Positions 1 to 64,000 of a stretch of DNA of 64,000 nucleotides are shown here, one piece after another (position 1 is the first letter of the stretch; the number at the start of each line of letters is the position of its first letter). Source of the DNA: Diplonema japonicum (Eukaryota; Protista; Euglenozoa: Diplonemea); assembly GCA_964019335.1 (NCBI GenBank), contig OZ025665.1:496001-560000 (forward strand), in the 5' to 3' direction. A program made the translations under genes and the position numbers. The notes beneath the pieces were generated by a model. It had not been told where the DNA came from. It was given only the letters and a program-made list of their open reading frames with translations, and did no database searches.

Positions 1-428
1 TCAGTGGACTCGGTGTTGGTGAAGGTGCACGAGCCGCCGGTGCAGGGGACGTGCTTCTGCTCCGTCGAGAGGACCGAGCCGGCCAGGGGAGCAGAGTGGG
101 CCCCGATGAAGTGGATAGTCCCCTGCGACTGGCACTGGAACTGGCCCCCTGCGGGGAGGAGGAAGTAGCAGTCCCCTGCGCTCCCGCTGTCCGCCGCTGA
201 CCACTTCCTGCTGCAGTAGGTCATCTGCCCGTCGCTGCAGCTGAACGACCCCTCCGTCTCCCCAGACGCAAGCTCTACCTGGAAGAAAATGCTCACAGCC
301 TCGTCCGCGCTTCCTGTGTTTCGGTAGTTGCAGTTCCCACTTCCCGACGGGCAGTTGATGGATGTCCACTGCATCGCCTGCGCTGAAGCAACGGTCAGCA
401 GGACCAGCGCTGTTCGTATCGCGGTCAT
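1..428 (-). CDS. Secreted Cys-rich protein, 5' part (runs off the window edge; absent from the ORF track)
   Basis: Manual translation from ATG at 426-428 gives MTAIRTALVLLTVASAQAMQWTSINCPSGSGNCNYRNT...CTGGSCTFTNTEST. It has a signal-peptide-like start, an internal Cys repeat and is open to position 1. An A-rich leader precedes it, as for other genes here. Confidence 0.75.
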   Translation of the reverse strand, partial: MTAIRTALVLLTVASAQAMQWTSINCPSGSGNCNYRNTGSADEAVSIFFQVELASGETEGSFSCSDGQMTYCSRKWSAADSGSAGDCYFLLPAGGQFQCQSQGTIHFIGAHSAPLAGSVLSTEQKHVPCTGGSCTFTNTEST

Positions 429-744
429 ATTCTTTTTTTTCCTCTTTATAAACCTGTATATTTTTTTTTTTTAATTCCACCCCCTCTTGGTCCAGCCAGA
501 CACCCCACCCAGCTGGGCTAAGTGGATGTGTTGAGACGTTCGTGCTTTCATGTCGGCCTGAGTATTGAATCAGAATATGAGCAAATGCTACTACCTTGGA
601 CGAAGGACCAGACACTCGAATGAAGCGACAGAAAATACAAGCAACGCAGGTACATAAAAAATAAGGTGCAAACTAACAAGGTCATCGGCTGAGCAACCGG
701 AATAAAGAGGCAAGATGGGAGAAAGAGCTACTCTTTTTTAATTT

Positions 745-1512
745 CTAGCTCTCATCACAAGAGGTAGATGTGCAACTGCGGCGTGGGGTGAAGGAGCAGT
801 CACGTCTGGGGGTTGAGTCCCATCTCATGCGCTTTGCAGGGCGCTGGGGTGATCGAGGTTCCTCCGAATCAATGAGCGATGAGAGGGCGTCGTCTACAGT
901 ACGGTGGTCGACTTGCTTGACTAACATGCAGAGCTCCTCGCCGGTGTTGGTGAGGACAAGGCGGAGGGAGTGCTTCTTAAAGTAGCTGGCAAGGGGAACA
1001 CGGCCTTCAGATGCCTTTCGTGCTTCCATGACCTTGAGAATACGCGAGGAGGCAGTGCTGAACACTTGACACCCTGAACAGAACTCGTATGTGAAGACAG
1101 GTGTTGCACACAATAGGCAATTCCCAGTGGTGGGCTCATCATGGCACCATTCCATGAGCCACTGCTTCATCGACTGCAGCAGCTTGTCATGTGTCTCCTC
1201 ACTCAACTGGGTTTGTTTGTGCGGTTCAATCTGGTAGTACTTCCGCAGTACTTCTACACTCGCGGACTTGCCCCCGTACTGCACCTGCGAAATGGCCTCC
1301 CCCTTTTCTAGCATATCGACACACACTCGCAAGTCCTTTATCAGGTAGCTTCCCACAACGCACTTTGCCACCCTGTATATGCGCTCCGCCTGCTTCATCC
1401 TCACCGTCGCGTTGCACATGAAGAACTCTGACACCAGCCGCACAAGATCCTTGCACAGCTCACGGCCGTGCAGGCCTCTTATAACTTGTAACCTTGCGGA
1501 CTTCGCACTCAT
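745..1512 (-). CDS. Hypothetical protein of a local Cys-motif family (CxxC; C-terminal PLxxxxKKH...LxVKQ)
   Basis: 255-aa ATG ORF. Shares an N-terminal LxKDL/VxxxVxxF/Y helix, CLLC and a KKH...VKQ block with 5128..5814 and 26365..27114. Confidence 0.65.
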   Translation of the reverse strand: MSAKSARLQVIRGLHGRELCKDLVRLVSEFFMCNATVRMKQAERIYRVAKCVVGSYLIKDLRVCVDMLEKGEAISQVQYGGKSASVEVLRKYYQIEPHKQTQLSEETHDKLLQSMKQWLMEWCHDEPTTGNCLLCATPVFTYEFCSGCQVFSTASSRILKVMEARKASEGRVPLASYFKKHSLRLVLTNTGEELCMLVKQVDHRTVDDALSSLIDSEEPRSPQRPAKRMRWDSTPRRDCSFTPRRSCTSTSCDES

Positions 1513-2027
1513 TATCGTTTTCTTTTAAAAAAAAAGAAAGATGTGTATCACCCCAACCTAAAGGTGCGTTTGGTTTTTTTTTGACGGGAAAAGGTATAAT
1601 AAAGGAAACAAGGCTTCGAGGCCAAAAGGTGGGCACTCGATAGGCATCATTTTTATTGCTAACGTTGTTCAAATAGGAGTAATAGGGATAGGGGTTAGGG
1701 GGTAGCGGAAGGTGTGGTTCAGCTATTGATCGGCTCACCTTGCACAGAGAGATAGAGAAAGACGGTGTGCATGATGCACCGCGAGCGTTGCGACACAGAA
1801 AAGAAAAAGGTAAATGCTTCCTTGCGGTTGATGTCCCTGTGGATGGGGGCTGTTTCATCATTTTACTTTGCAAGAAAGAAGGGGGTCATAAGGGGGTGGT
1901 TAGAGGCCCAAAATACCCTTAGCGAAAAACTGAAATTTTGCAAAAAGTGGCCCTTTTTAAGGATTATATGTTGGCAAGAAACGGGGAAACGTTTCCGTTT
2001 CTGTTTCCTTAATTTTCCTTCACAGAG

Positions 2028-2210
2028 CATCCGCCCTGTCGCAGGTTAATTTCATTGTTCCATTAGATTGGGGGCTTCTCCTCACACTTCGACACAGAAG
2101 CATGGAACATGTCAGCAAACAGCTTCACATGCAACAGCAGCGTCTCCACCATTATCACCTCTCTATCACCCACAGCTGTTAAGTACCCCATCACCTCCTC
2201 CATCACATAA
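2028..2210 (-). pseudogene. Deleted fragment of the 5128..5814 gene
   Basis: Near-identical blocks to about 5537-5730 (catccgccctgtc; ttctcctcacacttc; ggaacatgtcagcaaacagcttcacatgcaacagcagcgtctc) with internal deletions. Confidence 0.75.
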
Positions 2211-2544
2211 AAAAAGAGAAATTCGATACATTACATGCAAGCTCCACGTGAGAACCGGAAGAAGAGGCTGCAATGCAACAAACAGTAGGAGAAGAAGAGA
2301 AAAAGAGAAAAAGAGAAAAAGAGAAAAAGAGAAAAAGAGAAAAAGAGAGGTACAGTATGATCTGATACTTCGCCTTGCACCGCGAGCATCACGATCACTG
2401 AGAGGGAAAACATTTCTTTCTTCCAAATGCTGATGGGGGTCATTCATTGACCTTCTCACCATCTGAGGAAGAGTAGGGCAAGGAAGAGCAAGTAAAAAAA
2501 AAAAGAATTCACTATGATAGGAACGAAGTGGTTAGCAACGGCCC

Positions 2545-2591
<47 letters not shown>

Positions 2592-3129
2592 ATTCTTTTA
2601 AGGTATGCGTTTTTACGATCACCGGCTGCGCTGTTCTTTAAAAAAAAACTCTAATTTGGCGCTTCATTTGGTTGTGGTAACGAGCGGGATTTTGCCTAAT
2701 AAAATAGCTCATTACGCTGCCATCAACTAGTTTTTAGTCTCGACAATAATATTGTTAAAACAAAAACAAAAAAAGAGAGGAAAAAGCATATAAACATCAA
2801 CGTTAAGAGTAGTTGGAGCTTAAAACTTGTTGCTGCTTCTGAATGCGTCAAGGCTGCCTTTGGGCCGTATTTTTAACTATTACACATTTTTGGTGCTGTG
2901 ACTGAAGACAACCTGCTGGCGTTCACTTGTCTATTCCTTCACTCGCACCATGTTCCCTCACCATTGTCGCACCTCACCATCGCTCCAAAGGGTGCTTCTG
3001 TTCGGGGGCATGACGTTAAACGCTTCTGCAGAAGGGTTTATTATTTCTTGAAACAAACCGGAAAAGGTTTGGTCGTGGTTAGGATGTCTAAAATATCTTC
3101 GCTTTTGTACTAAAGGCTTGAGTTGTTCG

Positions 3130-3580
3130 TTTCCCTTTCCATTGCTCACTGTGGTACTCTGCGAACTGTTTGGTTCACTTTATTTTATCAATTCTTCCTC
3201 TTCTTCCAACAGCCTCGCGTAGCAAGGTGCTGAAGTCCTTCATTGTGAGCTGCTTAACTCGGAGGGTGATTGCATTGCTGCCATGCTCCAGACAGACAGC
3301 GAGACAGTGCTTCTTCAGCATCCTGCTCAGAGGGATGGTGTCGGGGGGGCGAACAATGAGGAACTTTGCACAAGAAGTGTCTTGAACCACCTGTTTGACT
3401 GTGCTGGTCGAGTACCCCAAGCTCTACCCCTTCTTTAAAAGTAGCATCATTACTAGCACAAGTGCCTCTTTAGACAGACGTCCAAACTTTACCTCAAGGG
3501 GCTGCATTTCTCTGTGTGCTCAGTAAATTCAGAAGCAGCGCGGTGAGTGAAAAAGGAAACAGAGGAGCAAGGAGACACAT
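3130..3580 (-). pseudogene. Internally deleted copy of the 5128..5814 gene
   Basis: The 3' part (IVRPPDTIPLSRMLKKHCL...RVKQLTMKDFST) is joined almost directly to the 5' part (accccttctttaaaagtagcatcat...gctgcatttctctgtgtgc). The middle of roughly 400 bp is missing. Confidence 0.8.
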
Positions 3581-3706
3581 CAACCCCCCCAACAAAAAAA
3601 CACCACTTTTTTTTTTAGTCTCCGACCCAAATAAAATACATGCCCAGTGCAAAAGGTGGGTAGGGGGATCGATACAATGTCCTCTCACCAAGACATTAAC
3701 ATCATT

Positions 3707-3992
3707 CTGCTGCCTGCTGCCTGAGGTGTTGAGGAGATGGATGGCATCTGAGTGAGTAACAAGGCTTGGAGTCCTGCCGTGGCGATTTGGCTCCAGGAGA
3801 AGAGTGGTTCGGGACTTTATTTCTCCCCAAGTCAATAGTTAACATAAATTATTATACTTCTTTATCACCATTCTGCTTTATACCGGTCTTTGGACTTAAT
3901 ATGGAACGAAAGGATGAATTATGTAATTTCTTTTCGATTTTCGAAAACCGATTTGAAACACTTTCCGGGAAATTAGGGATTCTTATTTATTA
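3707..3992. repeat. About 290-bp non-coding segment, copy 1 (copy 2 at about 5937-6222)
   Basis: ctgcctgctgcctgaggtgtt...gaaattagggattcttatttat is nearly identical in both places. Each copy lies just upstream of a family gene copy. Confidence 0.9.
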
Positions 3993-5127
3993 GGCTTGGA
4001 GTCCTGCCGTGGCCGGTTTGGCTCCAGGAGCTCCTGTCGTAGCCGTGTGCCGTCGGGCTTGCACCCTTATCTTTGCATTGGCTGGGAAGGCATTACCATC
4101 AGATGCCCACATGAGTCAGCGCATCATTCCGGCCTTTTCTGTGAGCCAGTAGTCCACCGAGGGAGTGCGTGGCCAGCTCGCCACTTCCATCATAGTAATG
4201 ACATACCTCAAGCTCTGCTGTGTTTTCCTTTTCATCCATTTTCTTCCTTATGCTTCATTCGCACAAGTTTTGACGTGTTATTTTTTTCTTTTTCTTTTTT
4301 TTTTTACTTGCTTATGTTGTACCAACTCCCCCTTTACAGGGTCGTACACCGTGTTCCTGTGGCCTAGGGGGCATGGCCATATATATGGCACCTTGTCTTC
4401 CAGAAGTCCATTTTAATAATTTCACACAACAACAATTAAACTCCACCCTTGACTCACGTAAGAAGAGGTGTCGTATTCACAAACATAACTCTGAAGACCT
4501 TGGTTCCCTTGTACTTTGCATTCCAGTAAGTAGAAAAATATATAATAGCAGTCACATAGCCAACTCTTGGGGCCATGCCGTGTATCGGAAGTCTCCGCGT
4601 GTACAGGGGACCTGTGCGTGCCCAGGTCTGCTTCGCACTAATTGAATACCGAACCGATTAAACATTTGTTACCAGTATCGGTATAATGTGTATGTTGTCG
4701 AACAAGTTTCAAGATGGAAGGGAATAGGGGGGAGGGAGGGAGGGAGGGAGAGTCTCCCAAAAGAGTAGGTTGATTGTTATTTGTACAGCAAAAAAATATA
4801 TATGAGCTTGTCCGGAAAAAAATGTCAACAAATGACCCTCTTTTGCAACGGAAAACTTTGTGTTTAGAATTGCGATCTAAGTGTTCACTATATAGGTCAC
4901 AATGCGCGCCGTTCGTTTCATTTCTAAAACGCGTGTGCAAAAACATGCTTTTTTCAAAAATAGTCTGCCACCCTCATGGCAAAACAAGCATCGCAATTGA
5001 AAGAACGGCAACAGGTACACCATATATGTCATTTTCCCATGGTTGCATGCTGCCCTTTTTTTGCTCAAATAATTAAAACAAAAAACCCCATTTATGACAA
5101 TCTTCTTCTTCCAGCAGCCTCGCGTAG

Positions 5128-5814
5128 CTAGGTGCTGAAGCCCTTCATTGTGAGCTGCTTGACTCGGAGGGTGATAGTATTGTTTTCATGTTCCAGAAAG
5201 CCAGTGAGACAGTGCTTCTTCATCATCCTGCTCAGAGGGATGGTGTCGGGGGGGCGAACAATGAGAGACCTTGCAAGGGAAGTGTCTTCAAGTACCTGTT
5301 TAACTGTTCTGCGTAAGTAGCCTGGAAGTACAGTGGTGCCGCATAGCAAGCATGTTACAGAACAGATAGTATGATACGAGTTCGTACCGACTCCGGGACA
5401 TAGGCAGCCTTTCCTCAGCTCTGTCACTTTGTAGTCCGCAGTGAGCAGGTGTTCACGCATCACATCCAGCAGCAGGGGCCAGTCCTCCTGTCTCGCATAG
5501 ATGTCTATTGGACAAGAAGCGCTGTACCACTCTACCCATCCGCCCTGTCTGTCAGTTGCAAAATTCCAATAAATTGCGGATTTCTCCTCACACTTCAACA
5601 CCACATCACAAACAGCATGCACAAGGAACATGTCAGCAAACAGCTTCACATGCAACAGCAGCGTCTCTACCATTATCACCTCCCTATCACCCACAGCTGT
5701 TAAGTACCCCACCACCTCCTCCATCACATCTTTGAACAACCCCTTCTTTAAAAGTAGCATCATTATTAGCACAGGTGCCTCTTTAGACAGACGTCCAAGC
5801 TTAACGGGCTGCAT
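5128..5814 (-). CDS. Hypothetical Cys-motif family protein, best-preserved copy of the tandem array (probable premature stop near the C-terminus)
   Basis: 228-aa ATG ORF. Its TAG corresponds to TTG (Leu) in the copies at about 3224 and 6870, which continue LLREAVG. Confidence 0.55.
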   Translation of the reverse strand: MQPVKLGRLSKEAPVLIMMLLLKKGLFKDVMEEVVGYLTAVGDREVIMVETLLLHVKLFADMFLVHAVCDVVLKCEEKSAIYWNFATDRQGGWVEWYSASCPIDIYARQEDWPLLLDVMREHLLTADYKVTELRKGCLCPGVGTNSYHTICSVTCLLCGTTVLPGYLRRTVKQVLEDTSLARSLIVRPPDTIPLSRMMKKHCLTGFLEHENNTITLRVKQLTMKGFST

Positions 5815-5936
5815 TTCTCTGTGTGCAGTTCAGTAAATTCAGAAGCAGCAACACGGTGAGTGAGGAAAACAGAGGATCAAGGAGTCGCATTAAAAGGAAC
5901 CCCCCCTCCTAAAAACGCCGCACTCATCCTGCTGCC

Positions 5937-6222
5937 TGCTGCCTGCTGCCTGAGGTGTTAAGGAGATGGATGGCATCTGAGTGAGTAACAAGGCTTGGAG
6001 TCCTGCCGTGGCGATTTGGCTCCAGGAGAAAGTGGTTCGGGACTTTATTTCTCCCCAAGTCAATAGTTAACATAAATTATTAATAAATACTTCTTTATCA
6101 CCATTCTGCTTTATACCCGTCTTTGGACTTAATATGGAACGAAAGGATGAATTATGTAATTTCTTTTCGCTTTTCGAAAACCGATTTGAAACACTTTCCG
6201 CGAAATTAGGGATTCTTATTTA
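5937..6222. repeat. About 290-bp non-coding segment, copy 2
   Basis: Matches 3707-3992. Confidence 0.9.
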
Positions 6223-6739
6223 TTGTTTTTTATTTATTTTTTTGTTTCAGTTCTTTTTTACGGCGAAAATAACTTTGGGTATCTTTGAACCTTTTGCGTT
6301 TAATATTAAGTACGGTACAAATAAATGAAGAATAAATGGGGCTTTGATTGCAACACCAGTCAGCGTTAAGTGATGTAACTTAACAAGAACTGTCTACTTG
6401 ATTACAAGAAACGCACCTCGGCCGAGCTGCAGCTTCTTCTGCGTTCCGCGTCTTGTCCTTAATGCGTAACCAAGATTCTGCGCTCGTGCAGTTTGCTGCC
6501 TGTTCGTCGGGAGCTACCGGGTGATGACCGACGAGGATGTCGACTGCGAACAACACATCTGATGTACTTCTTATATTTCCATGTTATCACCAATAAAAAA
6601 AAGAGACTATTTACAATAGAATTTACAATAAACGAAATTAGAAGATCATTTTCCTGTTTCAGAGATTCTTCTTTTTATTTTCTAGTATTGGCCAGGTTGT
6701 CATGGGATTTGCCAGTCTAACATTTTTCACTTTACAGTA

Positions 6740-7580
6740 CTTGTGAACCATGCGTCCCTTTCCATTGCTGAGGCGTGCTGTGCGCACAGGTAGCCATTTG
6801 GTAGGTCTGCGGGTGGGACGCTTTTTAAAATTATTTACAATCTTCTTCTTCCCAACAGCCTCGCGTAGCAAGGTGCTGAAGTCATTCATTGTGAGCTGCT
6901 TGACTCGGAGGGTGATTGCATTGCTGCCATGCTCCAGAAAGACAGCGAGACAGTGCTTCTTCATCATCCCGCTCAGAGTGGTGAACAATGAGGGACCTTG
7001 CAAGGGAAGTGTCTTCAAGTACCTCTCTAACTGTTCCGTGTAAGGACCCGTTGGGTACAGTGGTGCCGCATTCCAAGCATCTTGCTAAACGTCGACAGGT
7101 AAATTCGAGCTACTAACGACCCCGGAACATGGGCAGTAATGCTTCGGCTCTGTCAGTCTGTAGTCCGCAGTGAGCAGGTGTTCACGCATCACATCCAGCA
7201 GCAGGGGCCAGTCCTCCTGTCTCGCTTGGATGTCTGTTGGATAAGAAGCGCTGTACCACTCTGTCCATCCGCCCTGTCTCACAGTTGCAGGATTCCAATA
7301 GATTGCGGATTTCTCCTCACACTTCGACACCACCTCACGAGTAGCATGCACAAAAAACATGTCAGCAAACAGCTTCACGTGCAACAGCAGCGTCTCCACC
7401 ATTATCATCTCCCTATCACCCACAGTTGTTAAGTACCCCACCACCTCCTCCATCACATCTTTGACACCATTATTAGCAGAGGTGCCTCTTTAGACAGACG
7501 TCGATGCTTTTGCTCAACGCAAATTCAGAAGCAACAACACGGTGTATGAAAAAGGAAACAGAGGAGCAAGGAGACACATC
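6740..7580 (-). pseudogene. Frameshifted copy of the 5128..5814 gene
   Basis: Homology is split over ORFs 7085..7456, 6882..7076 and 6659..7018 in different frames, with small deletions. Confidence 0.8.
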
Positions 7581-7768
7581 AAAAATGTATGAGTCAATTT
7601 TAAAAACTCCCTCAAAAAAGAAAACCATCGTTTCAGGTAGGCGGTGACCCGAGGAGAAGAGTGATCTCCTGTCGTAGCCGTGTGAGGAGGTGAGGGGGTG
7701 CTCACCATTCATTAAGAAAATCACATCAACCGGTAGAAAAGGTGAATATTGTCAGAAAACCACCAACC

Positions 7769-7852
7769 CGAACATCCTTTTTCTCCTGTGGATCTATCAG
7801 CACTGTTCCCGGAGAAGACGTCTTCGGCACACTTCATCGTGGTTCTGTAGTA
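7769..7852 (-). pseudogene. Isolated fragment of the lectin/mucin/7TM genes
   Basis: 7793-7834 is identical over 42 bp to 19389-19430 (also present in paralogs 3 and 4), with degenerate flanks. Confidence 0.85.
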
Positions 7853-8606
7853 CTAAGTGTTGCTGTTGGAGGGAAGAGCGATGGTCGTCTCTAATGTAAA
7901 GTGCGGCCGGTGTTTTCCCAAACAAACAGCTTCTGGGGCCGCTACAGCGGGTTAATGGGAACAAACCGCATTGCATGCATCCTTAGATGTGACATGAGGA
8001 GGGCAGAGTTGGAACAAGCTAATAATTCCCCAGAGGGGGAAAAAAAAAAAATATAGATACGTATTTAAAAAAAAAAAAAAAAAAAGGAAATGGAAAAGGA
8101 GCAAGAATTCGGGAATAAAAAAATAAAAAAATAAAAAAATAAATAAAAACTTATCGCACCGATGCTGCTCATGGTTCGCATCCATCGTGTCTTGTTGGCA
8201 GCCTCTAGGCACCACTCTATATGGAGCTTCATCTCTATTCGGTATGCCCGTTGTGCAGAGGTTCGTCCTCCGGCTTGTTAGCCCGCAACGCGTGTCCCAG
8301 TACCTCCGTGTAACTCCAGTACCGCTCCCCCACACGTCAAAGAAAAAAAAAAGGGGAAAAAAAAAAAAAGACAGAAGAGGCCCAAAAAGGGCTGATGATG
8401 GATCGTTAAAAAAAGGGGGGGGGGGTTGTGAAGGAAAACGGTAAGAAAACTTTTTCGATGAAGACTACGACAGCGCAGGGCGCGTTCCAGTTTCGAAGAA
8501 AAAAAAAAGGAAAAAAAAATCAGAATTTAAACCAATTTTAAACCAAAAAAGGTATTACAATAAGTAGGGGCCGCGTTTTTACAAAAGACCAGTCAGCGCC
8601 ACGTGG

Positions 8607-8624
8607 GTGGCATCATACCTTGCG
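8607..8624 (+). repeat. 18-bp direct repeat, left copy (candidate target-site duplication)
   Basis: gtggcatcataccttgcg is identical at 8607-8624 and 17336-17353, bracketing the retrotransposon. Confidence 0.5.
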
Positions 8625-9415
8625 GGAATGGTAGGTATTTAAGCGGGGAGGTGTCGCCATCTGAACGCCACCCCCCCCTCCCCTCCCCCTAAAAAAACAC
8701 CTCACACATGTGCCCGAAGAGACGATACTGGCTATTGCTAAAAACTTTCTTTTTTCCACTATACGCACGATTTAAAAAAAAAAAAAAAAAAAAAAAAAGA
8801 GAGAGAGAGGAAAGGGTAGGGGAAATTTAAAAAAATTCATATAAACTTTTTTTTTATTGACTTGTGCGGTACCCTTGACTTTGGTACCCCACTTCAATAT
8901 AGTTTTTAAAGAATTTTGTTTAATAAATATTTTTTTTAGTAATATTTCTTTTTCTTTTTTTTTTAAACTTTTTTTTTGAAAAAAAAGGTTACGGGTTGTA
9001 TATCGTTCAAATAAGCGACCTTTTATAGGTTGGTCTACACAGAGAGAGGAGAAATAGCTAAAGAGGGGGAAAAAGGGGGGGGGGGGGTGTCTTTTGACAA
9101 AGAAGGGAACCTGCAGTATGTGATAGGATCGCCTTTAAAAAAAAAGAAAAAGAACCAGAGTTTAAAGTTAGCCTTCTCATAAAAAAAAAAAAAAGATTAG
9201 CAGCAAATACCTGCCGTAAGGGGTGCAAGAATCGGGGGGACAGGCACTATCAGACTTTAACAAATTGAATATACAAAGTCCTTTTGCACACGGAGGGAGT
9301 TAAACCCCACCCCACCCACTCCCTCTTGCACATCTTACGTTTAATTCTTTCTTTAAAAAAAAACTCATAGTAAAAGACAATCCCACTCGAGGACAGCCTC
9401 TTGTGGTGTGAGTTC

Positions 9416-12400
9416 CTATCTATTAATGCTCCCCTTCTGGAGCATAGCCTTCGTTCCTATTGTCGCCTTTAAAGCTTTTCGTAGTCTCGACACGCGTTCT
9501 TTCTTGTATGTCCCTTTCAACTCCTGTAGCTTTTGCGCTGTCTGTCTTGCTGCGAAGATCGGTCTCCTGTTAAAGCCTATTGCAGCCTTGCCTCCGATCG
9601 CTGTGAGCGACTTGACCCTCTTTGCCCCGTCCGCAGGGAAGGGGCGTCTTATCCGTCTCGTTCTGCACACTGCGTTGGCTCTCTCCACCAACAGCTTGAT
9701 TCTGCGTGCCTTCCTCTGCATGTTGTAGACTCCCAGTGACTTTCCGGTTGTCTCCTCAAAGTCGAGTGCAAGTTCAGCTGCCGAAACCTCCGAGTCGGTG
9801 TCGCCCTCCACCCATCGCAGCTTTCCCATCCATTCCAGTAGTGGTTCCCCGAATTGCTCCAGCAGTCCCACCACTGTCCCCAGCTGTGCTGTCGTCGGTA
9901 CCGGGGTCACTTTGCCTGTCACTTCCCGCTCCCATGGTAGCTTCTTGTTGCCGCCTTCTGCCTGCATCAGCCCTTCGTCCCGCTTTTCCACCACCATTGC
10001 CAGGTATCGCTGCAGCTTCTCCAGGTGTTCGAACCCGTTCCCCCTTGGTAGGATGGCATGCAGCTCGAGGCAGAGCGGCCATCCCGTCCTGTCGCGCAGT
10101 GGTTCCATCTCCTCCCGTATCAGCTCCTCTCGTGCTGGCGGGCACTCGTACAGCTGGTGGCGTAGCAGTGTTACTGTGTCCGCATGCTTGGTCGGGCAGA
10201 GGTCACATTCAAATCCCGACTCGTCTTGTCCTTCATGCGCCGCTGGCTCGTCTTGATCTTCCTCTTCTTCGCTCCGTCCCTCGGACTCGTCGTCCTCCTT
10301 CGTGGGGGGTACACACTTTGGTCCTGCTCTGGCATACGGACTTAGGTAGGGGATCCCTCCCGCAATTACCCTCTTGATACAGAAAGCTAGATGGCGATCT
10401 TTAGCTGTCCTCCAGAGGTCATTCGTTTTGGGATCTGCTCCTTCCCCGAGTCCGCTGACCGTCTTCCGTTCCGTTGCTAGTGTCGCACTCCTGGCTGCCC
10501 TTACAGCCGCCCTGAAGGCGCTTCCTCGCTTGGGCCACTCAAGTTCTGTGGCTATTTCCATCTTCTCCCAGTCCCATCCGATTCTCGGCATCCACCTGCA
10601 TATCAGATTCCCCACCGGTCCCAGGGGGGTCCTCTGTGAGCCGTACCTCTGCACTATTTGTCGCACTCTCTGTCCAAGACCTGTCCTTTCCAGCGCGCTC
10701 GATATCACTTTTAGCGAGTGACAGATGACGTAGGACAACGGGTCATTGATGTGTCCTTTCAGCAAAACCGTATTCACCGCTGCAGGCGATCGTCCTCGGA
10801 AGTGAGGCCCCCATAGGTTGCAGGTCACTCTCGTTGTTAGCTTCTTCAGCGCCTCATCACTCGGAGGGGAGAACGGGCTGCTGTAGAGGCACGACGGCAA
10901 GACCGATGTTCCAATCAGGTATCCTTTTGTTTCGAAGGACAGGCTTGTCCCTCCCAGCCGGTCTAGCTTGTTGGCCGCTTCCGTCGCTGGCTCGTTCCAC
11001 GTCGTTCCTGTCCTGTTCGTGAACACCATCACGCCCAGTGCCTTGAACGACGTCACTGTTCTATAGGGGACTGCGACCTCTCTCCCTTTCTGTGTTACTG
11101 TCCTATCACCCAGCACTTTTGACCGGAAGCCCTTCTTCGTGCCAAACGCTACCGTTTTCTCCGGGTTAAGCTTCATCCCAGTGAGTCCGCAGAACTCCAA
11201 AGTTCCGTTTACCGCAGCCTGCAAGGTCTTCTCCAACTCTGCCAGAAGGTACGTGTCATCTGCATAGGACAGAACCTCCGTTCCAGGTGCTTCCTTCTCG
11301 ATTGTCCTGATCATCACCGCCAGTAAGGCGTTTATAATGATCACCGACAGCGGGCACCCCTGGAGTATCCCATTCGTTGCTTTAAAGGTGGCCCCTATTC
11401 CTATGGGGAACTTGAATCTCCTCGAGATTTGCCCGTACATTCCTTGGAGTGCTCGTGCGATTGCTGGGTCTAGTCCCAGGGCCAGCATCAGTTCGTGCGA
11501 CAATTGTTGCGGGACCAGGTCGAAGCACTTCCTGAAGTCCAATGCAAGTCCTTCTAGCGGCTCGTCCTCCACCAGTGCCAGTTCTAGCTTCGTGCATAAG
11601 TCAATCAGCGCCGAGGTCGTGCTGTGTTTAGGCCTGAAACCATGTTGTCGTGGTGTGATCCACCTCTCCTGCCATTTCAGTACCTGCACCAGTCGTGCAC
11701 TTGCCCACAGCCGGTAAATGGTACTGGTCACTGTGATCGGTCGGTGATCCAGAGGTGCCGTTCCTTCCCCCTTTGGGATGAGGGATACGAGTGCCGTCGT
11801 GACCTGCATCGGCCATTCGCCCGTCTCCTCTATCAAGTTGAAGAGGTCCGCAAACGCTTGTAGGATCGGAGCCGGCAGGCGCTTCAACTCACCAATCCGC
11901 CAGCCGTCCACGCCGCATGCCCCCTTGTCCGCTTTCTTACCGATCACCTCTTTCAGCAGCTTGGCGTCGATGGGGGCGTGTGCCATCGGGTTGCTCTTGA
12001 TGTGCTCACCGTACCGTCTCTGGAACTCGTCGAACTGCGGCTCGTCTTCTGGTGTTCGTGCGCAGAAGATGTCCGACCACGCCGTCCGCATCACTTTGTC
12101 CATCTTCTTCAGGTTGGCCGTCACTCCCCCGTCTGCTGCATCCACTGTTTGTGTCCCTTGCTTGGTGCTGTTATTCATCCAGGCCGTCACGTGCCTTCTC
12201 TCCTTCGCGAAGTTTGTGCGGATCGAACGTTCGTAGGCACGCGTTTGTGCTCTTTTCCTGCTCGTTATCAGGTCAGCAAGCTCTCCCTCGGTGAAGCATT
12301 CAGCCACTTCTAGGTCCTCCTGGATCACGTCTACGCTCTCTGCGTCGTCCACACGGCAGTGTTCTATCCCCAGCTCTCCTCCTAGCTTTGAGATGTTCCT

Positions 12401-13762
12401 CAACAAGTTACGGGTCTCTGTCGACATCACTCCGCAGCCTCCTTCCTCCTGCAGTCGCGATATCCTGTCTTGTCCTGCTCGTATCTTCTTCTTGAGCTTC
12501 TCGAGCCGTATCTGCCTGGTGGGGGCAGCCCCGACTGCCGTCCCCGTCGACCTCGCGCTTAGTTCCATGGGTATTGGCCTCCGCACGTTTCCCCTCCCTG
12601 TGTACGATCCTCGTGATGGTCCTTCGTACCCATGTAAGAGGTACGTCTCCGCCATGTTCGAGATTTCCGTCAGCGCTTCTGTCGGCTTCTTTGCTGCGAT
12701 GTACTCCTTGTATCTCGACTCCTGCACCAGGTTTGCCGCCACCGCGGCAGGCGCTCTCTTCGTCTTCGGGATCTCCTGCGGCACCACATATCTCAGGACT
12801 TCCTGGTGGAAGGCCGGGACGTTGAGGGTCACGGCCAAGCAGCGGTGATCTGAGCCCAGAATTGAGCCGTCCACCCTACAGTGTCTGAGGCCCTGCGCTG
12901 CCACCGCGTTCAACAAGATCCTGTCAATCCTTGTCCCACAGTTGGTCTTCACGAAGGTGTCCTCCAGTGGTGTCCCTTCCCGCCTCGCACAGAAGTCCGC
13001 GGCGTCAATCCAATCTGTCTGCAGGGCTTTCTTCAGTACTGGGGATCGGTGTTCATCGGTGTTGAAATCCCCCACCACCGCCACTGGCACGTTCCCAAGC
13101 TCAAACCTCAGGCGGTGCAGTATGTAGTTCAGGAGTTCCTCTCGCTTTCCCTTCTTGATGGGGTCCTGGCCGGAGTGGCAGTAGACGTTCACTATGTGGA
13201 ACCAGCGTTTGTCGGCGTCTAGCGACACCTTGACGTGCGTCCACCGATCTTTGTGCGGTCCGCTCGTTTCACATCGAACTGCTGTCCTCGGCTTCTTCAC
13301 CAGTGTTCCCAGCCCTCCTCGTTCTGCTATGGTCAGCGAGGTGACTCCCTTGGACTTCCTCCCCGGTTGCGGTTTGCTCCACAGCCTTTCGTACTGCTTC
13401 CCCCACTCGTCCTCTCTCAGTACTCGTTCTATTTCCAACTGCGTTTGCGCCGTGAGTGCCGTCTCCTGCATGCAGAACACATCCGGGAGGACACCCGCGT
13501 ACTCTCCGAGACGGTTGTTCAATGACGATCCATTATGTGTTAGGATCGTGAAGCTATTCCCCGCTGGCGGGCGGGGCACGATGGGTCCCGGGTTTGGCTC
13601 TATCCCATCCACGACCAGTCGCTCGAATTTCTTTTCGGCTAACCCTTTTGGGTCATATTTCGATGGTTCAAGTGATGTTGATGATGATGATGTTACTGAT
13701 GATATCGATTTTGATGATGATGAGGGGAGGGGATTGGCGCGTGAGTGGGGGTCATCGTTCAC
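9416..13762 (-). CDS. LINE ORF2: 2A-like peptide, APE endonuclease, reverse transcriptase and CCHC-type C-terminal motif
   Basis: APE motifs: THNGSSL, FCMQET, VNVY, VGDFN, TRIDRIL, SDH. RT motifs: GVDG, LIPK, RPIT, QHGF, LDFRKCFD, GILQGCPLS, YADD, LGV. C-terminal CDLC...H....C. The track start is GTG, not ATG. Confidence 0.95.
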   Translation of the reverse strand: MNDDPHSRANPLPSSSSKSISSVTSSSSTSLEPSKYDPKGLAEKKFERLVVDGIEPNPGPIVPRPPAGNSFTILTHNGSSLNNRLGEYAGVLPDVFCMQETALTAQTQLEIERVLREDEWGKQYERLWSKPQPGRKSKGVTSLTIAERGGLGTLVKKPRTAVRCETSGPHKDRWTHVKVSLDADKRWFHIVNVYCHSGQDPIKKGKREELLNYILHRLRFELGNVPVAVVGDFNTDEHRSPVLKKALQTDWIDAADFCARREGTPLEDTFVKTNCGTRIDRILLNAVAAQGLRHCRVDGSILGSDHRCLAVTLNVPAFHQEVLRYVVPQEIPKTKRAPAAVAANLVQESRYKEYIAAKKPTEALTEISNMAETYLLHGYEGPSRGSYTGRGNVRRPIPMELSARSTGTAVGAAPTRQIRLEKLKKKIRAGQDRISRLQEEGGCGVMSTETRNLLRNISKLGGELGIEHCRVDDAESVDVIQEDLEVAECFTEGELADLITSRKRAQTRAYERSIRTNFAKERRHVTAWMNNSTKQGTQTVDAADGGVTANLKKMDKVMRTAWSDIFCARTPEDEPQFDEFQRRYGEHIKSNPMAHAPIDAKLLKEVIGKKADKGACGVDGWRIGELKRLPAPILQAFADLFNLIEETGEWPMQVTTALVSLIPKGEGTAPLDHRPITVTSTIYRLWASARLVQVLKWQERWITPRQHGFRPKHSTTSALIDLCTKLELALVEDEPLEGLALDFRKCFDLVPQQLSHELMLALGLDPAIARALQGMYGQISRRFKFPIGIGATFKATNGILQGCPLSVIIINALLAVMIRTIEKEAPGTEVLSYADDTYLLAELEKTLQAAVNGTLEFCGLTGMKLNPEKTVAFGTKKGFRSKVLGDRTVTQKGREVAVPYRTVTSFKALGVMVFTNRTGTTWNEPATEAANKLDRLGGTSLSFETKGYLIGTSVLPSCLYSSPFSPPSDEALKKLTTRVTCNLWGPHFRGRSPAAVNTVLLKGHINDPLSYVICHSLKVISSALERTGLGQRVRQIVQRYGSQRTPLGPVGNLICRWMPRIGWDWEKMEIATELEWPKRGSAFRAAVRAARSATLATERKTVSGLGEGADPKTNDLWRTAKDRHLAFCIKRVIAGGIPYLSPYARAGPKCVPPTKEDDESEGRSEEEEDQDEPAAHEGQDESGFECDLCPTKHADTVTLLRHQLYECPPAREELIREEMEPLRDRTGWPLCLELHAILPRGNGFEHLEKLQRYLAMVVEKRDEGLMQAEGGNKKLPWEREVTGKVTPVPTTAQLGTVVGLLEQFGEPLLEWMGKLRWVEGDTDSEVSAAELALDFEETTGKSLGVYNMQRKARRIKLLVERANAVCRTRRIRRPFPADGAKRVKSLTAIGGKAAIGFNRRPIFAARQTAQKLQELKGTYKKERVSRLRKALKATIGTKAMLQKGSINR
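13583..13609 (-). other. 2A/StopGo-like ribosomal skipping motif DGIEPNPG|P
   Basis: Close to the D(V/I)ExNPGP consensus (G in place of D, with D one residue earlier). It lies about 11 residues before the first APE strand (FTILTHN). Confidence 0.7.
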
Positions 13763-13768
13763 TTCATG

Positions 13769-16051
13769 TCACTTCGCGCATGCTCGGCAAACACACACCA
13801 TACAATCCTGCTGGAGGCACTTTACACCTTGTCTCTTCTTCGTGAGGGCCTCCCCACAAACACTGCATCCCGCGTCCCAGTGATGGAACACATTGTTGAA
13901 AACGTGTGAGCTCCCGGTCGCCTTGCAGATTCTCCAATCGCAATCTTCGTCCTCGTCCTCTCCCTCTGGTTCTCGTTCCATTTCCTCGTCTTCTTCTGTT
14001 GGTGGGGGTCCCAAGTCGTCGTCATCGTCCGTAAAGTCAAAAGATTGTTCTTTTCCTTGGGCTATTTTCTGTGCGAAGGTCTGTCCAAGGGGGGCCGGCC
14101 CGCTCTTAACCTGCTTCATCAGTTCCCCGATCTGTTTGGACATCATGTCCATTTGCGTCCCCATTTTCTGGACTTCCCTCTCCAGTCGGGCGTTTTCCTG
14201 CCTTAGCCTCTCTACCTCCGCTGTAGGTTTGACCTCCGGTGTCGGTCCTCCCGCGATCTTTTTAAGGGCGCGCTCGATGGCGGTGAGCCTGTCTTCCACT
14301 GCAGAGGTTTGTTGTTTGTCCTCTGCTGTCTTTGTCTTCTGCGCTTTCTCAGTCGAGGCACCACCTGTGCTGGGGCGTGGTCCTGTCTGCTTTGAGTCCG
14401 ATTGCTTTCCGTGTCTGGCGGGGTCGCTTGTGCTGGGCCGTGGTCCCCCCTGTGTCGGGCCATTCTTGAGAGCGTTCAGGAACGACTTTCCCGGTGTTGC
14501 CGCCCTGCCCCACACCTGGGTTGTCCTCGGCTTACCGTTCGGTGGTGGTCCCTCATCCTGAGCAATCCTGCAATGCAGAACGTCCCCCTGCGGTCCCGTA
14601 ATACGGAGGGATGTCGTCGGCGGTTGCGGTCCTCGTATCAGCCAGCACTTCGTGTTGCCCGCCCAGCTGCCGCGCACTGGTACACCATTCCATCCTATGG
14701 CCCGCAGGATGTGTCGCACCTGCACTTCCCCCGCCTCACGGTAGAGCCCCGAGAGTCTCCACATCGGCTCCCCGTGTTGTCCGCTCTTCCTCGTCTCCTC
14801 TCCGAGTATTCGGCTAAGCAGCGGAATCTTCCCTTCTTCTGTGGTTCTGACACCTAGTCTCCCGTCGGACTCCCTCAGGGCCAGGCCGTGTCCCTCGCCG
14901 AAGCTCAGCGCCTGTTCCAGCGTGGTCTCTTTCGGCAGCCATGCAACTGGCTGCGGCTTGCCATCCCTTGGTTTGATGAAGACCCCTTTGCTTCCGGACC
15001 CCTTTACCATGTTGGCGAGCTCGACCTTCGGCAACGTCACCAGTGCGTCTACGTGGGGGTTCGGGCCGCTCGACACCTTGGACACTGCTATGATCGACTC
15101 GAACTTGAGGACTTCTGTCAGCCACTTCCTTGGCGACGTTGCCGCCGTCTCCCACAGTGAAGAAGGTACATATGCCTTCGGTATGATTACCGCTGCCCTG
15201 CTGTAGTGCTCCCCTAACTTTACGTCCCGTGTGTCCTCCCTTGTGACGCGTTCTATTTTTCCGGATAGTAATAGCACGAACATCCGTCTGTTGGAGTATG
15301 CCTTCCCATCTTGCAGAACGATGTCGTGCTTGTGTCTTCCTTCACCGTCCTTCTTCAGCAATAAGGCCTTGTTCCCCGTCCACTCCTGTCCTGCTGCCTC
15401 CTCCACGCACTTTTCACTGGCCATCGCTACCCCGTCCTTGCCCTCGAGTAACTCCTCCCACGTTACGAAAGGGACGTTGTACTGGTCGCTTTCTAGCTTC
15501 CACGCCCTTTCCTCCTTCTTCGTCATCCTTGCTTTTCGTTGTGGTTTGCCGACCACCGTCCACGCCTTCTTCTGTCCATCCGCTACGGGGACCCCTACTT
15601 TTGGGGGGGTGAAGTCCGTAGCTGTCACCCCTTTCAGTGCCGACGGTGTCCTCGGCTCGATGACGCCGTAGAAGGACTTCCCGTCGAAGGCGATGTGGAC
15701 CGGCTTCTGTCCCTTCTTCGGTTTCCCAGGCACCGGGTAGACGATGAAGGTGTCCCCTGAGAAGGTGGCGACGTTGATGTCCATCCGCGTGGCCCTAGCC
15801 ACTGCCAGCACACAGACCAGGTCTGCGCTCGTCCCGTCCTTCGAGTGGGCGACACAGTACTCGTCGTAGTCTGTGCCTTCCTCAAGGAGCTTCGTGTACT
15901 CCTTGTCGTTGCCCCGCAGCTCCTGCACCATGAGGCGCCGCACCTCATGTCCCTTCTTTCCCGTCTTCGACCCCGCCACCGCGTACAGCCCTCCGGCTCC
16001 TCCCTCCAGCCCCAGGCCGTACCCGCGTAACCCCGCTCGCAGTCTCTCCAT
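13769..16051 (-). CDS. LINE ORF1: degenerate OTU-like N-terminus, coiled coil, acidic linker and C-terminal Cys-rich zinc finger
   Basis: 760 aa, starting at the first AUG after the SL. OTU-like spacing: LYAVA...HEVRRLMVQEL...YDEYC...DGTSAD...LAVA...INV...VHIAFDGKSFY. Coiled coil EVERLRQENARLEREV. Finger CSVC...C...C..C.C..C. Confidence 0.85.
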   Translation of the reverse strand: MERLRAGLRGYGLGLEGGAGGLYAVAGSKTGKKGHEVRRLMVQELRGNDKEYTKLLEEGTDYDEYCVAHSKDGTSADLVCVLAVARATRMDINVATFSGDTFIVYPVPGKPKKGQKPVHIAFDGKSFYGVIEPRTPSALKGVTATDFTPPKVGVPVADGQKKAWTVVGKPQRKARMTKKEERAWKLESDQYNVPFVTWEELLEGKDGVAMASEKCVEEAAGQEWTGNKALLLKKDGEGRHKHDIVLQDGKAYSNRRMFVLLLSGKIERVTREDTRDVKLGEHYSRAAVIIPKAYVPSSLWETAATSPRKWLTEVLKFESIIAVSKVSSGPNPHVDALVTLPKVELANMVKGSGSKGVFIKPRDGKPQPVAWLPKETTLEQALSFGEGHGLALRESDGRLGVRTTEEGKIPLLSRILGEETRKSGQHGEPMWRLSGLYREAGEVQVRHILRAIGWNGVPVRGSWAGNTKCWLIRGPQPPTTSLRITGPQGDVLHCRIAQDEGPPPNGKPRTTQVWGRAATPGKSFLNALKNGPTQGGPRPSTSDPARHGKQSDSKQTGPRPSTGGASTEKAQKTKTAEDKQQTSAVEDRLTAIERALKKIAGGPTPEVKPTAEVERLRQENARLEREVQKMGTQMDMMSKQIGELMKQVKSGPAPLGQTFAQKIAQGKEQSFDFTDDDDDLGPPPTEEDEEMEREPEGEDEDEDCDWRICKATGSSHVFNNVFHHWDAGCSVCGEALTKKRQGVKCLQQDCMVCVCRACAK

Positions 16052-16232
16052 ACTGCTCGTCCTCTGCTCTGCTTCCTTTTTTTTTTTTTTTTTTTTTTAC
16101 TTCTTGTCAACTTCAATGTCTTCTTTTACCCTCTTTTAGCTCTCTTTTCTGCGATCTGCTTTCTCAACTTCTTTCAATTTTCTTTCTTTACAAACCGTAT
16201 TACCTATTGACTTTATTGGCACGATCGGACAC

Positions 16233-16270
16233 CAATAAAGTACAGAAACTGTAGCTTTAGAATCGTTGGT
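16233..16270 (-). other. Genomic copy of the euglenozoan (diplonemid-type) spliced-leader exon, 38 nt
   Basis: The minus strand reads ACCAACGATTCTAAAGCTACAGTTTCTGTACTTTATTG, followed by GT. The 3' half CAGTTTCTGTACTTTATTG is the conserved kinetoplastid/diplonemid SL. The 5' half matches the diplonemid AACCAACGATT start, as recalled, minus the first A. Confidence 0.9.
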
Positions 16271-16633
16271 GAAAAAAAGGGCTCTGGGAGAAGGGAAAGA
16301 AAAGAGAAGAGAAGAAAAAGGTCAGTTGTCCTTTCCCCCTCTCTTTTCATGAAGCAGATAGATAGATAAGAAAATCAAACCATTAAAAAAATATAAAGCC
16401 TTGGGGAAATACTTAAAAAAATGTAAGTAGTGTGCGTTTTTTTTTTTTTTTTTTTTTTTTTTTTCCCGCCTTCATTTCGTCCCACAGCTTTTTCGGTTGA
16501 TTAGGTGAGTGATAGTTAGAATAGTTGGATAAGTGTTTCTTTTGCTGCGGTAAGGGGGGAAATAATTAAAAGGACCGCTGTTTTTCTTTTTTTTTTTTGT
16601 GCTTTCCGTACCCCCCTTACCGCAAAAGTTTCG

Positions 16634-16668
<35 letters not shown>

Positions 16669-17335
16669 TTTCCGTTGAGAATGGGTGAAATTATTTGCTT
16701 TTTTTTTTTTTTTTTTTTTTTTTAAACTTAACTCCAGCAAAATTTTCGTGGGTGGGGGTGAAACTCACAATTCACTTTATGTCACCTGATTTTATTTTAT
16801 TTTCACACTCGGACTTCTTTAAAGAAAATTAGGCCCGGGAGTGAAAAAATTCTGATAGCGCTAAAAATAAGAGACTAATTTAAGCAAAACCCTCCTAAAA
16901 TACCTACCAAGGTTTCTTGGGGATGGGCAAGAACCCGACTGCACAAGAGGCGGACGCAGCAGGGTTCACCCCCTGCCAAGAGCCATACGAAAAGGAGTGG
17001 GCACGCTTTTTGTGTGTTTCATAATTATAGGAAGGGAAAAAAAAGGGCCTGTCCGAAAGAAGAGGATTTTATTCGCTATTTCAATGACATGAACAAGTAA
17101 GGCCTCAACTCGGTTGTGAAGAGGAATTACAACAAGCAGTTACAAGACTACCCCCGACTAAAGGTCCCCCTCAAGAGGTTCCAAGAAGGCAAGTCAACAC
17201 AAAAGGCGAACATCAGCAAATGATGGAATTATTTAGCACCAAGGTATGGGATCGTCCGCCTATGCAGCGTTGATGTTCGCAAGAGACACGCACACTGCCG
17301 AGGCACACGTCTTATCCTTGTCCAGCTCACTGCAA

Positions 17336-17353
17336 GTGGCATCATACCTTGCG
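17336..17353 (+). repeat. 18-bp direct repeat, right copy (candidate target-site duplication)
   Basis: Identical to 8607-8624. Confidence 0.5.
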
Positions 17354-17899
17354 ATTCTAATTTGTACCACCGCCACCTCCCACAAATTCTGCTGTCGTTA
17401 AATAAAATATTGTATTTGTGAATTTAAGATTGATGATTTCACTTGTGGTGTCATGCAGTTTTGACTCGTTAAATGTTATAACACTCGCTTCACTCGTCAA
17501 AACCACTGCCACCACGCGTGAAATCATAGGGTCTTATATTCCACTAAATAAATAGTTATCTTTTTTTTTTTTTTTTTTGTTTTCTGGAAAGTGAGAAACG
17601 TCGGACTGGCAAATTGTCCAGCGGCCTTCAAGACTATAGTCCAACAAATCCCCTCCCCGGACGCTGGAAGATCACTGAAATGACATTTCTTGTTTGCCAG
17701 CCCCGGCACTTTTATCTTCACTTGTGCTAGAAATATTAAAAAAAAGCAGTAACTTTCTTTTTTTCCTTCCACCCCCCTTTTCCGAGTAGTACTAGTCGGA
17801 AAGGGTGAAGGAGAAAAAAAAGAATTACTGTTGAATGAAAAAAAAAAGGGGGGGGAAAGGAGCAAAGAAATCACGCAACAAATGCATTTTGTTTTTTCT

Positions 17900-20800
17900 T
17901 CATATGCGTCCTTCCTGTACGTGTACGATTCGAGTGTACCGCCTTCTGCTCGGGGGAGTGAACCGTGAATGGCTCCCACTGAGGTTTGAATCATGTCCAC
18001 TGCCTTCTAACAAAGGTGTTACCACAGGGCTTCCCCGTCCAAAGGCACCTCTTCCAGGGAGTCTGAGAGTGCTACTGTTAAGTACTCTGTAAGGCTTTGT
18101 ATTGCTTAACACAGTACTCAATGCTAGTGGGTTTGGGTTTGCCTCGCTCGACGTGCTGTCTGTGACAAGATCCAACATGTCCAGGGCCACTTTGGGCGTC
18201 ATGTCGTTGCGCACACCGAAGCTACCCAAAGGTGTCTCACCTTCCCCTAACATTCCCCTCCTTGCTGCTACCAGTGCCGTTTTCCTCCTCCCCAGCCACA
18301 GGTCCAACAGGTACAGAAAGATGTCATAAACACCCTTCACCATCATCAGTAAGGCAGACACAAGCAGAAGTGTAGCTGCCGCATCCATCAGCGTCTTGCT
18401 GCCCCCTGCCCCAATCGCAATCGTCATGAACAGCACAGCAAAGAACATCGTCCCACTGATGCACGATGCGAAGATCTTATCCAGCAGTGAGTTGTGGGGG
18501 CGAAGAAGTATAACAGCCAAGAAGAACAGAAAGAGGACAATGCAGATGAAGATATTCCGTACACTGCAGGCACCGGCCTCATAAGGCTTCCAAACGGAGC
18601 ACAGGCTCAAGAGCACGATCTGCAGGATTTCCACAATGGAGAACCAATGGAAGCCCTCCCTGTACTGCTCGAAGAACAACCCGTACTGCTCCACAAAGAA
18701 GTCAGGCCCGCCCTCCTTCCGCACCCACACCTCCCTCCCGTACACAAGGATGTACACAGTCCGCCTCCACCCGGTGTACACAACACCCTCTTCTTCACCA
18801 CCTTCCGCAAAGGCGGTTTGTTCCCCAGAACGTTCCAGCTCCTTCACCCTGCATGCAGCGTGCTTGTCGATCTTCGGGTCGGGTATCGTTGTCCCTTGGA
18901 ACCGTCCAGGACGCAGGATCACCATCCACAAGAGTACTGGAAAGGCTGCACACACCCCGAGCATCACAACCCCGATGACAGCGTGTTGCTTCGGTGCCCT
19001 GTCAGGGAAGAAGGTAAGGTTCGCAGCAGCAATGCTTGTGCCCATGAGGAGCCACAACATGGGGATGCTGACAAGCCCAGGGGCCCGAACATAGAAGATG
19101 GCATCGTCGTACTTCAGTCCCAACATCACGAGGACCACAGCGAGGAGGTAGTTCAAAAGGAGGAAAGCAGCAATTAGCCCGATGTTGGAGACGATGGCCC
19201 CCAGGAAGTACCTCTGAGGGGACGACCCGATCCCGAAGCCCAGAGGGTGGTACTCCCAGTCCAAGGGCTCCGTACCCACGTCAATGTCCTCAACCTCACA
19301 GTCGAAACCCATCAACACAGCGAGCCTCGCCCCTCCAGCAGGGTTCGCCGCTGCAGTCTTCTTGCGAACATCCTTCTGACCCTGTGGCTCTATCAGCACT
19401 GTTCCCGGAGAAGACGTCTTCGGCACACTTGTCTTCGGTGGTTCTGTAGTAGGTGCTGCTGTTCGAACGCTCGTGGTCGGCCCTACAGTAGGTTCTCGCG
19501 AAGGGGAAGCAGTGGGCATCAAGGTAGAAGCATCAGTTGGTGGTGATGGTGTCGGGGCAGCAGTCAGTGGTGACACAGTAACAGGTGGATCAGTGGATGG
19601 TACCAATGTGGGTACAGCTGTTGGTGTTGAAGTCAGCGGTGCTCTAGTGGTGGGAGGGTCAGTCGCTGGTGCCGATGTGGGATCAGCCGTCGGGGTTGCT
19701 GTTGGCGGAGCTGCAGTGGCTGGTGCTAAGGTGGGTCCTGCAGTTTCTGGTGAGTTAGTAGGAGCTGCAGTTGCCGGTGCCGATGTGGGCTCGACCGTCG
19801 GAATTGCAGTCGGTGGCGCCAAGGTGGCAGGAGGGTCAGTCGCTGGTGTCGTTGTGGGGACAGCTGTTGGGGTTGCCGTTGGTGGGGCAGCAGTAGAGGG
19901 AGGGCTCGTTTCCGGTGTTGAGGTTGGGACGGAAGTGGGAGGTGCATCAGTTGCCGGTGCCGATGTTGGGATTGCTGTTGGAGGAGCCGCAGTGGCAGGA
20001 GGGTTGGTATCCGGTGCTGGGGTGGGGAAAGCAGTGGGTGGAGTATCACTTGCTGGTGCGGATGAAGGTTCGGATGTTGGGGTTGCTGTTGGTGGAGCAG
20101 CAGTCGCTGGGGGGTCAGTTGCTGGTGCCGATGTTGGGATTGCTTTTGGTGGAGAGGCAGTGGAGGGAGGGTTGGTATCTGGTGCTGAGGTGGGGACAGC
20201 AGTGGGTGGGGCCACAGTGAGAGGTGCATCAGTTGCTGGTGCCAAGGTGGGTTCGGCTGTAGGAGTCGCAGTGGAAGGAGGATTAGTTGCTGGTGCCGAT
20301 GTAGGGGAAGTAGTCGGTGGTGCTAAGGTGGCAGGAGCGTCAGTTGCTGGTGCCGATGTGGGGACAGCTGTTGGTGGTGCCGCAGTGGAGGGAGGATTTG
20401 TATCCGGTGCTGAGGTGGGGACAGCAGTGGGTGGGGCCACAGTGGGGGGTGCATCAGTTGCTGGCGCCGATGTTGGGGTTGCTGTTGGAGGGACTGCGGT
20501 GGAAGGAGGATTAGTTGCTGGTGCCGATGTAGGGGAGGCGGTCGATGGTGCCAAGGTAGCAGGAGCGTCAGTTGCTGGTGCCGATGTGGGGACAGCTGTT
20601 GGTGGTGCTGCAGTGGAGGGAGGATTTGTATCCGGTGCTGAGGTGGGGACAGCAGTGGGTGGGGCCACAGTGGGGGGTGCATCAGTTGCTGGTGCCGATG
20701 TGGGGACAGCCGTTGGTGGTGCTGCAGTGGAGGGAGGGTTCGTATCCGGTGCTGAGGTGGGTTCAGCTGTTGGAACAGCAGTGGGGACAGCTGTTGAGTC

Positions 20801-22531
20801 ACACCCTGTTTGAAGTTTCTGCATCTGCGCTGTGGTGAGAACCTTCCTCCAAATGGACAAGTCGTCCAGCATGACGTTGTTCGCAAGCTTCCCCCCAAGA
20901 GTGTCCGCCCCTGACAGCACCATCCCCCTCACAGGTGCCATGCTCGTCGTGAAGAAATCTTCAGGGAACCCATCAGATAACCCCACCTCGGTCCCCACTT
21001 CCTTCCCGTCCATGTACATCTTCATCTCCGTTGTTGTGTGTGTGAAGCAAAAGAAGTTCCACGTGTTCTCAGGGAAAGATGCCAGCTGGACCCCTCTGTA
21101 CAAGGCCCGCACCCCTGACCCGTGCCACAGGAGTTTTCCACTCACAAGTTCCACCCCATACCCGTAGCCTTCGTTCGCAGTGCTGGGAATATGGAAACCC
21201 ACACCGATCATAACGCCGTTCGCTTGGGGACCAGCGAAAGACGTACCTTTCCTCAAACGGGCACATATGGTCATCTCCCTTGTGGGGTAGTGCTCCCCTG
21301 ACCCGTAGCGATAGATCGAAGGGTACTGGATCTGCGCAGTGGTCCCACCCATGAACTCTACACAAGGGATCCTCCCTGTATCGCACTCACTGGTTCTAAT
21401 ATTCACGTTAGTGTTGATGTAGATAGGCTTGTTCGGGAGCATTCCATCGTTGTCTGTTTGGTAACCAATAGCAGAGGGTTCAAAGCCTGTGCTCCACACA
21501 AGGTCGCCCGCCGCCAGGGACAGGGCTGAGGTGCAGCTCCCGATAATAGTTTTGGAAGAGACCTTTGAACGCATACACACAACCTCATGCTTGTCGTTTT
21601 CCTCTCCTTCCCACCACCTCCCTGCAGGGAGCAAGGACGAGTATCGCCCCCTGTCGTGGTAGTTGTTGAGGGTGTTGCCCCAATGACTGCCTTCCTCGGG
21701 GAAACCGTCGCCAGCTGCCCACAGCCACGTTCGGTAACTGGTTGTCTTTGCGTTGGGAAGGATGCTGAGACCGGTGTGTACTCTGCTGAGAGTTACCGGT
21801 CCTAACAGTGACTTGACGGCGGCTGCCTGTGCGTCGCTCTTGATGGTGACAGGGTGTGCGTTGTAGGCATCGCAGATGTCATCTGCACACCTCCCGAGCA
21901 TCTGCTCGTTGAACAGCATCACCTCGCTGTCAGCGTCGAGCGATGACCAAGTGGCCGAGGAGAGAGGGCGCTCGCAGATGAAGGGCTTCGTCACATCAAA
22001 ATCTGCATATGTCCACTGCTGGGGAAAAGCTTTGTTGAGCATAACGCCCGTGTTGGAAGTTTTCCCGGAAGGGCTCGTAAAGAGGGTGAACGTCAAAGTG
22101 GGCACTTGCGCACAGGGGCAGGGGGTGGTCGTGCAAGATGACGTTGTTTTGCATTTCTGAGTGCCATCTATGGTGAAGTAGCCCAACCAGAACTCATCAT
22201 CCAGGATGGAGGTGAGCATCTCCTGCTCCTCCAGACTGGTGATGATCGCCAACGTGGCACCGTCGGAAACACAGAGCTTGTGAGCATCCCAATACTTCAT
22301 CTTCCCGGTGTGCACCTTGTACTCCTTGCCACCAACAGGCCAATACTTGCTGGATTGCGCAAGTCCTGCAACACACGGGCGACATGCCTTAGAAACCAAA
22401 GGATCTTCTATACACCCAGCTGCTGCACAGACAAGCGCATCCCCGACAACAGACCTGCACCGTGAAGCCATCCCCTCACAGTACCCTGCCAGCAGTAGTA
22501 TCGCCAACGTCCATGCCGTCCCATACGACAT
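17900..22531 (-). CDS. Surface protein paralog 1: signal peptide, two C-type lectin-like domains, LamG/pentraxin-like domain, Pro/Thr/Ala mucin stalk, about 7 TM helices
   Basis: Lectin: YWDAHKLC...LAIITSLEEQ...FWLG...FICE. LamG: WNFFCFTH...MYMDG...LDDLSIWRKVLTTAQM. Stalk of 19-aa repeats, then seven hydrophobic segments. Confidence 0.9.
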   Translation of the reverse strand: MSYGTAWTLAILLLAGYCEGMASRCRSVVGDALVCAAAGCIEDPLVSKACRPCVAGLAQSSKYWPVGGKEYKVHTGKMKYWDAHKLCVSDGATLAIITSLEEQEMLTSILDDEFWLGYFTIDGTQKCKTTSSCTTTPCPCAQVPTLTFTLFTSPSGKTSNTGVMLNKAFPQQWTYADFDVTKPFICERPLSSATWSSLDADSEVMLFNEQMLGRCADDICDAYNAHPVTIKSDAQAAAVKSLLGPVTLSRVHTGLSILPNAKTTSYRTWLWAAGDGFPEEGSHWGNTLNNYHDRGRYSSLLPAGRWWEGEENDKHEVVCMRSKVSSKTIIGSCTSALSLAAGDLVWSTGFEPSAIGYQTDNDGMLPNKPIYINTNVNIRTSECDTGRIPCVEFMGGTTAQIQYPSIYRYGSGEHYPTREMTICARLRKGTSFAGPQANGVMIGVGFHIPSTANEGYGYGVELVSGKLLWHGSGVRALYRGVQLASFPENTWNFFCFTHTTTEMKMYMDGKEVGTEVGLSDGFPEDFFTTSMAPVRGMVLSGADTLGGKLANNVMLDDLSIWRKVLTTAQMQKLQTGCDSTAVPTAVPTAEPTSAPDTNPPSTAAPPTAVPTSAPATDAPPTVAPPTAVPTSAPDTNPPSTAAPPTAVPTSAPATDAPATLAPSTASPTSAPATNPPSTAVPPTATPTSAPATDAPPTVAPPTAVPTSAPDTNPPSTAAPPTAVPTSAPATDAPATLAPPTTSPTSAPATNPPSTATPTAEPTLAPATDAPLTVAPPTAVPTSAPDTNPPSTASPPKAIPTSAPATDPPATAAPPTATPTSEPSSAPASDTPPTAFPTPAPDTNPPATAAPPTAIPTSAPATDAPPTSVPTSTPETSPPSTAAPPTATPTAVPTTTPATDPPATLAPPTAIPTVEPTSAPATAAPTNSPETAGPTLAPATAAPPTATPTADPTSAPATDPPTTRAPLTSTPTAVPTLVPSTDPPVTVSPLTAAPTPSPPTDASTLMPTASPSREPTVGPTTSVRTAAPTTEPPKTSVPKTSSPGTVLIEPQGQKDVRKKTAAANPAGGARLAVLMGFDCEVEDIDVGTEPLDWEYHPLGFGIGSSPQRYFLGAIVSNIGLIAAFLLLNYLLAVVLVMLGLKYDDAIFYVRAPGLVSIPMLWLLMGTSIAAANLTFFPDRAPKQHAVIGVVMLGVCAAFPVLLWMVILRPGRFQGTTIPDPKIDKHAACRVKELERSGEQTAFAEGGEEEGVVYTGWRRTVYILVYGREVWVRKEGGPDFFVEQYGLFFEQYREGFHWFSIVEILQIVLLSLCSVWKPYEAGACSVRNIFICIVLFLFFLAVILLRPHNSLLDKIFASCISGTMFFAVLFMTIAIGAGGSKTLMDAAATLLLVSALLMMVKGVYDIFLYLLDLWLGRRKTALVAARRGMLGEGETPLGSFGVRNDMTPKVALDMLDLVTDSTSSEANPNPLALSTVLSNTKPYRVLNSSTLRLPGRGAFGRGSPVVTPLLEGSGHDSNLSGSHSRFTPPSRRRYTRIVHVQEGRI
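19480..20795 (-). repeat. Coding minisatellite: 57-bp (19-aa) units with a 228-bp higher-order period
   Basis: APPTAVPTSAPATDAPPTV-type units. Near-identical blocks at 20343 and 20571 are 228 bp apart. Confidence 0.85.

Positions 22532-22533
<2 letters not shown>

Positions 22534-22594
<61 letters not shown>
22534..22594. repeat. (GT)n microsatellite, (CA)n on the sense strand, directly upstream of the paralog 1 ATG
   Basis: About 30 dinucleotide units ending ...CACACAG G ATG on the minus strand. Confidence 0.95.
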
Positions 22595-22596
<2 letters not shown>

Positions 22597-23831
22597 TGTG
22601 GTGTGGTGTGGCGTAAGGTGTATAAATGTATAAAAGAAAAAGAGTTAGACGAATTGGGAGATCGATAAAGTTTCAGTGTGCAGGGGGGAAGCAGCAACCA
22701 TGAAAAGCAGAAAAGAAAAGTGTGAAAATTAATTTTTCGGTGTGCGGGTGGGTGCTCACTGTAAAAAAAGAAGAAAAACATGTGTGCGTGTAGTAATTAG
22801 AAAAAGAGTTTAGCAAAAGAAAGGCTTTACGAGACACAAAAAAGGAGGGGGAGAGGGAGAGAGAGAAAGAGAGAGAGAGAGAGAGCGAGAGAGAAACAAA
22901 AAATAACATATATGATGTTAAAGGGGGTCTTTGTGAGACACCCCTTTGTTCTCACCCGCTACCTACATCCACTCCCTTTCAACAAGAAGAAGAAAGAGAA
23001 TAAAAAAATACATATAAAAGAGATAGAAAAGAGGCTAGTGTTTGTGGCGGCCCTGTTTAAAAAAAAAGGGGGGGGGGACGGGGAACAGATCATGAACCTG
23101 CCCTCAGAGGAACAAAGAAAAACGCCGTTTAACTGGGAGCAGAACCCCCGTGTTAAAACTTGAAAGAAAAGAGATTCGGCGGAAGAAAGGGACGAACGAG
23201 GTGACATTTTAAAATCCTGCAGCAGGTCATGAACCTGCCGCCTTCAGAGGCGAAAGAAGGCCATTAAAATGGAAGCAGGACCCCCTTTTAAAAAAAGCAA
23301 GAGGGGGAAAAAGAAAAAGAAAACAAAACAAAAAAGAAGCAGAAATGTGTCCGTTAAGAAAAAAAAAAGAGGGATGAGCAGAAACCTTCCCCCCTTCCTT
23401 TTTTTTTGTTCCCGACAAACCCGCTTCTTTCCTGTTGTTCCTCTTTTCTTATTCTATCCCCCCTCCCCCCTCCCCCTCCTCACTTCATTTGGTTTGCACA
23501 TTGTCACTCGTCACTTCATTACCAATTTCTTCCACTTCTCTTATTCTCAAAAAGAAAGAAGGAAGAAGAGATTAGATAAAGGAAGTTCCTGTTTTGGAAC
23601 GTCCCCCTGTCTCTATTTATCTTCCCCTTCTTTCTTTTTCGGCTGTGTTGCCCCTGTCTTGTTATCAAAAGAAAGAAGAAAGAAAAAAGAATTGACAGGG
23701 AGAAGAGGAAGGGAAGAAAAAAAATTTTTATTTTTATATAAGAGACAAAGGAGGCCAGTTAGTGGCGCTCTGCACAAGCTCTCCTTACAGGACACAAAAG
23801 AGAAAAAAAGAGAAAGAAACACAGTTTGTTT

Positions 23832-26231
23832 CTACTCCTCATAAAAGTCAACAGTTTTCTTAGCGGGAGGTTGTTCCGTGAGACGGCGGTACACAATGAA
23901 AGCCACAGTGGCGGCTATGGCACAGGCAACAATGCAGACGATAGGGATCACAACATAGAGGTAGTCCTTGTTGTTGCTGTCGCCCCCGTCGTTGGGTTTG
24001 CACACGCTGCTCGTTTTGTTGTGCGCTTGGCTGAGGGTGTACCCCTTTGTGCACGAGAGTGCCACGCACACCTCCTTGGTCAGGGCGATGGTCTCCTTCG
24101 CACCAGGGAGCTCGCACTCTGCATCGCCGACCTTGGCGACGTTCACAGTGAACTCCGTCCCCAGAAGAGCCGACAGCTCGGGCTGTTCGTTGAGCAAGCG
24201 TGTCATCTCCCTCTTCGGGTGTGCCGGCACGACCCCACCCGATACAGGGACCACGTAGACAACGGACCCGCATGCGTACGACGGGTGCACCTCCGCCACT
24301 TCCAAAAGCAACAGCTCCGCAAACAAGTCCTTCAGCATGTCCACAAGGATCGCGTCGGCAAAAAACGCACCGCAGTCTGCGTTGCCGAACACACCCTTAA
24401 TCACCGTGGTGCTTCCGGGGACCGGGACGAGCAACGTTGGTGCGGGAGGAGTGGGCGCCATGGCCGTCAACGCAAACACCCACAACCCCACATCGGCAAG
24501 GAAGGCAGCGTTGCCCTGTACGAAAACACCCTGGGGACCGCCTGTTGGGTACTCGCCCATGAGGGCCGGTGCAGACAGGTGACTCACGTCCACCAGTTGA
24601 AGACCAGACTGCTGCACCGCAAGGAAGGCAACTGTCCCTTCCACTTGCACGTCGAACACTCTTTCAGAGGTGGGGAAGGTCGCAAGGTGGCCCGTCGTGG
24701 CTGAGCTGATGTTTATGATCTCCATCCCCGCGTCCGTCCCTACAAAGGCGATCGTTCCCACCACATCCACCGCCCAGGAGCTCACGTTGGTCGAGTAGCT
24801 GCGGAGAAGGGCGGGTGCCGAAGGTGTCGACACGTCGATCACCGCAAGGCTGCCTTGGAAACTCGTGACGCAAGCAGTGTTCCCGGACACCTTCAGCCCC
24901 CTCGGCGCCCAGTGCTGCTGTCCGCAAGTGCTCTTTCCGAGAAGCTTGATCGCTGACGGCCTGCTCACGTCCAGCACGGTCAGGCACCCCAGAGACAGGT
25001 AGGCCGTCGTCCCCACCACCTGCACGTCCCACGCCCACGACCCCTCGTCGCTCGCTCCCAGGAGTGTTACCAACGAAGGCGTTGTCGCATCCAGAACGTA
25101 GAACCTACCGCCGCACAGGTACACCGTCGTCCCCACCGCGTACACCGCTTGTGCCCCATCCACAACGTAGCTTCCCACTAGAGCTTCAGCACCCTTGCTT
25201 ACGTTGTACACCAGAAGGCCTTTCACTTGATCCGCAACGTAAGCGATGTCCCCGACGGTGTGCACCTTCCGGGCGCCCGAAGCGGGTGCGAACACACCCA
25301 CCACCTTCAGCAACACAGGGTTGGCCACGTCCACCACCACAACGGACGAGGGGGTCGTCGTCCCGACGAGGGTAGCCCCTCCTGCAACGCGCACGAGCTT
25401 CGCATCCTCAATCATAACATTGCCCAGCAGCTTCGGGTCCGTCGCCTCGTCCACGTCGATACTCAGCAGCCCTTCGTCTTGTGCAACAACATACGCGATC
25501 TGGCCCGCCACTTGAATGTCGATGTTGTAGGCAGCGCTGGGGGTTCTGAAGCTCGCGATGCGGTGAGGGGCTGCAAGGCTGCTCACGTTGTACGTGTCAA
25601 CCCCTTGCATCGTCCCCACGTAGGCAAGACCGTTCGCCACCTCTACACAGTAAGCAACGCCACTGAACCGGGACAACAAGGCGGGTGCAGAAGGGGTGCT
25701 GAAGTCAATGACGAGGACGGTGGAGTAGACAGCAGAGAAGACGGTTGTTCCCTCCACTGTGATCATGCTAGGGTAGCCAGGATCGGTATAGGCCCCAAGC
25801 ACCGAGGGGCTGCTGGTGTCGCTCACGTCGACAGCGACCACACCCGAGTCTGTGCCCACACGTGCGACGTAGGCGACCGATCCGGAGACACGGACATACG
25901 ACCCGCTTGCTGCGGGCTCCCCCCCCAGGAGGACGGGCTTCGAGGGCGTGCTCACATCCAACACGAGCAAGCCTTCTTCGGTGTCGGCTACATAGGCGGT
26001 CGTCCCCGAGACGTCCACGGAGAGGGCGTTGCGTGTGGCGTACCACCCCAGAGGGGCGGGGTGAGCAGGGTTGCTTGTGTCGAGCACCTGCAGCCCCGTG
26101 GGTCCTGTCGCCACATAGGTGGTCGTCCCATCTACAGCCATGTCAAACATCCTGCTCATCATCCCGCTCCGCCACTCCAGCTTGGGGGACACCGCACCTA
26201 TAACCGCGTACATCATTAGCAGCGTTGTCAT
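23832..26231 (-). CDS. LVIVD-repeat (beta-propeller-like) type I membrane protein
   Basis: Repeated VxVSGxxAYVA...GLxVLDVSxPxxPxLLG units, a hydrophobic N-terminus and a C-terminal TM (LYVVIPIVCIVACAIAATVAFIVY). Confidence 0.9.
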   Translation of the reverse strand: MTTLLMMYAVIGAVSPKLEWRSGMMSRMFDMAVDGTTTYVATGPTGLQVLDTSNPAHPAPLGWYATRNALSVDVSGTTAYVADTEEGLLVLDVSTPSKPVLLGGEPAASGSYVRVSGSVAYVARVGTDSGVVAVDVSDTSSPSVLGAYTDPGYPSMITVEGTTVFSAVYSTVLVIDFSTPSAPALLSRFSGVAYCVEVANGLAYVGTMQGVDTYNVSSLAAPHRIASFRTPSAAYNIDIQVAGQIAYVVAQDEGLLSIDVDEATDPKLLGNVMIEDAKLVRVAGGATLVGTTTPSSVVVVDVANPVLLKVVGVFAPASGARKVHTVGDIAYVADQVKGLLVYNVSKGAEALVGSYVVDGAQAVYAVGTTVYLCGGRFYVLDATTPSLVTLLGASDEGSWAWDVQVVGTTAYLSLGCLTVLDVSRPSAIKLLGKSTCGQQHWAPRGLKVSGNTACVTSFQGSLAVIDVSTPSAPALLRSYSTNVSSWAVDVVGTIAFVGTDAGMEIINISSATTGHLATFPTSERVFDVQVEGTVAFLAVQQSGLQLVDVSHLSAPALMGEYPTGGPQGVFVQGNAAFLADVGLWVFALTAMAPTPPAPTLLVPVPGSTTVIKGVFGNADCGAFFADAILVDMLKDLFAELLLLEVAEVHPSYACGSVVYVVPVSGGVVPAHPKREMTRLLNEQPELSALLGTEFTVNVAKVGDAECELPGAKETIALTKEVCVALSCTKGYTLSQAHNKTSSVCKPNDGGDSNNKDYLYVVIPIVCIVACAIAATVAFIVYRRLTEQPPAKKTVDFYEE

Positions 26232-26364
26232 ACTTTTTTTTCCTCTCTTTTTTAAACCTGGAGATTTTTATAAGTGTTTAGGAGAAATGAAGAAAAGAAA
26301 CGCGATGTAAGGGCATAACCCACTGAGAGAGATAAAGAATGAGAGATGAGTAGGTTTCCAAGCA

Positions 26365-27114
26365 TCACCCACTGCTATGCAGGGCGAGAATACCGCCAAG
26401 GATATCTTGTGTTCTGCACAGCTGCTTGCAAGTCAACTGCAGCACCCCGTTCCTGATGGTGAAGCAGAGCCGTGCAGAGTTCCTTTTGAGAGAGGATGCG
26501 ATGGTAGTGTGGGTACGGAAGGGCCGTGCTGCACAGAAATGCTCAAGACCCCATTGTGTATGCTTGAAGAGAACGTGTTGCTCAGCAGGGCTGACTGGCA
26601 TGCTACTACAAGTTGTGCAGCAGATGCCCCCATTGTACAACCGATAGGCTCCGCCGCAAGGGCAGGACAACAGCCAGCCGCATGAGATGCACTCGAAATA
26701 AGCCAAGTATCCTTGACAGTGCCTACAGATCCCATATGTAGGGTTGAAATGTTTGCCCTCTAGTCTCGTTTTGCAGTATTCCTCAAGCCGCTTATTGAAC
26801 TCCGGTGGTATGTTCCACTCTGGAAGGTTGTAAAATTGCTCAAAGACAACCACCCACGGGTGAGCAATGGACCACGCAACACCTGTCGCCATCCCCATGT
26901 CGATCTTCCTCAATGTTTCGGTAGCTTGGAACCACATCAAGGTGTCGACAACAGCAACCATGTTTGTCACGTCCTTTTCCATAGACTGCTTTATGGAGTT
27001 CAATGTAACGTGCTCGGGAGCTTGCTTCGGGATGAAGAACTGCACCACCATTGCTATGAGATCTCCAGGAACGGCTTTCGCCGCCAGCACCCCTCGTAGC
27101 AGATAGAAGAGCAT
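26365..27114 (-). CDS. Hypothetical Cys-rich protein, distant relative of 745..1512 and 5128..5814
   Basis: VPGDLIAMVVQFF N-terminus; CRHC, CISC, CPC and CTTC motifs; C-terminal TIASSLKRNS...LQLTCKQL. Confidence 0.7.
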   Translation of the reverse strand: MLFYLLRGVLAAKAVPGDLIAMVVQFFIPKQAPEHVTLNSIKQSMEKDVTNMVAVVDTLMWFQATETLRKIDMGMATGVAWSIAHPWVVVFEQFYNLPEWNIPPEFNKRLEEYCKTRLEGKHFNPTYGICRHCQGYLAYFECISCGWLLSCPCGGAYRLYNGGICCTTCSSMPVSPAEQHVLFKHTQWGLEHFCAARPFRTHTTIASSLKRNSARLCFTIRNGVLQLTCKQLCRTQDILGGILALHSSG

Positions 27115-27216
27115 TTTGGTGGGAGAGGGGAAAAGTGTAAACTTTTATAGGATCATGTATCGGTGATCGCATGGAAACCTCTTTTTTTTTTTTTTTCGTT
27201 CAGAAATTCAAAAACT

Positions 27217-27478
27217 CTACATCTTCATTTTCAGGAAGTAATCTTTAGTAAAGGCTAGCGTGTCCTCAGGTTGGTGTATCAGGACAGCCTGGTAGGTAGT
27301 TGTGGTGTTTCTTTTTACATACCTGCATAAAATCATGTAAGAAATTCTTCAGTTCGGGGTTGTTGCTCAAATATTCCTTGTGTTCCATCTCAAGCTGCGT
27401 GCGACGCTCGTACAAAGCACACGAACTGTCATAAGACAGGTGGTTCTCCACCTCCGACCGAGGTACGAAGGACGCCAT
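27217..27478 (-). CDS. Small RIIa/Dpy-30-type dimerisation-docking domain protein (CATIP/RIIAD1-like), two exons: 27478-27323 and 27288-27217
   Basis: Removing the 34-nt GTATGT...CCAG intron gives EHKEYLSNNPELKNFLHDFMQAVLIHQPEDTLAFTKDYF, a complete D/D motif. Total 75 aa. Confidence 0.8.
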
Positions 27479-27617
27479 TATTTCCTTTTTTTTTTATTTA
27501 CCCCCTTCCTCCTCCCTTTCCTAAGGGCTCCCCCCCCCCATTTTTAAACCGTAACGACCCAAATGATTGCAACATACTAAAACATCAAAAGGGTGTGATC
27601 ACCCCCCCTCCCAGCAA

Positions 27618-28826
27618 CTAAACAATGGTGCCATTTAACATGTTTTGTAAAAGCTGTGACCAAGTGTCCATAGGTCCGGGGATGCAGTAGTGAAGGCAGT
27701 CTGAGGCCATTTTCGAGGTTTGGTTAAAGGTAGGGGTCGGTTTTTCTCCGTGTTTAATAATCCAATTGACAGGATGGGAGTGCCCGAGGTGTCCGTCCGG
27801 CCGCAGTGTGGTCATTGGTTCGATGTCAAGGATCTGCGCCCCGATACCCTTGAACAGCTTCTTTGCAACCTCATTTCTTTCGAACACCGCCTCCCATCTG
27901 AACGAGCTGTATTTCTGCGGGTAAGGGCGGGGAATCGGTTCGGTAAGAGGCCCCTCAGCGGACTCGCAATGAGGATGCCCAGGGTGCGTTGTTCTGAATA
28001 TTACGGTTCCCTTGAATTCTTTTTGAAGGTAATTTGTAGCCTGCGTCATGAATGCTGCATATTTCGAATCGGAAACGGGTATGTTCCGCCCCGATTTGGC
28101 TTCTTCAGGTTGAACCATCCATGCACCTGAGTTTACAACTGCGATGTCGAATTCCAAAACGTATTTCCACCATTTTCTGTTGACCCTGCGCATGGATGTC
28201 ATCGCAAGGAATTGGTTCGTGATGTGCCGCAGCATCAACGGCTTTTTGTAGTATTTTCCACAGATTGGATGTTTCGGACATTTCGACTTCCCACCGGCCG
28301 TGCCTTCAACCGCTGAGAAATCCTTCCTGATACCGAGTTCTTGTAGAATAGAAAAATGCCACAACTCGTTTATAGAATCCCCGATGAATATAATAGACCG
28401 ATTTTGTAGGCTTCTGCAAAACCGTTCCTCTGAAAAATCATCGATTCTGCAGGTAGAAGGCACCCATTTGTACAACGGGGCTTGCCTCTTGGTTCCGGTT
28501 GCCTTTGCATATCTCCCGCAGCACCCCGGGATTTTTCCTGATATACCGTCGTAAGATTGGTATTTTGCCTCCCGGCTTGGATCGTAGACCCATTTTCCTG
28601 TGGTGTATTCGCCTTCTGTCTCGCATCTTCTGTCGGCTGTCTGAGCTATCTCGAGTGGTTTCTTCGTTTCCTTCTCCACTGTCTTCTCCACCTTCCGTGT
28701 AATAATTGCCTTTTCCACAATAACATCGTTGACATGCTGTGACTCCTGTACCCGCTGCAGGCCCACACCTACCATTACGAACGCAAACAGCATCACGCCG
28801 ACAGCGGCTTCTCGTATTCGCTTCAT
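27618..28826 (-). CDS. Trichome-birefringence-like / PC-esterase (SGNH-like O-acetyltransferase), type II membrane protein
   Basis: Motifs GKWV, YKWVPSTC, FIGDS and DCLHYCIPGPMDTW. An N-terminal TM follows MKRIRE (ATG 28824-28826); the upstream ORF extension is probably not coding. Confidence 0.9.
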   Translation of the reverse strand: MKRIREAAVGVMLFAFVMVGVGLQRVQESQHVNDVIVEKAIITRKVEKTVEKETKKPLEIAQTADRRCETEGEYTTGKWVYDPSREAKYQSYDGISGKIPGCCGRYAKATGTKRQAPLYKWVPSTCRIDDFSEERFCRSLQNRSIIFIGDSINELWHFSILQELGIRKDFSAVEGTAGGKSKCPKHPICGKYYKKPLMLRHITNQFLAMTSMRRVNRKWWKYVLEFDIAVVNSGAWMVQPEEAKSGRNIPVSDSKYAAFMTQATNYLQKEFKGTVIFRTTHPGHPHCESAEGPLTEPIPRPYPQKYSSFRWEAVFERNEVAKKLFKGIGAQILDIEPMTTLRPDGHLGHSHPVNWIIKHGEKPTPTFNQTSKMASDCLHYCIPGPMDTWSQLLQNMLNGTIV

Positions 28827-28983
28827 TGTACCTTGTTTTTTTCCCGTCAGGACACCTCTCCTCCCCACCCGTCCTGTCCTCCTTTTTTTTTTTTTTTCTT
28901 GGTTTTTACTTTTGCCCTCAAAAGAATTTACAAGGGAAAAAAAAAAGAGGGGTGTTGCTGTAGGAAAGATAATAATAACGTGG

Positions 28984-30591
28984 TCACCATATCTCAGGGT
29001 AAATGGTGCCTTCGATGCGTCCTTTAGAACAAGAGCACGATCCGCAGCCAAGGGATTTTTGAATCGCACCAGACGAGGGCTGTGCTGCGAGGCCTGCGAG
29101 GCCAGTACATCGTATCCCGCGGGGCATGTTGGTGGAGATTTCCCAGTGGGCCGCGAGTACCTCATCGTACGGAATAACAGAGGAGAAGCCCGAAAGGGCG
29201 AGGTTGGTGGAGGAGGCAGCCATGGAAGCAGTGTTAATATTGCGGAGGAGGCATGGCGCCTCGACCCTGTTGGCGATGGGGTCGCACGCCATGCCGAGCA
29301 CGCTTTGGAGTGTCATAGAAGCCGCGGTGATGCTTTCCCTAACCCCACCACCATGGAGGTAGACAAGCCCCGCAGCAGCCATGCTGCCCGCAGCACCGCA
29401 TTCCGCTTGGCATCCGCCTTCCTCTGCCGCGAACGTGCTGCGTGTTGCAATGAACACCCCGATCAACCCGCAGCACAGCAACGCTTTTGAAATCTCTAAT
29501 CGTGGTGACGACAAACGTCTTGCCGTTGCGATCAAACACCCTGGCACAATCCCGCAAGACCCTGCTGTGGGTGCCGCTATGATAAGCCCAAACGAAGACT
29601 TCACCTCCATGAACGCGCTTGTGTACTTGTTGATATCGTCCAGAACACCAAGGTCCATCGTGCTGCGGTACTTTGTAGACTGCGGGCCTAGGATTCTGTC
29701 GGAGTGGGATGTTCCTTTCAAACCCTCGTCGATCGAAGTCTCGTAGATGCCGACCAGCCTGTCGATTTTTTCGAGGATCTCGTCTTCGATCAGACCGCTT
29801 CGAGCCTTTTCGTACTCCAAGGCAAGCTCCCACAGTTGCTTCCCTTCGGCGTGTTTCTGCATTTCTCCAACAGTCTTGAATGGGAGGTCGATGGCAGGGG
29901 GGGTCGCCACCGGCATGACCAACGGCACGACGCAGAGATGCTCCGCACCAGGGGCGCCCTCTAACGCCTCCGCCGAAATAGAACAGCAGCTGTCAACCAT
30001 AACAATCCTACGCCCAGGAAGGAACCCTTCTGCACGGGTCGTTCCCGGCAACACCTGGATGTTCACCCAATTGTTTGCCGTTACCTTTGGGGTTAGTGCT
30101 TCCAAGATTTGAGTCGGATCCTTTGTGTAGATTAGACCCATATAACGTGTCCCTCTTGTGTCTAGACGGACCCCGTCTATCGACTGAAGGGTCACAGCAC
30201 CGCCGCCTGTGGAAAGAGCGATGATTTGGTGGTCGTTAACATATATTTTATGTGTGTTCGGGTGGGTGGATTCCTCTATATGCTCTTCTGTGATTTTAAA
30301 AGCGATTTTCGCGGTGTTTTTGAGATGGTCTTGTGCTGTTTCTAGTCTAGGATCAGAGCAATCCCAGCCTTGGAGTCCGCCGCAAAGGCCCATGTTGTTG
30401 CCTTGGTCCTCTGCAACGCTGGCCAAGCTCCCCTCCGGGTCGTACACCACCTCTACCCTTGTTACTTCTCCGTTTACCACACCTCTGCACATCATCCCGA
30501 TCCTCACCGCCGCCGCCGTGTGCGATGATGACGGTCCTCTCATCACAGGGCCCAGCACCTCGTTTAGAATACTTACATTTGTTGACGGCAT
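28984..30591 (-). CDS. sdaA: Fe-S-dependent L-serine dehydratase, beta-alpha fusion
   Basis: Beta part GPVMRGPSSSHTAAAVRIG and STGGG. Alpha part AAPTAGSCG, GGCQAECG, LGMACDP, VEAPC and TGLAGLA. Confidence 0.92.
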   Translation of the reverse strand: MPSTNVSILNEVLGPVMRGPSSSHTAAAVRIGMMCRGVVNGEVTRVEVVYDPEGSLASVAEDQGNNMGLCGGLQGWDCSDPRLETAQDHLKNTAKIAFKITEEHIEESTHPNTHKIYVNDHQIIALSTGGGAVTLQSIDGVRLDTRGTRYMGLIYTKDPTQILEALTPKVTANNWVNIQVLPGTTRAEGFLPGRRIVMVDSCCSISAEALEGAPGAEHLCVVPLVMPVATPPAIDLPFKTVGEMQKHAEGKQLWELALEYEKARSGLIEDEILEKIDRLVGIYETSIDEGLKGTSHSDRILGPQSTKYRSTMDLGVLDDINKYTSAFMEVKSSFGLIIAAPTAGSCGIVPGCLIATARRLSSPRLEISKALLCCGLIGVFIATRSTFAAEEGGCQAECGAAGSMAAAGLVYLHGGGVRESITAASMTLQSVLGMACDPIANRVEAPCLLRNINTASMAASSTNLALSGFSSVIPYDEVLAAHWEISTNMPRGIRCTGLAGLAAQPSSGAIQKSLGCGSCSCSKGRIEGTIYPEIW

Positions 30592-30753
30592 TTTTGTGCA
30601 GTACTGAAGAATGGTAAGTGGGGGTTTTTTTGCCGGCTACAGAGGTATACATACGAACAACAACAGAAAAAAGGGGGGTAGGTACCCCCAGGGGGGACTA
30701 AAAAAAAAAGAAACTGGGCGAGAAATTACAATACAAGTTTTCTTTATTTGTGC

Positions 30754-33700
30754 TTATAACATCTGTGTGTTTATTTTCACAGTGCTCTGAGGGGGCGACA
30801 GGTAATGTTGATTTTGGCTGTTGCTGCGGCTCCGGCTGCGGGTTTGGCTCTGGCTGCGGCTTCGCTTGATGCTTGGGCTGCGGAGCTTTGTGGCGGCAGT
30901 TAAGGTGGATGTCCCACGACCGGAGTGCTGAGTATGAATGACAGTGGCTTCCTTCAGGGATGCGAGCCAGTCCTGTCGTTCTTGCGTCGATGGGGAGCAG
31001 AACTTAATGTGATCACCGGACACCGTGACGGCCTCCCATATGAAGGAGGCGAAGTTCCCAGCAGGCCGCTCGACGTCGCCAGTCACAAGCTGCACATTGC
31101 ACAACCCATCGACAGACAACACCTTTGTCTCCTTACTCATCCCTGGAGTTTGGTAGAGCAGAGAACCGTTCCTGAACACAAAGTGCCTCTTTTTCCACGT
31201 CCCCATGTCCCTCACGTGCATCCAGCCCTCCATGGTTGGGTACACATCTGAGTCCAGGTTATAGTTGCACGGGATGTTGTCCCATGGGGACTCCTCCCAT
31301 TCCGTGAACGGTTGTGAGGCTGTCTTGAGTGTGGAGCCTGTCGAGGCTGTGGCGCTATTGCGGTCTCTCAGTAGTTTTTGCAGCCCTGTCGATACCTTGG
31401 AGCATGCCTGCGACAGTGCCTTGAGCCCTGCTTGTTGCGATGGGTTTGCATTTCTCAACAGCCCCTCTGTCTCCAGCACTGCCGCCTTGCAATGGCTGAT
31501 CAAGGTTGCGTGGAGTGCCTCTCCCGCACCCCCTTGTGTCGCGACTACGAATGCGGCGTGTTCCAAAACCATCCCCTGACGCATCGAAGCAGCCTCCGCC
31601 TCGATCCCCCTCCTCTCCACGTCCTCTCTCAGCTGTGCGTTGTCGATCCGAACCCTATGGATGTCAAGGAACCTACAGCTGTTCAACGCCTTCTGCAGAA
31701 CTTTGTTTGCCCGTACTAGCCCACCCGTCTTGTTTGTCTCGTCATGCAGCCCACCGGAAACCTCCTCGTACTTCTCTTTGAACAGGTACAGCTCGCTTGT
31801 CATCACAATGTGCTTCTCCTCCAGGAGAGTGTGTGCCTTCGTAAGATTCATGAGCTGTGTCTGGATGAACGTGTAGTGCGGGTTGGCCGTCTCTAGGAGA
31901 GCAGCTGCCCACTCTTCAACGATAGCATGTCGCGCAGCATGTTCTGAGGAGTGAAGTGTCTCCCTTATAGAAGTGAGGATGAGGGGCCTGCTGATCTTTC
32001 GTAGGAACTTGGAGCGGTGCTTTGCCTCATCGGTTTCAACTGCCGCACGGCCCGCCTTTTCGACCGTGGCGGTGCATGCGAGCACAAGCTGCGCGCGTTC
32101 CCTTTCCACTCGCATCTTGCCTAAATGCATCTGGTGATGTATCTCTGCCTGCAGGCCTCGTGTGAACTCTGCTTGAAGCAGGGCCCTCGTGGATCCCTCC
32201 TCTGTTTCCACCCACTTTCTCATCTCTACCTCACTTCCCTCCGCTTTCTCCCTCTCGTACTTCACCTTCCAGGTGGTCACCTCGCTTGCGAGTTCCTGCA
32301 GCCTCAGCTTCACTCTTGTATCCTCTCCATCTTTGCTGCTGTTTAACTCCTTTTGCAACCTCATCCTGTCCTGAGTCAGCAGTAACTGCACTCTATCGAC
32401 TTCTTCTTGTTTTGTGGCAGCCTCCTGCCTCAGCTCTACTACCAATTTGGAGTCCAAAGACAGCAGCTTCCTCAGGTCCTGCTCCGTGACATACGTGTCC
32501 AGTGCCACAGGTTGTTTGACGCAGTCAGTCACGAGGGCTTCGATGTTCCTGATGAGAACAGCTTCCGATGTCGAGTAGATGAAGAGCTCCTGGTTGGGAA
32601 AGACAAGGCTGACGAAGCGCCTGTCGGAGAAGACTGTCATTGAAGTAAGGGACGAGATGGACTCGCGGTGAAGGACTTCACCGCCAAATGCACTGCATAA
32701 GTAGATGGCGGCGTCCGTGAGTGCGACTGTGCACGGTGCGAGAGACTGTAGCTTCGACGTGTAGACGTCAGCTGTGATGGTGGCACGCAGTTCTTTGTCG
32801 CCGTTGCTGGCGAACTGCGCTGCCTGCATTGTCCACCCCCAGTCCAGCTCGTCGTCGGGATGCTTCTCCGCACCCTTTGCAAGGTTGCACGTCAGCTCTG
32901 GGTACTTGATCACCTTCGTAACGACCTCCGTCTTCGTACCTTCCACGGCGTCCAAGGCCGCTGTCATCAAACCAAGTTGCGTCTTGAGCTTCTCTTCCAG
33001 CTGTTTCAGATCCGTGGCTTCTAACTCCGAGTATGCCTCGTTCTCTTTCCGAGGCTTCAGCATGTGTTTGTTCGCTGTAAGGTCTGTGCTAGCTTGTGCT
33101 TGCGCTGCTTCTGATTTCTGCAGCAATGGAAGTTTTTCGGATGGCGCGTTGGCTTGGAGCTTGTTGTGCCTCTCGGCCTGCTCACGCAGCTTGTGGTGGA
33201 GGACGATGACGGCAGCGCACGACATGAGGCAGGTGCCTTTGGTTTTCTGGTCGGTGCAGTTGGTGTTGGGAGACGGCGCCCACTGCCCATCGGCATGTGC
33301 CAACCATCCTGTCATCTGGTGCGGGAGCTTGTTGTCACCCATTTCCGAGACGAGGTAGCAACCGTCAGAGAGCATGTTCTCTGCAGTCCCGACAGCCCAT
33401 TGCCCGTTGTTGGAGAGGAAGATACGTTGCCCACCAGGACAGTCCCAGGTGGGACGCTTGTTATGGGTGATGGTGGGGTTGTAAGCGAAGACACCGGTGA
33501 TTTCAGGTTGTGTGGGGCAAACGAACCAGAGGGTCTGGGGTATGCCGGGAGGGGCTTTCTTGCTTGTGACAGAGGCGGCTCCTTCAGGCTGCATGCTGGG
33601 CATGCTTGGCATCGACTCCATACGCTTCTTCGCAGCCTCCATCAGCTCGGTGGTAGTTTTATACCCCTCCGGACGTTTCAGCTCTGCGTCTTTTTGGACG

Positions 33701-34149
33701 GGGTCGTCTGACTCCTCCTTCCACGTGACAGGCAGCGTGTTTCCTGTTTGTTCGTTGTAGCCTTTCTTCAGAAGTTCTTCAAGAGAGTCTATTGTGGAGC
33801 CCTCCTTGTTTTGTTTATTGGGCACCAGTGTCACAAGGAAGTCAGGTGGCTTCGCGGACTTCAGAAGAACTGTCGGGCAGGGTTTCTTCCCCTTAAAAAA
33901 CCCGAGTTTCGTTGGTTGTTTCTGTATGACTACTTCTTTGATGTTCTTGATCCTCACGTGTTCCTTCACTTGCACGTTCTTCGCCCCTTGTGCTAGCAGC
34001 ACGAAATCTTCGTTGACGAGAATGAAGCGGCTCACCTTCTTCCCCTTCTCATCCGCGGACTCACAGGCATGTACAAATAGCGGTTCTCTCTGCGTTTTCT
34101 CTATTTGCTTGCTCTCATTCTTTGTCAACTGGGAAGATGGTTCATCCAT
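30754..34149 (-). CDS. Large coiled-coil protein with a C-terminal PH domain and probable PH-like N-terminal modules
   Basis: EGWMHVR...WKKRHFVFRNGSLLY...ERQDWLASLK and heptad-rich regions. Likely start MDEPSS at 34149, after a poly-A leader. Confidence 0.8.
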   Translation of the reverse strand: MDEPSSQLTKNESKQIEKTQREPLFVHACESADEKGKKVSRFILVNEDFVLLAQGAKNVQVKEHVRIKNIKEVVIQKQPTKLGFFKGKKPCPTVLLKSAKPPDFLVTLVPNKQNKEGSTIDSLEELLKKGYNEQTGNTLPVTWKEESDDPVQKDAELKRPEGYKTTTELMEAAKKRMESMPSMPSMQPEGAASVTSKKAPPGIPQTLWFVCPTQPEITGVFAYNPTITHNKRPTWDCPGGQRIFLSNNGQWAVGTAENMLSDGCYLVSEMGDNKLPHQMTGWLAHADGQWAPSPNTNCTDQKTKGTCLMSCAAVIVLHHKLREQAERHNKLQANAPSEKLPLLQKSEAAQAQASTDLTANKHMLKPRKENEAYSELEATDLKQLEEKLKTQLGLMTAALDAVEGTKTEVVTKVIKYPELTCNLAKGAEKHPDDELDWGWTMQAAQFASNGDKELRATITADVYTSKLQSLAPCTVALTDAAIYLCSAFGGEVLHRESISSLTSMTVFSDRRFVSLVFPNQELFIYSTSEAVLIRNIEALVTDCVKQPVALDTYVTEQDLRKLLSLDSKLVVELRQEAATKQEEVDRVQLLLTQDRMRLQKELNSSKDGEDTRVKLRLQELASEVTTWKVKYEREKAEGSEVEMRKWVETEEGSTRALLQAEFTRGLQAEIHHQMHLGKMRVERERAQLVLACTATVEKAGRAAVETDEAKHRSKFLRKISRPLILTSIRETLHSSEHAARHAIVEEWAAALLETANPHYTFIQTQLMNLTKAHTLLEEKHIVMTSELYLFKEKYEEVSGGLHDETNKTGGLVRANKVLQKALNSCRFLDIHRVRIDNAQLREDVERRGIEAEAASMRQGMVLEHAAFVVATQGGAGEALHATLISHCKAAVLETEGLLRNANPSQQAGLKALSQACSKVSTGLQKLLRDRNSATASTGSTLKTASQPFTEWEESPWDNIPCNYNLDSDVYPTMEGWMHVRDMGTWKKRHFVFRNGSLLYQTPGMSKETKVLSVDGLCNVQLVTGDVERPAGNFASFIWEAVTVSGDHIKFCSPSTQERQDWLASLKEATVIHTQHSGRGTSTLTAATKLRSPSIKRSRSQSQTRSRSRSNSQNQHYLSPPQSTVKINTQML

Positions 34150-34411
34150 TTTTTTTTTTTTTTTTTTGTTAGAAGTGTCAGAGAGGGGGGTCACCCCCCC
34201 TCCCTCACTGTGTGGGGTCCCCTCACGACCCTCTCCTGAAGGGAGGTTTTTTTTTTGTTTTGTTGTTGTGTTAAAATGTAGTTGTGCCATAAAAAAAATA
34301 AAATAAAAAAGACGAGGGAGGAAGGAAGAGACGGGAAGGGAAGGGTAGCCAATAATGTTTTTGTAAAAAAATAACTCAAAAAATACGGCTTCACCCAATG
34401 TTCCCATCCCT

Positions 34412-34455
<44 letters not shown>

Positions 34456-34887
34456 ACAGGCCAAGTCAGATACTTGTGTAGTTAGAGAGATTCAGGTTTT
34501 TTTAAAGTAAAGATTTGATGTTTTTCTTTTTTCTTTTCTTTTCTTCTTTCGGTCGAGTTTTCAGTTGGTTTGTTTTCTTATAGTATTTTATTGATGGACA
34601 CGCACACTTGTGGTATTTCATTAATCTTTTTTATTTTTCTTTTTCTTATTTTATTCCGTTGTCCACTTGTTCGAAACAAACAAGGAGAAGAGGGAAAAAA
34701 AAAAAGGAAATTATTCACTCTTCAATAGTGGTGAATAGCGTGAAGTGACGGTGGTGCGCGCTGATATCTTTTTCAATCCAATTTCTGTTTTCCGATAGTC
34801 CTCATTCAGTTCTCGCAGCTTGGCCGCCGTTAGCCCCGATGCCCAGGGAAGGCGTACCCCGTTTCTTTTCTTTGTGTGCCTCAACCA

Positions 34888-34943
<56 letters not shown>

Positions 34944-34993
34944 GTTACGTTATACTTTATATGAAACTGACTTTGGGACCTTCCAGGAACAAA

Positions 34994-35025
<32 letters not shown>

Positions 35026-35623
35026 GGACTCAAGTCGAGGATACCTTTTTTGTTAAGAAACTGGTATACTCTGAAAACAGACGGGAGGGGGGGAGGCGAG
35101 GCAGAATAGACGAAATGGGGGGAGGTGGAGAATCTTCTTTCGATTGCTTGTATTCAGGTGTCTGTCAAAATCAACAACTGCTATAGGAGAAAAGAGACAG
35201 TGAGAGGCTGAAAGTGAAGGTGAATGCGTATTCCACACATAAAAGAATATATTGAAAGAAAAAAAAAAAAAGGGAGAGAGATCAGAAGCATTTTCTAAGC
35301 ACGCTTCTTGTCCAAAGAACGCGAAAAAAAAAAAGGGGGAAACACACACACACACATACACACACAACCAAAAAAAAAAAAAAAAAAAAAAATGATGACC
35401 CCAAGGCTCCACGAGGAGAAAGGGTCTCGGGTCTTGGGGAACTTAATTTTTAATCATTTTTTTTTTTAATTCTTCCCGCTCTACTAAACCTGCTGTTAAG
35501 ATATTAAAAAAAAGGGGGGGGAGGGGATGGTGGTACTTTAAGTCATACATCCTTTAAGAAAAAGAATAAGGATTTTAGAATTGTGTACATTCTCTGGTAT
35601 AAAAAAATCCACACCAGAGAAAG

Positions 35624-35625
<2 letters not shown>

Positions 35626-35689
<64 letters not shown>
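35626..35689. repeat. (GA)n microsatellite
   Basis: About 31 units. Confidence 0.95.
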
Positions 35690-35694
<5 letters not shown>

Positions 35695-36050
35695 TAAAGG
35701 AGGCAGTGTTTTGCTCGCCTGCTTAACGGATTACTACTACTACTGTTGAGGTGAATTCCCTCGGAAGCGAAAAACGAGCAAGAGGCTGAAGAAAGAGAAT
35801 TGCTTTCTTTTTCAGCTCTTGTTGAAAGGAAAATAAGAGGAACTGGCCATTTTTTTTTTTTTTTGTACGTGCGCGCGGGGGAGAAAAACCTGAAGAAGTT
35901 TATATAACCCGTAAACACATTGCCATCGTTCCCCTTTTGAAAAAAAGTGGGGGAGAAAAGTGTGTGCGTGGGGGGGGGGGGGGGCATAGGAGCGAATGTG
36001 AAAAAATACACGCAAATAGGATTCTGAATCCATTACCCGCCCTATAGAAA

Positions 36051-36082
<32 letters not shown>

Positions 36083-36342
36083 GGAAATTAAATTTCTCAT
36101 TCAATTTTATGCACATGGTACAAATCCTGAGATAAGTACTGCACACCACTACTCTTTGTTGTTTCTTAGAAGAACGAGCAGTACTCGTTAAAATAAAAAA
36201 AAGAGAGAAAAAAAAAGGGGGGAGGGGTGTTATTAATTAATTTTGGAGAATGCTCCGTTTTTTTTTTTTCTTTTTTTTGAAAATAGTTTAGAACGAAAAA
36301 CGAGGGGGGAAATTTGTTTTCCCGTGAATTTTTTTTTTTTTT

Positions 36343-39300
36343 TTAGATTTTAAACGACGAACCGCGCCAACGTTGTGGTGCCTGCAGAAGAGTGTTTCCT
36401 GTGTCCGTCATCCCGGAGACCTTTCTGACGACAGGCAACTGTTCGCTGTTGCCGCTGCTGCTTTTATCGAGTTCGTCCAACAAAGGTACCATACTATTGT
36501 AACTACTCCTTGCAGACAATAACCCCGACACAGGCCGCCTTAAATAGCTAGTGGACTTAATGGTGCCCTCGGGCAGAGTAGTGTCCAACACAATACCGCA
36601 CATTTCTTCATCTTCAACAGGAATGAGGGCACTGATATGGAGGGGTGTACTGGCTGCGGTATTAGGTATCCCCCTCCTTGCTGTTACAAGTGCTGTTTTC
36701 CTCCTCCCCAGCCACAGGTCCAACAGGTACAGAAAGATGTCATAAACACCCTTCACCATCATCAGTAAGGCAGACACAAGCAGAAGTGTAGCTGCCGCAT
36801 CCATCAGCGTCTTGCTGCCCCCTGCCCCAATCGCAATCGTCATAAACAGCACAGCAAAGAACATTGCTCCATTCATGAATACTGCATACCCCTTGTCAAC
36901 AGGTGTGTTGTACGGCCTGAACCACACAACAGCCAGGAAGAACAGGAAGAGGATGATGCACACGGTAATATTTCTCATGGTGCACGCAGTGGCCTCATAA
37001 GGCTTCCAAACGGAGCACAGGCTCAAGAGCACGATCTGCAGGATTTCCACAATGGAGAACCAATGGAAGCCCTCCCTGTACTGCTCGAAGAACAACCCGT
37101 ACTGCTCCACAAAGAAGTCAGGCCCGCCCTCCTTCCGCACCCACACCTCCCTCCCGTACACAAGGATGTACACAGTCCGCCTCCACCCGGTGTACACTAC
37201 TTCCTTGTCGCCCTCTGCAGTGGGGTTCTCTAATGCGTCCATCTTGGTTGGGTCCGTGACCTTCGGGTCGGGTACCATTGTCCCTTGGAACCGTCCAGGA
37301 CGCAGGATCACCATCCACAGCAGAACAGGGACGGACGCACACAGGAAGAGCATAACCAGTCCAACAACAGCATATACCTTCGGGGCCTTATTTGGAAAAA
37401 ACAGTAGGTTGGCAGCCGAGATGCATGACCCCATGAGGAGCCACAACATGGGGATGCTGACAAGCCCAGGGGCCCGAACATAGAAGATGGCATCGTCGTA
37501 CTTCAGTCCCAACATCACGAGGACCACAGCGAGGAGGTAGTTCAAAAGGAGGAAAGCAGCAATTAGCCCGATGTTGGAGACGATGGCCCCCAGGAAGTAC
37601 TTGTGGGGGGACGTCCCGATCCCGAAGCCCAGAGGGTGGTACTCCCAGTCCAAGGGCTCCGTACCCACGTCAATGTCGTCAACCTCGCAGTCGAACCCAT
37701 TTAATAGGGCGAGCCTCGCCCCCCCAGCAGGATTGGTCACTGCTGCAGTACTCCGAATCGTCTTCTGTGCTTGTTTTTCTACCAGCACCGTCCCCGGAGA
37801 AGGGGTCGCTGGTACGCTTGTCTTCGGTGGTCCTGTTTCGGATGAGTACTCTGACGGCTGTGAAGTGGGTAGCGGTGCAAGCGTCGGCGAACGTGAAGCA
37901 GAAGGTGATGAAGTTGGCTCTGCTGAGGCAACGGCAGACACTGTTGGCATCGAAGTTGGCGGTTGCGTTGGGATTGCAGTGGGGACAACCGTTGTCCCAG
38001 TTGCTGGGGTGCCCGATGGCATGGCTGTCGGTATCAACGTGGGAGAGGTGGTGGGTGTTGCCGTAGGAGCTACAGTGGCAGGAGGATATGTGGCCGGTGC
38101 CGATGTGGGCGCCGCAGTGGGAATGAGTGGGACTCCTGTGGGAACAGCTGTTGAGATGGTAGTTGGGGTCGTTGTGGGTGGTATTGTTGGTGGTGTCTTG
38201 GTGGCGGGGGCATCAGTTGGCGGTGGTGTGGGTACAGCTGTTGGGGCTGCGGTCAGTGGTGCTTTAGTTGTGGGAGGGTCAGTCGCCGGTGCCGATGTGG
38301 GTGCAGCAGTTGGAGTTGTTGTCGCTGGGGCCACGGTAGCTGGGGGATTGGTATCCGGTGCCGAAGTGGGCACCGCAGTTGCTGGTGCTGGTGCTGATGT
38401 GGGCTCAGCTGTCGGGGTTGCAGTCGGTGGTACGGTGGCGGGAGGATCAGTTGCTGGTATACTTGTGGGGACAGCTGTTGGGGTTCCCGTTGGTGGGGCC
38501 GCAGTCGCTGGAGCTATCGTGTCTGGTGAGTCAGTTGCTGTCGGGGCTGCTGTTAGTGGAGCCGCAGTGGGTGGTGCCAATGTGAGAGCTGTTGCCGGTG
38601 CCGATGTGGGCTCGGCCGTCGGTATTGCTGTGGGCACCAAGGTGGCAGGAGGATTAGTCGCTGGTGTCGATGTGGGAACAGCTGTTGGGGTTGCTGTTGG
38701 TGGAGCAGCAGTGGAGGGAGGGTTGGTTTCTGGTGATAAGGTGGGGACAGCAGTGGGGGGTGCATCAGTTGCTGGTGCCGATGTTGGGGTTGCTGTTGGA
38801 GGGGCCGCAGTGGAAGGAGGATTAGTTGCTGGTGCCGATGTAGGGGAAGTAGTCGGTGGTGCCAAGGTAGCAGGAGCGTCCGTTGCTGGTGCTGCAGTGG
38901 AGGGAGAATTTGTATCTGGTGCTGAGGTGGGGACAGCAGTGGGTGGGGCCACAGTAGGGGGTGCATCAGTTGCTGGTGCCGATGTTGGGGTTGCTGTTGG
39001 TGGGACCGCAGTGGAAGGAGGATTAGTTGCTGGTGCCGATGTAGGGGAGGCGGTCGATGGTGCCAAGGTGGCAGGAGCGTCAGTTGCTGGTGCCGATGTG
39101 GGGACAGCTGTTGGTGGTGCCGCAGTGGAGGGAGGATTTGTATCCGGTGCTGAGGTGGGGACAGCAGTGGGTGGGGCCACAGTGGGGGGTGCATCAGTTG
39201 CTGGTGCCGATGTTGGGGTTGCTGTTGGAGGGACTGCGGTGGAAGGAGGACTAGTTGCTGGTGCCGATGTAGGGGAGGCGGTCGATGGTGCCAAGGTAGC

Positions 39301-41253
39301 AGGAGCGTCAGTTGCTGGTGCCGATGTGGGGACAGCTGTTGGTGGTGCTGCAGTGGAGGGAGGATTTGTATCCGGTGCTGAGGTGGGGACAGCAGTGGGT
39401 GGGGCCACAGTGGGGGGTGCATCAGTTGCTGGTGCCGATGTGGGGACAGCCGTTGGTGGTGCTGCAGTGGAGGGAGGATTTGTATCCGGTGCCGAGGTGG
39501 GTTCAGCTGTTGGAACAGCAGTGGGGACAGCTGTTGAGTCACACCCTGTTTGAAGTTTCTGCATCTGCGCTGTGGTGAGAACCTTCCTCCAAATGGACAA
39601 GTCGTCCAGCATTATGTTGTTCGCAAGCTTCCCCCCAAGAGTGTCCGCCCCTGACAGCACCATCCCCCTCACAGGTGCCATGCTCGTCGTGAAGAACTCG
39701 TCAGGGAACCCATCAGATAACCCCACCTCGGTCCCCACTTCCTTCCCGTCCATGTACATCTTCATCTCCGTTGTTGTGTGTGTGAAGCAGAAGAAGTGCC
39801 ACGTGTCCTCCGGAAAGGATAATGCTCTCAGCTCGGCTCCTCTGTACAAGGCCCGCACCCCCGACCCGTGCCACAGGAGTTTTCCATTCACAAACTCCAC
39901 CCCATACCCGTAGCCTTCGTTCGCAGTGCTGGGAATATGGAAACCCACACCGATCATAACGCCTGTGGCTGTAGCGCCTTTCTTTAGTAGGCGGGCACAT
40001 ATGGTCATCTCCCTTGTGGGGTAGTGCTCCCCTGACCCGTAGCGATAGATCGAAGGGTACTGGATCTGCGCAGTGGTCCCACCCATGAACTCTACACAAG
40101 GGATCCTCCCTGTATCGCACTCACTGGTTCTAATATTCACGTTAGTGTTGATGTAGATAGGCTTGTTCGGGAGCATTCCATCGTTGTCTGTTTGGTAACC
40201 AATAGCAGAGGGTTCAAAGCCTGTGCTCCACACAAGGTCGCCCGCCGCCAGGGACAGGGCTGAGGTGCAGCTCCCGATAATAGTTTTGGAAGAGACCTTT
40301 GAACGCATGCACACTGCATTAAATTTACTGTCGTGCTCGCCCTCCCACCACTTTCCCATCGTCACAGGTGTGAAGCGGCCTCTGTCATTATCGTCGACAA
40401 GGGTACCTGTCCAGTGCTGGTCGGGTTCCTCGGGGAAACCGTCGCCAGCTGCCCACAGCCACGTTCGGTAACTGGTTGTCTTTGCGTTGGGAAGGATGCT
40501 GAGACCGGTGTGTACTTTGCTTAGAGTTGGTCCTAACAGTGACGTGACGGCGGCTGCCTGTGCGTCGCTCTTGATGGTGACAGGGTGTGCGTTGTAGGCA
40601 TCGCAGATGTCATCTGCACACCTCCCGAGTATCTGCTCGTTGAACAGCATCACCTCGCTGTCAGCGTCGAGCGATGACCAAGTGGCCGAGGAGAGAGGGC
40701 GCTCGCAGATGAAGGGCTTCGTCTCGCCACAACCTACGAATACCCACTCCTGAGGAAAGGCTTTGTTCAGCATGACACATGTATCGGGGGACCTCAGAGG
40801 GGGGTTTGCATAGAGGGAGAAGCCCGAGGTGGGCGTTATACAAGGGCAGGGGGTAGTGGTGCAAGATGAGGTGGTCATGCAATTATTTTTACCATCTATG
40901 GTGAAGTAGCCCAACCAGAACTCATTATCCAGGATGGAGGTGAGCATCTCCTGCTCCTCCATGCTGGTGATGATCGCCAACGCGGCACCATTTTTGTTGC
41001 AACTTCCTACCGCGTCCCAGTAGGTGCTCCTTGAGGTTTGCACTTTGTATTCCTTGTTACCCACAGGCCAGTATTCGCCCGCAGCCATCGTAGCAATGCA
41101 TGGCTGACAAAATATACCAGTAGCTTTTATTTGAAAAACACACCCAGCAGCTCTACACAGGTCTGCGTTAGTGATTGACCTGCACCGTGACACCAACCCT
41201 TCAGCTCCATAGGCAGCAAGTAGAGCGATTCCTAGTACTGAACATAGTCTCAT
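36343..41253 (-). CDS. Surface protein paralog 2 (lectin/LamG/mucin/7TM)
   Basis: Same architecture. Near-identical to paralog 1 over the LamG end and stalk start (offset 18740). Confidence 0.9.
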   Translation of the reverse strand: MRLCSVLGIALLAAYGAEGLVSRCRSITNADLCRAAGCVFQIKATGIFCQPCIATMAAGEYWPVGNKEYKVQTSRSTYWDAVGSCNKNGAALAIITSMEEQEMLTSILDNEFWLGYFTIDGKNNCMTTSSCTTTPCPCITPTSGFSLYANPPLRSPDTCVMLNKAFPQEWVFVGCGETKPFICERPLSSATWSSLDADSEVMLFNEQILGRCADDICDAYNAHPVTIKSDAQAAAVTSLLGPTLSKVHTGLSILPNAKTTSYRTWLWAAGDGFPEEPDQHWTGTLVDDNDRGRFTPVTMGKWWEGEHDSKFNAVCMRSKVSSKTIIGSCTSALSLAAGDLVWSTGFEPSAIGYQTDNDGMLPNKPIYINTNVNIRTSECDTGRIPCVEFMGGTTAQIQYPSIYRYGSGEHYPTREMTICARLLKKGATATGVMIGVGFHIPSTANEGYGYGVEFVNGKLLWHGSGVRALYRGAELRALSFPEDTWHFFCFTHTTTEMKMYMDGKEVGTEVGLSDGFPDEFFTTSMAPVRGMVLSGADTLGGKLANNIMLDDLSIWRKVLTTAQMQKLQTGCDSTAVPTAVPTAEPTSAPDTNPPSTAAPPTAVPTSAPATDAPPTVAPPTAVPTSAPDTNPPSTAAPPTAVPTSAPATDAPATLAPSTASPTSAPATSPPSTAVPPTATPTSAPATDAPPTVAPPTAVPTSAPDTNPPSTAAPPTAVPTSAPATDAPATLAPSTASPTSAPATNPPSTAVPPTATPTSAPATDAPPTVAPPTAVPTSAPDTNSPSTAAPATDAPATLAPPTTSPTSAPATNPPSTAAPPTATPTSAPATDAPPTAVPTLSPETNPPSTAAPPTATPTAVPTSTPATNPPATLVPTAIPTAEPTSAPATALTLAPPTAAPLTAAPTATDSPDTIAPATAAPPTGTPTAVPTSIPATDPPATVPPTATPTAEPTSAPAPATAVPTSAPDTNPPATVAPATTTPTAAPTSAPATDPPTTKAPLTAAPTAVPTPPPTDAPATKTPPTIPPTTTPTTISTAVPTGVPLIPTAAPTSAPATYPPATVAPTATPTTSPTLIPTAMPSGTPATGTTVVPTAIPTQPPTSMPTVSAVASAEPTSSPSASRSPTLAPLPTSQPSEYSSETGPPKTSVPATPSPGTVLVEKQAQKTIRSTAAVTNPAGGARLALLNGFDCEVDDIDVGTEPLDWEYHPLGFGIGTSPHKYFLGAIVSNIGLIAAFLLLNYLLAVVLVMLGLKYDDAIFYVRAPGLVSIPMLWLLMGSCISAANLLFFPNKAPKVYAVVGLVMLFLCASVPVLLWMVILRPGRFQGTMVPDPKVTDPTKMDALENPTAEGDKEVVYTGWRRTVYILVYGREVWVRKEGGPDFFVEQYGLFFEQYREGFHWFSIVEILQIVLLSLCSVWKPYEATACTMRNITVCIILFLFFLAVVWFRPYNTPVDKGYAVFMNGAMFFAVLFMTIAIGAGGSKTLMDAAATLLLVSALLMMVKGVYDIFLYLLDLWLGRRKTALVTARRGIPNTAASTPLHISALIPVEDEEMCGIVLDTTLPEGTIKSTSYLRRPVSGLLSARSSYNSMVPLLDELDKSSSGNSEQLPVVRKVSGMTDTGNTLLQAPQRWRGSSFKI

Positions 41254-42301
41254 GCAGCCTGTGGTAGAAGGTGAAGAAGTGGGAATTTAATGGAAGTTCA
41301 AAAAGTTTACTTGAAGCAGCGGGAATGTCATTCGCAACTATTTAGAGCTGAGTAGAGAACAAAAGGGAAAAAGATTCAATCAAGAAATTCTACATAGAGT
41401 GAAGAAACAGTGTGTAACAAATATAAAATACTGTTACAAAAAGTCAGACCTAAAAGAATATAATAATAATAAAACAGAACAAGAAGAAAAAGAAAAACTG
41501 AGAAAGGGCAGAGGGCAAGCTCTTTCTTAAACACCACTATTTCCATTGAGCAGAACCAGTATCCAACTCAAAAAAAAAAAAAAAAAAAAAAAACAACACA
41601 TGCTGTGCTATGCCTAGTGTAATTTATGATTTGTAAAACAAAACTTTTATTTTATAAATAGAAAGGTTACTAGTATCACCACCGAGGTCTGTATCTTGCG
41701 TCGGCTTCGGAAGTGGCTCCAGCACAGGCTGTAACTGCTGCGGGGGAGTTCCCCCTTCATTCTTTATTTTAGATGAAAGCAAAATCAGTCAGTTTCAGGA
41801 CCTGTGAAGGCAGGTTTTCTGTAGATCCTTCTTTTGTAAAAGTATTAGTTTCGTTCGAACGGGTTTGAAAAAAGAAGAAGAAGAAGAGAAAAAAAAAAAG
41901 AAAAAAAAAAGAGAGGCCATGTAAATCATTCCCCCACAACATAAAGGGGGGAAGTGAGAGATATAATAAAAAAAAACAAATAATCGCAAAACAAAAGGAA
42001 AGGAAAAAAAAAAAAAAAAAAAAAAAAAGAATCACCAGTTTTAATCCTCACCGCCTTCTTGTCGATGCGAAGTGGTTTTTCTTGCGTTGTTAACCTTCCC
42101 TCCTCTCCATGTCTTCTTCATGCAGCACTCAAGACGACCCCTCGTCTTCCTTCTCAACCGTGAAATGTTTTCACCGCCAGAGCGCCGAGAAAAAAAAAGA
42201 AGAAGGTATGTAAATGAAATCAAGTTTAGGGACAACGGAATGAAGTAATATGAGAAAAAAAGAGAAGAAAAAAAAAAAAAAAATAGACTGTGCAAAGGGA
42301 G

Positions 42302-45300
42302 TTAAATACTGACCAAAACGCCTTTTTTCTTCACGGGCAGCATTTTCATCATGTTGCGCTCCTCACCTAGAGCAGGTAGATCTCTTTCTAAAAGCGTTAA
42401 AAGTGGCGTCACGTCAAATTCTGTTTTCCTTGAAAAAGAGCCTTGTGAAGACTGCTTGAAGGCGATACTTGATTTGATTGTACTGGAGGTCTCGTGGGTG
42501 TAACTACTCCTTAGGCTCTCTGTGTCCAGTTCTACAAGTGGAGAATGATAAACAAGATTCTCCCTTCCGGACTTTAAAAACCTTACACCCACCCCTCCTC
42601 GCCTCGCTGCTACCAGTGCCGTTTTCCTCCTCCCCAGCCACAGGTCCAACAGGTACAGAAAGATGTCATAAACACCCTTCACCATCATCAGTAAGGCAGA
42701 CACAAGCAGAAGTGTAGCTGCCGCATCCATCAGCGTCTTGCTGCCCCCTGCCCCAATCGCAATCGTCATGAACAGCACAGCAAAGAACATCGTCCCACTG
42801 ATGCACGATGCGAAGATCTTATCCAGCAGTGAGTTGTGGGGGCGAAGAAGTATAACAGCCAAGAAGAACAGAAAGAGGACAATGCAGATGAAGATATTCC
42901 GTACACTGCAGGCACCGGCCTCATAAGGCTTCCAAACGGAGCACAGGCTCAAGAGCACGATCTGCAGGATTTCCACAATGGAGAACCAATGGAAGCCCTC
43001 CCTGTACTGCTCGAAGAACAACCCGTACTGCTCCACAAAGAAGTCAGGCCCGCCCTCCTTCCGCACCCACACCTCCCTCCCGTACACAAGGATGTACACA
43101 GTCCGCCTCCACCCGGTGTACACAGAACCTTCTTTGCCAAAGGTGGCGGAATCCTTCTGCTCAACACGTTCCAGCTCCTTCACCCTGCGTGCGGTGTCTT
43201 GGTCGATCTTCGGGTCGGGTATCGTTGTCCCTTGGAACCGTCCAGGACGCAGGATCACCATCCACAAGAGTACTGGAAAGGCTGCACACACCCCGAGCAT
43301 CACAACCCCGATGACAGCGTGTTGCCTCGGTGCCCTGTCAGGGAAGAAGGTAAGGTTCGCAGCAGCAATGCTTGTGCCCATGAGGAGCCACAACATGGGG
43401 ATGCTGACAAGCCCAGGGGCCCGAACATAGAAGATGGCATCGTCGTACTTCAGTCCCAACATCACGAGGACCACAGCGAGGAGGTAGTTCAAAAGGAAGA
43501 AGGCTGTGATAATACCGATGTTGGAGACGATGGCCCCCAGGAAGTACTTGTGGGGGGACGACCCGATCCCGAAGCCCAGAGGGTGGTACTCCCAGTCCAA
43601 GGGCTCCGTACCCACGTCAATGTCCTCAACCTCGCAGTCGAACCCAGCCACCACAGCGAGCCTCGCCCCTCCAGCAGGGTTCGCCGCCGCTGTACTTGTC
43701 CGAAGATCCTTCTGACCCTGTGGCTCTATCAGCACTGTTCCCGGAGAAGACGTCTTCGGCACACTTGTCTTCGGTGGTTCTGTTCCCGGTGCTGAGGTGG
43801 GGGGTGACTTTGTCGGTGTTCTCGTAGTCGGGCTTGAAGTTAGGGGTGCAAAGGTTCCAGGTGCACTTGTGGAGGGGGGTGTGGTTCGTGGTGGTTGTGT
43901 AGGAACCGCTGTAGGCGTCCGGGTGCTGAATGGTGCTCTCGTCGGAACAGCAGTCGGCATCAAGGTCGAGGGTGCTTGTGTGGGGATGGCTGTCGGTTCT
44001 GCAGTCGGGGTTGCCGTCAAGGGCGCTAGTGTGGGTGGCATTCCAGTTGGCGGAGCTCTTGTGGGGACAGCCGTCGGGATGATGGCCGTTGGGGTCGCAG
44101 TGGACGGAGGGTCGGTGTCTGGTGCCGGTGTGGGCTCGGCGGTGGGGGGTGTTGCTGTTGGTGGGGATCCAGTAGAGGGTGCTGAGGTGGGCTCAGCTGT
44201 TGGAGGTGCAGGAGTAGGAGGAACACCAGGTATTCCTGTTGCCGGTGCCTCAGTTGCGGGGGCATCGGTAGCTGGTGCTGAGGTGGGAGTGGCGGTGGGT
44301 GGTGCAGGAGTAGGAGGAATGCCAGGAATACCCGTCGGTGGTGCCCCTGTTGGAGGAGCGTCTGTAGCTGGTGCCGATGTTGGGGCAGCAGTTGGTGGTG
44401 CTGCGGTCGAAGGAGGGTTTGTATCCGGTGCTGGAGTGGGGACAGCAGTGGGTGGGGCCATAGTTGATGGTGCACCGGTTGAGTGGCACCCAGATTGAAG
44501 CTCCCGCATCTGCGCTGTGGTGAGAACCTTCCTCCAAATGGACAGGTCGTCCAGCATTATGTTGTTTGCAAGATTCTTCCCAAGAGTGTCCGCCCCTGAC
44601 AGCACCATCCCCCTCACAGGTGCCATGCTCGTCGTGAAGAACTCGTCTGGGAACCCATCAGATAACCCCACCTCATTCCCCACTTCCTTCCCGTCCATGT
44701 ACATCTTCATCTCCGTTGTTGTGTGTGTGAAGCAAAAGAAGCGCCACGAATTCTGAGGAATAGATGCCAGCTGGACCCCTCTGTACAATGCCCGCACCCC
44801 CGACCCGTGCCACAGGAGTTTTCCATTCACAAACTCCACCCCATACCCGTAGCCTTTGTTCGCAGTGCTGGGAATATGGAAACCCACACCGATCACAACA
44901 CCGGAGGCACGTGCAGAGCCTTTCCTCAAACGGGCACATATGGTCATCTCCCTCGTGGGGTAGTGCTCCCCTGACCCGTAGCGATAGATCGAAGGGTACT
45001 GGATTTGCCCGGCACTCCCACCGATGAACTGCACACACGAGCCCCTGCCTGCAAAGCACGAGGATTTTGTGATCTGCACGTTGGCGTTCTTGTGAAACGG
45101 CTTATTCGGAAGCATCCCATCGTTGTCGGTCAGGAGGCCCTTGGTTGGGTTTTCAAAGCTAGCACTCCACACAAGGGCGGATGCCGCTAGATTAAGTGCA
45201 GAAGTGCAGGAACCCTGAACGGGTGCGTGTGACTTCCTTGCCCGCATGCATATGATCTCGTTCCGTGACTTGTATGGTGCACCCGTCCACCACTTCCCAG

Positions 45301-46210
45301 TGTTCTTCGTGGTGTAGAAGGCGGAGACGTGGTTGTCGTTCAACTTGCCGGCCCAGTGCGAGTCACCGTTGCCAGGGAAGCCGTCGCCAGCTGCCCACAA
45401 CCATGTTCGGAATGAGGTGGCTGTTGCAAATGGAAGGATACCAAGCCCGGAGAATGCGGAAGTTACGCCTGATGGAAGCAGGGCTTTGACGGCGGCTGCC
45501 TGTGTGTTGCTCTTGATGGTGACAGGGTGTGCGTTGTAGGCATCGCAGAAGTCAGAGACACACCTGCCGTGTGCTTTTGTAGGGAAGAATTGCATTTCAC
45601 TGTCGCTGTCGAGTGCCGTCCAGCTTGAGGGCTGGCGGGGTCGTTCGCAGAAGAACGCTTTCTTCTCGCTGCATACTTCGAAGCCCCAGTCCCCGGGATA
45701 GGGCTTCATGAGCCTGACACATGTGTTCGGTGCCATACCCGACTGGTTCGCAAGAAGCTCAAAGCTGGAGGTTAACCCCGCACAGTTGCAAGACACAGCA
45801 GGGAGGCCGGTGCAGGCAGGTGTTGCCTCACACCGTGTAGTCCCGTCTTTCGTGAAGTAGCCTATCCAGAATTCGGAATCCACGATGTCAGTCAGCATCT
45901 CCTGCTCCTCCATGTTGGTGATGATCGCCAACGTGGCACCGTCGGTGTTGCAAAGTTTTTGAGCATCCCAGAAGGTTTTGGAGTTCGTGCCTTTCTGCAG
46001 CCTGTATTCCTTGTTCCCAATGGGCCAGTACTTATCTGCGGCCGCGCCGTTCCCCATCGACGCGTAGCAAGGGAAGCATCGATTATTGTTCGCGACGCAC
46101 CCATACTTCATACACTCCGCCCCTCCCCGCAAGGACCTACACCGTGATGCAAGCCCATCGGTGCCCGTTGCTAATACAAGAATTGCACTTGACCATAGTA
46201 TGTGTGTCAT
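42302..46210 (-). CDS. Surface protein paralog 3 (lectin/LamG/mucin/7TM)
   Basis: Same architecture. Signal peptide MTHILWSSAILVLATGTDG; an alternative ATG lies at 46240. Confidence 0.88.
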   Translation of the reverse strand: MTHILWSSAILVLATGTDGLASRCRSLRGGAECMKYGCVANNNRCFPCYASMGNGAAADKYWPIGNKEYRLQKGTNSKTFWDAQKLCNTDGATLAIITNMEEQEMLTDIVDSEFWIGYFTKDGTTRCEATPACTGLPAVSCNCAGLTSSFELLANQSGMAPNTCVRLMKPYPGDWGFEVCSEKKAFFCERPRQPSSWTALDSDSEMQFFPTKAHGRCVSDFCDAYNAHPVTIKSNTQAAAVKALLPSGVTSAFSGLGILPFATATSFRTWLWAAGDGFPGNGDSHWAGKLNDNHVSAFYTTKNTGKWWTGAPYKSRNEIICMRARKSHAPVQGSCTSALNLAASALVWSASFENPTKGLLTDNDGMLPNKPFHKNANVQITKSSCFAGRGSCVQFIGGSAGQIQYPSIYRYGSGEHYPTREMTICARLRKGSARASGVVIGVGFHIPSTANKGYGYGVEFVNGKLLWHGSGVRALYRGVQLASIPQNSWRFFCFTHTTTEMKMYMDGKEVGNEVGLSDGFPDEFFTTSMAPVRGMVLSGADTLGKNLANNIMLDDLSIWRKVLTTAQMRELQSGCHSTGAPSTMAPPTAVPTPAPDTNPPSTAAPPTAAPTSAPATDAPPTGAPPTGIPGIPPTPAPPTATPTSAPATDAPATEAPATGIPGVPPTPAPPTAEPTSAPSTGSPPTATPPTAEPTPAPDTDPPSTATPTAIIPTAVPTRAPPTGMPPTLAPLTATPTAEPTAIPTQAPSTLMPTAVPTRAPFSTRTPTAVPTQPPRTTPPSTSAPGTFAPLTSSPTTRTPTKSPPTSAPGTEPPKTSVPKTSSPGTVLIEPQGQKDLRTSTAAANPAGGARLAVVAGFDCEVEDIDVGTEPLDWEYHPLGFGIGSSPHKYFLGAIVSNIGIITAFFLLNYLLAVVLVMLGLKYDDAIFYVRAPGLVSIPMLWLLMGTSIAAANLTFFPDRAPRQHAVIGVVMLGVCAAFPVLLWMVILRPGRFQGTTIPDPKIDQDTARRVKELERVEQKDSATFGKEGSVYTGWRRTVYILVYGREVWVRKEGGPDFFVEQYGLFFEQYREGFHWFSIVEILQIVLLSLCSVWKPYEAGACSVRNIFICIVLFLFFLAVILLRPHNSLLDKIFASCISGTMFFAVLFMTIAIGAGGSKTLMDAAATLLLVSALLMMVKGVYDIFLYLLDLWLGRRKTALVAARRGGVGVRFLKSGRENLVYHSPLVELDTESLRSSYTHETSSTIKSSIAFKQSSQGSFSRKTEFDVTPLLTLLERDLPALGEERNMMKMLPVKKKGVLVSI

Positions 46211-47778
46211 GCGGGGGCAAGCATCTGGTGGTGGTAACATGGCAGCAAAACGAAAAAAGAGAGTTAAGAAAGAAATATATAACATGGAGTTAGACAATGA
46301 GGGGCGGGGAAAGAGGAAGGGACGGGATATAAAACTATATATCCTCGCATCGAAGAAAAAGGGCATAAGGGGGAGGGAGGGGGATGCCCAGTGGCCTAAT
46401 AAGGCCACGTAAGTTAGGAGAGGGAGGGAGGGGGAGGAACTTATCTTAGGGAAAATCAACTAACTATGTCTAAAGAACAATGTTGTAGTAAATAAAAAAT
46501 TCGATCTTTTAAAGTCAAGGTGACAAGTCGAACAACGCTCCAAGTGTACCATAAAAATACAAAAAATGGGGGAGTTAGTAGTCAAAACGACACATTGGAG
46601 TGAGTTCTAACCTGTGCGGCACCACCTCTCAGACACGCGATCCATGTTACCCCTGTTTGAAAGGTCTGTGTGCCTTATTCTTGTCTCTCCGCCGAGCACC
46701 GTCACCCTGACACAGACTTCTCTGAAATTACTCGCTTAAGGGGAGGCAAAGGAGAGAGAAAAGAGCTGCACTGAAAAAAAACAGCACACCCAGGTGGGTT
46801 TGTTTCGCACCTTTAAAAGTGCAAACCACATAGACCCTGAAACAAAACACAAAAAAAAAACACAAGAAAAAAAAAAAAACACACGAATAGAGAAGGAGGG
46901 AGGGAAATATTGTAAATTGAACGAATAATGAAAAGAAGAGCCGCACAGACGAGAAGAGAAACAGGAAAAGAAGAAAAAAAAATGTCTGACAGGGGACGAA
47001 ACTTCTTGTGGTTCTCGCAGTAAAGAGCAGTAGAGAGACCTGAAGTATGGGAGGCCTTTTGGTCCCTCTTTCCGTTTTTTCAAGTTTTCAAACGGGTGGG
47101 GTAAGATTGGTGGTGCCAATCTCAGGAAGGGGTATTTTTTTTTCTTCCTTCCCCCCCCCCCCTTTTTTTTTAAGGGTGGTTCTTAGCGAATGGTACCATG
47201 CCAAGGAGCAGTAGGGGGGATTTTTTGGATTGTTTTTTTTTTTGTTTTTGTTTTTTGCTTCGGCTAGATTATGAATAGCTAAAATCAAAACGAAAATAAC
47301 AAAATCGTGCCATCGAATTAATCGATGAAGGTTTTCAAATACCAAATGTTCAAAAAACAGGAGGGTAAAGAGAGCAGTGGGATGAAAGGTCCTCCCTCTC
47401 CCTTTCCTGTTCGTCTTATTTTTTCCAAGTTTAAAGTTCTTTTTTTTTTGCCTTCTTTTTTATCTTTATGCGCGACATTTTAAAAAGCACGTCCTAGGGA
47501 GCGGGCAGCAAATAGTGGGGAAGAAGTGTAACAATGACACCACAAAAAAAAATATTTATTACTATATGCCTTTGTTGTTCGTGTTAAAAGGTTCTTAAAA
47601 AGCTGTGAAAACCTTTTGCTCCGCACAAGTTGCATATAGTTATAAAATCTTCTTTTTTGAAATACGAATATTTGTAACAGAAAAAAAAGAGAAAAAAAAG
47701 AGCCGGTTGTAGAAGGATAAGCCCAACAATTCATCACCACTCTTTTTAGCACTAACAAAGTTATATTGTTCATGCGGG

Positions 47779-47819
<41 letters not shown>

Positions 47820-48226
47820 CCCGACAACGAGGCATGCAGAGAAGGGGACACCATGTTTGTTTCCCTCTGCAAGAGCTGCACGGGGAGGGGGGGGGGGGAA
47901 AAAGGAAACAAAAAAAAGCCCTTCCGGACAGTATGGGGGGGGGAATAAACCCCACCTCGTGAGAAGGTTTCCCTCTCTTTTTTTTTTTCATACACAACAT
48001 TTTTTAAAAAAACAAGCACATTACTTTGGGTTTGGGAAGTCGGAGAAAGTGTCAACTACGACACCAAAAAGAGAGGGAAAAAAAGGAAACAAAACTGCGA
48101 GGAGAGTACTGCGATGCAGCACACAAAGGAACAAAAAGCTCCCTCTCCTATGCTCTCCACATCTAGACACGTGTCACATAATAAGGGGAAGGGAGGATGG
48201 GGGGGGATCATTCAATTTTGTTTCAC

Positions 48227-51200
48227 TCAAATACTTATTAGTCTCGCACTGTGCGACCTCTTCGGGGAACGGCTGGGCTTGGCACCTAGGAATTCAATGA
48301 GAGGGGTAATGTCAAGACCGCCAGCACCACTAGACTCCCTACTGCAACCAAAGTACTTTCGGGTTGTTTTCAACGACCGACTCGATCTTATACTTGAATC
48401 GAGCGTGAAGGGCGAAGTGGGCTCTGGGTGGTTGGCCCCTCCCCATGTGGTTAGCTCCTGCTCCGTGACCTGGGTCAATGGTATTATGTCAATTTCTGGT
48501 AATTCGGCTGTACTTCTGTCTAACCCCTCCATCTTCCCCCTCCTTGCTGCTACCAGTGCCGTTTTCCTCCTCCCCAGCCACAGGTCCAACAGGTACAGAA
48601 GAATGTCATAAACACCCTTCACCATCATCAGTAAGGCAGACACAAGCAGAAGTGTAGCTGCCATGTCCATCAGCGTCTTGCTGCCCCCTGTCCCAATCGC
48701 CAGCGTCATGAACAGCACAGCAAAGAACATCGTCCCACTGATGCATGATGCGAAGATCTTATCCAGCAGTGAGTTGTGGGGGCGAAGCAGTATAACAGCC
48801 AAGAAGAACAGAAAGAGGACAATGCAGATGAAGATATTCCGTACACTGCAGGCACCGGCCTCATAAGGCTTCCAAACGGAGCACAGGCTCAAGAGCACGA
48901 TCTGCAGGATTTCCACAATGGAGAACCAATGGAAGCCCTCCCTGTACTGCTCGAAGAACAACCCGTACTGCTCCACAAAGAAGTCAGGCCCGCCCTCCTT
49001 CCGCACCCACACCTCCCTCCCGTACACAAGGATGTACACAGTCCGCCTCCACCCGGTGTACACTACTTCCTCGCTCATTTCAAAGGTGGTGGAATCCTTC
49101 TGCTCAACACGTTCCAGCTCCTTCACCCTGCATGCAGCGTGCTTGTTTATCTTCGGGTCGGGTATCGTTGTCCCTTGGAACCGTCCAGGACGCAAGATTA
49201 TTATCCACAGCAGAACAGGGATTGACACGCACAAACAGAGCACCACCACTCCTGCAATAGCAAGTTCGGACCCATTCGACGGGAAGAAGGTAAGGTTCGC
49301 AGCAGCAATGCTTGTGCCCATGAGGAGCCACAACATGGGGATGCTGACAAGCCCAGGGGCCCGAACATAGAAGATGGCATCGTCGTACTTCAGTCCCAAC
49401 ATCACGAGGACCACAGCGAGGAGGTAGTTCAAAAGGAAGAAGGCTGTGATAATACCGATGTTGGAGACGATGGCCCCCAGGAAGTACTTGTGGGGGGACG
49501 ACCCGATCCCGAAGCCCAGAGGGTGGTACTCCCAGTCCAAGGGCTCCGTACCCACGTCAATGTCCTCAACCTCGCAGTCGAACCCAGCCACCACAGCGAG
49601 CCTCGCCCCTCCAGCAGGGTTCGCCGCCGCTGTACTTGTCCGAAGATCCTTCTGACCCTGTGGCTCTATCAGCACTGTTCCCGGAGAAGACGTCTTCGGC
49701 ACACTTGTCTTCGGTGGTTCTGTTCCCGGTGCTGAGGTGGGGGGTGACTTTGTCGGTGTTCTCGTAGTCGGGCTTGAAGTTAGGGGTGCAAAGGTTCCAG
49801 GTGCACTTGTGGAGGGGGGTGTGGTTCGTGGTGGTTGTGTAGGAACCGCTGTAGGCGTCCGGGTGCTGAATGGTGCTCTCGTCGGAACAGCAGTCGGCAT
49901 CAAGGTCGAGGGTGCTTGTGTGGGGATGGCTGTCGGTTCTGCAGTCGGGGTTGCCGTCAAGGGCGCTAGTGTGGGTGGCATTCCAGTTGGCGGAGCTCTT
50001 GTGGGGACAGCCGTCGGGATGATGGCCGTTGGGGTCGCAGTGGACGGAGGGTCGGTGTCTGGTGCCGGTGTGGGCTCGGCGGTGGGGGGTGTTGCTGTTG
50101 GTGGGGATCCAGTAGAGGGTGCTGAGGTGGGCTCAGCTGTTGGAGGTGCAGGAGTAGGAGGAACACCAGGTATTCCTGTTGCCGGTGCCTCAGTTGCGGG
50201 GGCATCGGTAGCTGGTGCTGAGGTGGGAGTGGCGGTGGGTGGTGCAGGAGTAGGAGGAATGCCAGGAATACCCGTCGGTGGTGCCCCTGTTGGAGGAGCG
50301 TCTGTAGCTGGTGCCGATGTTGGGGCAGCAGTTGGTGGTGCTGCGGTCGAAGGAGGGTTTGTATCCGGTGCTGGAGTGGGGACAGCAGTGGGTGGGGCCA
50401 TAGTTGATGGTGCCCCTGTTGGAGGAGTGTCGGTAGCTGGTGCCGCAGTAGGAGTGGCAGTTAGGGTGGCAACCGGTGGAGCTAGTGTGATAGGTGGAAT
50501 TGTATCCGGCGCTGACGTTGGGGGAGCAGGAGTTGCAGGTGCTGGAGTGAGGGGAGCAGGAGTTGTTGGTGCTGGAGTGAGGGGGGCAGGAGTCGCTGGT
50601 GCAGGTGTGGGAGGAGCAGGAGTTGCAGGTGCTGGAGTGAGGGGAGCAGGTGTGAAAGGAGCAGGAGTTGCAGGGGCTGGTGTGGCCGGCACAGGGGTTG
50701 GGGGTGCACCTGTTTCAGTACACCCATCCTGCAGCCTCTGCATCTGCGCCGTGGTGAGAACTTTCTTCCATATAGACAGATCGTCAATCAAGACCTCGGA
50801 AGCCTTCTCCTCCCCCAAACTGTCGGCACCCGACAAGACCAAACCCCTTGAGGGCGACAGTGCATTCACTGCAAACGACGTTGGGTAAGGGTCAGATGCC
50901 CCTACCTGGGTTCCCACTTCTACTCCGTCCTTGTACATCTTCATCTCCACTGTGGAGTGCGTGAAGCAGAAGAAATGCCATGTGTTGGCTGTAAACGAGG
51001 AGGCTGGGAGTTCCACACCTCTGTAGGTGCCTTCTGTACCCCCGTTGCCGTTAGAAATAGGCATAGAGCCCGACCCATGCCACAGCATCTTGCCGCCGGA
51101 CAATTCTACGTTGTATCCAAAACCCTTCGTCTCTGTTGAGGGAATGTGGTTTGCAACACCGAACAAGTTTCCAGTCGGGGAGGTGGAACTTGTCTTCATC

Positions 51201-52474
51201 ACACGGAGACAAATGGTGAGGTCTTTGTTAGGATAGTGCACGCCCTGCCCATAGCGGTAGATCGATGGATATTGAATCTGCCCATAGTCTGTGCTGTCAA
51301 ACTTAACGCACGGGGCCCTTCCTGTAGCGCACTCCGACGACGTCTTGATCTGAACGCCGCTGTTGTAGTACACAGGCTTGTTCGAGAGCATCCCGTCGTT
51401 GTCCGTCTGGTACTGGCCTGTCCCTGGGTCTTCGAAGGTTGTGCTGAACACAAGGTCAGAGGCAGGCAAGGAAACAGAGGAGGTGCAGGATCCTTGAAAC
51501 GGCGTTGGGGCCACTTTGGCCCGTTGGCAAACGAAGCCGCGTGCGTCATTGTCACCTGATTCCCACCATTTATTTGTTGTTTGCGTCTTATAACGTGCCC
51601 TGTCGTGGCTGTCGCTGATGCCACTGGCCCAGTGGGTGTCCGACTCAACAGGGAACCCGTCGCCGGCCGACCACAACCATACACGGAAGTCATCGGACCT
51701 GACTTCGTCCAGGATGCCAAGTCCAATATGAGTTTCGTCTTCACCAGCAGCTGTTATAAGGTTCTTGACAGCATCTGCCACAGGGTCCGTCTTGATGGTG
51801 ACGGGGTGAGCTTTGTAGGCATCGCAGTAATCGTCAGCACACCTTCCGTACATGTCGAGGTTGAAGAACTTCATTTCCAGTTCAGCGTTGAGGTTGGTCC
51901 AGCCGGTGGTGGGAAGCGGACGTTCGCAGAAGAAATCTTCAGAAGTAGTGCAGCTCTGATACTCCCACTCCCAGTCGTTGTTATCGGCAAAGATACACTC
52001 CCCCGAGCTGTACCCAGGGCTTGAGTCCCAGAATTCGAACGAACTTGCTGGTGTTGTGCACGATGTGCATGAAGATGTGCAGACAGATGTCACGTCGCAG
52101 AGAGTGCTGCCATCCGACGTCCAGCGGCCTACCCAGTAGTCTGCGTTGCCGAATTGGTCGAAGAACTCTATCATATCCTGGCCAGTTGGTCTCGCAAGGT
52201 GTGCACTTTGCTTAGCGCATTCCTCTTGTGCTGTCCAATACCTTTCACCAGAGCTGTAGTACCGGTACTCCTTCCCGTTAAATGGCCACCACGAATCGGA
52301 AATCTTTCCGCTGTAGTAGTCAAAACAGGTGTAGCACGTGTCGTCCTTCGATCTACACCCGTTCCTGTTGCACTTGCTGCTACTATCACCGTATCCACCG
52401 CACCTGTTCTCTGCCGATTCCACAGACACGAAACACAACACACATAAAATCGAAAATAAGGTGAGACCCCCCAT
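48227..52474 (-). CDS. Surface protein paralog 4 (lectin/LamG/mucin/7TM), most divergent ectodomain, extra TPAPA/TPAPL pentapeptide repeats
   Basis: Same architecture. 49281-50413 looks identical to 43341-44473. Confidence 0.9.
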   Translation of the reverse strand: MGGLTLFSILCVLCFVSVESAENRCGGYGDSSSKCNRNGCRSKDDTCYTCFDYYSGKISDSWWPFNGKEYRYYSSGERYWTAQEECAKQSAHLARPTGQDMIEFFDQFGNADYWVGRWTSDGSTLCDVTSVCTSSCTSCTTPASSFEFWDSSPGYSSGECIFADNNDWEWEYQSCTTSEDFFCERPLPTTGWTNLNAELEMKFFNLDMYGRCADDYCDAYKAHPVTIKTDPVADAVKNLITAAGEDETHIGLGILDEVRSDDFRVWLWSAGDGFPVESDTHWASGISDSHDRARYKTQTTNKWWESGDNDARGFVCQRAKVAPTPFQGSCTSSVSLPASDLVFSTTFEDPGTGQYQTDNDGMLSNKPVYYNSGVQIKTSSECATGRAPCVKFDSTDYGQIQYPSIYRYGQGVHYPNKDLTICLRVMKTSSTSPTGNLFGVANHIPSTETKGFGYNVELSGGKMLWHGSGSMPISNGNGGTEGTYRGVELPASSFTANTWHFFCFTHSTVEMKMYKDGVEVGTQVGASDPYPTSFAVNALSPSRGLVLSGADSLGEEKASEVLIDDLSIWKKVLTTAQMQRLQDGCTETGAPPTPVPATPAPATPAPFTPAPLTPAPATPAPPTPAPATPAPLTPAPTTPAPLTPAPATPAPPTSAPDTIPPITLAPPVATLTATPTAAPATDTPPTGAPSTMAPPTAVPTPAPDTNPPSTAAPPTAAPTSAPATDAPPTGAPPTGIPGIPPTPAPPTATPTSAPATDAPATEAPATGIPGVPPTPAPPTAEPTSAPSTGSPPTATPPTAEPTPAPDTDPPSTATPTAIIPTAVPTRAPPTGMPPTLAPLTATPTAEPTAIPTQAPSTLMPTAVPTRAPFSTRTPTAVPTQPPRTTPPSTSAPGTFAPLTSSPTTRTPTKSPPTSAPGTEPPKTSVPKTSSPGTVLIEPQGQKDLRTSTAAANPAGGARLAVVAGFDCEVEDIDVGTEPLDWEYHPLGFGIGSSPHKYFLGAIVSNIGIITAFFLLNYLLAVVLVMLGLKYDDAIFYVRAPGLVSIPMLWLLMGTSIAAANLTFFPSNGSELAIAGVVVLCLCVSIPVLLWIIILRPGRFQGTTIPDPKINKHAACRVKELERVEQKDSTTFEMSEEVVYTGWRRTVYILVYGREVWVRKEGGPDFFVEQYGLFFEQYREGFHWFSIVEILQIVLLSLCSVWKPYEAGACSVRNIFICIVLFLFFLAVILLRPHNSLLDKIFASCISGTMFFAVLFMTLAIGTGGSKTLMDMAATLLLVSALLMMVKGVYDILLYLLDLWLGRRKTALVAARRGKMEGLDRSTAELPEIDIIPLTQVTEQELTTWGGANHPEPTSPFTLDSSIRSSRSLKTTRKYFGCSRESSGAGGLDITPLIEFLGAKPSRSPKRSHSARLISI

Positions 52475-52555
52475 CTCACCTACGGTGTGTCTAATTTAAA
52501 AAGCAAAGAAACAAAATGTAGTAGTGAATACAGCTGTCTATATCTAACAAGTCTA

Positions 52556-54898
52556 TTAACGAGAGGCAAGCCTGGCGGAGGGGGAGTCGGAGAACATCGA
52601 CGCAAGGCTCTTCCCATGTGTCTGAACCAGCGAAGCGCTGGGGAGGTCCATGAGGACTAGAAAAATCTTCTCCAGCTTGTCGACTGTGGCCAAGGCCTGG
52701 GGGGACTCGATGCCCTCATAGCACTCAAGAGACCTGTTTTTACTAAAGGGTTGTGTTATGACATACGCTCTGAGGAATGGTACTGCAACACCGTGGTTGT
52801 GCGCACTGTAGCCAATCAAATCCGCAACACTGCTGCAGTAGTACGCGCACTGCTCTAATCTGCACTCTCTCTTATTTGCTACGAACAGAATGTGGAAGTA
52901 GGGGACAATGGTGAGGATGCCCCGTAAATGAGATGACAGCAGCTGATGAAGGCGGTACCCAAGGCTACCTGGATGGTCGGAGAGACCGAAGTCAGGAGGG
53001 AAGCGAACATCAGACCCCACGCCTGCACCCGCCTGCTGCTCGAGATCTCTGAAGTACTCCTCGTAGTCGTCCCAGCCCTGCCCAGGTGTGATGTGCGACA
53101 CCTCCAGCGGCGGTGCTGTTGGTGCGCATGGTATCGAAAGCTGGAAGTAGTAGTGCACGAGCGTCCATGCGTTCTGCGAAACAAGGTCGACGTCGCTAGG
53201 TGTCACCGACTCACCGAAAGGCAATGCCGCGAACGCCTTTGCGATCTCTGTGGCCTTGAGCCAGTTGGGGGACAAGTTCTGTTCTGAACTTGTCTCGAGA
53301 GGGGTGAAGACCTGCTGCCAGGCATTTGCGTTGATAATCGAGATAAGCGCATCATGGATGCCTCTAAAGATGTTTTGTATAGGGACCGCAACAGCCGCCC
53401 GCTTCACTGTGTCATCTGTCGAACAGCGTGAGATCTCCAAATGCGTCGTAAACAGTGAATGCAAAAAGCTTGCGATGCACATCTCCAGCGGTGGTCTCGA
53501 CCCAGTCAGTACGGTTTCTCCCTTCAGACCCGTGAAGGCCATGTAAAGTACAGGGATATGCGATATCTCAAGAAGGCGCAACAGCGGGTACCCAGCGGGT
53601 GAACCCTGCTCGTCCACAGATAGATTCTCATCGAAGGGCTGCAACACATCCAACGAGCCCTGTGGATGGTATGATAAGAAGGCCTTGTCGATGGCAATGA
53701 CATGGAGACACGCCTTGAGGAGCTGCAACATAGATAGGTGGCACGTCTCCGCACTGTCAAGATGCTCGCACTGCTCGCTGAAGTCTTTTATAGTGTGGAA
53801 GAGGCAGGACACAGTAGCCTTCCATAATGGGATGAGGGGGGAGGTGTCCTGAATGCCGTACATGTTGTGTATCGAAGTCAGGAGAGTGACGAGAATCCAG
53901 TGAAGGGTTCCGCAGACGAATCGAAGCTGCTGGTTGAGGACCCTGGAGACAATGGGCCTGTCGACAGTGGCGAGCGATGGGGAGAGGGGCAGCAGGCCTT
54001 TCAGGACCGTCATGCGGTGGAGGAGGGTCGCGCATTGTATGTCGGCAGCGTTCCTGTCAAAGGACCATGACACAGACTCCGTGGTAGAGTAGTCCCCAGG
54101 GGGGATCAGTCCGGTGTCCTCGTCTACGAGGAAAGACAGCACCTTGCGGGGGTTTACCTTCGGCTCAGCGGAGCCCCGCCGTGCCTTGGGCTGCATGCAC
54201 AACGGCACAGAATACAGCCCCTCCAGTGACCTGTTCAGCCAGAATACGCTCTGCTCTAACAGTTCGTAGACGTAGGCCACCTGCAGCATCCTGTCATCTT
54301 CTACTCGTGTATACCTCAGCAGCTGCGAGAAGTATGCTGTGTCAACGAGGTTCAGGCATTCCAACGACAGCCAGATGTAGGCGTCCTCAGAGGAGAGAGT
54401 GGTCCCAACCCGTATCTCCCTTGGGGGCGTGCCAAAGATCTCGATATTTTCGGTTTTATGCGATTTAAACTTTGCCACACACACATGGAGGAGGAATGGA
54501 ACGTAAGGAGCGACCTGCTGGTGGGTGTCTGGGGTGTGAGGGAGCTTGGTGGCAAGGCTGTAAAGCATGGCAGTGACGCGTGCTTCGACCTCGTGTATCA
54601 AGGGCGTCGGGTGGGTGTTGTTGCACCGGACAAGGAACTCCAGAAACCCCCCCAACATCGTGACAGCCGCGCTTGCCCCTTCGGGGAACACCCCACTTTC
54701 CACAACAACGATCTCCAGCAGACCCCAGATCAACGTTACCGTGTTCACCACCCCCGAGTCAAGGGGCGTGTCCCCCAGCAGCATGTTCAGCAACTGTGTG
54801 GTCTCGTAGTGCACCAACGTCCCCGTGTCGCTGCTCATTTCCAGCATGTGCCGCCAGTTTCTTTGCGCCCTTTGCCGGGCGGCATCTAATTTGTGCAT
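52556..54898 (-). CDS. Hypothetical protein, Leu-rich, probably alpha-helical
   Basis: 780-aa ATG ORF with coding-like composition. No motif recognised. Confidence 0.75.
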   Translation of the reverse strand: MHKLDAARQRAQRNWRHMLEMSSDTGTLVHYETTQLLNMLLGDTPLDSGVVNTVTLIWGLLEIVVVESGVFPEGASAAVTMLGGFLEFLVRCNNTHPTPLIHEVEARVTAMLYSLATKLPHTPDTHQQVAPYVPFLLHVCVAKFKSHKTENIEIFGTPPREIRVGTTLSSEDAYIWLSLECLNLVDTAYFSQLLRYTRVEDDRMLQVAYVYELLEQSVFWLNRSLEGLYSVPLCMQPKARRGSAEPKVNPRKVLSFLVDEDTGLIPPGDYSTTESVSWSFDRNAADIQCATLLHRMTVLKGLLPLSPSLATVDRPIVSRVLNQQLRFVCGTLHWILVTLLTSIHNMYGIQDTSPLIPLWKATVSCLFHTIKDFSEQCEHLDSAETCHLSMLQLLKACLHVIAIDKAFLSYHPQGSLDVLQPFDENLSVDEQGSPAGYPLLRLLEISHIPVLYMAFTGLKGETVLTGSRPPLEMCIASFLHSLFTTHLEISRCSTDDTVKRAAVAVPIQNIFRGIHDALISIINANAWQQVFTPLETSSEQNLSPNWLKATEIAKAFAALPFGESVTPSDVDLVSQNAWTLVHYYFQLSIPCAPTAPPLEVSHITPGQGWDDYEEYFRDLEQQAGAGVGSDVRFPPDFGLSDHPGSLGYRLHQLLSSHLRGILTIVPYFHILFVANKRECRLEQCAYYCSSVADLIGYSAHNHGVAVPFLRAYVITQPFSKNRSLECYEGIESPQALATVDKLEKIFLVLMDLPSASLVQTHGKSLASMFSDSPSARLASR

Positions 54899-55026
54899 TT
54901 TTTGTTTCCCTTTTTTTCTTCTTCTTCTACACCCCTATTCTATTTATACTTACACCGTTTTATGGAACTTTCTATCCCGAAAAAAAAAGGGGGGAAGTGT
55001 AAACGTTGGATTGCATGGCTTCTCTT

Positions 55027-55950
55027 CTATGCGTCGATGAGTTTGGGCAATGCAAGGACACCCATGGCGGGGGGAAGCCTGGCTGCTATTTTCTCGATCA
55101 CGGCCTGCCTCGACTCGGACACATTGTCAGACTGGCTACCAGGAAGGTGTTCTTCCATTCTACGCCGGAAGAGCGTGCGGTAGCTGGAGTAGACCTTTGA
55201 GGCATGCTCTTGGTGCTCAGAAGGTACGTCAGCAGGGTCAAGCACGAAGCTGGGGTGGAAGGCTAAGGTGGTGGAGAGGAACGCAGCAAGAGCAAGACGC
55301 TTATTAAGATCAGGGATGGCAATAGGTTCCTCTAAGGGGAAGTCAGTAAGAAGGTGCTCAGTAGGAGTTTCAGGGGCTTCCCATGAGTCAACTACTGGAG
55401 CGAGATGTTGCGTGCTAAGGAGTGCCAACACATCGCCATGGGTGTCAGCGGCCTTCCTTATCACGTTCAGCGTGACCGAATGGCGTTCTTCCCACAGCTC
55501 CGGGATTTTCTTGGAGATGTTGAGTTCCTTGTCGTCGGCTTCGCTCAAAGAGTCTATCAGTTCCAAGAGCTCCACAAGAAGCCTTTTTCCATCTGCTCTG
55601 TGGAGGTACCTGTTGAATGAAACAGTGTGCAGTCTGTCACAGAATGCCATTTCGCATCCGGTGCCCACACCGGCCACCACCCCGACGAGTTCCCCGCTCC
55701 AACCTCCCCTTATTTCTTCCCTCTCGCATGCTTTTATCACCCTTTCTAACCCGTTTCCATATTCATCTTTGTACGGGATGAACCCACCTGTCTCCACGTG
55801 GCTGTCTGGTGTACAGAAGGACTCCATGAGGATGACCCGTGGCTTGTCCCGCACAATGCACTCGTACACAGCATTGGCGTTCAGGTTTGTATTGTATGCG
55901 ATCGGAATAAACCGGGCAAGGCCGCCTTTCGTTGTGTGCAGGGCTTGCAT
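55027..55950 (-). CDS. TraB/PrgY-like protein (degenerate)
   Basis: The pattern KPRVILMES...E...MAFCDR...R...LWEERH...VLALLSTQHL...W follows TraB-family spacing. Likely start MQALH at 55950. Confidence 0.55.
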   Translation of the reverse strand: MQALHTTKGGLARFIPIAYNTNLNANAVYECIVRDKPRVILMESFCTPDSHVETGGFIPYKDEYGNGLERVIKACEREEIRGGWSGELVGVVAGVGTGCEMAFCDRLHTVSFNRYLHRADGKRLLVELLELIDSLSEADDKELNISKKIPELWEERHSVTLNVIRKAADTHGDVLALLSTQHLAPVVDSWEAPETPTEHLLTDFPLEEPIAIPDLNKRLALAAFLSTTLAFHPSFVLDPADVPSEHQEHASKVYSSYRTLFRRRMEEHLPGSQSDNVSESRQAVIEKIAARLPPAMGVLALPKLIDA

Positions 55951-55987
55951 GGGTGCTTTTCCTTCCTTTTTCTTTTTCTCAATTTGT

Positions 55988-56018
<31 letters not shown>

Positions 56019-56204
56019 GTGTCCTAGCTTTATTTCTCCTCCCCTCCTTCCAACTTGCAAAATAAACGCAAAAATAAAATAACATCAACAAGGGTAAAAA
56101 AAAAAGGGGGGTGGGAGGGGAAACAACGTGGGGGGGGGGGGTTCTAAAAAATGGGCTAAAAAGAAAAAAAATATATCATTTCCTCATGACATAAAACGCG
56201 CCTC

Positions 56205-57532
56205 CTACGGAGCCATGGCTTCACGCTCCCTTTCTATCTCTGAAATGTACTTTTCAAATATTTCAACTCGCGGCAGTGCGGACCCAGAGAGGGACGCGAC
56301 GTGAGGAGCGTCTGTGAAAGGCCGGAAAGTATCGAGCTCCCCGGAGAGGAAGGGAACGCAGAGAAGCCCCGTTCCGGGATGGATGGAGTAAGGCGACTTC
56401 AAAAGATGGTTCCGCTTCGTGGAAACCATGACATCCAGACGGGGGTACGTGTATATATACTCCACCACAATGGGAACCCACTCACAATGACGATTATACT
56501 GGTTAGCGGACTTAATCCTTTTAATACCCTCCCAAGCCTGCTTCTGGCTCAGAGCCCCCGACACGGCCTTGGCAAGGTACTCCTTAACCTTGTCGAGAAC
56601 ACCAACATTGTTTGGAATTCTCGATTTGAACAATGTGAAGATGTCATGCGCGATTTTTTCGTCGGAGAGATTGTTCTGGTTCTCAGGGTTTAGAACAATA
56701 TCTTCAAATGCGGATTTCACAAAAGTGTTGTAAAGAGTTTTGAAGGTGGGGTGGGACCAGTCTGCTGCAAGATCTTTCTCTATTGCGATCTTGGAGTCCT
56801 CGAGTGTTTTTCCCCCCAGGTGCACCTCGATGTACTTGGCAATTGAAGCTCGTTGTTCGTTGGTTAGCTTTCTTGCTGTTTCGTCGGAGACCCAACAATG
56901 GATCCCACGACGGCCGCTGAAGACCCAGAGGAGGTGCTTGAAGCCGAAGTCGTGTGTGAGGATCCTGTTGAGAATTTTCACACCGCTTCTCATAAAGCCC
57001 CAGCAGTCTTCACACATTTTCTTGTCTTTGCAGCACACTCGTATATCGTCGTAGTCGCTAGCATCGATGTCGAATACGAGTTCGCGTTCTGTCGGTTCGA
57101 AGCCGATGGCCTTGTCCTTCAGTTTTGGCTGGTGTGAGTATATAGGACCGATCTCGATACGATCGGGCTCGAAACTTGTGATTCCTTTGCGCAGCTCGTT
57201 GGCGCCGTCGAAGGATTTGTACCTCACCATCAACGGTTTCCCAGTCGGGAGCCCTTCGTCGTCGAGAAGTGTTTTTTGAAAGACGAACTTTTTTTGTGTG
57301 TTTTGTGTGGGGTTTTTTTTTTTTTTTTTATAAATACCTCTCTTCTTTTGAAGACTGATTTCTTCCCGCACCCTAACCATCGCTCCATGAGGTCTACTGG
57401 GTAGTCCATTCTATAATATGCGTCGAGCCTTAGCTGATCGACTTTAAGTGGTAGGGCGGCTTCTTCTTCTTTTTCTTCTTCATGCTGTTGTTCTTGTTGA
57501 GCGCTTGCGGTGGGTTCGTCGTCGACTTCCAT
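56205..57532 (-). CDS. PRI1: DNA primase small (catalytic) subunit, two exons: 57532-57338 and 57287-56205
   Basis: Motifs RELVFDIDASDY, WVFSGRRGIHCWV, YPRLD and HLLKSP. Removing the 50-nt GT-AG intron restores YY...P...RWL...FKRREF. Total 425 aa. Confidence 0.95.
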
Positions 57533-57673
57533 CTTTTTCTTTTATTTTGTTTTTCCCCTTCACCTTTTTTTTTTTTTTTTTTTTGACCAGCTGCCTTTTT
57601 ATTTGTAAAAGAATGGTGGGGGGAGGGAGAAATAGCGGAAGCCATTTTTTTTCCCCCAAACTCTCTCGTTTCA

Positions 57674-59935
57674 CTACTCATCAAGATGTTCTGTCGGTTC
57701 CTCACCGGCCGCCGTTAGGCCCGTGTTGTTGTTGTTGTTGTTGTTGTTTTGGTTTTCCACCGCGGGGTCTTCCGCGTGTTGCTCCTCGTTGTGCTGCTGC
57801 AGCGTGTCTTTCCAGTACCCAAGCACGGACAAGATAGACGTCACAGAGTTGGGTTTTGTCCCGCCGTACTTTACAAACAGCGACAGGCTGTTCAGCGTTT
57901 CCTCAAGCAGCTTCCTCTCATCCAACCAAGCATATGCATAGTCACGGTCTTGGTGCACAATGTGTGGCGGCGGGAAGGACAGGGGCTTCTCCATTTCCAA
58001 CGTTGCTGACGTTCCAGTGATGAGGCTCTCTGCTTGCGAGCAGACATATTGTATGGTTTTCTTCATGTATCGAATTTCGCGGAATTTCGACCGATTTTCT
58101 GTTGCGAGCATTTCAGCTTTCTCTTGAAGCTGGTCGATGAGCCGTGCTTCGAAACTACAGTCGGAGGAGGATAGCCCTGTCGGTGTACCCCCATCGTCAC
58201 ATTCGTCATGTTCACCATCTCGCACCTCTATCCCTAGTTCTTTTCTAATGATCACGCTGACTTCCCCCACCACGATTCGAAACCCTTCTTGAGGGGCGTG
58301 TTTTTTAACAACATCTGCCGTGTTTAAGATGCATTTTAAAATGTTTCGTTTCGAAGCTTTGTCCGGGGATTTGGACAGGATGTGTCCCGGGAGCTTTGTC
58401 AAACAGGCCACGATCGATTTGCAGGTTTCGAGCAGCCTCGCCTTCCACAGCTGGTCGTCCCTCCGCCGGCCTTGTTGGAGAAGCTGGATTTCTTTTTCCT
58501 TGACGGCGAGCTCTTCTTCCTTTTTGACCCATTGTGTCTTGATGTGACGAACGTCTTTTAAAAGCCCGTTGTAGTCGATCTTGAGCTTGTCGAAAAGCTC
58601 GAGGTTTCCCTCGTTTGCCATACGGGCGGAGTCGTACTCCTCTTCGATCTCTTGTGCGAGTACCTCGATCTCCTTGACCCTCGCTGATGAGATGGAGTCG
58701 ACAAGGGCTTTTTCACGCCTGACGCGTTCGCCTAGAACTTGCATGCCGCCAGCGTCCAGAACGTCGTCTGCGGTGAGGGCGGGTGTTACTTTCACTATCA
58801 TCTCGTTCTTCTCCTCGATTTCAGACCGCAGGTTGGTTATGATCGTTCTGAGCTTCGTGTTCTGTTCAGACTCCCGCTTCAGAGCCTCAACATACCGTCG
58901 TTCCAACCTCAGTTTCTGTTTCTTCTTCATGGGGACGGTCACGCTTGGTTTCGGCTGCCTGTAAAACTCATTCAAGACATCGCTCACCTGTTTGTTCGAC
59001 AGCGACAACCCAGCCGACGCCGCCGCTACTGAGATACCAGAACGATAAGCTCCACCGTGTTCTAAGGTTTTTGCAGCGTCAAGTATAGGATTCCTCCCTG
59101 AGATTGTGGGCGAGTCTAGATTGTTGCTTGAGTTGTCATCAGCGTCGGATGAGGCTTGTGTTATGATTTGCTCAGGTGGTTGTGTAGATGTAAGGCGGTA
59201 TTGTGATGGTCTTGATGAGACATCGAACAACAGCCGGACCGCAAGGTCGTGTAGGGACTTGATGGCGTCCTCTAAGGCTTCCGCGCCTTGTTGAGTTTTT
59301 GATGTTTCTTCAGCCTCGATTTTGTATTTTCGGAGGTTTTCAACCCCAACTTCGCCGCGTAGGACCGTGAGTGTTTTTTCCAGGCCTGTGAGAACACCGT
59401 TGGCGATGCTGGTTAAATTGTTTAGAAAGCTTGTGTCGAGGACGGGCTGTTTATCTTCTTGTTGTTGTTGTTGTTGTTGTTGTTGTTGCTGTTGTTGTTG
59501 GTTTGATATGTATTGTGATGATTCTAAATCGTTTTCCGTGTGTTTTTGTAATGCGGCAGTCGCGTGGTCCACCCAGCTTCTCAAGCCTGATGTCATTTTC
59601 GTGTCTAAAGATGTTTCGATGGTTTCGGCTTTTGTCAAGACCGATGGTTCGCATTCGCTGCGAAGGATGTCCCCAAGAGTGGTGTTTTGTTGTTGTTGTT
59701 TTTGTGCGGCGTGGGGTGGTCTCTCTACTAGTTTTGCTCCCAGATTTTTCAAGCGTTCCAGCTCTGCTTTTATCGGTGGGAGCGGTAGGCTCAGATTCTG
59801 TGCTTTTTCGGTTAGATTTCCGTGGCCGTCCTGCAACGCCAGTACCGCGCCCCCGCGCTGGCTTACGTTGTACGCGATCCCCGGAAGTTTCTGGCTGATC
59901 ACCTCCATTCTCTTCAACTCTTTTCCGTTTTGCAT
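57674..59935 (-). CDS. Coiled-coil protein with polyQ and polyN tracts
   Basis: Long ORF with heptads. Likely start MQNGK at 59935. Confidence 0.75.
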   Translation of the reverse strand: MQNGKELKRMEVISQKLPGIAYNVSQRGGAVLALQDGHGNLTEKAQNLSLPLPPIKAELERLKNLGAKLVERPPHAAQKQQQQNTTLGDILRSECEPSVLTKAETIETSLDTKMTSGLRSWVDHATAALQKHTENDLESSQYISNQQQQQQQQQQQQQQEDKQPVLDTSFLNNLTSIANGVLTGLEKTLTVLRGEVGVENLRKYKIEAEETSKTQQGAEALEDAIKSLHDLAVRLLFDVSSRPSQYRLTSTQPPEQIITQASSDADDNSSNNLDSPTISGRNPILDAAKTLEHGGAYRSGISVAAASAGLSLSNKQVSDVLNEFYRQPKPSVTVPMKKKQKLRLERRYVEALKRESEQNTKLRTIITNLRSEIEEKNEMIVKVTPALTADDVLDAGGMQVLGERVRREKALVDSISSARVKEIEVLAQEIEEEYDSARMANEGNLELFDKLKIDYNGLLKDVRHIKTQWVKKEEELAVKEKEIQLLQQGRRRDDQLWKARLLETCKSIVACLTKLPGHILSKSPDKASKRNILKCILNTADVVKKHAPQEGFRIVVGEVSVIIRKELGIEVRDGEHDECDDGGTPTGLSSSDCSFEARLIDQLQEKAEMLATENRSKFREIRYMKKTIQYVCSQAESLITGTSATLEMEKPLSFPPPHIVHQDRDYAYAWLDERKLLEETLNSLSLFVKYGGTKPNSVTSILSVLGYWKDTLQQHNEEQHAEDPAVENQNNNNNNNNTGLTAAGEEPTEHLDE

Positions 59936-61022
59936 TTTTTTCTTCTTTTTTTTTTCTTTTGGTTTTGTGTGCCACAACCAACTGATTTCTTTTTTGCCCC
60001 CCCCCATGATAAAAAAAAAGAAAACAAAAAAGAAAACAAAACAAAAAAAAAAACAAAAAAGAAAGAAAGAAGGCGATACCAGAAGGTTGCATTTTCATTT
60101 TTTTTATACTTCCTTTGTTTTTTTTTGTTTTTGTTTGTGCCGCAGTTTTTTTTTTTTTTTTTTTTTTTTCCTTTTCTTTTCTCCTCTGGAGTCACAAACT
60201 CGGTTTTTTTTTTTTTTTGTTCTACGAAAAAAGAAAAGGGGAAGAAAAGGAGACCAAGCCGAGTGCAACTGAAGACAGAAAAGAAATATATAAAAACGGT
60301 TATCTCTAAATTGTTTGTGGCCAGGTCCACTCCCCCCAAGGGATGTTCAGCAAATCCATAATAAGTTTTAAAGATCTTCGCTGGGGGATCCTTTTTGCAT
60401 AGAACACTTTAGAGACACATGAAGCGAACAACAGAAACGAGGGGGCACGGGAGGACATCCAGGCAGAACAGAAAAAGTAAGCAACATGCCACACATGACT
60501 ACTTCAGGATAAAAGAAAAAGAAAAGAGGGGAGGTGGGAAAGGGAGAGAGGACTGGTCAGTTTTTTTTTTTTTTTTTTTTTTTTTGGTCCTTGGTGTGTA
60601 CGGCCAGGTGGAGAGAGAATGAAAAGGAAATAGTGGCTCTATTTTTTTTTTTTTTTTTGTATCTATGGAATCCTTCTTCTTCATGGGGGGAGGCACACTG
60701 GCCAACGAATGTAGTGGCTTCGGGTTGGTCTTCATCGTGTGAGAAGGCCTTCGTCCCCCTCCCCCCCTTTTTTTTCCCCTGCACTTTTGTTCATCCCTGG
60801 CCAACCATCTAAAATATATTTTACATAACGAAAAATACTCTTTTTTTCTTTTTGAAGGGGAGAAGACTATGACAATTTTGTTATTCGCCTTTTTTTTTTT
60901 TTTTTTTTTTTTTTTTCGTACGAGCAAAAAGAATAAAATGGGGGAGGGGAATCACTATGATAAGGTTAAGTGTTAGTACACGACCTACCCCAGGGGGAAG
61001 CAAAAAAAAAAAAAAACTTCGT

Positions 61023-62675
61023 TCATTCGCAATGGGTCAACAGTGGTGCACACTTCGAGCTGTACTTATGCGCGAGATAACTGTGGTTTCCCCCTTTCCC
61101 CCCCCCCCCCCCCCCCTTCCTTTCCCCAAATCCAAACCTTCTCATAGACTCAGGAGTTTTCGTCCCAGCATCAGACACAAGAGGAACAGCAGGAACATGG
61201 CCAACAGGCAGATTTGTGAGCGACTTCACAGCAGGAACCTGACTGGACTTGACATTGCTGACCAGCTCTTTGACAAAGGTATAAGACGCATCAGTCCATT
61301 TAGTGTCAACAGTGTGCAACACATCCTGCACCTCCTTCAGAATATCAAACAGCTGCCTTGCTGACGCTGCTGTCACGTCATCTAACACCTTTCATTATAA
61401 TATATATATATATATATTTTTTTTTTTTTCCCCCTTCCCCCATACCCCATTAACAGCAGGCGATATAACAGATTTTAGTAAACCAGACGCTTCGGGTGGT
61501 TGGGTACCGGTAAGGCCCTCGTCTAGATCAGCTCGTTCCCGTTCAGACAGCCGCATAGGTGATCGTGAAGGGCAGGACCCGCATCGAGGCAACGACGGTG
61601 AAGTCCCGACACTCCATGTGTCATAAGGAGGGGTTGTTGACGGGCAAGGGTACTCCTCGGGTTGCGGTGACCGAGGTGGCCGCCGAACATCCGCTTCCCT
61701 CGGCGACGGCCCTGCAGAGGACGTTTGAGATACAGGACGCACAACCCTCGCGTAGTAATGTGTGTAGGGATCCCTCGCAGACGCTGGGCGCTGCTCTTCC
61801 CGAACGGTACCGAGATGACCAAGATGCAGCTTGGGAACCCTACTTTTCCCCAAAAACCCAGGGTCTTTAAGAAGCTGCTGGCATGTCGGCCTTGCCAACG
61901 GATCCTTCTGCAAACACGATGCCACGAAATCCCGAAACTCGCTCGACAACCCTCTCAACGCGTATAGATTCACCGTTCGCTGTTCCTTTATCAAAGCAGC
62001 GCTGCGTGCTGCATCTCGATGTTCGTACATAGGAGCCTTGGCCGCCATGTCGTAGGCAAGCATACCTACACCCCAGATATCAAGCTGGAGTTTATGTGGG
62101 GTCATTGATGTCCCGTTGTAGGACAGCGCTTCGGGAGGCGTCCAGTGGGGCGCTGTTTCTAGGAGGTTGCTTTTCAGATATCTTTCGAAAAAGGCCATCC
62201 CGTGGTCTAGCATGATGATGTCGTTGTTGTTGTTTACTAAAACGTTGGAACCTTTTAACCGGCAGTGGTACAAACCTGCCGTGTGCGCGGAGCCGAGATG
62301 GAGGAGAACTTGTTTCAAGGTTTTGACGATGAATTCCTCGTTGGCTTCTTTGGACTTCCGCTCAATGAGGTTCTGATGACCACCGAGGTATTTGTAGATG
62401 AGCCAGATTTCGTTTTTTGTAGTGTCCGCGCAGAAAACGGTTGGGCCGAGCATTCCTTGTGCACTGGAGTATTTCTCAAAGTGGATGATAGCGGAGTCGA
62501 GGACACCTTGGAGATCTTCCTTCTCGTTGATTTGAAGTACGCGTATGGCCACCAGCCCTCCGTTTCGATGCCGCCCCCTCCAGCAGCTGCCAAAGACCTT
62601 GCAGCATTGGGAGCTTTGCAACACGCTTAGCTTCTCATAATCCTTTGTGCTGCCTATATTCATTTTTGTCTCCAT
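61023..62675 (-). CDS. STE20/GCKIII-like pseudokinase, spliced (intron 61445-61389; possible second intron 61137-61081)
   Basis: Kinase fold with VAIR, HCRLKGSN, DHG, PHWTPPE, DIWGVG and RPT. Splicing joins LLKSVISPAVNG to VLDD...LKEVQDVL...FVKELV, resembling the GCKIII/CCM3 dimerisation region. Confidence 0.75.
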
Positions 62676-63714
62676 ACCCCCCCCCCCCCCCCCCTTTCCC
62701 TCTCCACCCTCTCCTGTTATTATTATTTTTATTTGGGTGGAAGAATTGTAAAAAGCGAGGGGGGAAAATAGAAAAGAAAAATGAAAGGAAAAAGAAAAAA
62801 AAATAAATAAAATAAACAAAGTGGGAGAGGGGATGGGAAGGGGAAGGGAGGGAATTATATAATAATGGGAAATGGGGGAAAAGGGGGGGGAAAAAAACAA
62901 CAATGGGGAAGGGAGCAAGTGCACAAAAAAATAGGGTGAAGAGAGGAAAGGAGAAAATGGGGGGGGGTGGTGGTGCAATAAGTGGTTTGGCGCGCTGGAG
63001 GGAGGTTGTCAAGAAAAAAATGAAAGGAGTTGTGGAATAGTGTCACAGTTTGGTTGTGTTTGTCTTCCCTCTCTGCTTTTCTTCTTCTTTTTTTTTTTTT
63101 CCCAGCTTTTTTTTTTCTCTTTTTTTTTAGCGAGGATGAGAAAAGCGGTAAAAACAAAACAAAAAAAATCTCACAGGGGAAAAAAAAAATACTACTTTTT
63201 GCCTTTCTTTTTTTTTCATCAAACCCAACCAAAAAAAAAAAAAAAAAGAAAAAAGAACAGGGGTAGGAGTCGAATAAAATTCTTTTAACAAGAAGAGGGC
63301 TCGTAACACACGAGCCTACATCTTGGCCAACTTCTTTATTTCTTTGCTGAGGAAGTGAAGAAGAAGAGGGGTGTGGGGAGAGGCAGAGGGAGAGAACCCT
63401 GTCAAAATACAAAGCCCTCTCTACTCCCTCTTTTTTTTTTCTTTTTTTGAAAATCCTCCCTCTTCTTTTTTTTTTTAAAGAGTTAGTGACTGCCAACAGT
63501 GAAGGGGGGGGATGTAAAAAAAAAGGGGGGTCCAAAAAAAATCCACAATAATGTACGCAAAAAAAAAAAGGAGGGTATTGGGTTGGGAAGGGGGAAAAAA
63601 AGCTAGCTTTGTATTTGGGGAGAGCCCAGCTATTTCTTTTTTTTTTTCCCCTTTTTCTTATGACAACGAACAAGTATATAATTTTCTTTCCTTTTCTTTC
63701 TCCTGCACCTTTCT

Positions 63715-63748
<34 letters not shown>

Positions 63749-64000
63749 AAAAATACATGTCGCAGCATGCAGTCTTTCCTTCATTTAAACTATAGTTTCC
63801 CCCCCCTCTTACCTTTTCCTAAAAAACACATAAAAAAAGGGCATTTATGTGTTTACCTCCTGTGAGAGAATAGCAGTATGAACGAACTCCTGGGAAAAAA
63901 AAAAAAAAAAAAATCTTCTTCATAAAAAAAAAGAAAAAAAAGCAGAAGAAGGCAGGAAGCGCTCAGATGCACCGAGGAGGGGACAAGGAGAGGAGGGGCT

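What the first reader, a model, noticed from the sequence alone, without database searches (positions are those of the whole stretch)
9293..16270. Candidate new retrotransposon expression system: SL-headed LINE with anti-SL hairpin, in-frame UGA and 2A StopGo
Seen, 5' to 3' on the minus strand: a 38-nt SL exon; a hairpin closing over the SL 3' junction; 181 nt with no AUG; ORF1 (pseudo-OTU to zinc finger); a single in-frame TGA; a Ser-rich linker; DGIEPNPGP; an uninterrupted APE-RT. Known: SL-associated elements of kinetoplastids (SLACS/CZAR/CRE) use a restriction-like endonuclease and insert inside the SL exon, and L1Tc/ingi carry 2A-like peptides. I do not know of this combination in an APE element. 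Inference: one SL-capped mRNA makes abundant ORF1p. Occasional readthrough then yields ORF2p, freed by ribosomal skipping, which would solve both capping and stoichiometry in a trans-splicing genome.
Basis: partly seen in the sequence, partly recalled or inferred. Interest (0 to 1): 0.93.

Follow-up and report, generated by a model that had tools for sequence, protein, structure and literature searches.

The report
Spliced-leader-headed LINE with UGA and 2A
This is a young, intact retrotransposon of a diplonemid protist whose DNA copy starts with the host's spliced-leader sequence locked in a hairpin. Its two proteins are separated only by one in-frame UGA stop and a 2A "skip" peptide, a layout shared by sister families and not found in the papers searched.

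Summary
The described anatomy is real, apart from the 3' boundary. On the minus strand lie a 38-nt spliced leader (SL, 16270-16233) and a 9-bp hairpin over the SL 3' junction. Then come a 181-nt AUG-free leader, ORF1 (OTU fold, catalytic Cys replaced), one in-frame TGA (13771-13769), a 58-codon open linker, DGIEPNPGP and an intact APE-RT ORF.

The element ends at 9364 plus a T-run, not at 9293. It inserts into T-rich tracts, mostly in the sense orientation of neighbouring genes.

Most features are conserved:
- The TGA is present in all 7 family copies, and a diverged sister family has an in-frame TGA-C.
- The hairpin arms are kept in 30 of 30 modules sampled from five ORF1-defined families (one has a G-U change), and 48 exact modules occur genome-wide.
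- AUG-free leaders occur in all five families.
- 2A-like motifs precede the endonuclease in several diplonemid LINE ORF2 homologues, one annotated from Diplonema papillatum.

Only 2 of 8 copies of this family carry the whole SL. The other six start at its last 16 nt.

SL capping of the template RNA is well supported by genomic evidence. Readthrough and StopGo are inferred. It is not an ingi or SLACS member. I rate it a new variant of known kinds. Other first-stage notes report the same architecture elsewhere in this genome.

The parts
16272..16278 (-). T-run of the 5' flank (target tract), followed by one C before the SL
   Evidence: All sampled SL-hairpin element 5' ends are preceded by T-rich tracts.
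16233..16270 (-). 38-nt spliced-leader exon encoded in DNA at the element's 5' end
   Evidence: 214 exact copies of its 3' 23-mer in the genome. It is identical to the exon of the candidate SL RNA genes.
16211..16240 (-). Hairpin: 5' arm CTTTATTGG (last 8 nt of the SL plus G), 12-nt loop, 3' arm CCAATAAAG
   Evidence: Fold. The 3' arm is identical in 29 of 30 modules and carries a G-U change in one. The loop has three versions. There are 48 exact modules genome-wide.
16191..16198 (-). Second conserved block of the head (ACGGTTTG), separated from the hairpin by a stretch that differs between families
16052..16232 (-). 181-nt AUG-free leader. It contains an A-run at about 16097-16076 whose length varies between copies.
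13772..16051 (-). ORF1, 760 aa: N-terminal OTU fold (about 16051-15617), a weak coiled-coil-type region near aa 611-669, and a Cys/His-rich C-terminus (13942-13772)
   Evidence: (Pfam hits all below the curated cut-offs). Differences from a related species fall mainly on third codon positions.
13769..13771 (-). Single in-frame TGA, followed by C
   Evidence: The sister family has an in-frame TGA-C. It is unchanged in the RNA-like run X6.
13583..13768 (-). Open, Ser-rich linker (58 codons before NPGP) ending in the 2A-like ...ERLVVDGIEPNPG/P. It has no in-frame ATG.
12845..13489 (-). AP-type endonuclease domain (Pfam match range)
   Evidence: PF03372, 1.6e-10.
11033..11776 (-). Reverse transcriptase domain
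   Evidence: PF00078, 6e-24.
10142..10207 (-). CX2CX12HX4C motif in the ORF2 C-terminal region
   Evidence: read from the sequence; no Pfam hit.
9416..9418 (-). ORF2 stop codon TAG
9364..9415 (-). 3' UTR with a conserved stem-loop module (CCAC..GAGGCTGTCCTC..GTGG), ending in CTATGAG
   Evidence: The module recurs at 3' ends of other families.
9355..9363 (-). T-run at the 3' junction (target tract or 3' tail). Its length and purity vary between copies.

Best explanation
This is a recently active APE-type LINE of a diplonemid-specific clade.

Shown:
- It inserts into T-rich tracts, mostly in the same orientation as neighbouring genes.
- Its genomic 5' end is a reverse-transcribed host spliced leader followed by a conserved hairpin and an AUG-free leader.
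- ORF1 and ORF2 share one frame, separated by a conserved UGA-C, an open linker and a 2A-like motif.

Inferred mechanism:
1. The element is co-transcribed with host genes, and its RNA carries the SL cap.
2. Ribosomes scan the AUG-free leader and make ORF1p, which has a catalytically altered OTU fold.
3. A minority of ribosomes read through UGA-C.
4. The 2A peptide then releases ORF1p-linker and lets ORF2p (APE-RT) start at Pro (PIVPR...).
5. ORF2p nicks T/A tracts and primes on the U-rich 3' end next to a conserved 3' stem-loop.
6. Full-length cDNA copies the SL back into DNA.

The hairpin buries both the SL/GU junction, which is a former 5' splice site, and the first downstream AG. Its most likely role is to keep the head from being spliced away.
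For: Identity:
- Pfam finds APE and RT.
- Relatives are almost all diplonemid. They are 35-46% identical in Diplonema papillatum and 64% in D. japonicum transcripts.
- There are 40 or more 3' ends against about 8 5' ends, several of them 100% identical.

SL from RNA:
- 214 genomic SL copies are found.
- In a contig-end family the SL junction point varies.
- Seven loci have SL plus a 16-nt relict formed at the SL-internal ACAG. Two of them are followed by the hairpin.
- Candidate SL RNA genes have a different intron and a different upstream region.

Head:
- Hairpin arms are kept in 30 of 30 modules while adjacent bases differ by family.
- AUG-free leaders of 176-334 nt occur in five families, each with P(0) between 0.0004 and 0.027.

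Recoding:
- The TGA is kept in 7 of 7 copies.
- The sister family has TGA-C in frame, with an unalignable but open 59-codon linker.
- TGA ends other long ORFs in the window.
- The first in-frame Met of ORF2 lies inside the endonuclease and is Ile in the sister family.
- 2A-like motifs lie just before the APE in several homologues.

Target and orientation: (38 flanks in the same orientation against 8 opposite).

Expression:
- The body is covered in the RNA-like run X6, with the TGA unchanged.
- Differences from another species fall on third codon positions in 21 of the 30 listed.
Against: - No direct measurement of readthrough or StopGo exists.
- The 2A motif has Gly where the canonical Asp sits (DGIEPNPGP against D[V/I]ExNPGP).
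- No stimulatory RNA structure follows the TGA.
- Six of 8 copies of this family lack SL nt 1-22.
- How exactly one SL is regenerated each cycle is unexplained, because the SL/body junction (TTG|GT) is not an AG acceptor.
- Several SL junctions, both genomic and RNA-only, are not at AG.
- X6 is RNA only by inference, and its contigs cannot show 5' ends.
- The two families sharing the in-frame UGA are related, so they are not fully independent.
Confidence: 0.6

Rival explanations
1. ORF2 is made by termination-reinitiation at a near-cognate codon next to the ORF1 stop, not by readthrough. The candidates are GUG at 13762 here and CUG directly after UGA in the sister family. The 2A peptide then only trims a short leader peptide.
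For: - Near-cognate codons lie 0-2 codons after the stop in both families.
- An unchecked first-stage note reports an AUGA stop-start overlap, 63 codons before a 2A-like motif, in another family of this genome.
- SART1 uses UAAUG (PMC3894237).
- Several homologues have their own AUG plus a leader before the 2A.
Against: - Reinitiation does not need ORF1 and ORF2 to share a frame, yet both families keep it.
- Both stops are UGA-C, which from my own knowledge is the leakiest context.
- There is no AUG.
- Long upstream ORFs normally disfavour reinitiation (PMC3894237).
Confidence: 0.2
2. The SL-hairpin head is an SL RNA mimic and internal promoter, a functional analogue of Pr77 in trypanosomatid retroposons. 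Transcription would start at SL nt 1 and the RNA would be capped like SL RNA. No trans-splicing of the element would be needed.
For: - The head (SL, GT, stem, GGTTTG) is inherited as one block by five families.
- The candidate SL RNA also pairs TTTATTG with CAATAAA.
- Part of the loop aligns 16 of 20 with the SL RNA intron.
- Pr77 binds the SL-gene factors TBP and SNAP50 (PMC8190864).
- The junction TTG|GT cannot be remade by AG trans-splicing.
Against: - Similarity to the intron is not significant (p 0.06-0.6).
- SL plus relict plus hairpin copies show that re-trans-splicing into a resident SL does occur.
- The sense-orientation bias fits co-transcription.
- No Rfam family, ribozyme or otherwise, matches the head.
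Confidence: 0.2
3. The SL and hairpin are passive by-products. On this view they are a relict SL, as in dinoflagellate retrogenes, plus a chance complement, with no role in expression.
For: - Relict SLs are a known by-product of retroposition in trans-splicing organisms (PMC5585692, PMC6050394).
- Six of 8 copies of this family have a truncated SL.
- Some copies 100% identical at the ORF junction are of the truncated type.
Against: - The 3' arm is invariant, or changed to a G-U pair, across families whose neighbouring bases have diverged.
- All 30 modules sampled in five families keep the hairpin, and the leaders of all five stay AUG-free.
Confidence: 0.12
4. It is a site-specific insertion into an SL RNA gene, as with SLACS, CZAR and CRE, or the TGA is simply an inactivating mutation of this copy.
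For: The SL sequence abuts the element.
Against: - Upstream flanks are unrelated T-runs, not the SL gene upstream region.
- The endonuclease is APE, not restriction-like.
- Copies are dispersed.
- The TGA is kept in 7 of 7 copies and the sister family has an in-frame TGA too.
Confidence: 0.03

Closest known systems
L1Tc / ingi retroposons of trypanosomatids
   Same: Euglenozoan APE-RT LINEs. They have a 2A peptide ahead of the endonuclease and a conserved short 5' hallmark shared by several families (Pr77). See PMC1874656, PMC3708506, PMC8190864.
   Different: - Here a separate ORF1 precedes the 2A.
- No RNase H domain was detected.
- The 5' hallmark is the spliced leader plus a hairpin, whereas Pr77 gives unspliced transcripts.
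- Non-diplonemid relatives are very distant (E 1e-19 or weaker).
Relict spliced leaders of dinoflagellate retrogenes
   Same: The SL is copied into DNA at the 5' end of retrocopies. A resident SL is re-spliced at an SL-internal AG, leaving truncated relicts (PMC5585692, PMC6050394).
   Different: Here the carriers are the retrotransposons themselves. The SL is followed by a conserved complementary arm, and relicts do not pile up.
Gag-stop-Pol readthrough of gammaretroviruses (own knowledge)
   Same: An abundant structural protein and a rare enzyme come from one frame, split by one leaky stop.
   Different: - The stop is UGA-C with no detectable downstream structure.
- Separation would be by co-translational 2A skipping, not by a protease.
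SLACS / CZAR / CRE
   Same: Euglenozoan non-LTR elements physically associated with SL sequence.
   Different: - Those elements use a restriction-like endonuclease.
- They sit inside SL RNA genes, within the exon.
- This element has APE, sits in T-tracts all over the genome, and carries a whole or 3'-partial SL as its own 5' end.
SART1 (UAAUG) and other ORF1-ORF2 coupling in LINEs
   Same: ORF2 translation is coupled to the ORF1 stop (PMC3894237).
   Different: There is no AUG at the junction. The two ORFs are in frame, and a 2A-like motif lies downstream.

Membership tests
APE-type non-LTR retrotransposon (LINE) | AP endonuclease domain N-terminal to a reverse transcriptase in one ORF | tested here: met
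   PF03372 1.6e-10 (aa 94-308) and PF00078 6e-24 (aa 665-912). RT matches R2 and L1 ORF2p structures.
APE-type non-LTR retrotransposon (LINE) | Dispersed copies with frequent 5' truncation and a common 3' end | tested here: met
   40 or more 3' ends (358 candidates in the first look) against about 8 5' ends.
APE-type non-LTR retrotransposon (LINE) | Target-site duplications | tested here: inconclusive
   Both flanks are T-runs, so a duplication cannot be told from a split tract. No empty site was available.
ingi / L1Tc clade | Single ORF with APE-RT-RNase H (own knowledge and PMC3894237) | tested here: not met
   A separate 760-aa ORF1 is present, and Pfam finds no RNase H at E <= 0.1.
ingi / L1Tc clade | Pr77 hallmark at the 5' end | not tested
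   No Pr77 reference sequence was available to align. The first 90 nt here are SL plus hairpin.
ingi / L1Tc clade | RT groups with ingi in a phylogeny | not tested
   No reference set of LINE clades was available. Non-diplonemid hits are at E 1e-19 or weaker.
SLACS / CZAR / CRE | Restriction-like endonuclease and insertion inside the SL exon of SL RNA genes | tested here: not met
   The endonuclease is APE. The flanks are T-runs, not SL gene sequence.
2A / StopGo peptide | C-terminal D(V/I)ExNPGP motif | tested here: inconclusive
   NPGP, and I-E-P before it, are present. The canonical Asp position is Gly, with Asp one residue earlier (DGIEPNPGP). Relatives have GDVHPNPGP, GDVETNPGP, GDIETNPGP and EDGVEPNPGP.
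2A / StopGo peptide | Peptide-bond skipping during translation | not testable with these tools
   Needs a translation reporter assay.
Programmed stop-codon readthrough | Downstream ORF in frame, open from the stop and lacking its own start; leaky stop context conserved in relatives | tested here: met
   UGA-CAU here and UGA-CUG in the sister family, with open linkers and no in-frame AUG before the endonuclease.
Programmed stop-codon readthrough | Measured readthrough product | not testable with these tools
   No proteomic or ribosome-profiling data. No downstream RNA structure.
Relict-SL retroposition | SL encoded in DNA at the 5' end of retrocopies, with relicts truncated at an SL-internal AG | tested here: met
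OTU cysteine protease fold (ORF1 N-terminus) | OTU fold | tested here: met
   The AlphaFold model has pLDDT 75. Foldseek top hits are OTUD3, DUBA and OTUD1, with E 6e-6 to 1e-4 and TM 0.60-0.72. The Pfam OTU hit is below cut-off.
OTU cysteine protease fold (ORF1 N-terminus) | Catalytic Cys in the DGNC-type motif | tested here: not met
   At the motif position the families have G (window), S or T. The alignment to the OTU motif was made by eye, so this is an inference.

The most novel reading that the evidence does not exclude
The SL-hairpin head is a heritable cis-acting module, the diplonemid counterpart of Pr77. It would let a LINE obtain or renew an SL cap, by SL RNA mimicry or by guided SL replacement, while masking its splice signals. 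Combined with UGA readthrough followed by 2A release, it would form a two-step recoding system that sets the ORF1p:ORF2p ratio from a single SL-capped mRNA.
Probability: 0.3. Interest if true: 0.85.

Novelty: new variant of a known kind. Interest (0 to 1): 0.72.

Why it matters
Organisms that make mRNAs by polycistronic transcription and SL trans-splicing pose a special problem for retrotransposons. It is unclear how such an element gets a defined, capped 5' end and passes it on.

These diplonemid LINEs appear to carry the answer in their DNA. They have an SL head with a conserved masking hairpin, and they insert into T-rich tracts in the sense orientation of neighbouring genes.

The ORF1-UGA-linker-2A-ORF2 layout would be a natural case of two stacked recoding events in a cellular element. 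It runs against the reported rule that 2A-bearing LINEs mostly lack ORF1 (PMC3894237). All of this can be tested with reporters in a group of very abundant marine protists.

Tried and rejected
- **Rfam:** scans of 8000-18000 and of the 5' head gave no SL RNA, HDV-like or other ribozyme match. Rfam did not recognise the candidate SL RNA gene either.
- **Head versus SL RNA intron:** the local alignment is no better than shuffles, p 0.06-0.6.
- **RNA structure after the TGA:** none beyond shuffles in either family.
- **Expected product of trans-splicing just after the hairpin in this family (SL|...GTAATACGG):** 0 genomic matches. One such copy exists in another family (L040).
- **Metagenome scan for the SL-hairpin module:** 0 hits.
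- **Metagenome scan for the SL alone:** 120 contigs, mostly with the SL at one end. None encodes a relative of ORF1 or ORF2, and none has CAATAAA within 45 nt after the SL.
- **ORF1 protein search:** no homologue in the large protein collection. ORF1 has no BLAST match in the long D. papillatum ORF2-like proteins.
- **Tool limits:** Further families, including the 'element B' junction just outside L095, could therefore not be fetched.
- **RT phylogeny against ingi, L1, RTE, Tad and other clades:** not run, because no reference set was available.
- **Rules kept:** ORF1 and ORF2 were always searched as separate pieces.
Full report
**1. Observation**

- The 38-nt spliced leader (SL) lies at 16270-16233.
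- It is followed by GT and a hairpin whose 5' arm is the last 8 nt of the SL plus G. The 3' arm is CCAATAAAG at 16219-16211.
- The 181-nt leader has no ATG, against about 3.5 expected.
- ORF1 (760 aa) runs from 16051 to 13772.
- A single TGA at 13771-13769 is the only in-frame TGA across 6.6 kb.
- ORF2 continues in the same frame through a Ser-rich linker and ...VVDGIEPNPGP (NPGP at 13594-13583). It then runs through an endonuclease and a reverse transcriptase to TAG at 9418-9416.
- The first in-frame Met of ORF2 is residue 100, inside the endonuclease.

The one error is the 3' boundary. Forty or more other 3' ends define the end as ...CTATGAG at 9364, followed by a T-run.

**2. Organism and family**

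ORF2 has hits almost only in diplonemids. They are 35-46% identical in Diplonema papillatum and 64% identical in Diplonema japonicum transcripts. Non-diplonemid hits are at E 1e-19 or weaker. From memory, the SL resembles the published Diplonema SL.

The window is G000:C18:496001-560000 of a 62.5-Mb assembly. The family is young. Several copies are 100% identical over the ORF junction. There are about 8 5' ends against 40 or more 3' ends, as expected for a LINE.

**3. The SL head**

The genome holds 214 exact copies of the SL 3' 23-mer. It holds 48 exact SL-hairpin modules, of which 33 extend back at least to SL nt 17, upstream of the internal AG.

At least five families defined by different ORF1 proteins share the same head. 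The head consists of the SL, GT, a loop (three versions seen, two of them common), CCAATAAAG, a family-specific stretch, then ACGGTTTG. In 30 sampled modules the 3' arm is identical in 29 and carries an A-to-G change that keeps a G-U pair in one.

In this family only the window copy and one on C113 have the whole SL. Six copies start at TTTCTGTACTTTATTG, the last 16 nt of the SL.

Candidate SL RNA genes lie at about 9 loci, for example the tandem pair C15:779080/779432. Their upstream region is different. Their intron (GTACCCAATCTG...) is about 97 nt long and ends near a T-run. So the element is not sitting in an SL gene.

The SL RNA also pairs TTTATTG with CAATAAA. The overall similarity of the head to the intron is not significant, however.

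**4. How the SL gets into DNA**

A second family, found mostly near contig ends, carries the SL joined at many different points of the same body.

Seven loci have a full SL followed by the 16-nt relict. This is the product expected if a resident SL is trans-spliced again at its internal ACAG. Two of these loci continue into the hairpin. The same logic explains relict SLs in dinoflagellate retrogenes (PMC5585692, PMC6050394).

These data show that SL-bearing RNAs serve as reverse-transcription templates. Three things remain unexplained:
- How exactly one SL is restored each cycle, since the TTG|GT junction is not an AG acceptor.
- Why truncation at SL nt 23 is so common.
- Why several SL junctions are not at AG.

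**5. Target and context**

All sampled 5' flanks of the SL-hairpin elements end in T-runs. All 3' ends are followed by T-rich tracts of variable length and purity.

The longest ORFs in the flanks point the same way as the element in 38 cases and the opposite way in 8. In the window, most long ORFs are on the minus strand, like the element.

I infer that the endonuclease targets T/A tracts. Many such tracts would be the polypyrimidine tracts of co-directional gene arrays. This would place the element where it is co-transcribed, with a polypyrimidine tract just upstream.

A conserved 3' stem-loop (CCAC..GAGGCUGUCCUC..GUGG) recurs in other families. It probably marks the RNA for the reverse transcriptase.

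**6. Leader and ORF1**

In all five families the first ATG after the SL, 176-334 nt downstream, opens ORF1 in nearly all sampled copies; two of about 30 copies differ (L004, L015). The chance of zero ATG per family is 0.0004-0.027. This argues for scanning from the 5' end.

The ORF1 N-terminus folds as an OTU domain. The model has pLDDT 75, and the top Foldseek hits are OTUD3, DUBA and OTUD1 with TM 0.60-0.72. At the position I align by eye with the catalytic Cys, the families have G, S or T, while a His is invariant. 'Pseudo-OTU' is therefore reasonable.

The C-terminus is Cys/His-rich and has no Pfam match. ORF1 has no detectable homologue in the protein collection. A related species carries a 91% identical ORF1. 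Of the 30 differences listed, 21 fall on third codon positions, which points to purifying selection.

**7. The ORF junction**

The TGA is present in all 7 copies that cover it. One is a 96% copy in which a -2 and a -1 indel shift ORF1 onto the next TGA and restore the frame.

A diverged sister family has a different ORF1 C-terminus (...CRSCMEGGW). It also has TGA followed by C, in frame. Its linker is an unalignable but open 59 codons before NPGP, and the motif reads EDGVEPNPGP. The other two frames are full of stops. The Met inside the endonuclease is Ile there.

TGA ends several other long ORFs in the window, so it is an ordinary stop codon here. No RNA structure beyond shuffles follows the stop.

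2A-like motifs (GDVHPNPGP, GDVETNPGP, GDIETNPGP) lie just before the endonuclease in several diplonemid homologues. Some of these have their own AUG and a leader peptide.

2A peptides in APE LINEs are already known. They were reported to correlate with the absence of ORF1 (PMC3708506, PMC3894237), so this layout is unusual.

I rate readthrough followed by 2A release as the best reading. Reinitiation at the nearby GUG or CUG is the main rival.

**8. Reads**

One call on 13400-16400 used contigs from four runs.
- Run X2 behaves as DNA. It has 72 contigs on the stretch, and its SL junctions lead into the SL RNA gene.
- Run X6, from the same sample, has 1111 contigs, nearly all at the SL. I take it to be RNA, which is an inference.
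- The element body is covered in X6, and no change at the TGA is listed there.
- X6, but not X2, shows the SL joined to 13997, 15157 and 15535 inside ORF1, at non-AG sites. I cannot explain these junctions.
- Contigs cannot show true 5' ends.

**9. Comparison and novelty**

The element is not an ingi/L1Tc member. It has a separate ORF1, and no RNase H was detected. It is not SLACS-like either, because it uses APE and its flanks are T-tracts.

It works like a blend of known things:
- relict-SL retroposition;
- a shared 5' hallmark, as with Pr77;
- a leaky stop, as in gag-pol;
- a LINE 2A peptide.

Five literature searches found no description of SL-headed LINEs or of this junction in diplonemids (papers read). 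Other first-stage notes report the same architecture at other places in this genome. They are unchecked and do not count as independent evidence.

**10. Limits**

- No RT phylogeny could be built.
- ORF1 and ORF2 were searched apart.

Noticed in passing
G000 contig ends, e.g. L031 (C3:991500-994300), L032/L033 (C24), L041-L049: A second SL-headed family (gtcgttcgtgttctgctgg..., with an ORF starting ATGGATCCAAGACG) clusters near contig ends, with its 3' end pointing outward. On C24 it repeats every ~10.6 kb. Its SL junction point varies, and often no AG precedes it in the longer variants.
   Followed up: partly
L097 (C15:776500-780223), and C59, C51, C4, C30, C107, C2: Candidate SL RNA genes: the SL exon plus a ~97-nt intron (GTACCCAATCTG...) with a T-run close downstream. 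The assembly has only about 9 loci, as singles or pairs (352-bp spacing on C15), not a long tandem array.
   Followed up: partly
window 13997, 15157, 15535 (minus strand), run X6 only: Contigs of the RNA-like run join the SL 3' end directly to positions inside ORF1 that are not preceded by AG. The DNA-like run of the same sample lacks these joints.
   Followed up: partly
window 17745-17832: A near-perfect inverted repeat of about 80 nt, T-rich and A-rich with a G/C core. It gives weak microRNA-precursor-like Rfam hits on both strands (E 0.008-0.2). It lies between the element and the next upstream long ORF.
   Followed up: no
window 19380-20810 (+) and 49656-50885 (+): Two long plus-strand ORFs begin with the same peptide (PCGSISTVPGEDVFGTLVFGG). 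Each lies antisense within a long minus-strand ORF (17903-22672 and 48230-52495). This suggests a duplicated large gene.
   Followed up: no
window 16076-16097: An A-run inside the 5' leader varies in length between copies. This accounts for leader lengths of 176-199 nt.
   Followed up: partly
L074/L075 (C56), L073 (C95), L078 (C76): 3' ends of a different family carry the same 3' stem-loop module. They lie tens of bases downstream of this family's 3' end, in the same T-tract. This suggests repeated hits on the same tracts.
   Followed up: no
L056 (C31:517363-520969): A 96% copy has a -2 and a -1 indel flanking the stop. Together they move ORF1 onto the next TGA and restore the ORF2 frame. The copy is otherwise decayed, so this may be chance.
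   Followed up: partly
5' junctions in L009-L029: The base or bases between the T-run and ACCAACG vary within families (none, C, CC, T, or loss of the first A). If the SL is 39 nt (AACCAACG...), its first base is often missing or miscopied. This may reflect the modified cap-proximal nucleotide.
   Followed up: no
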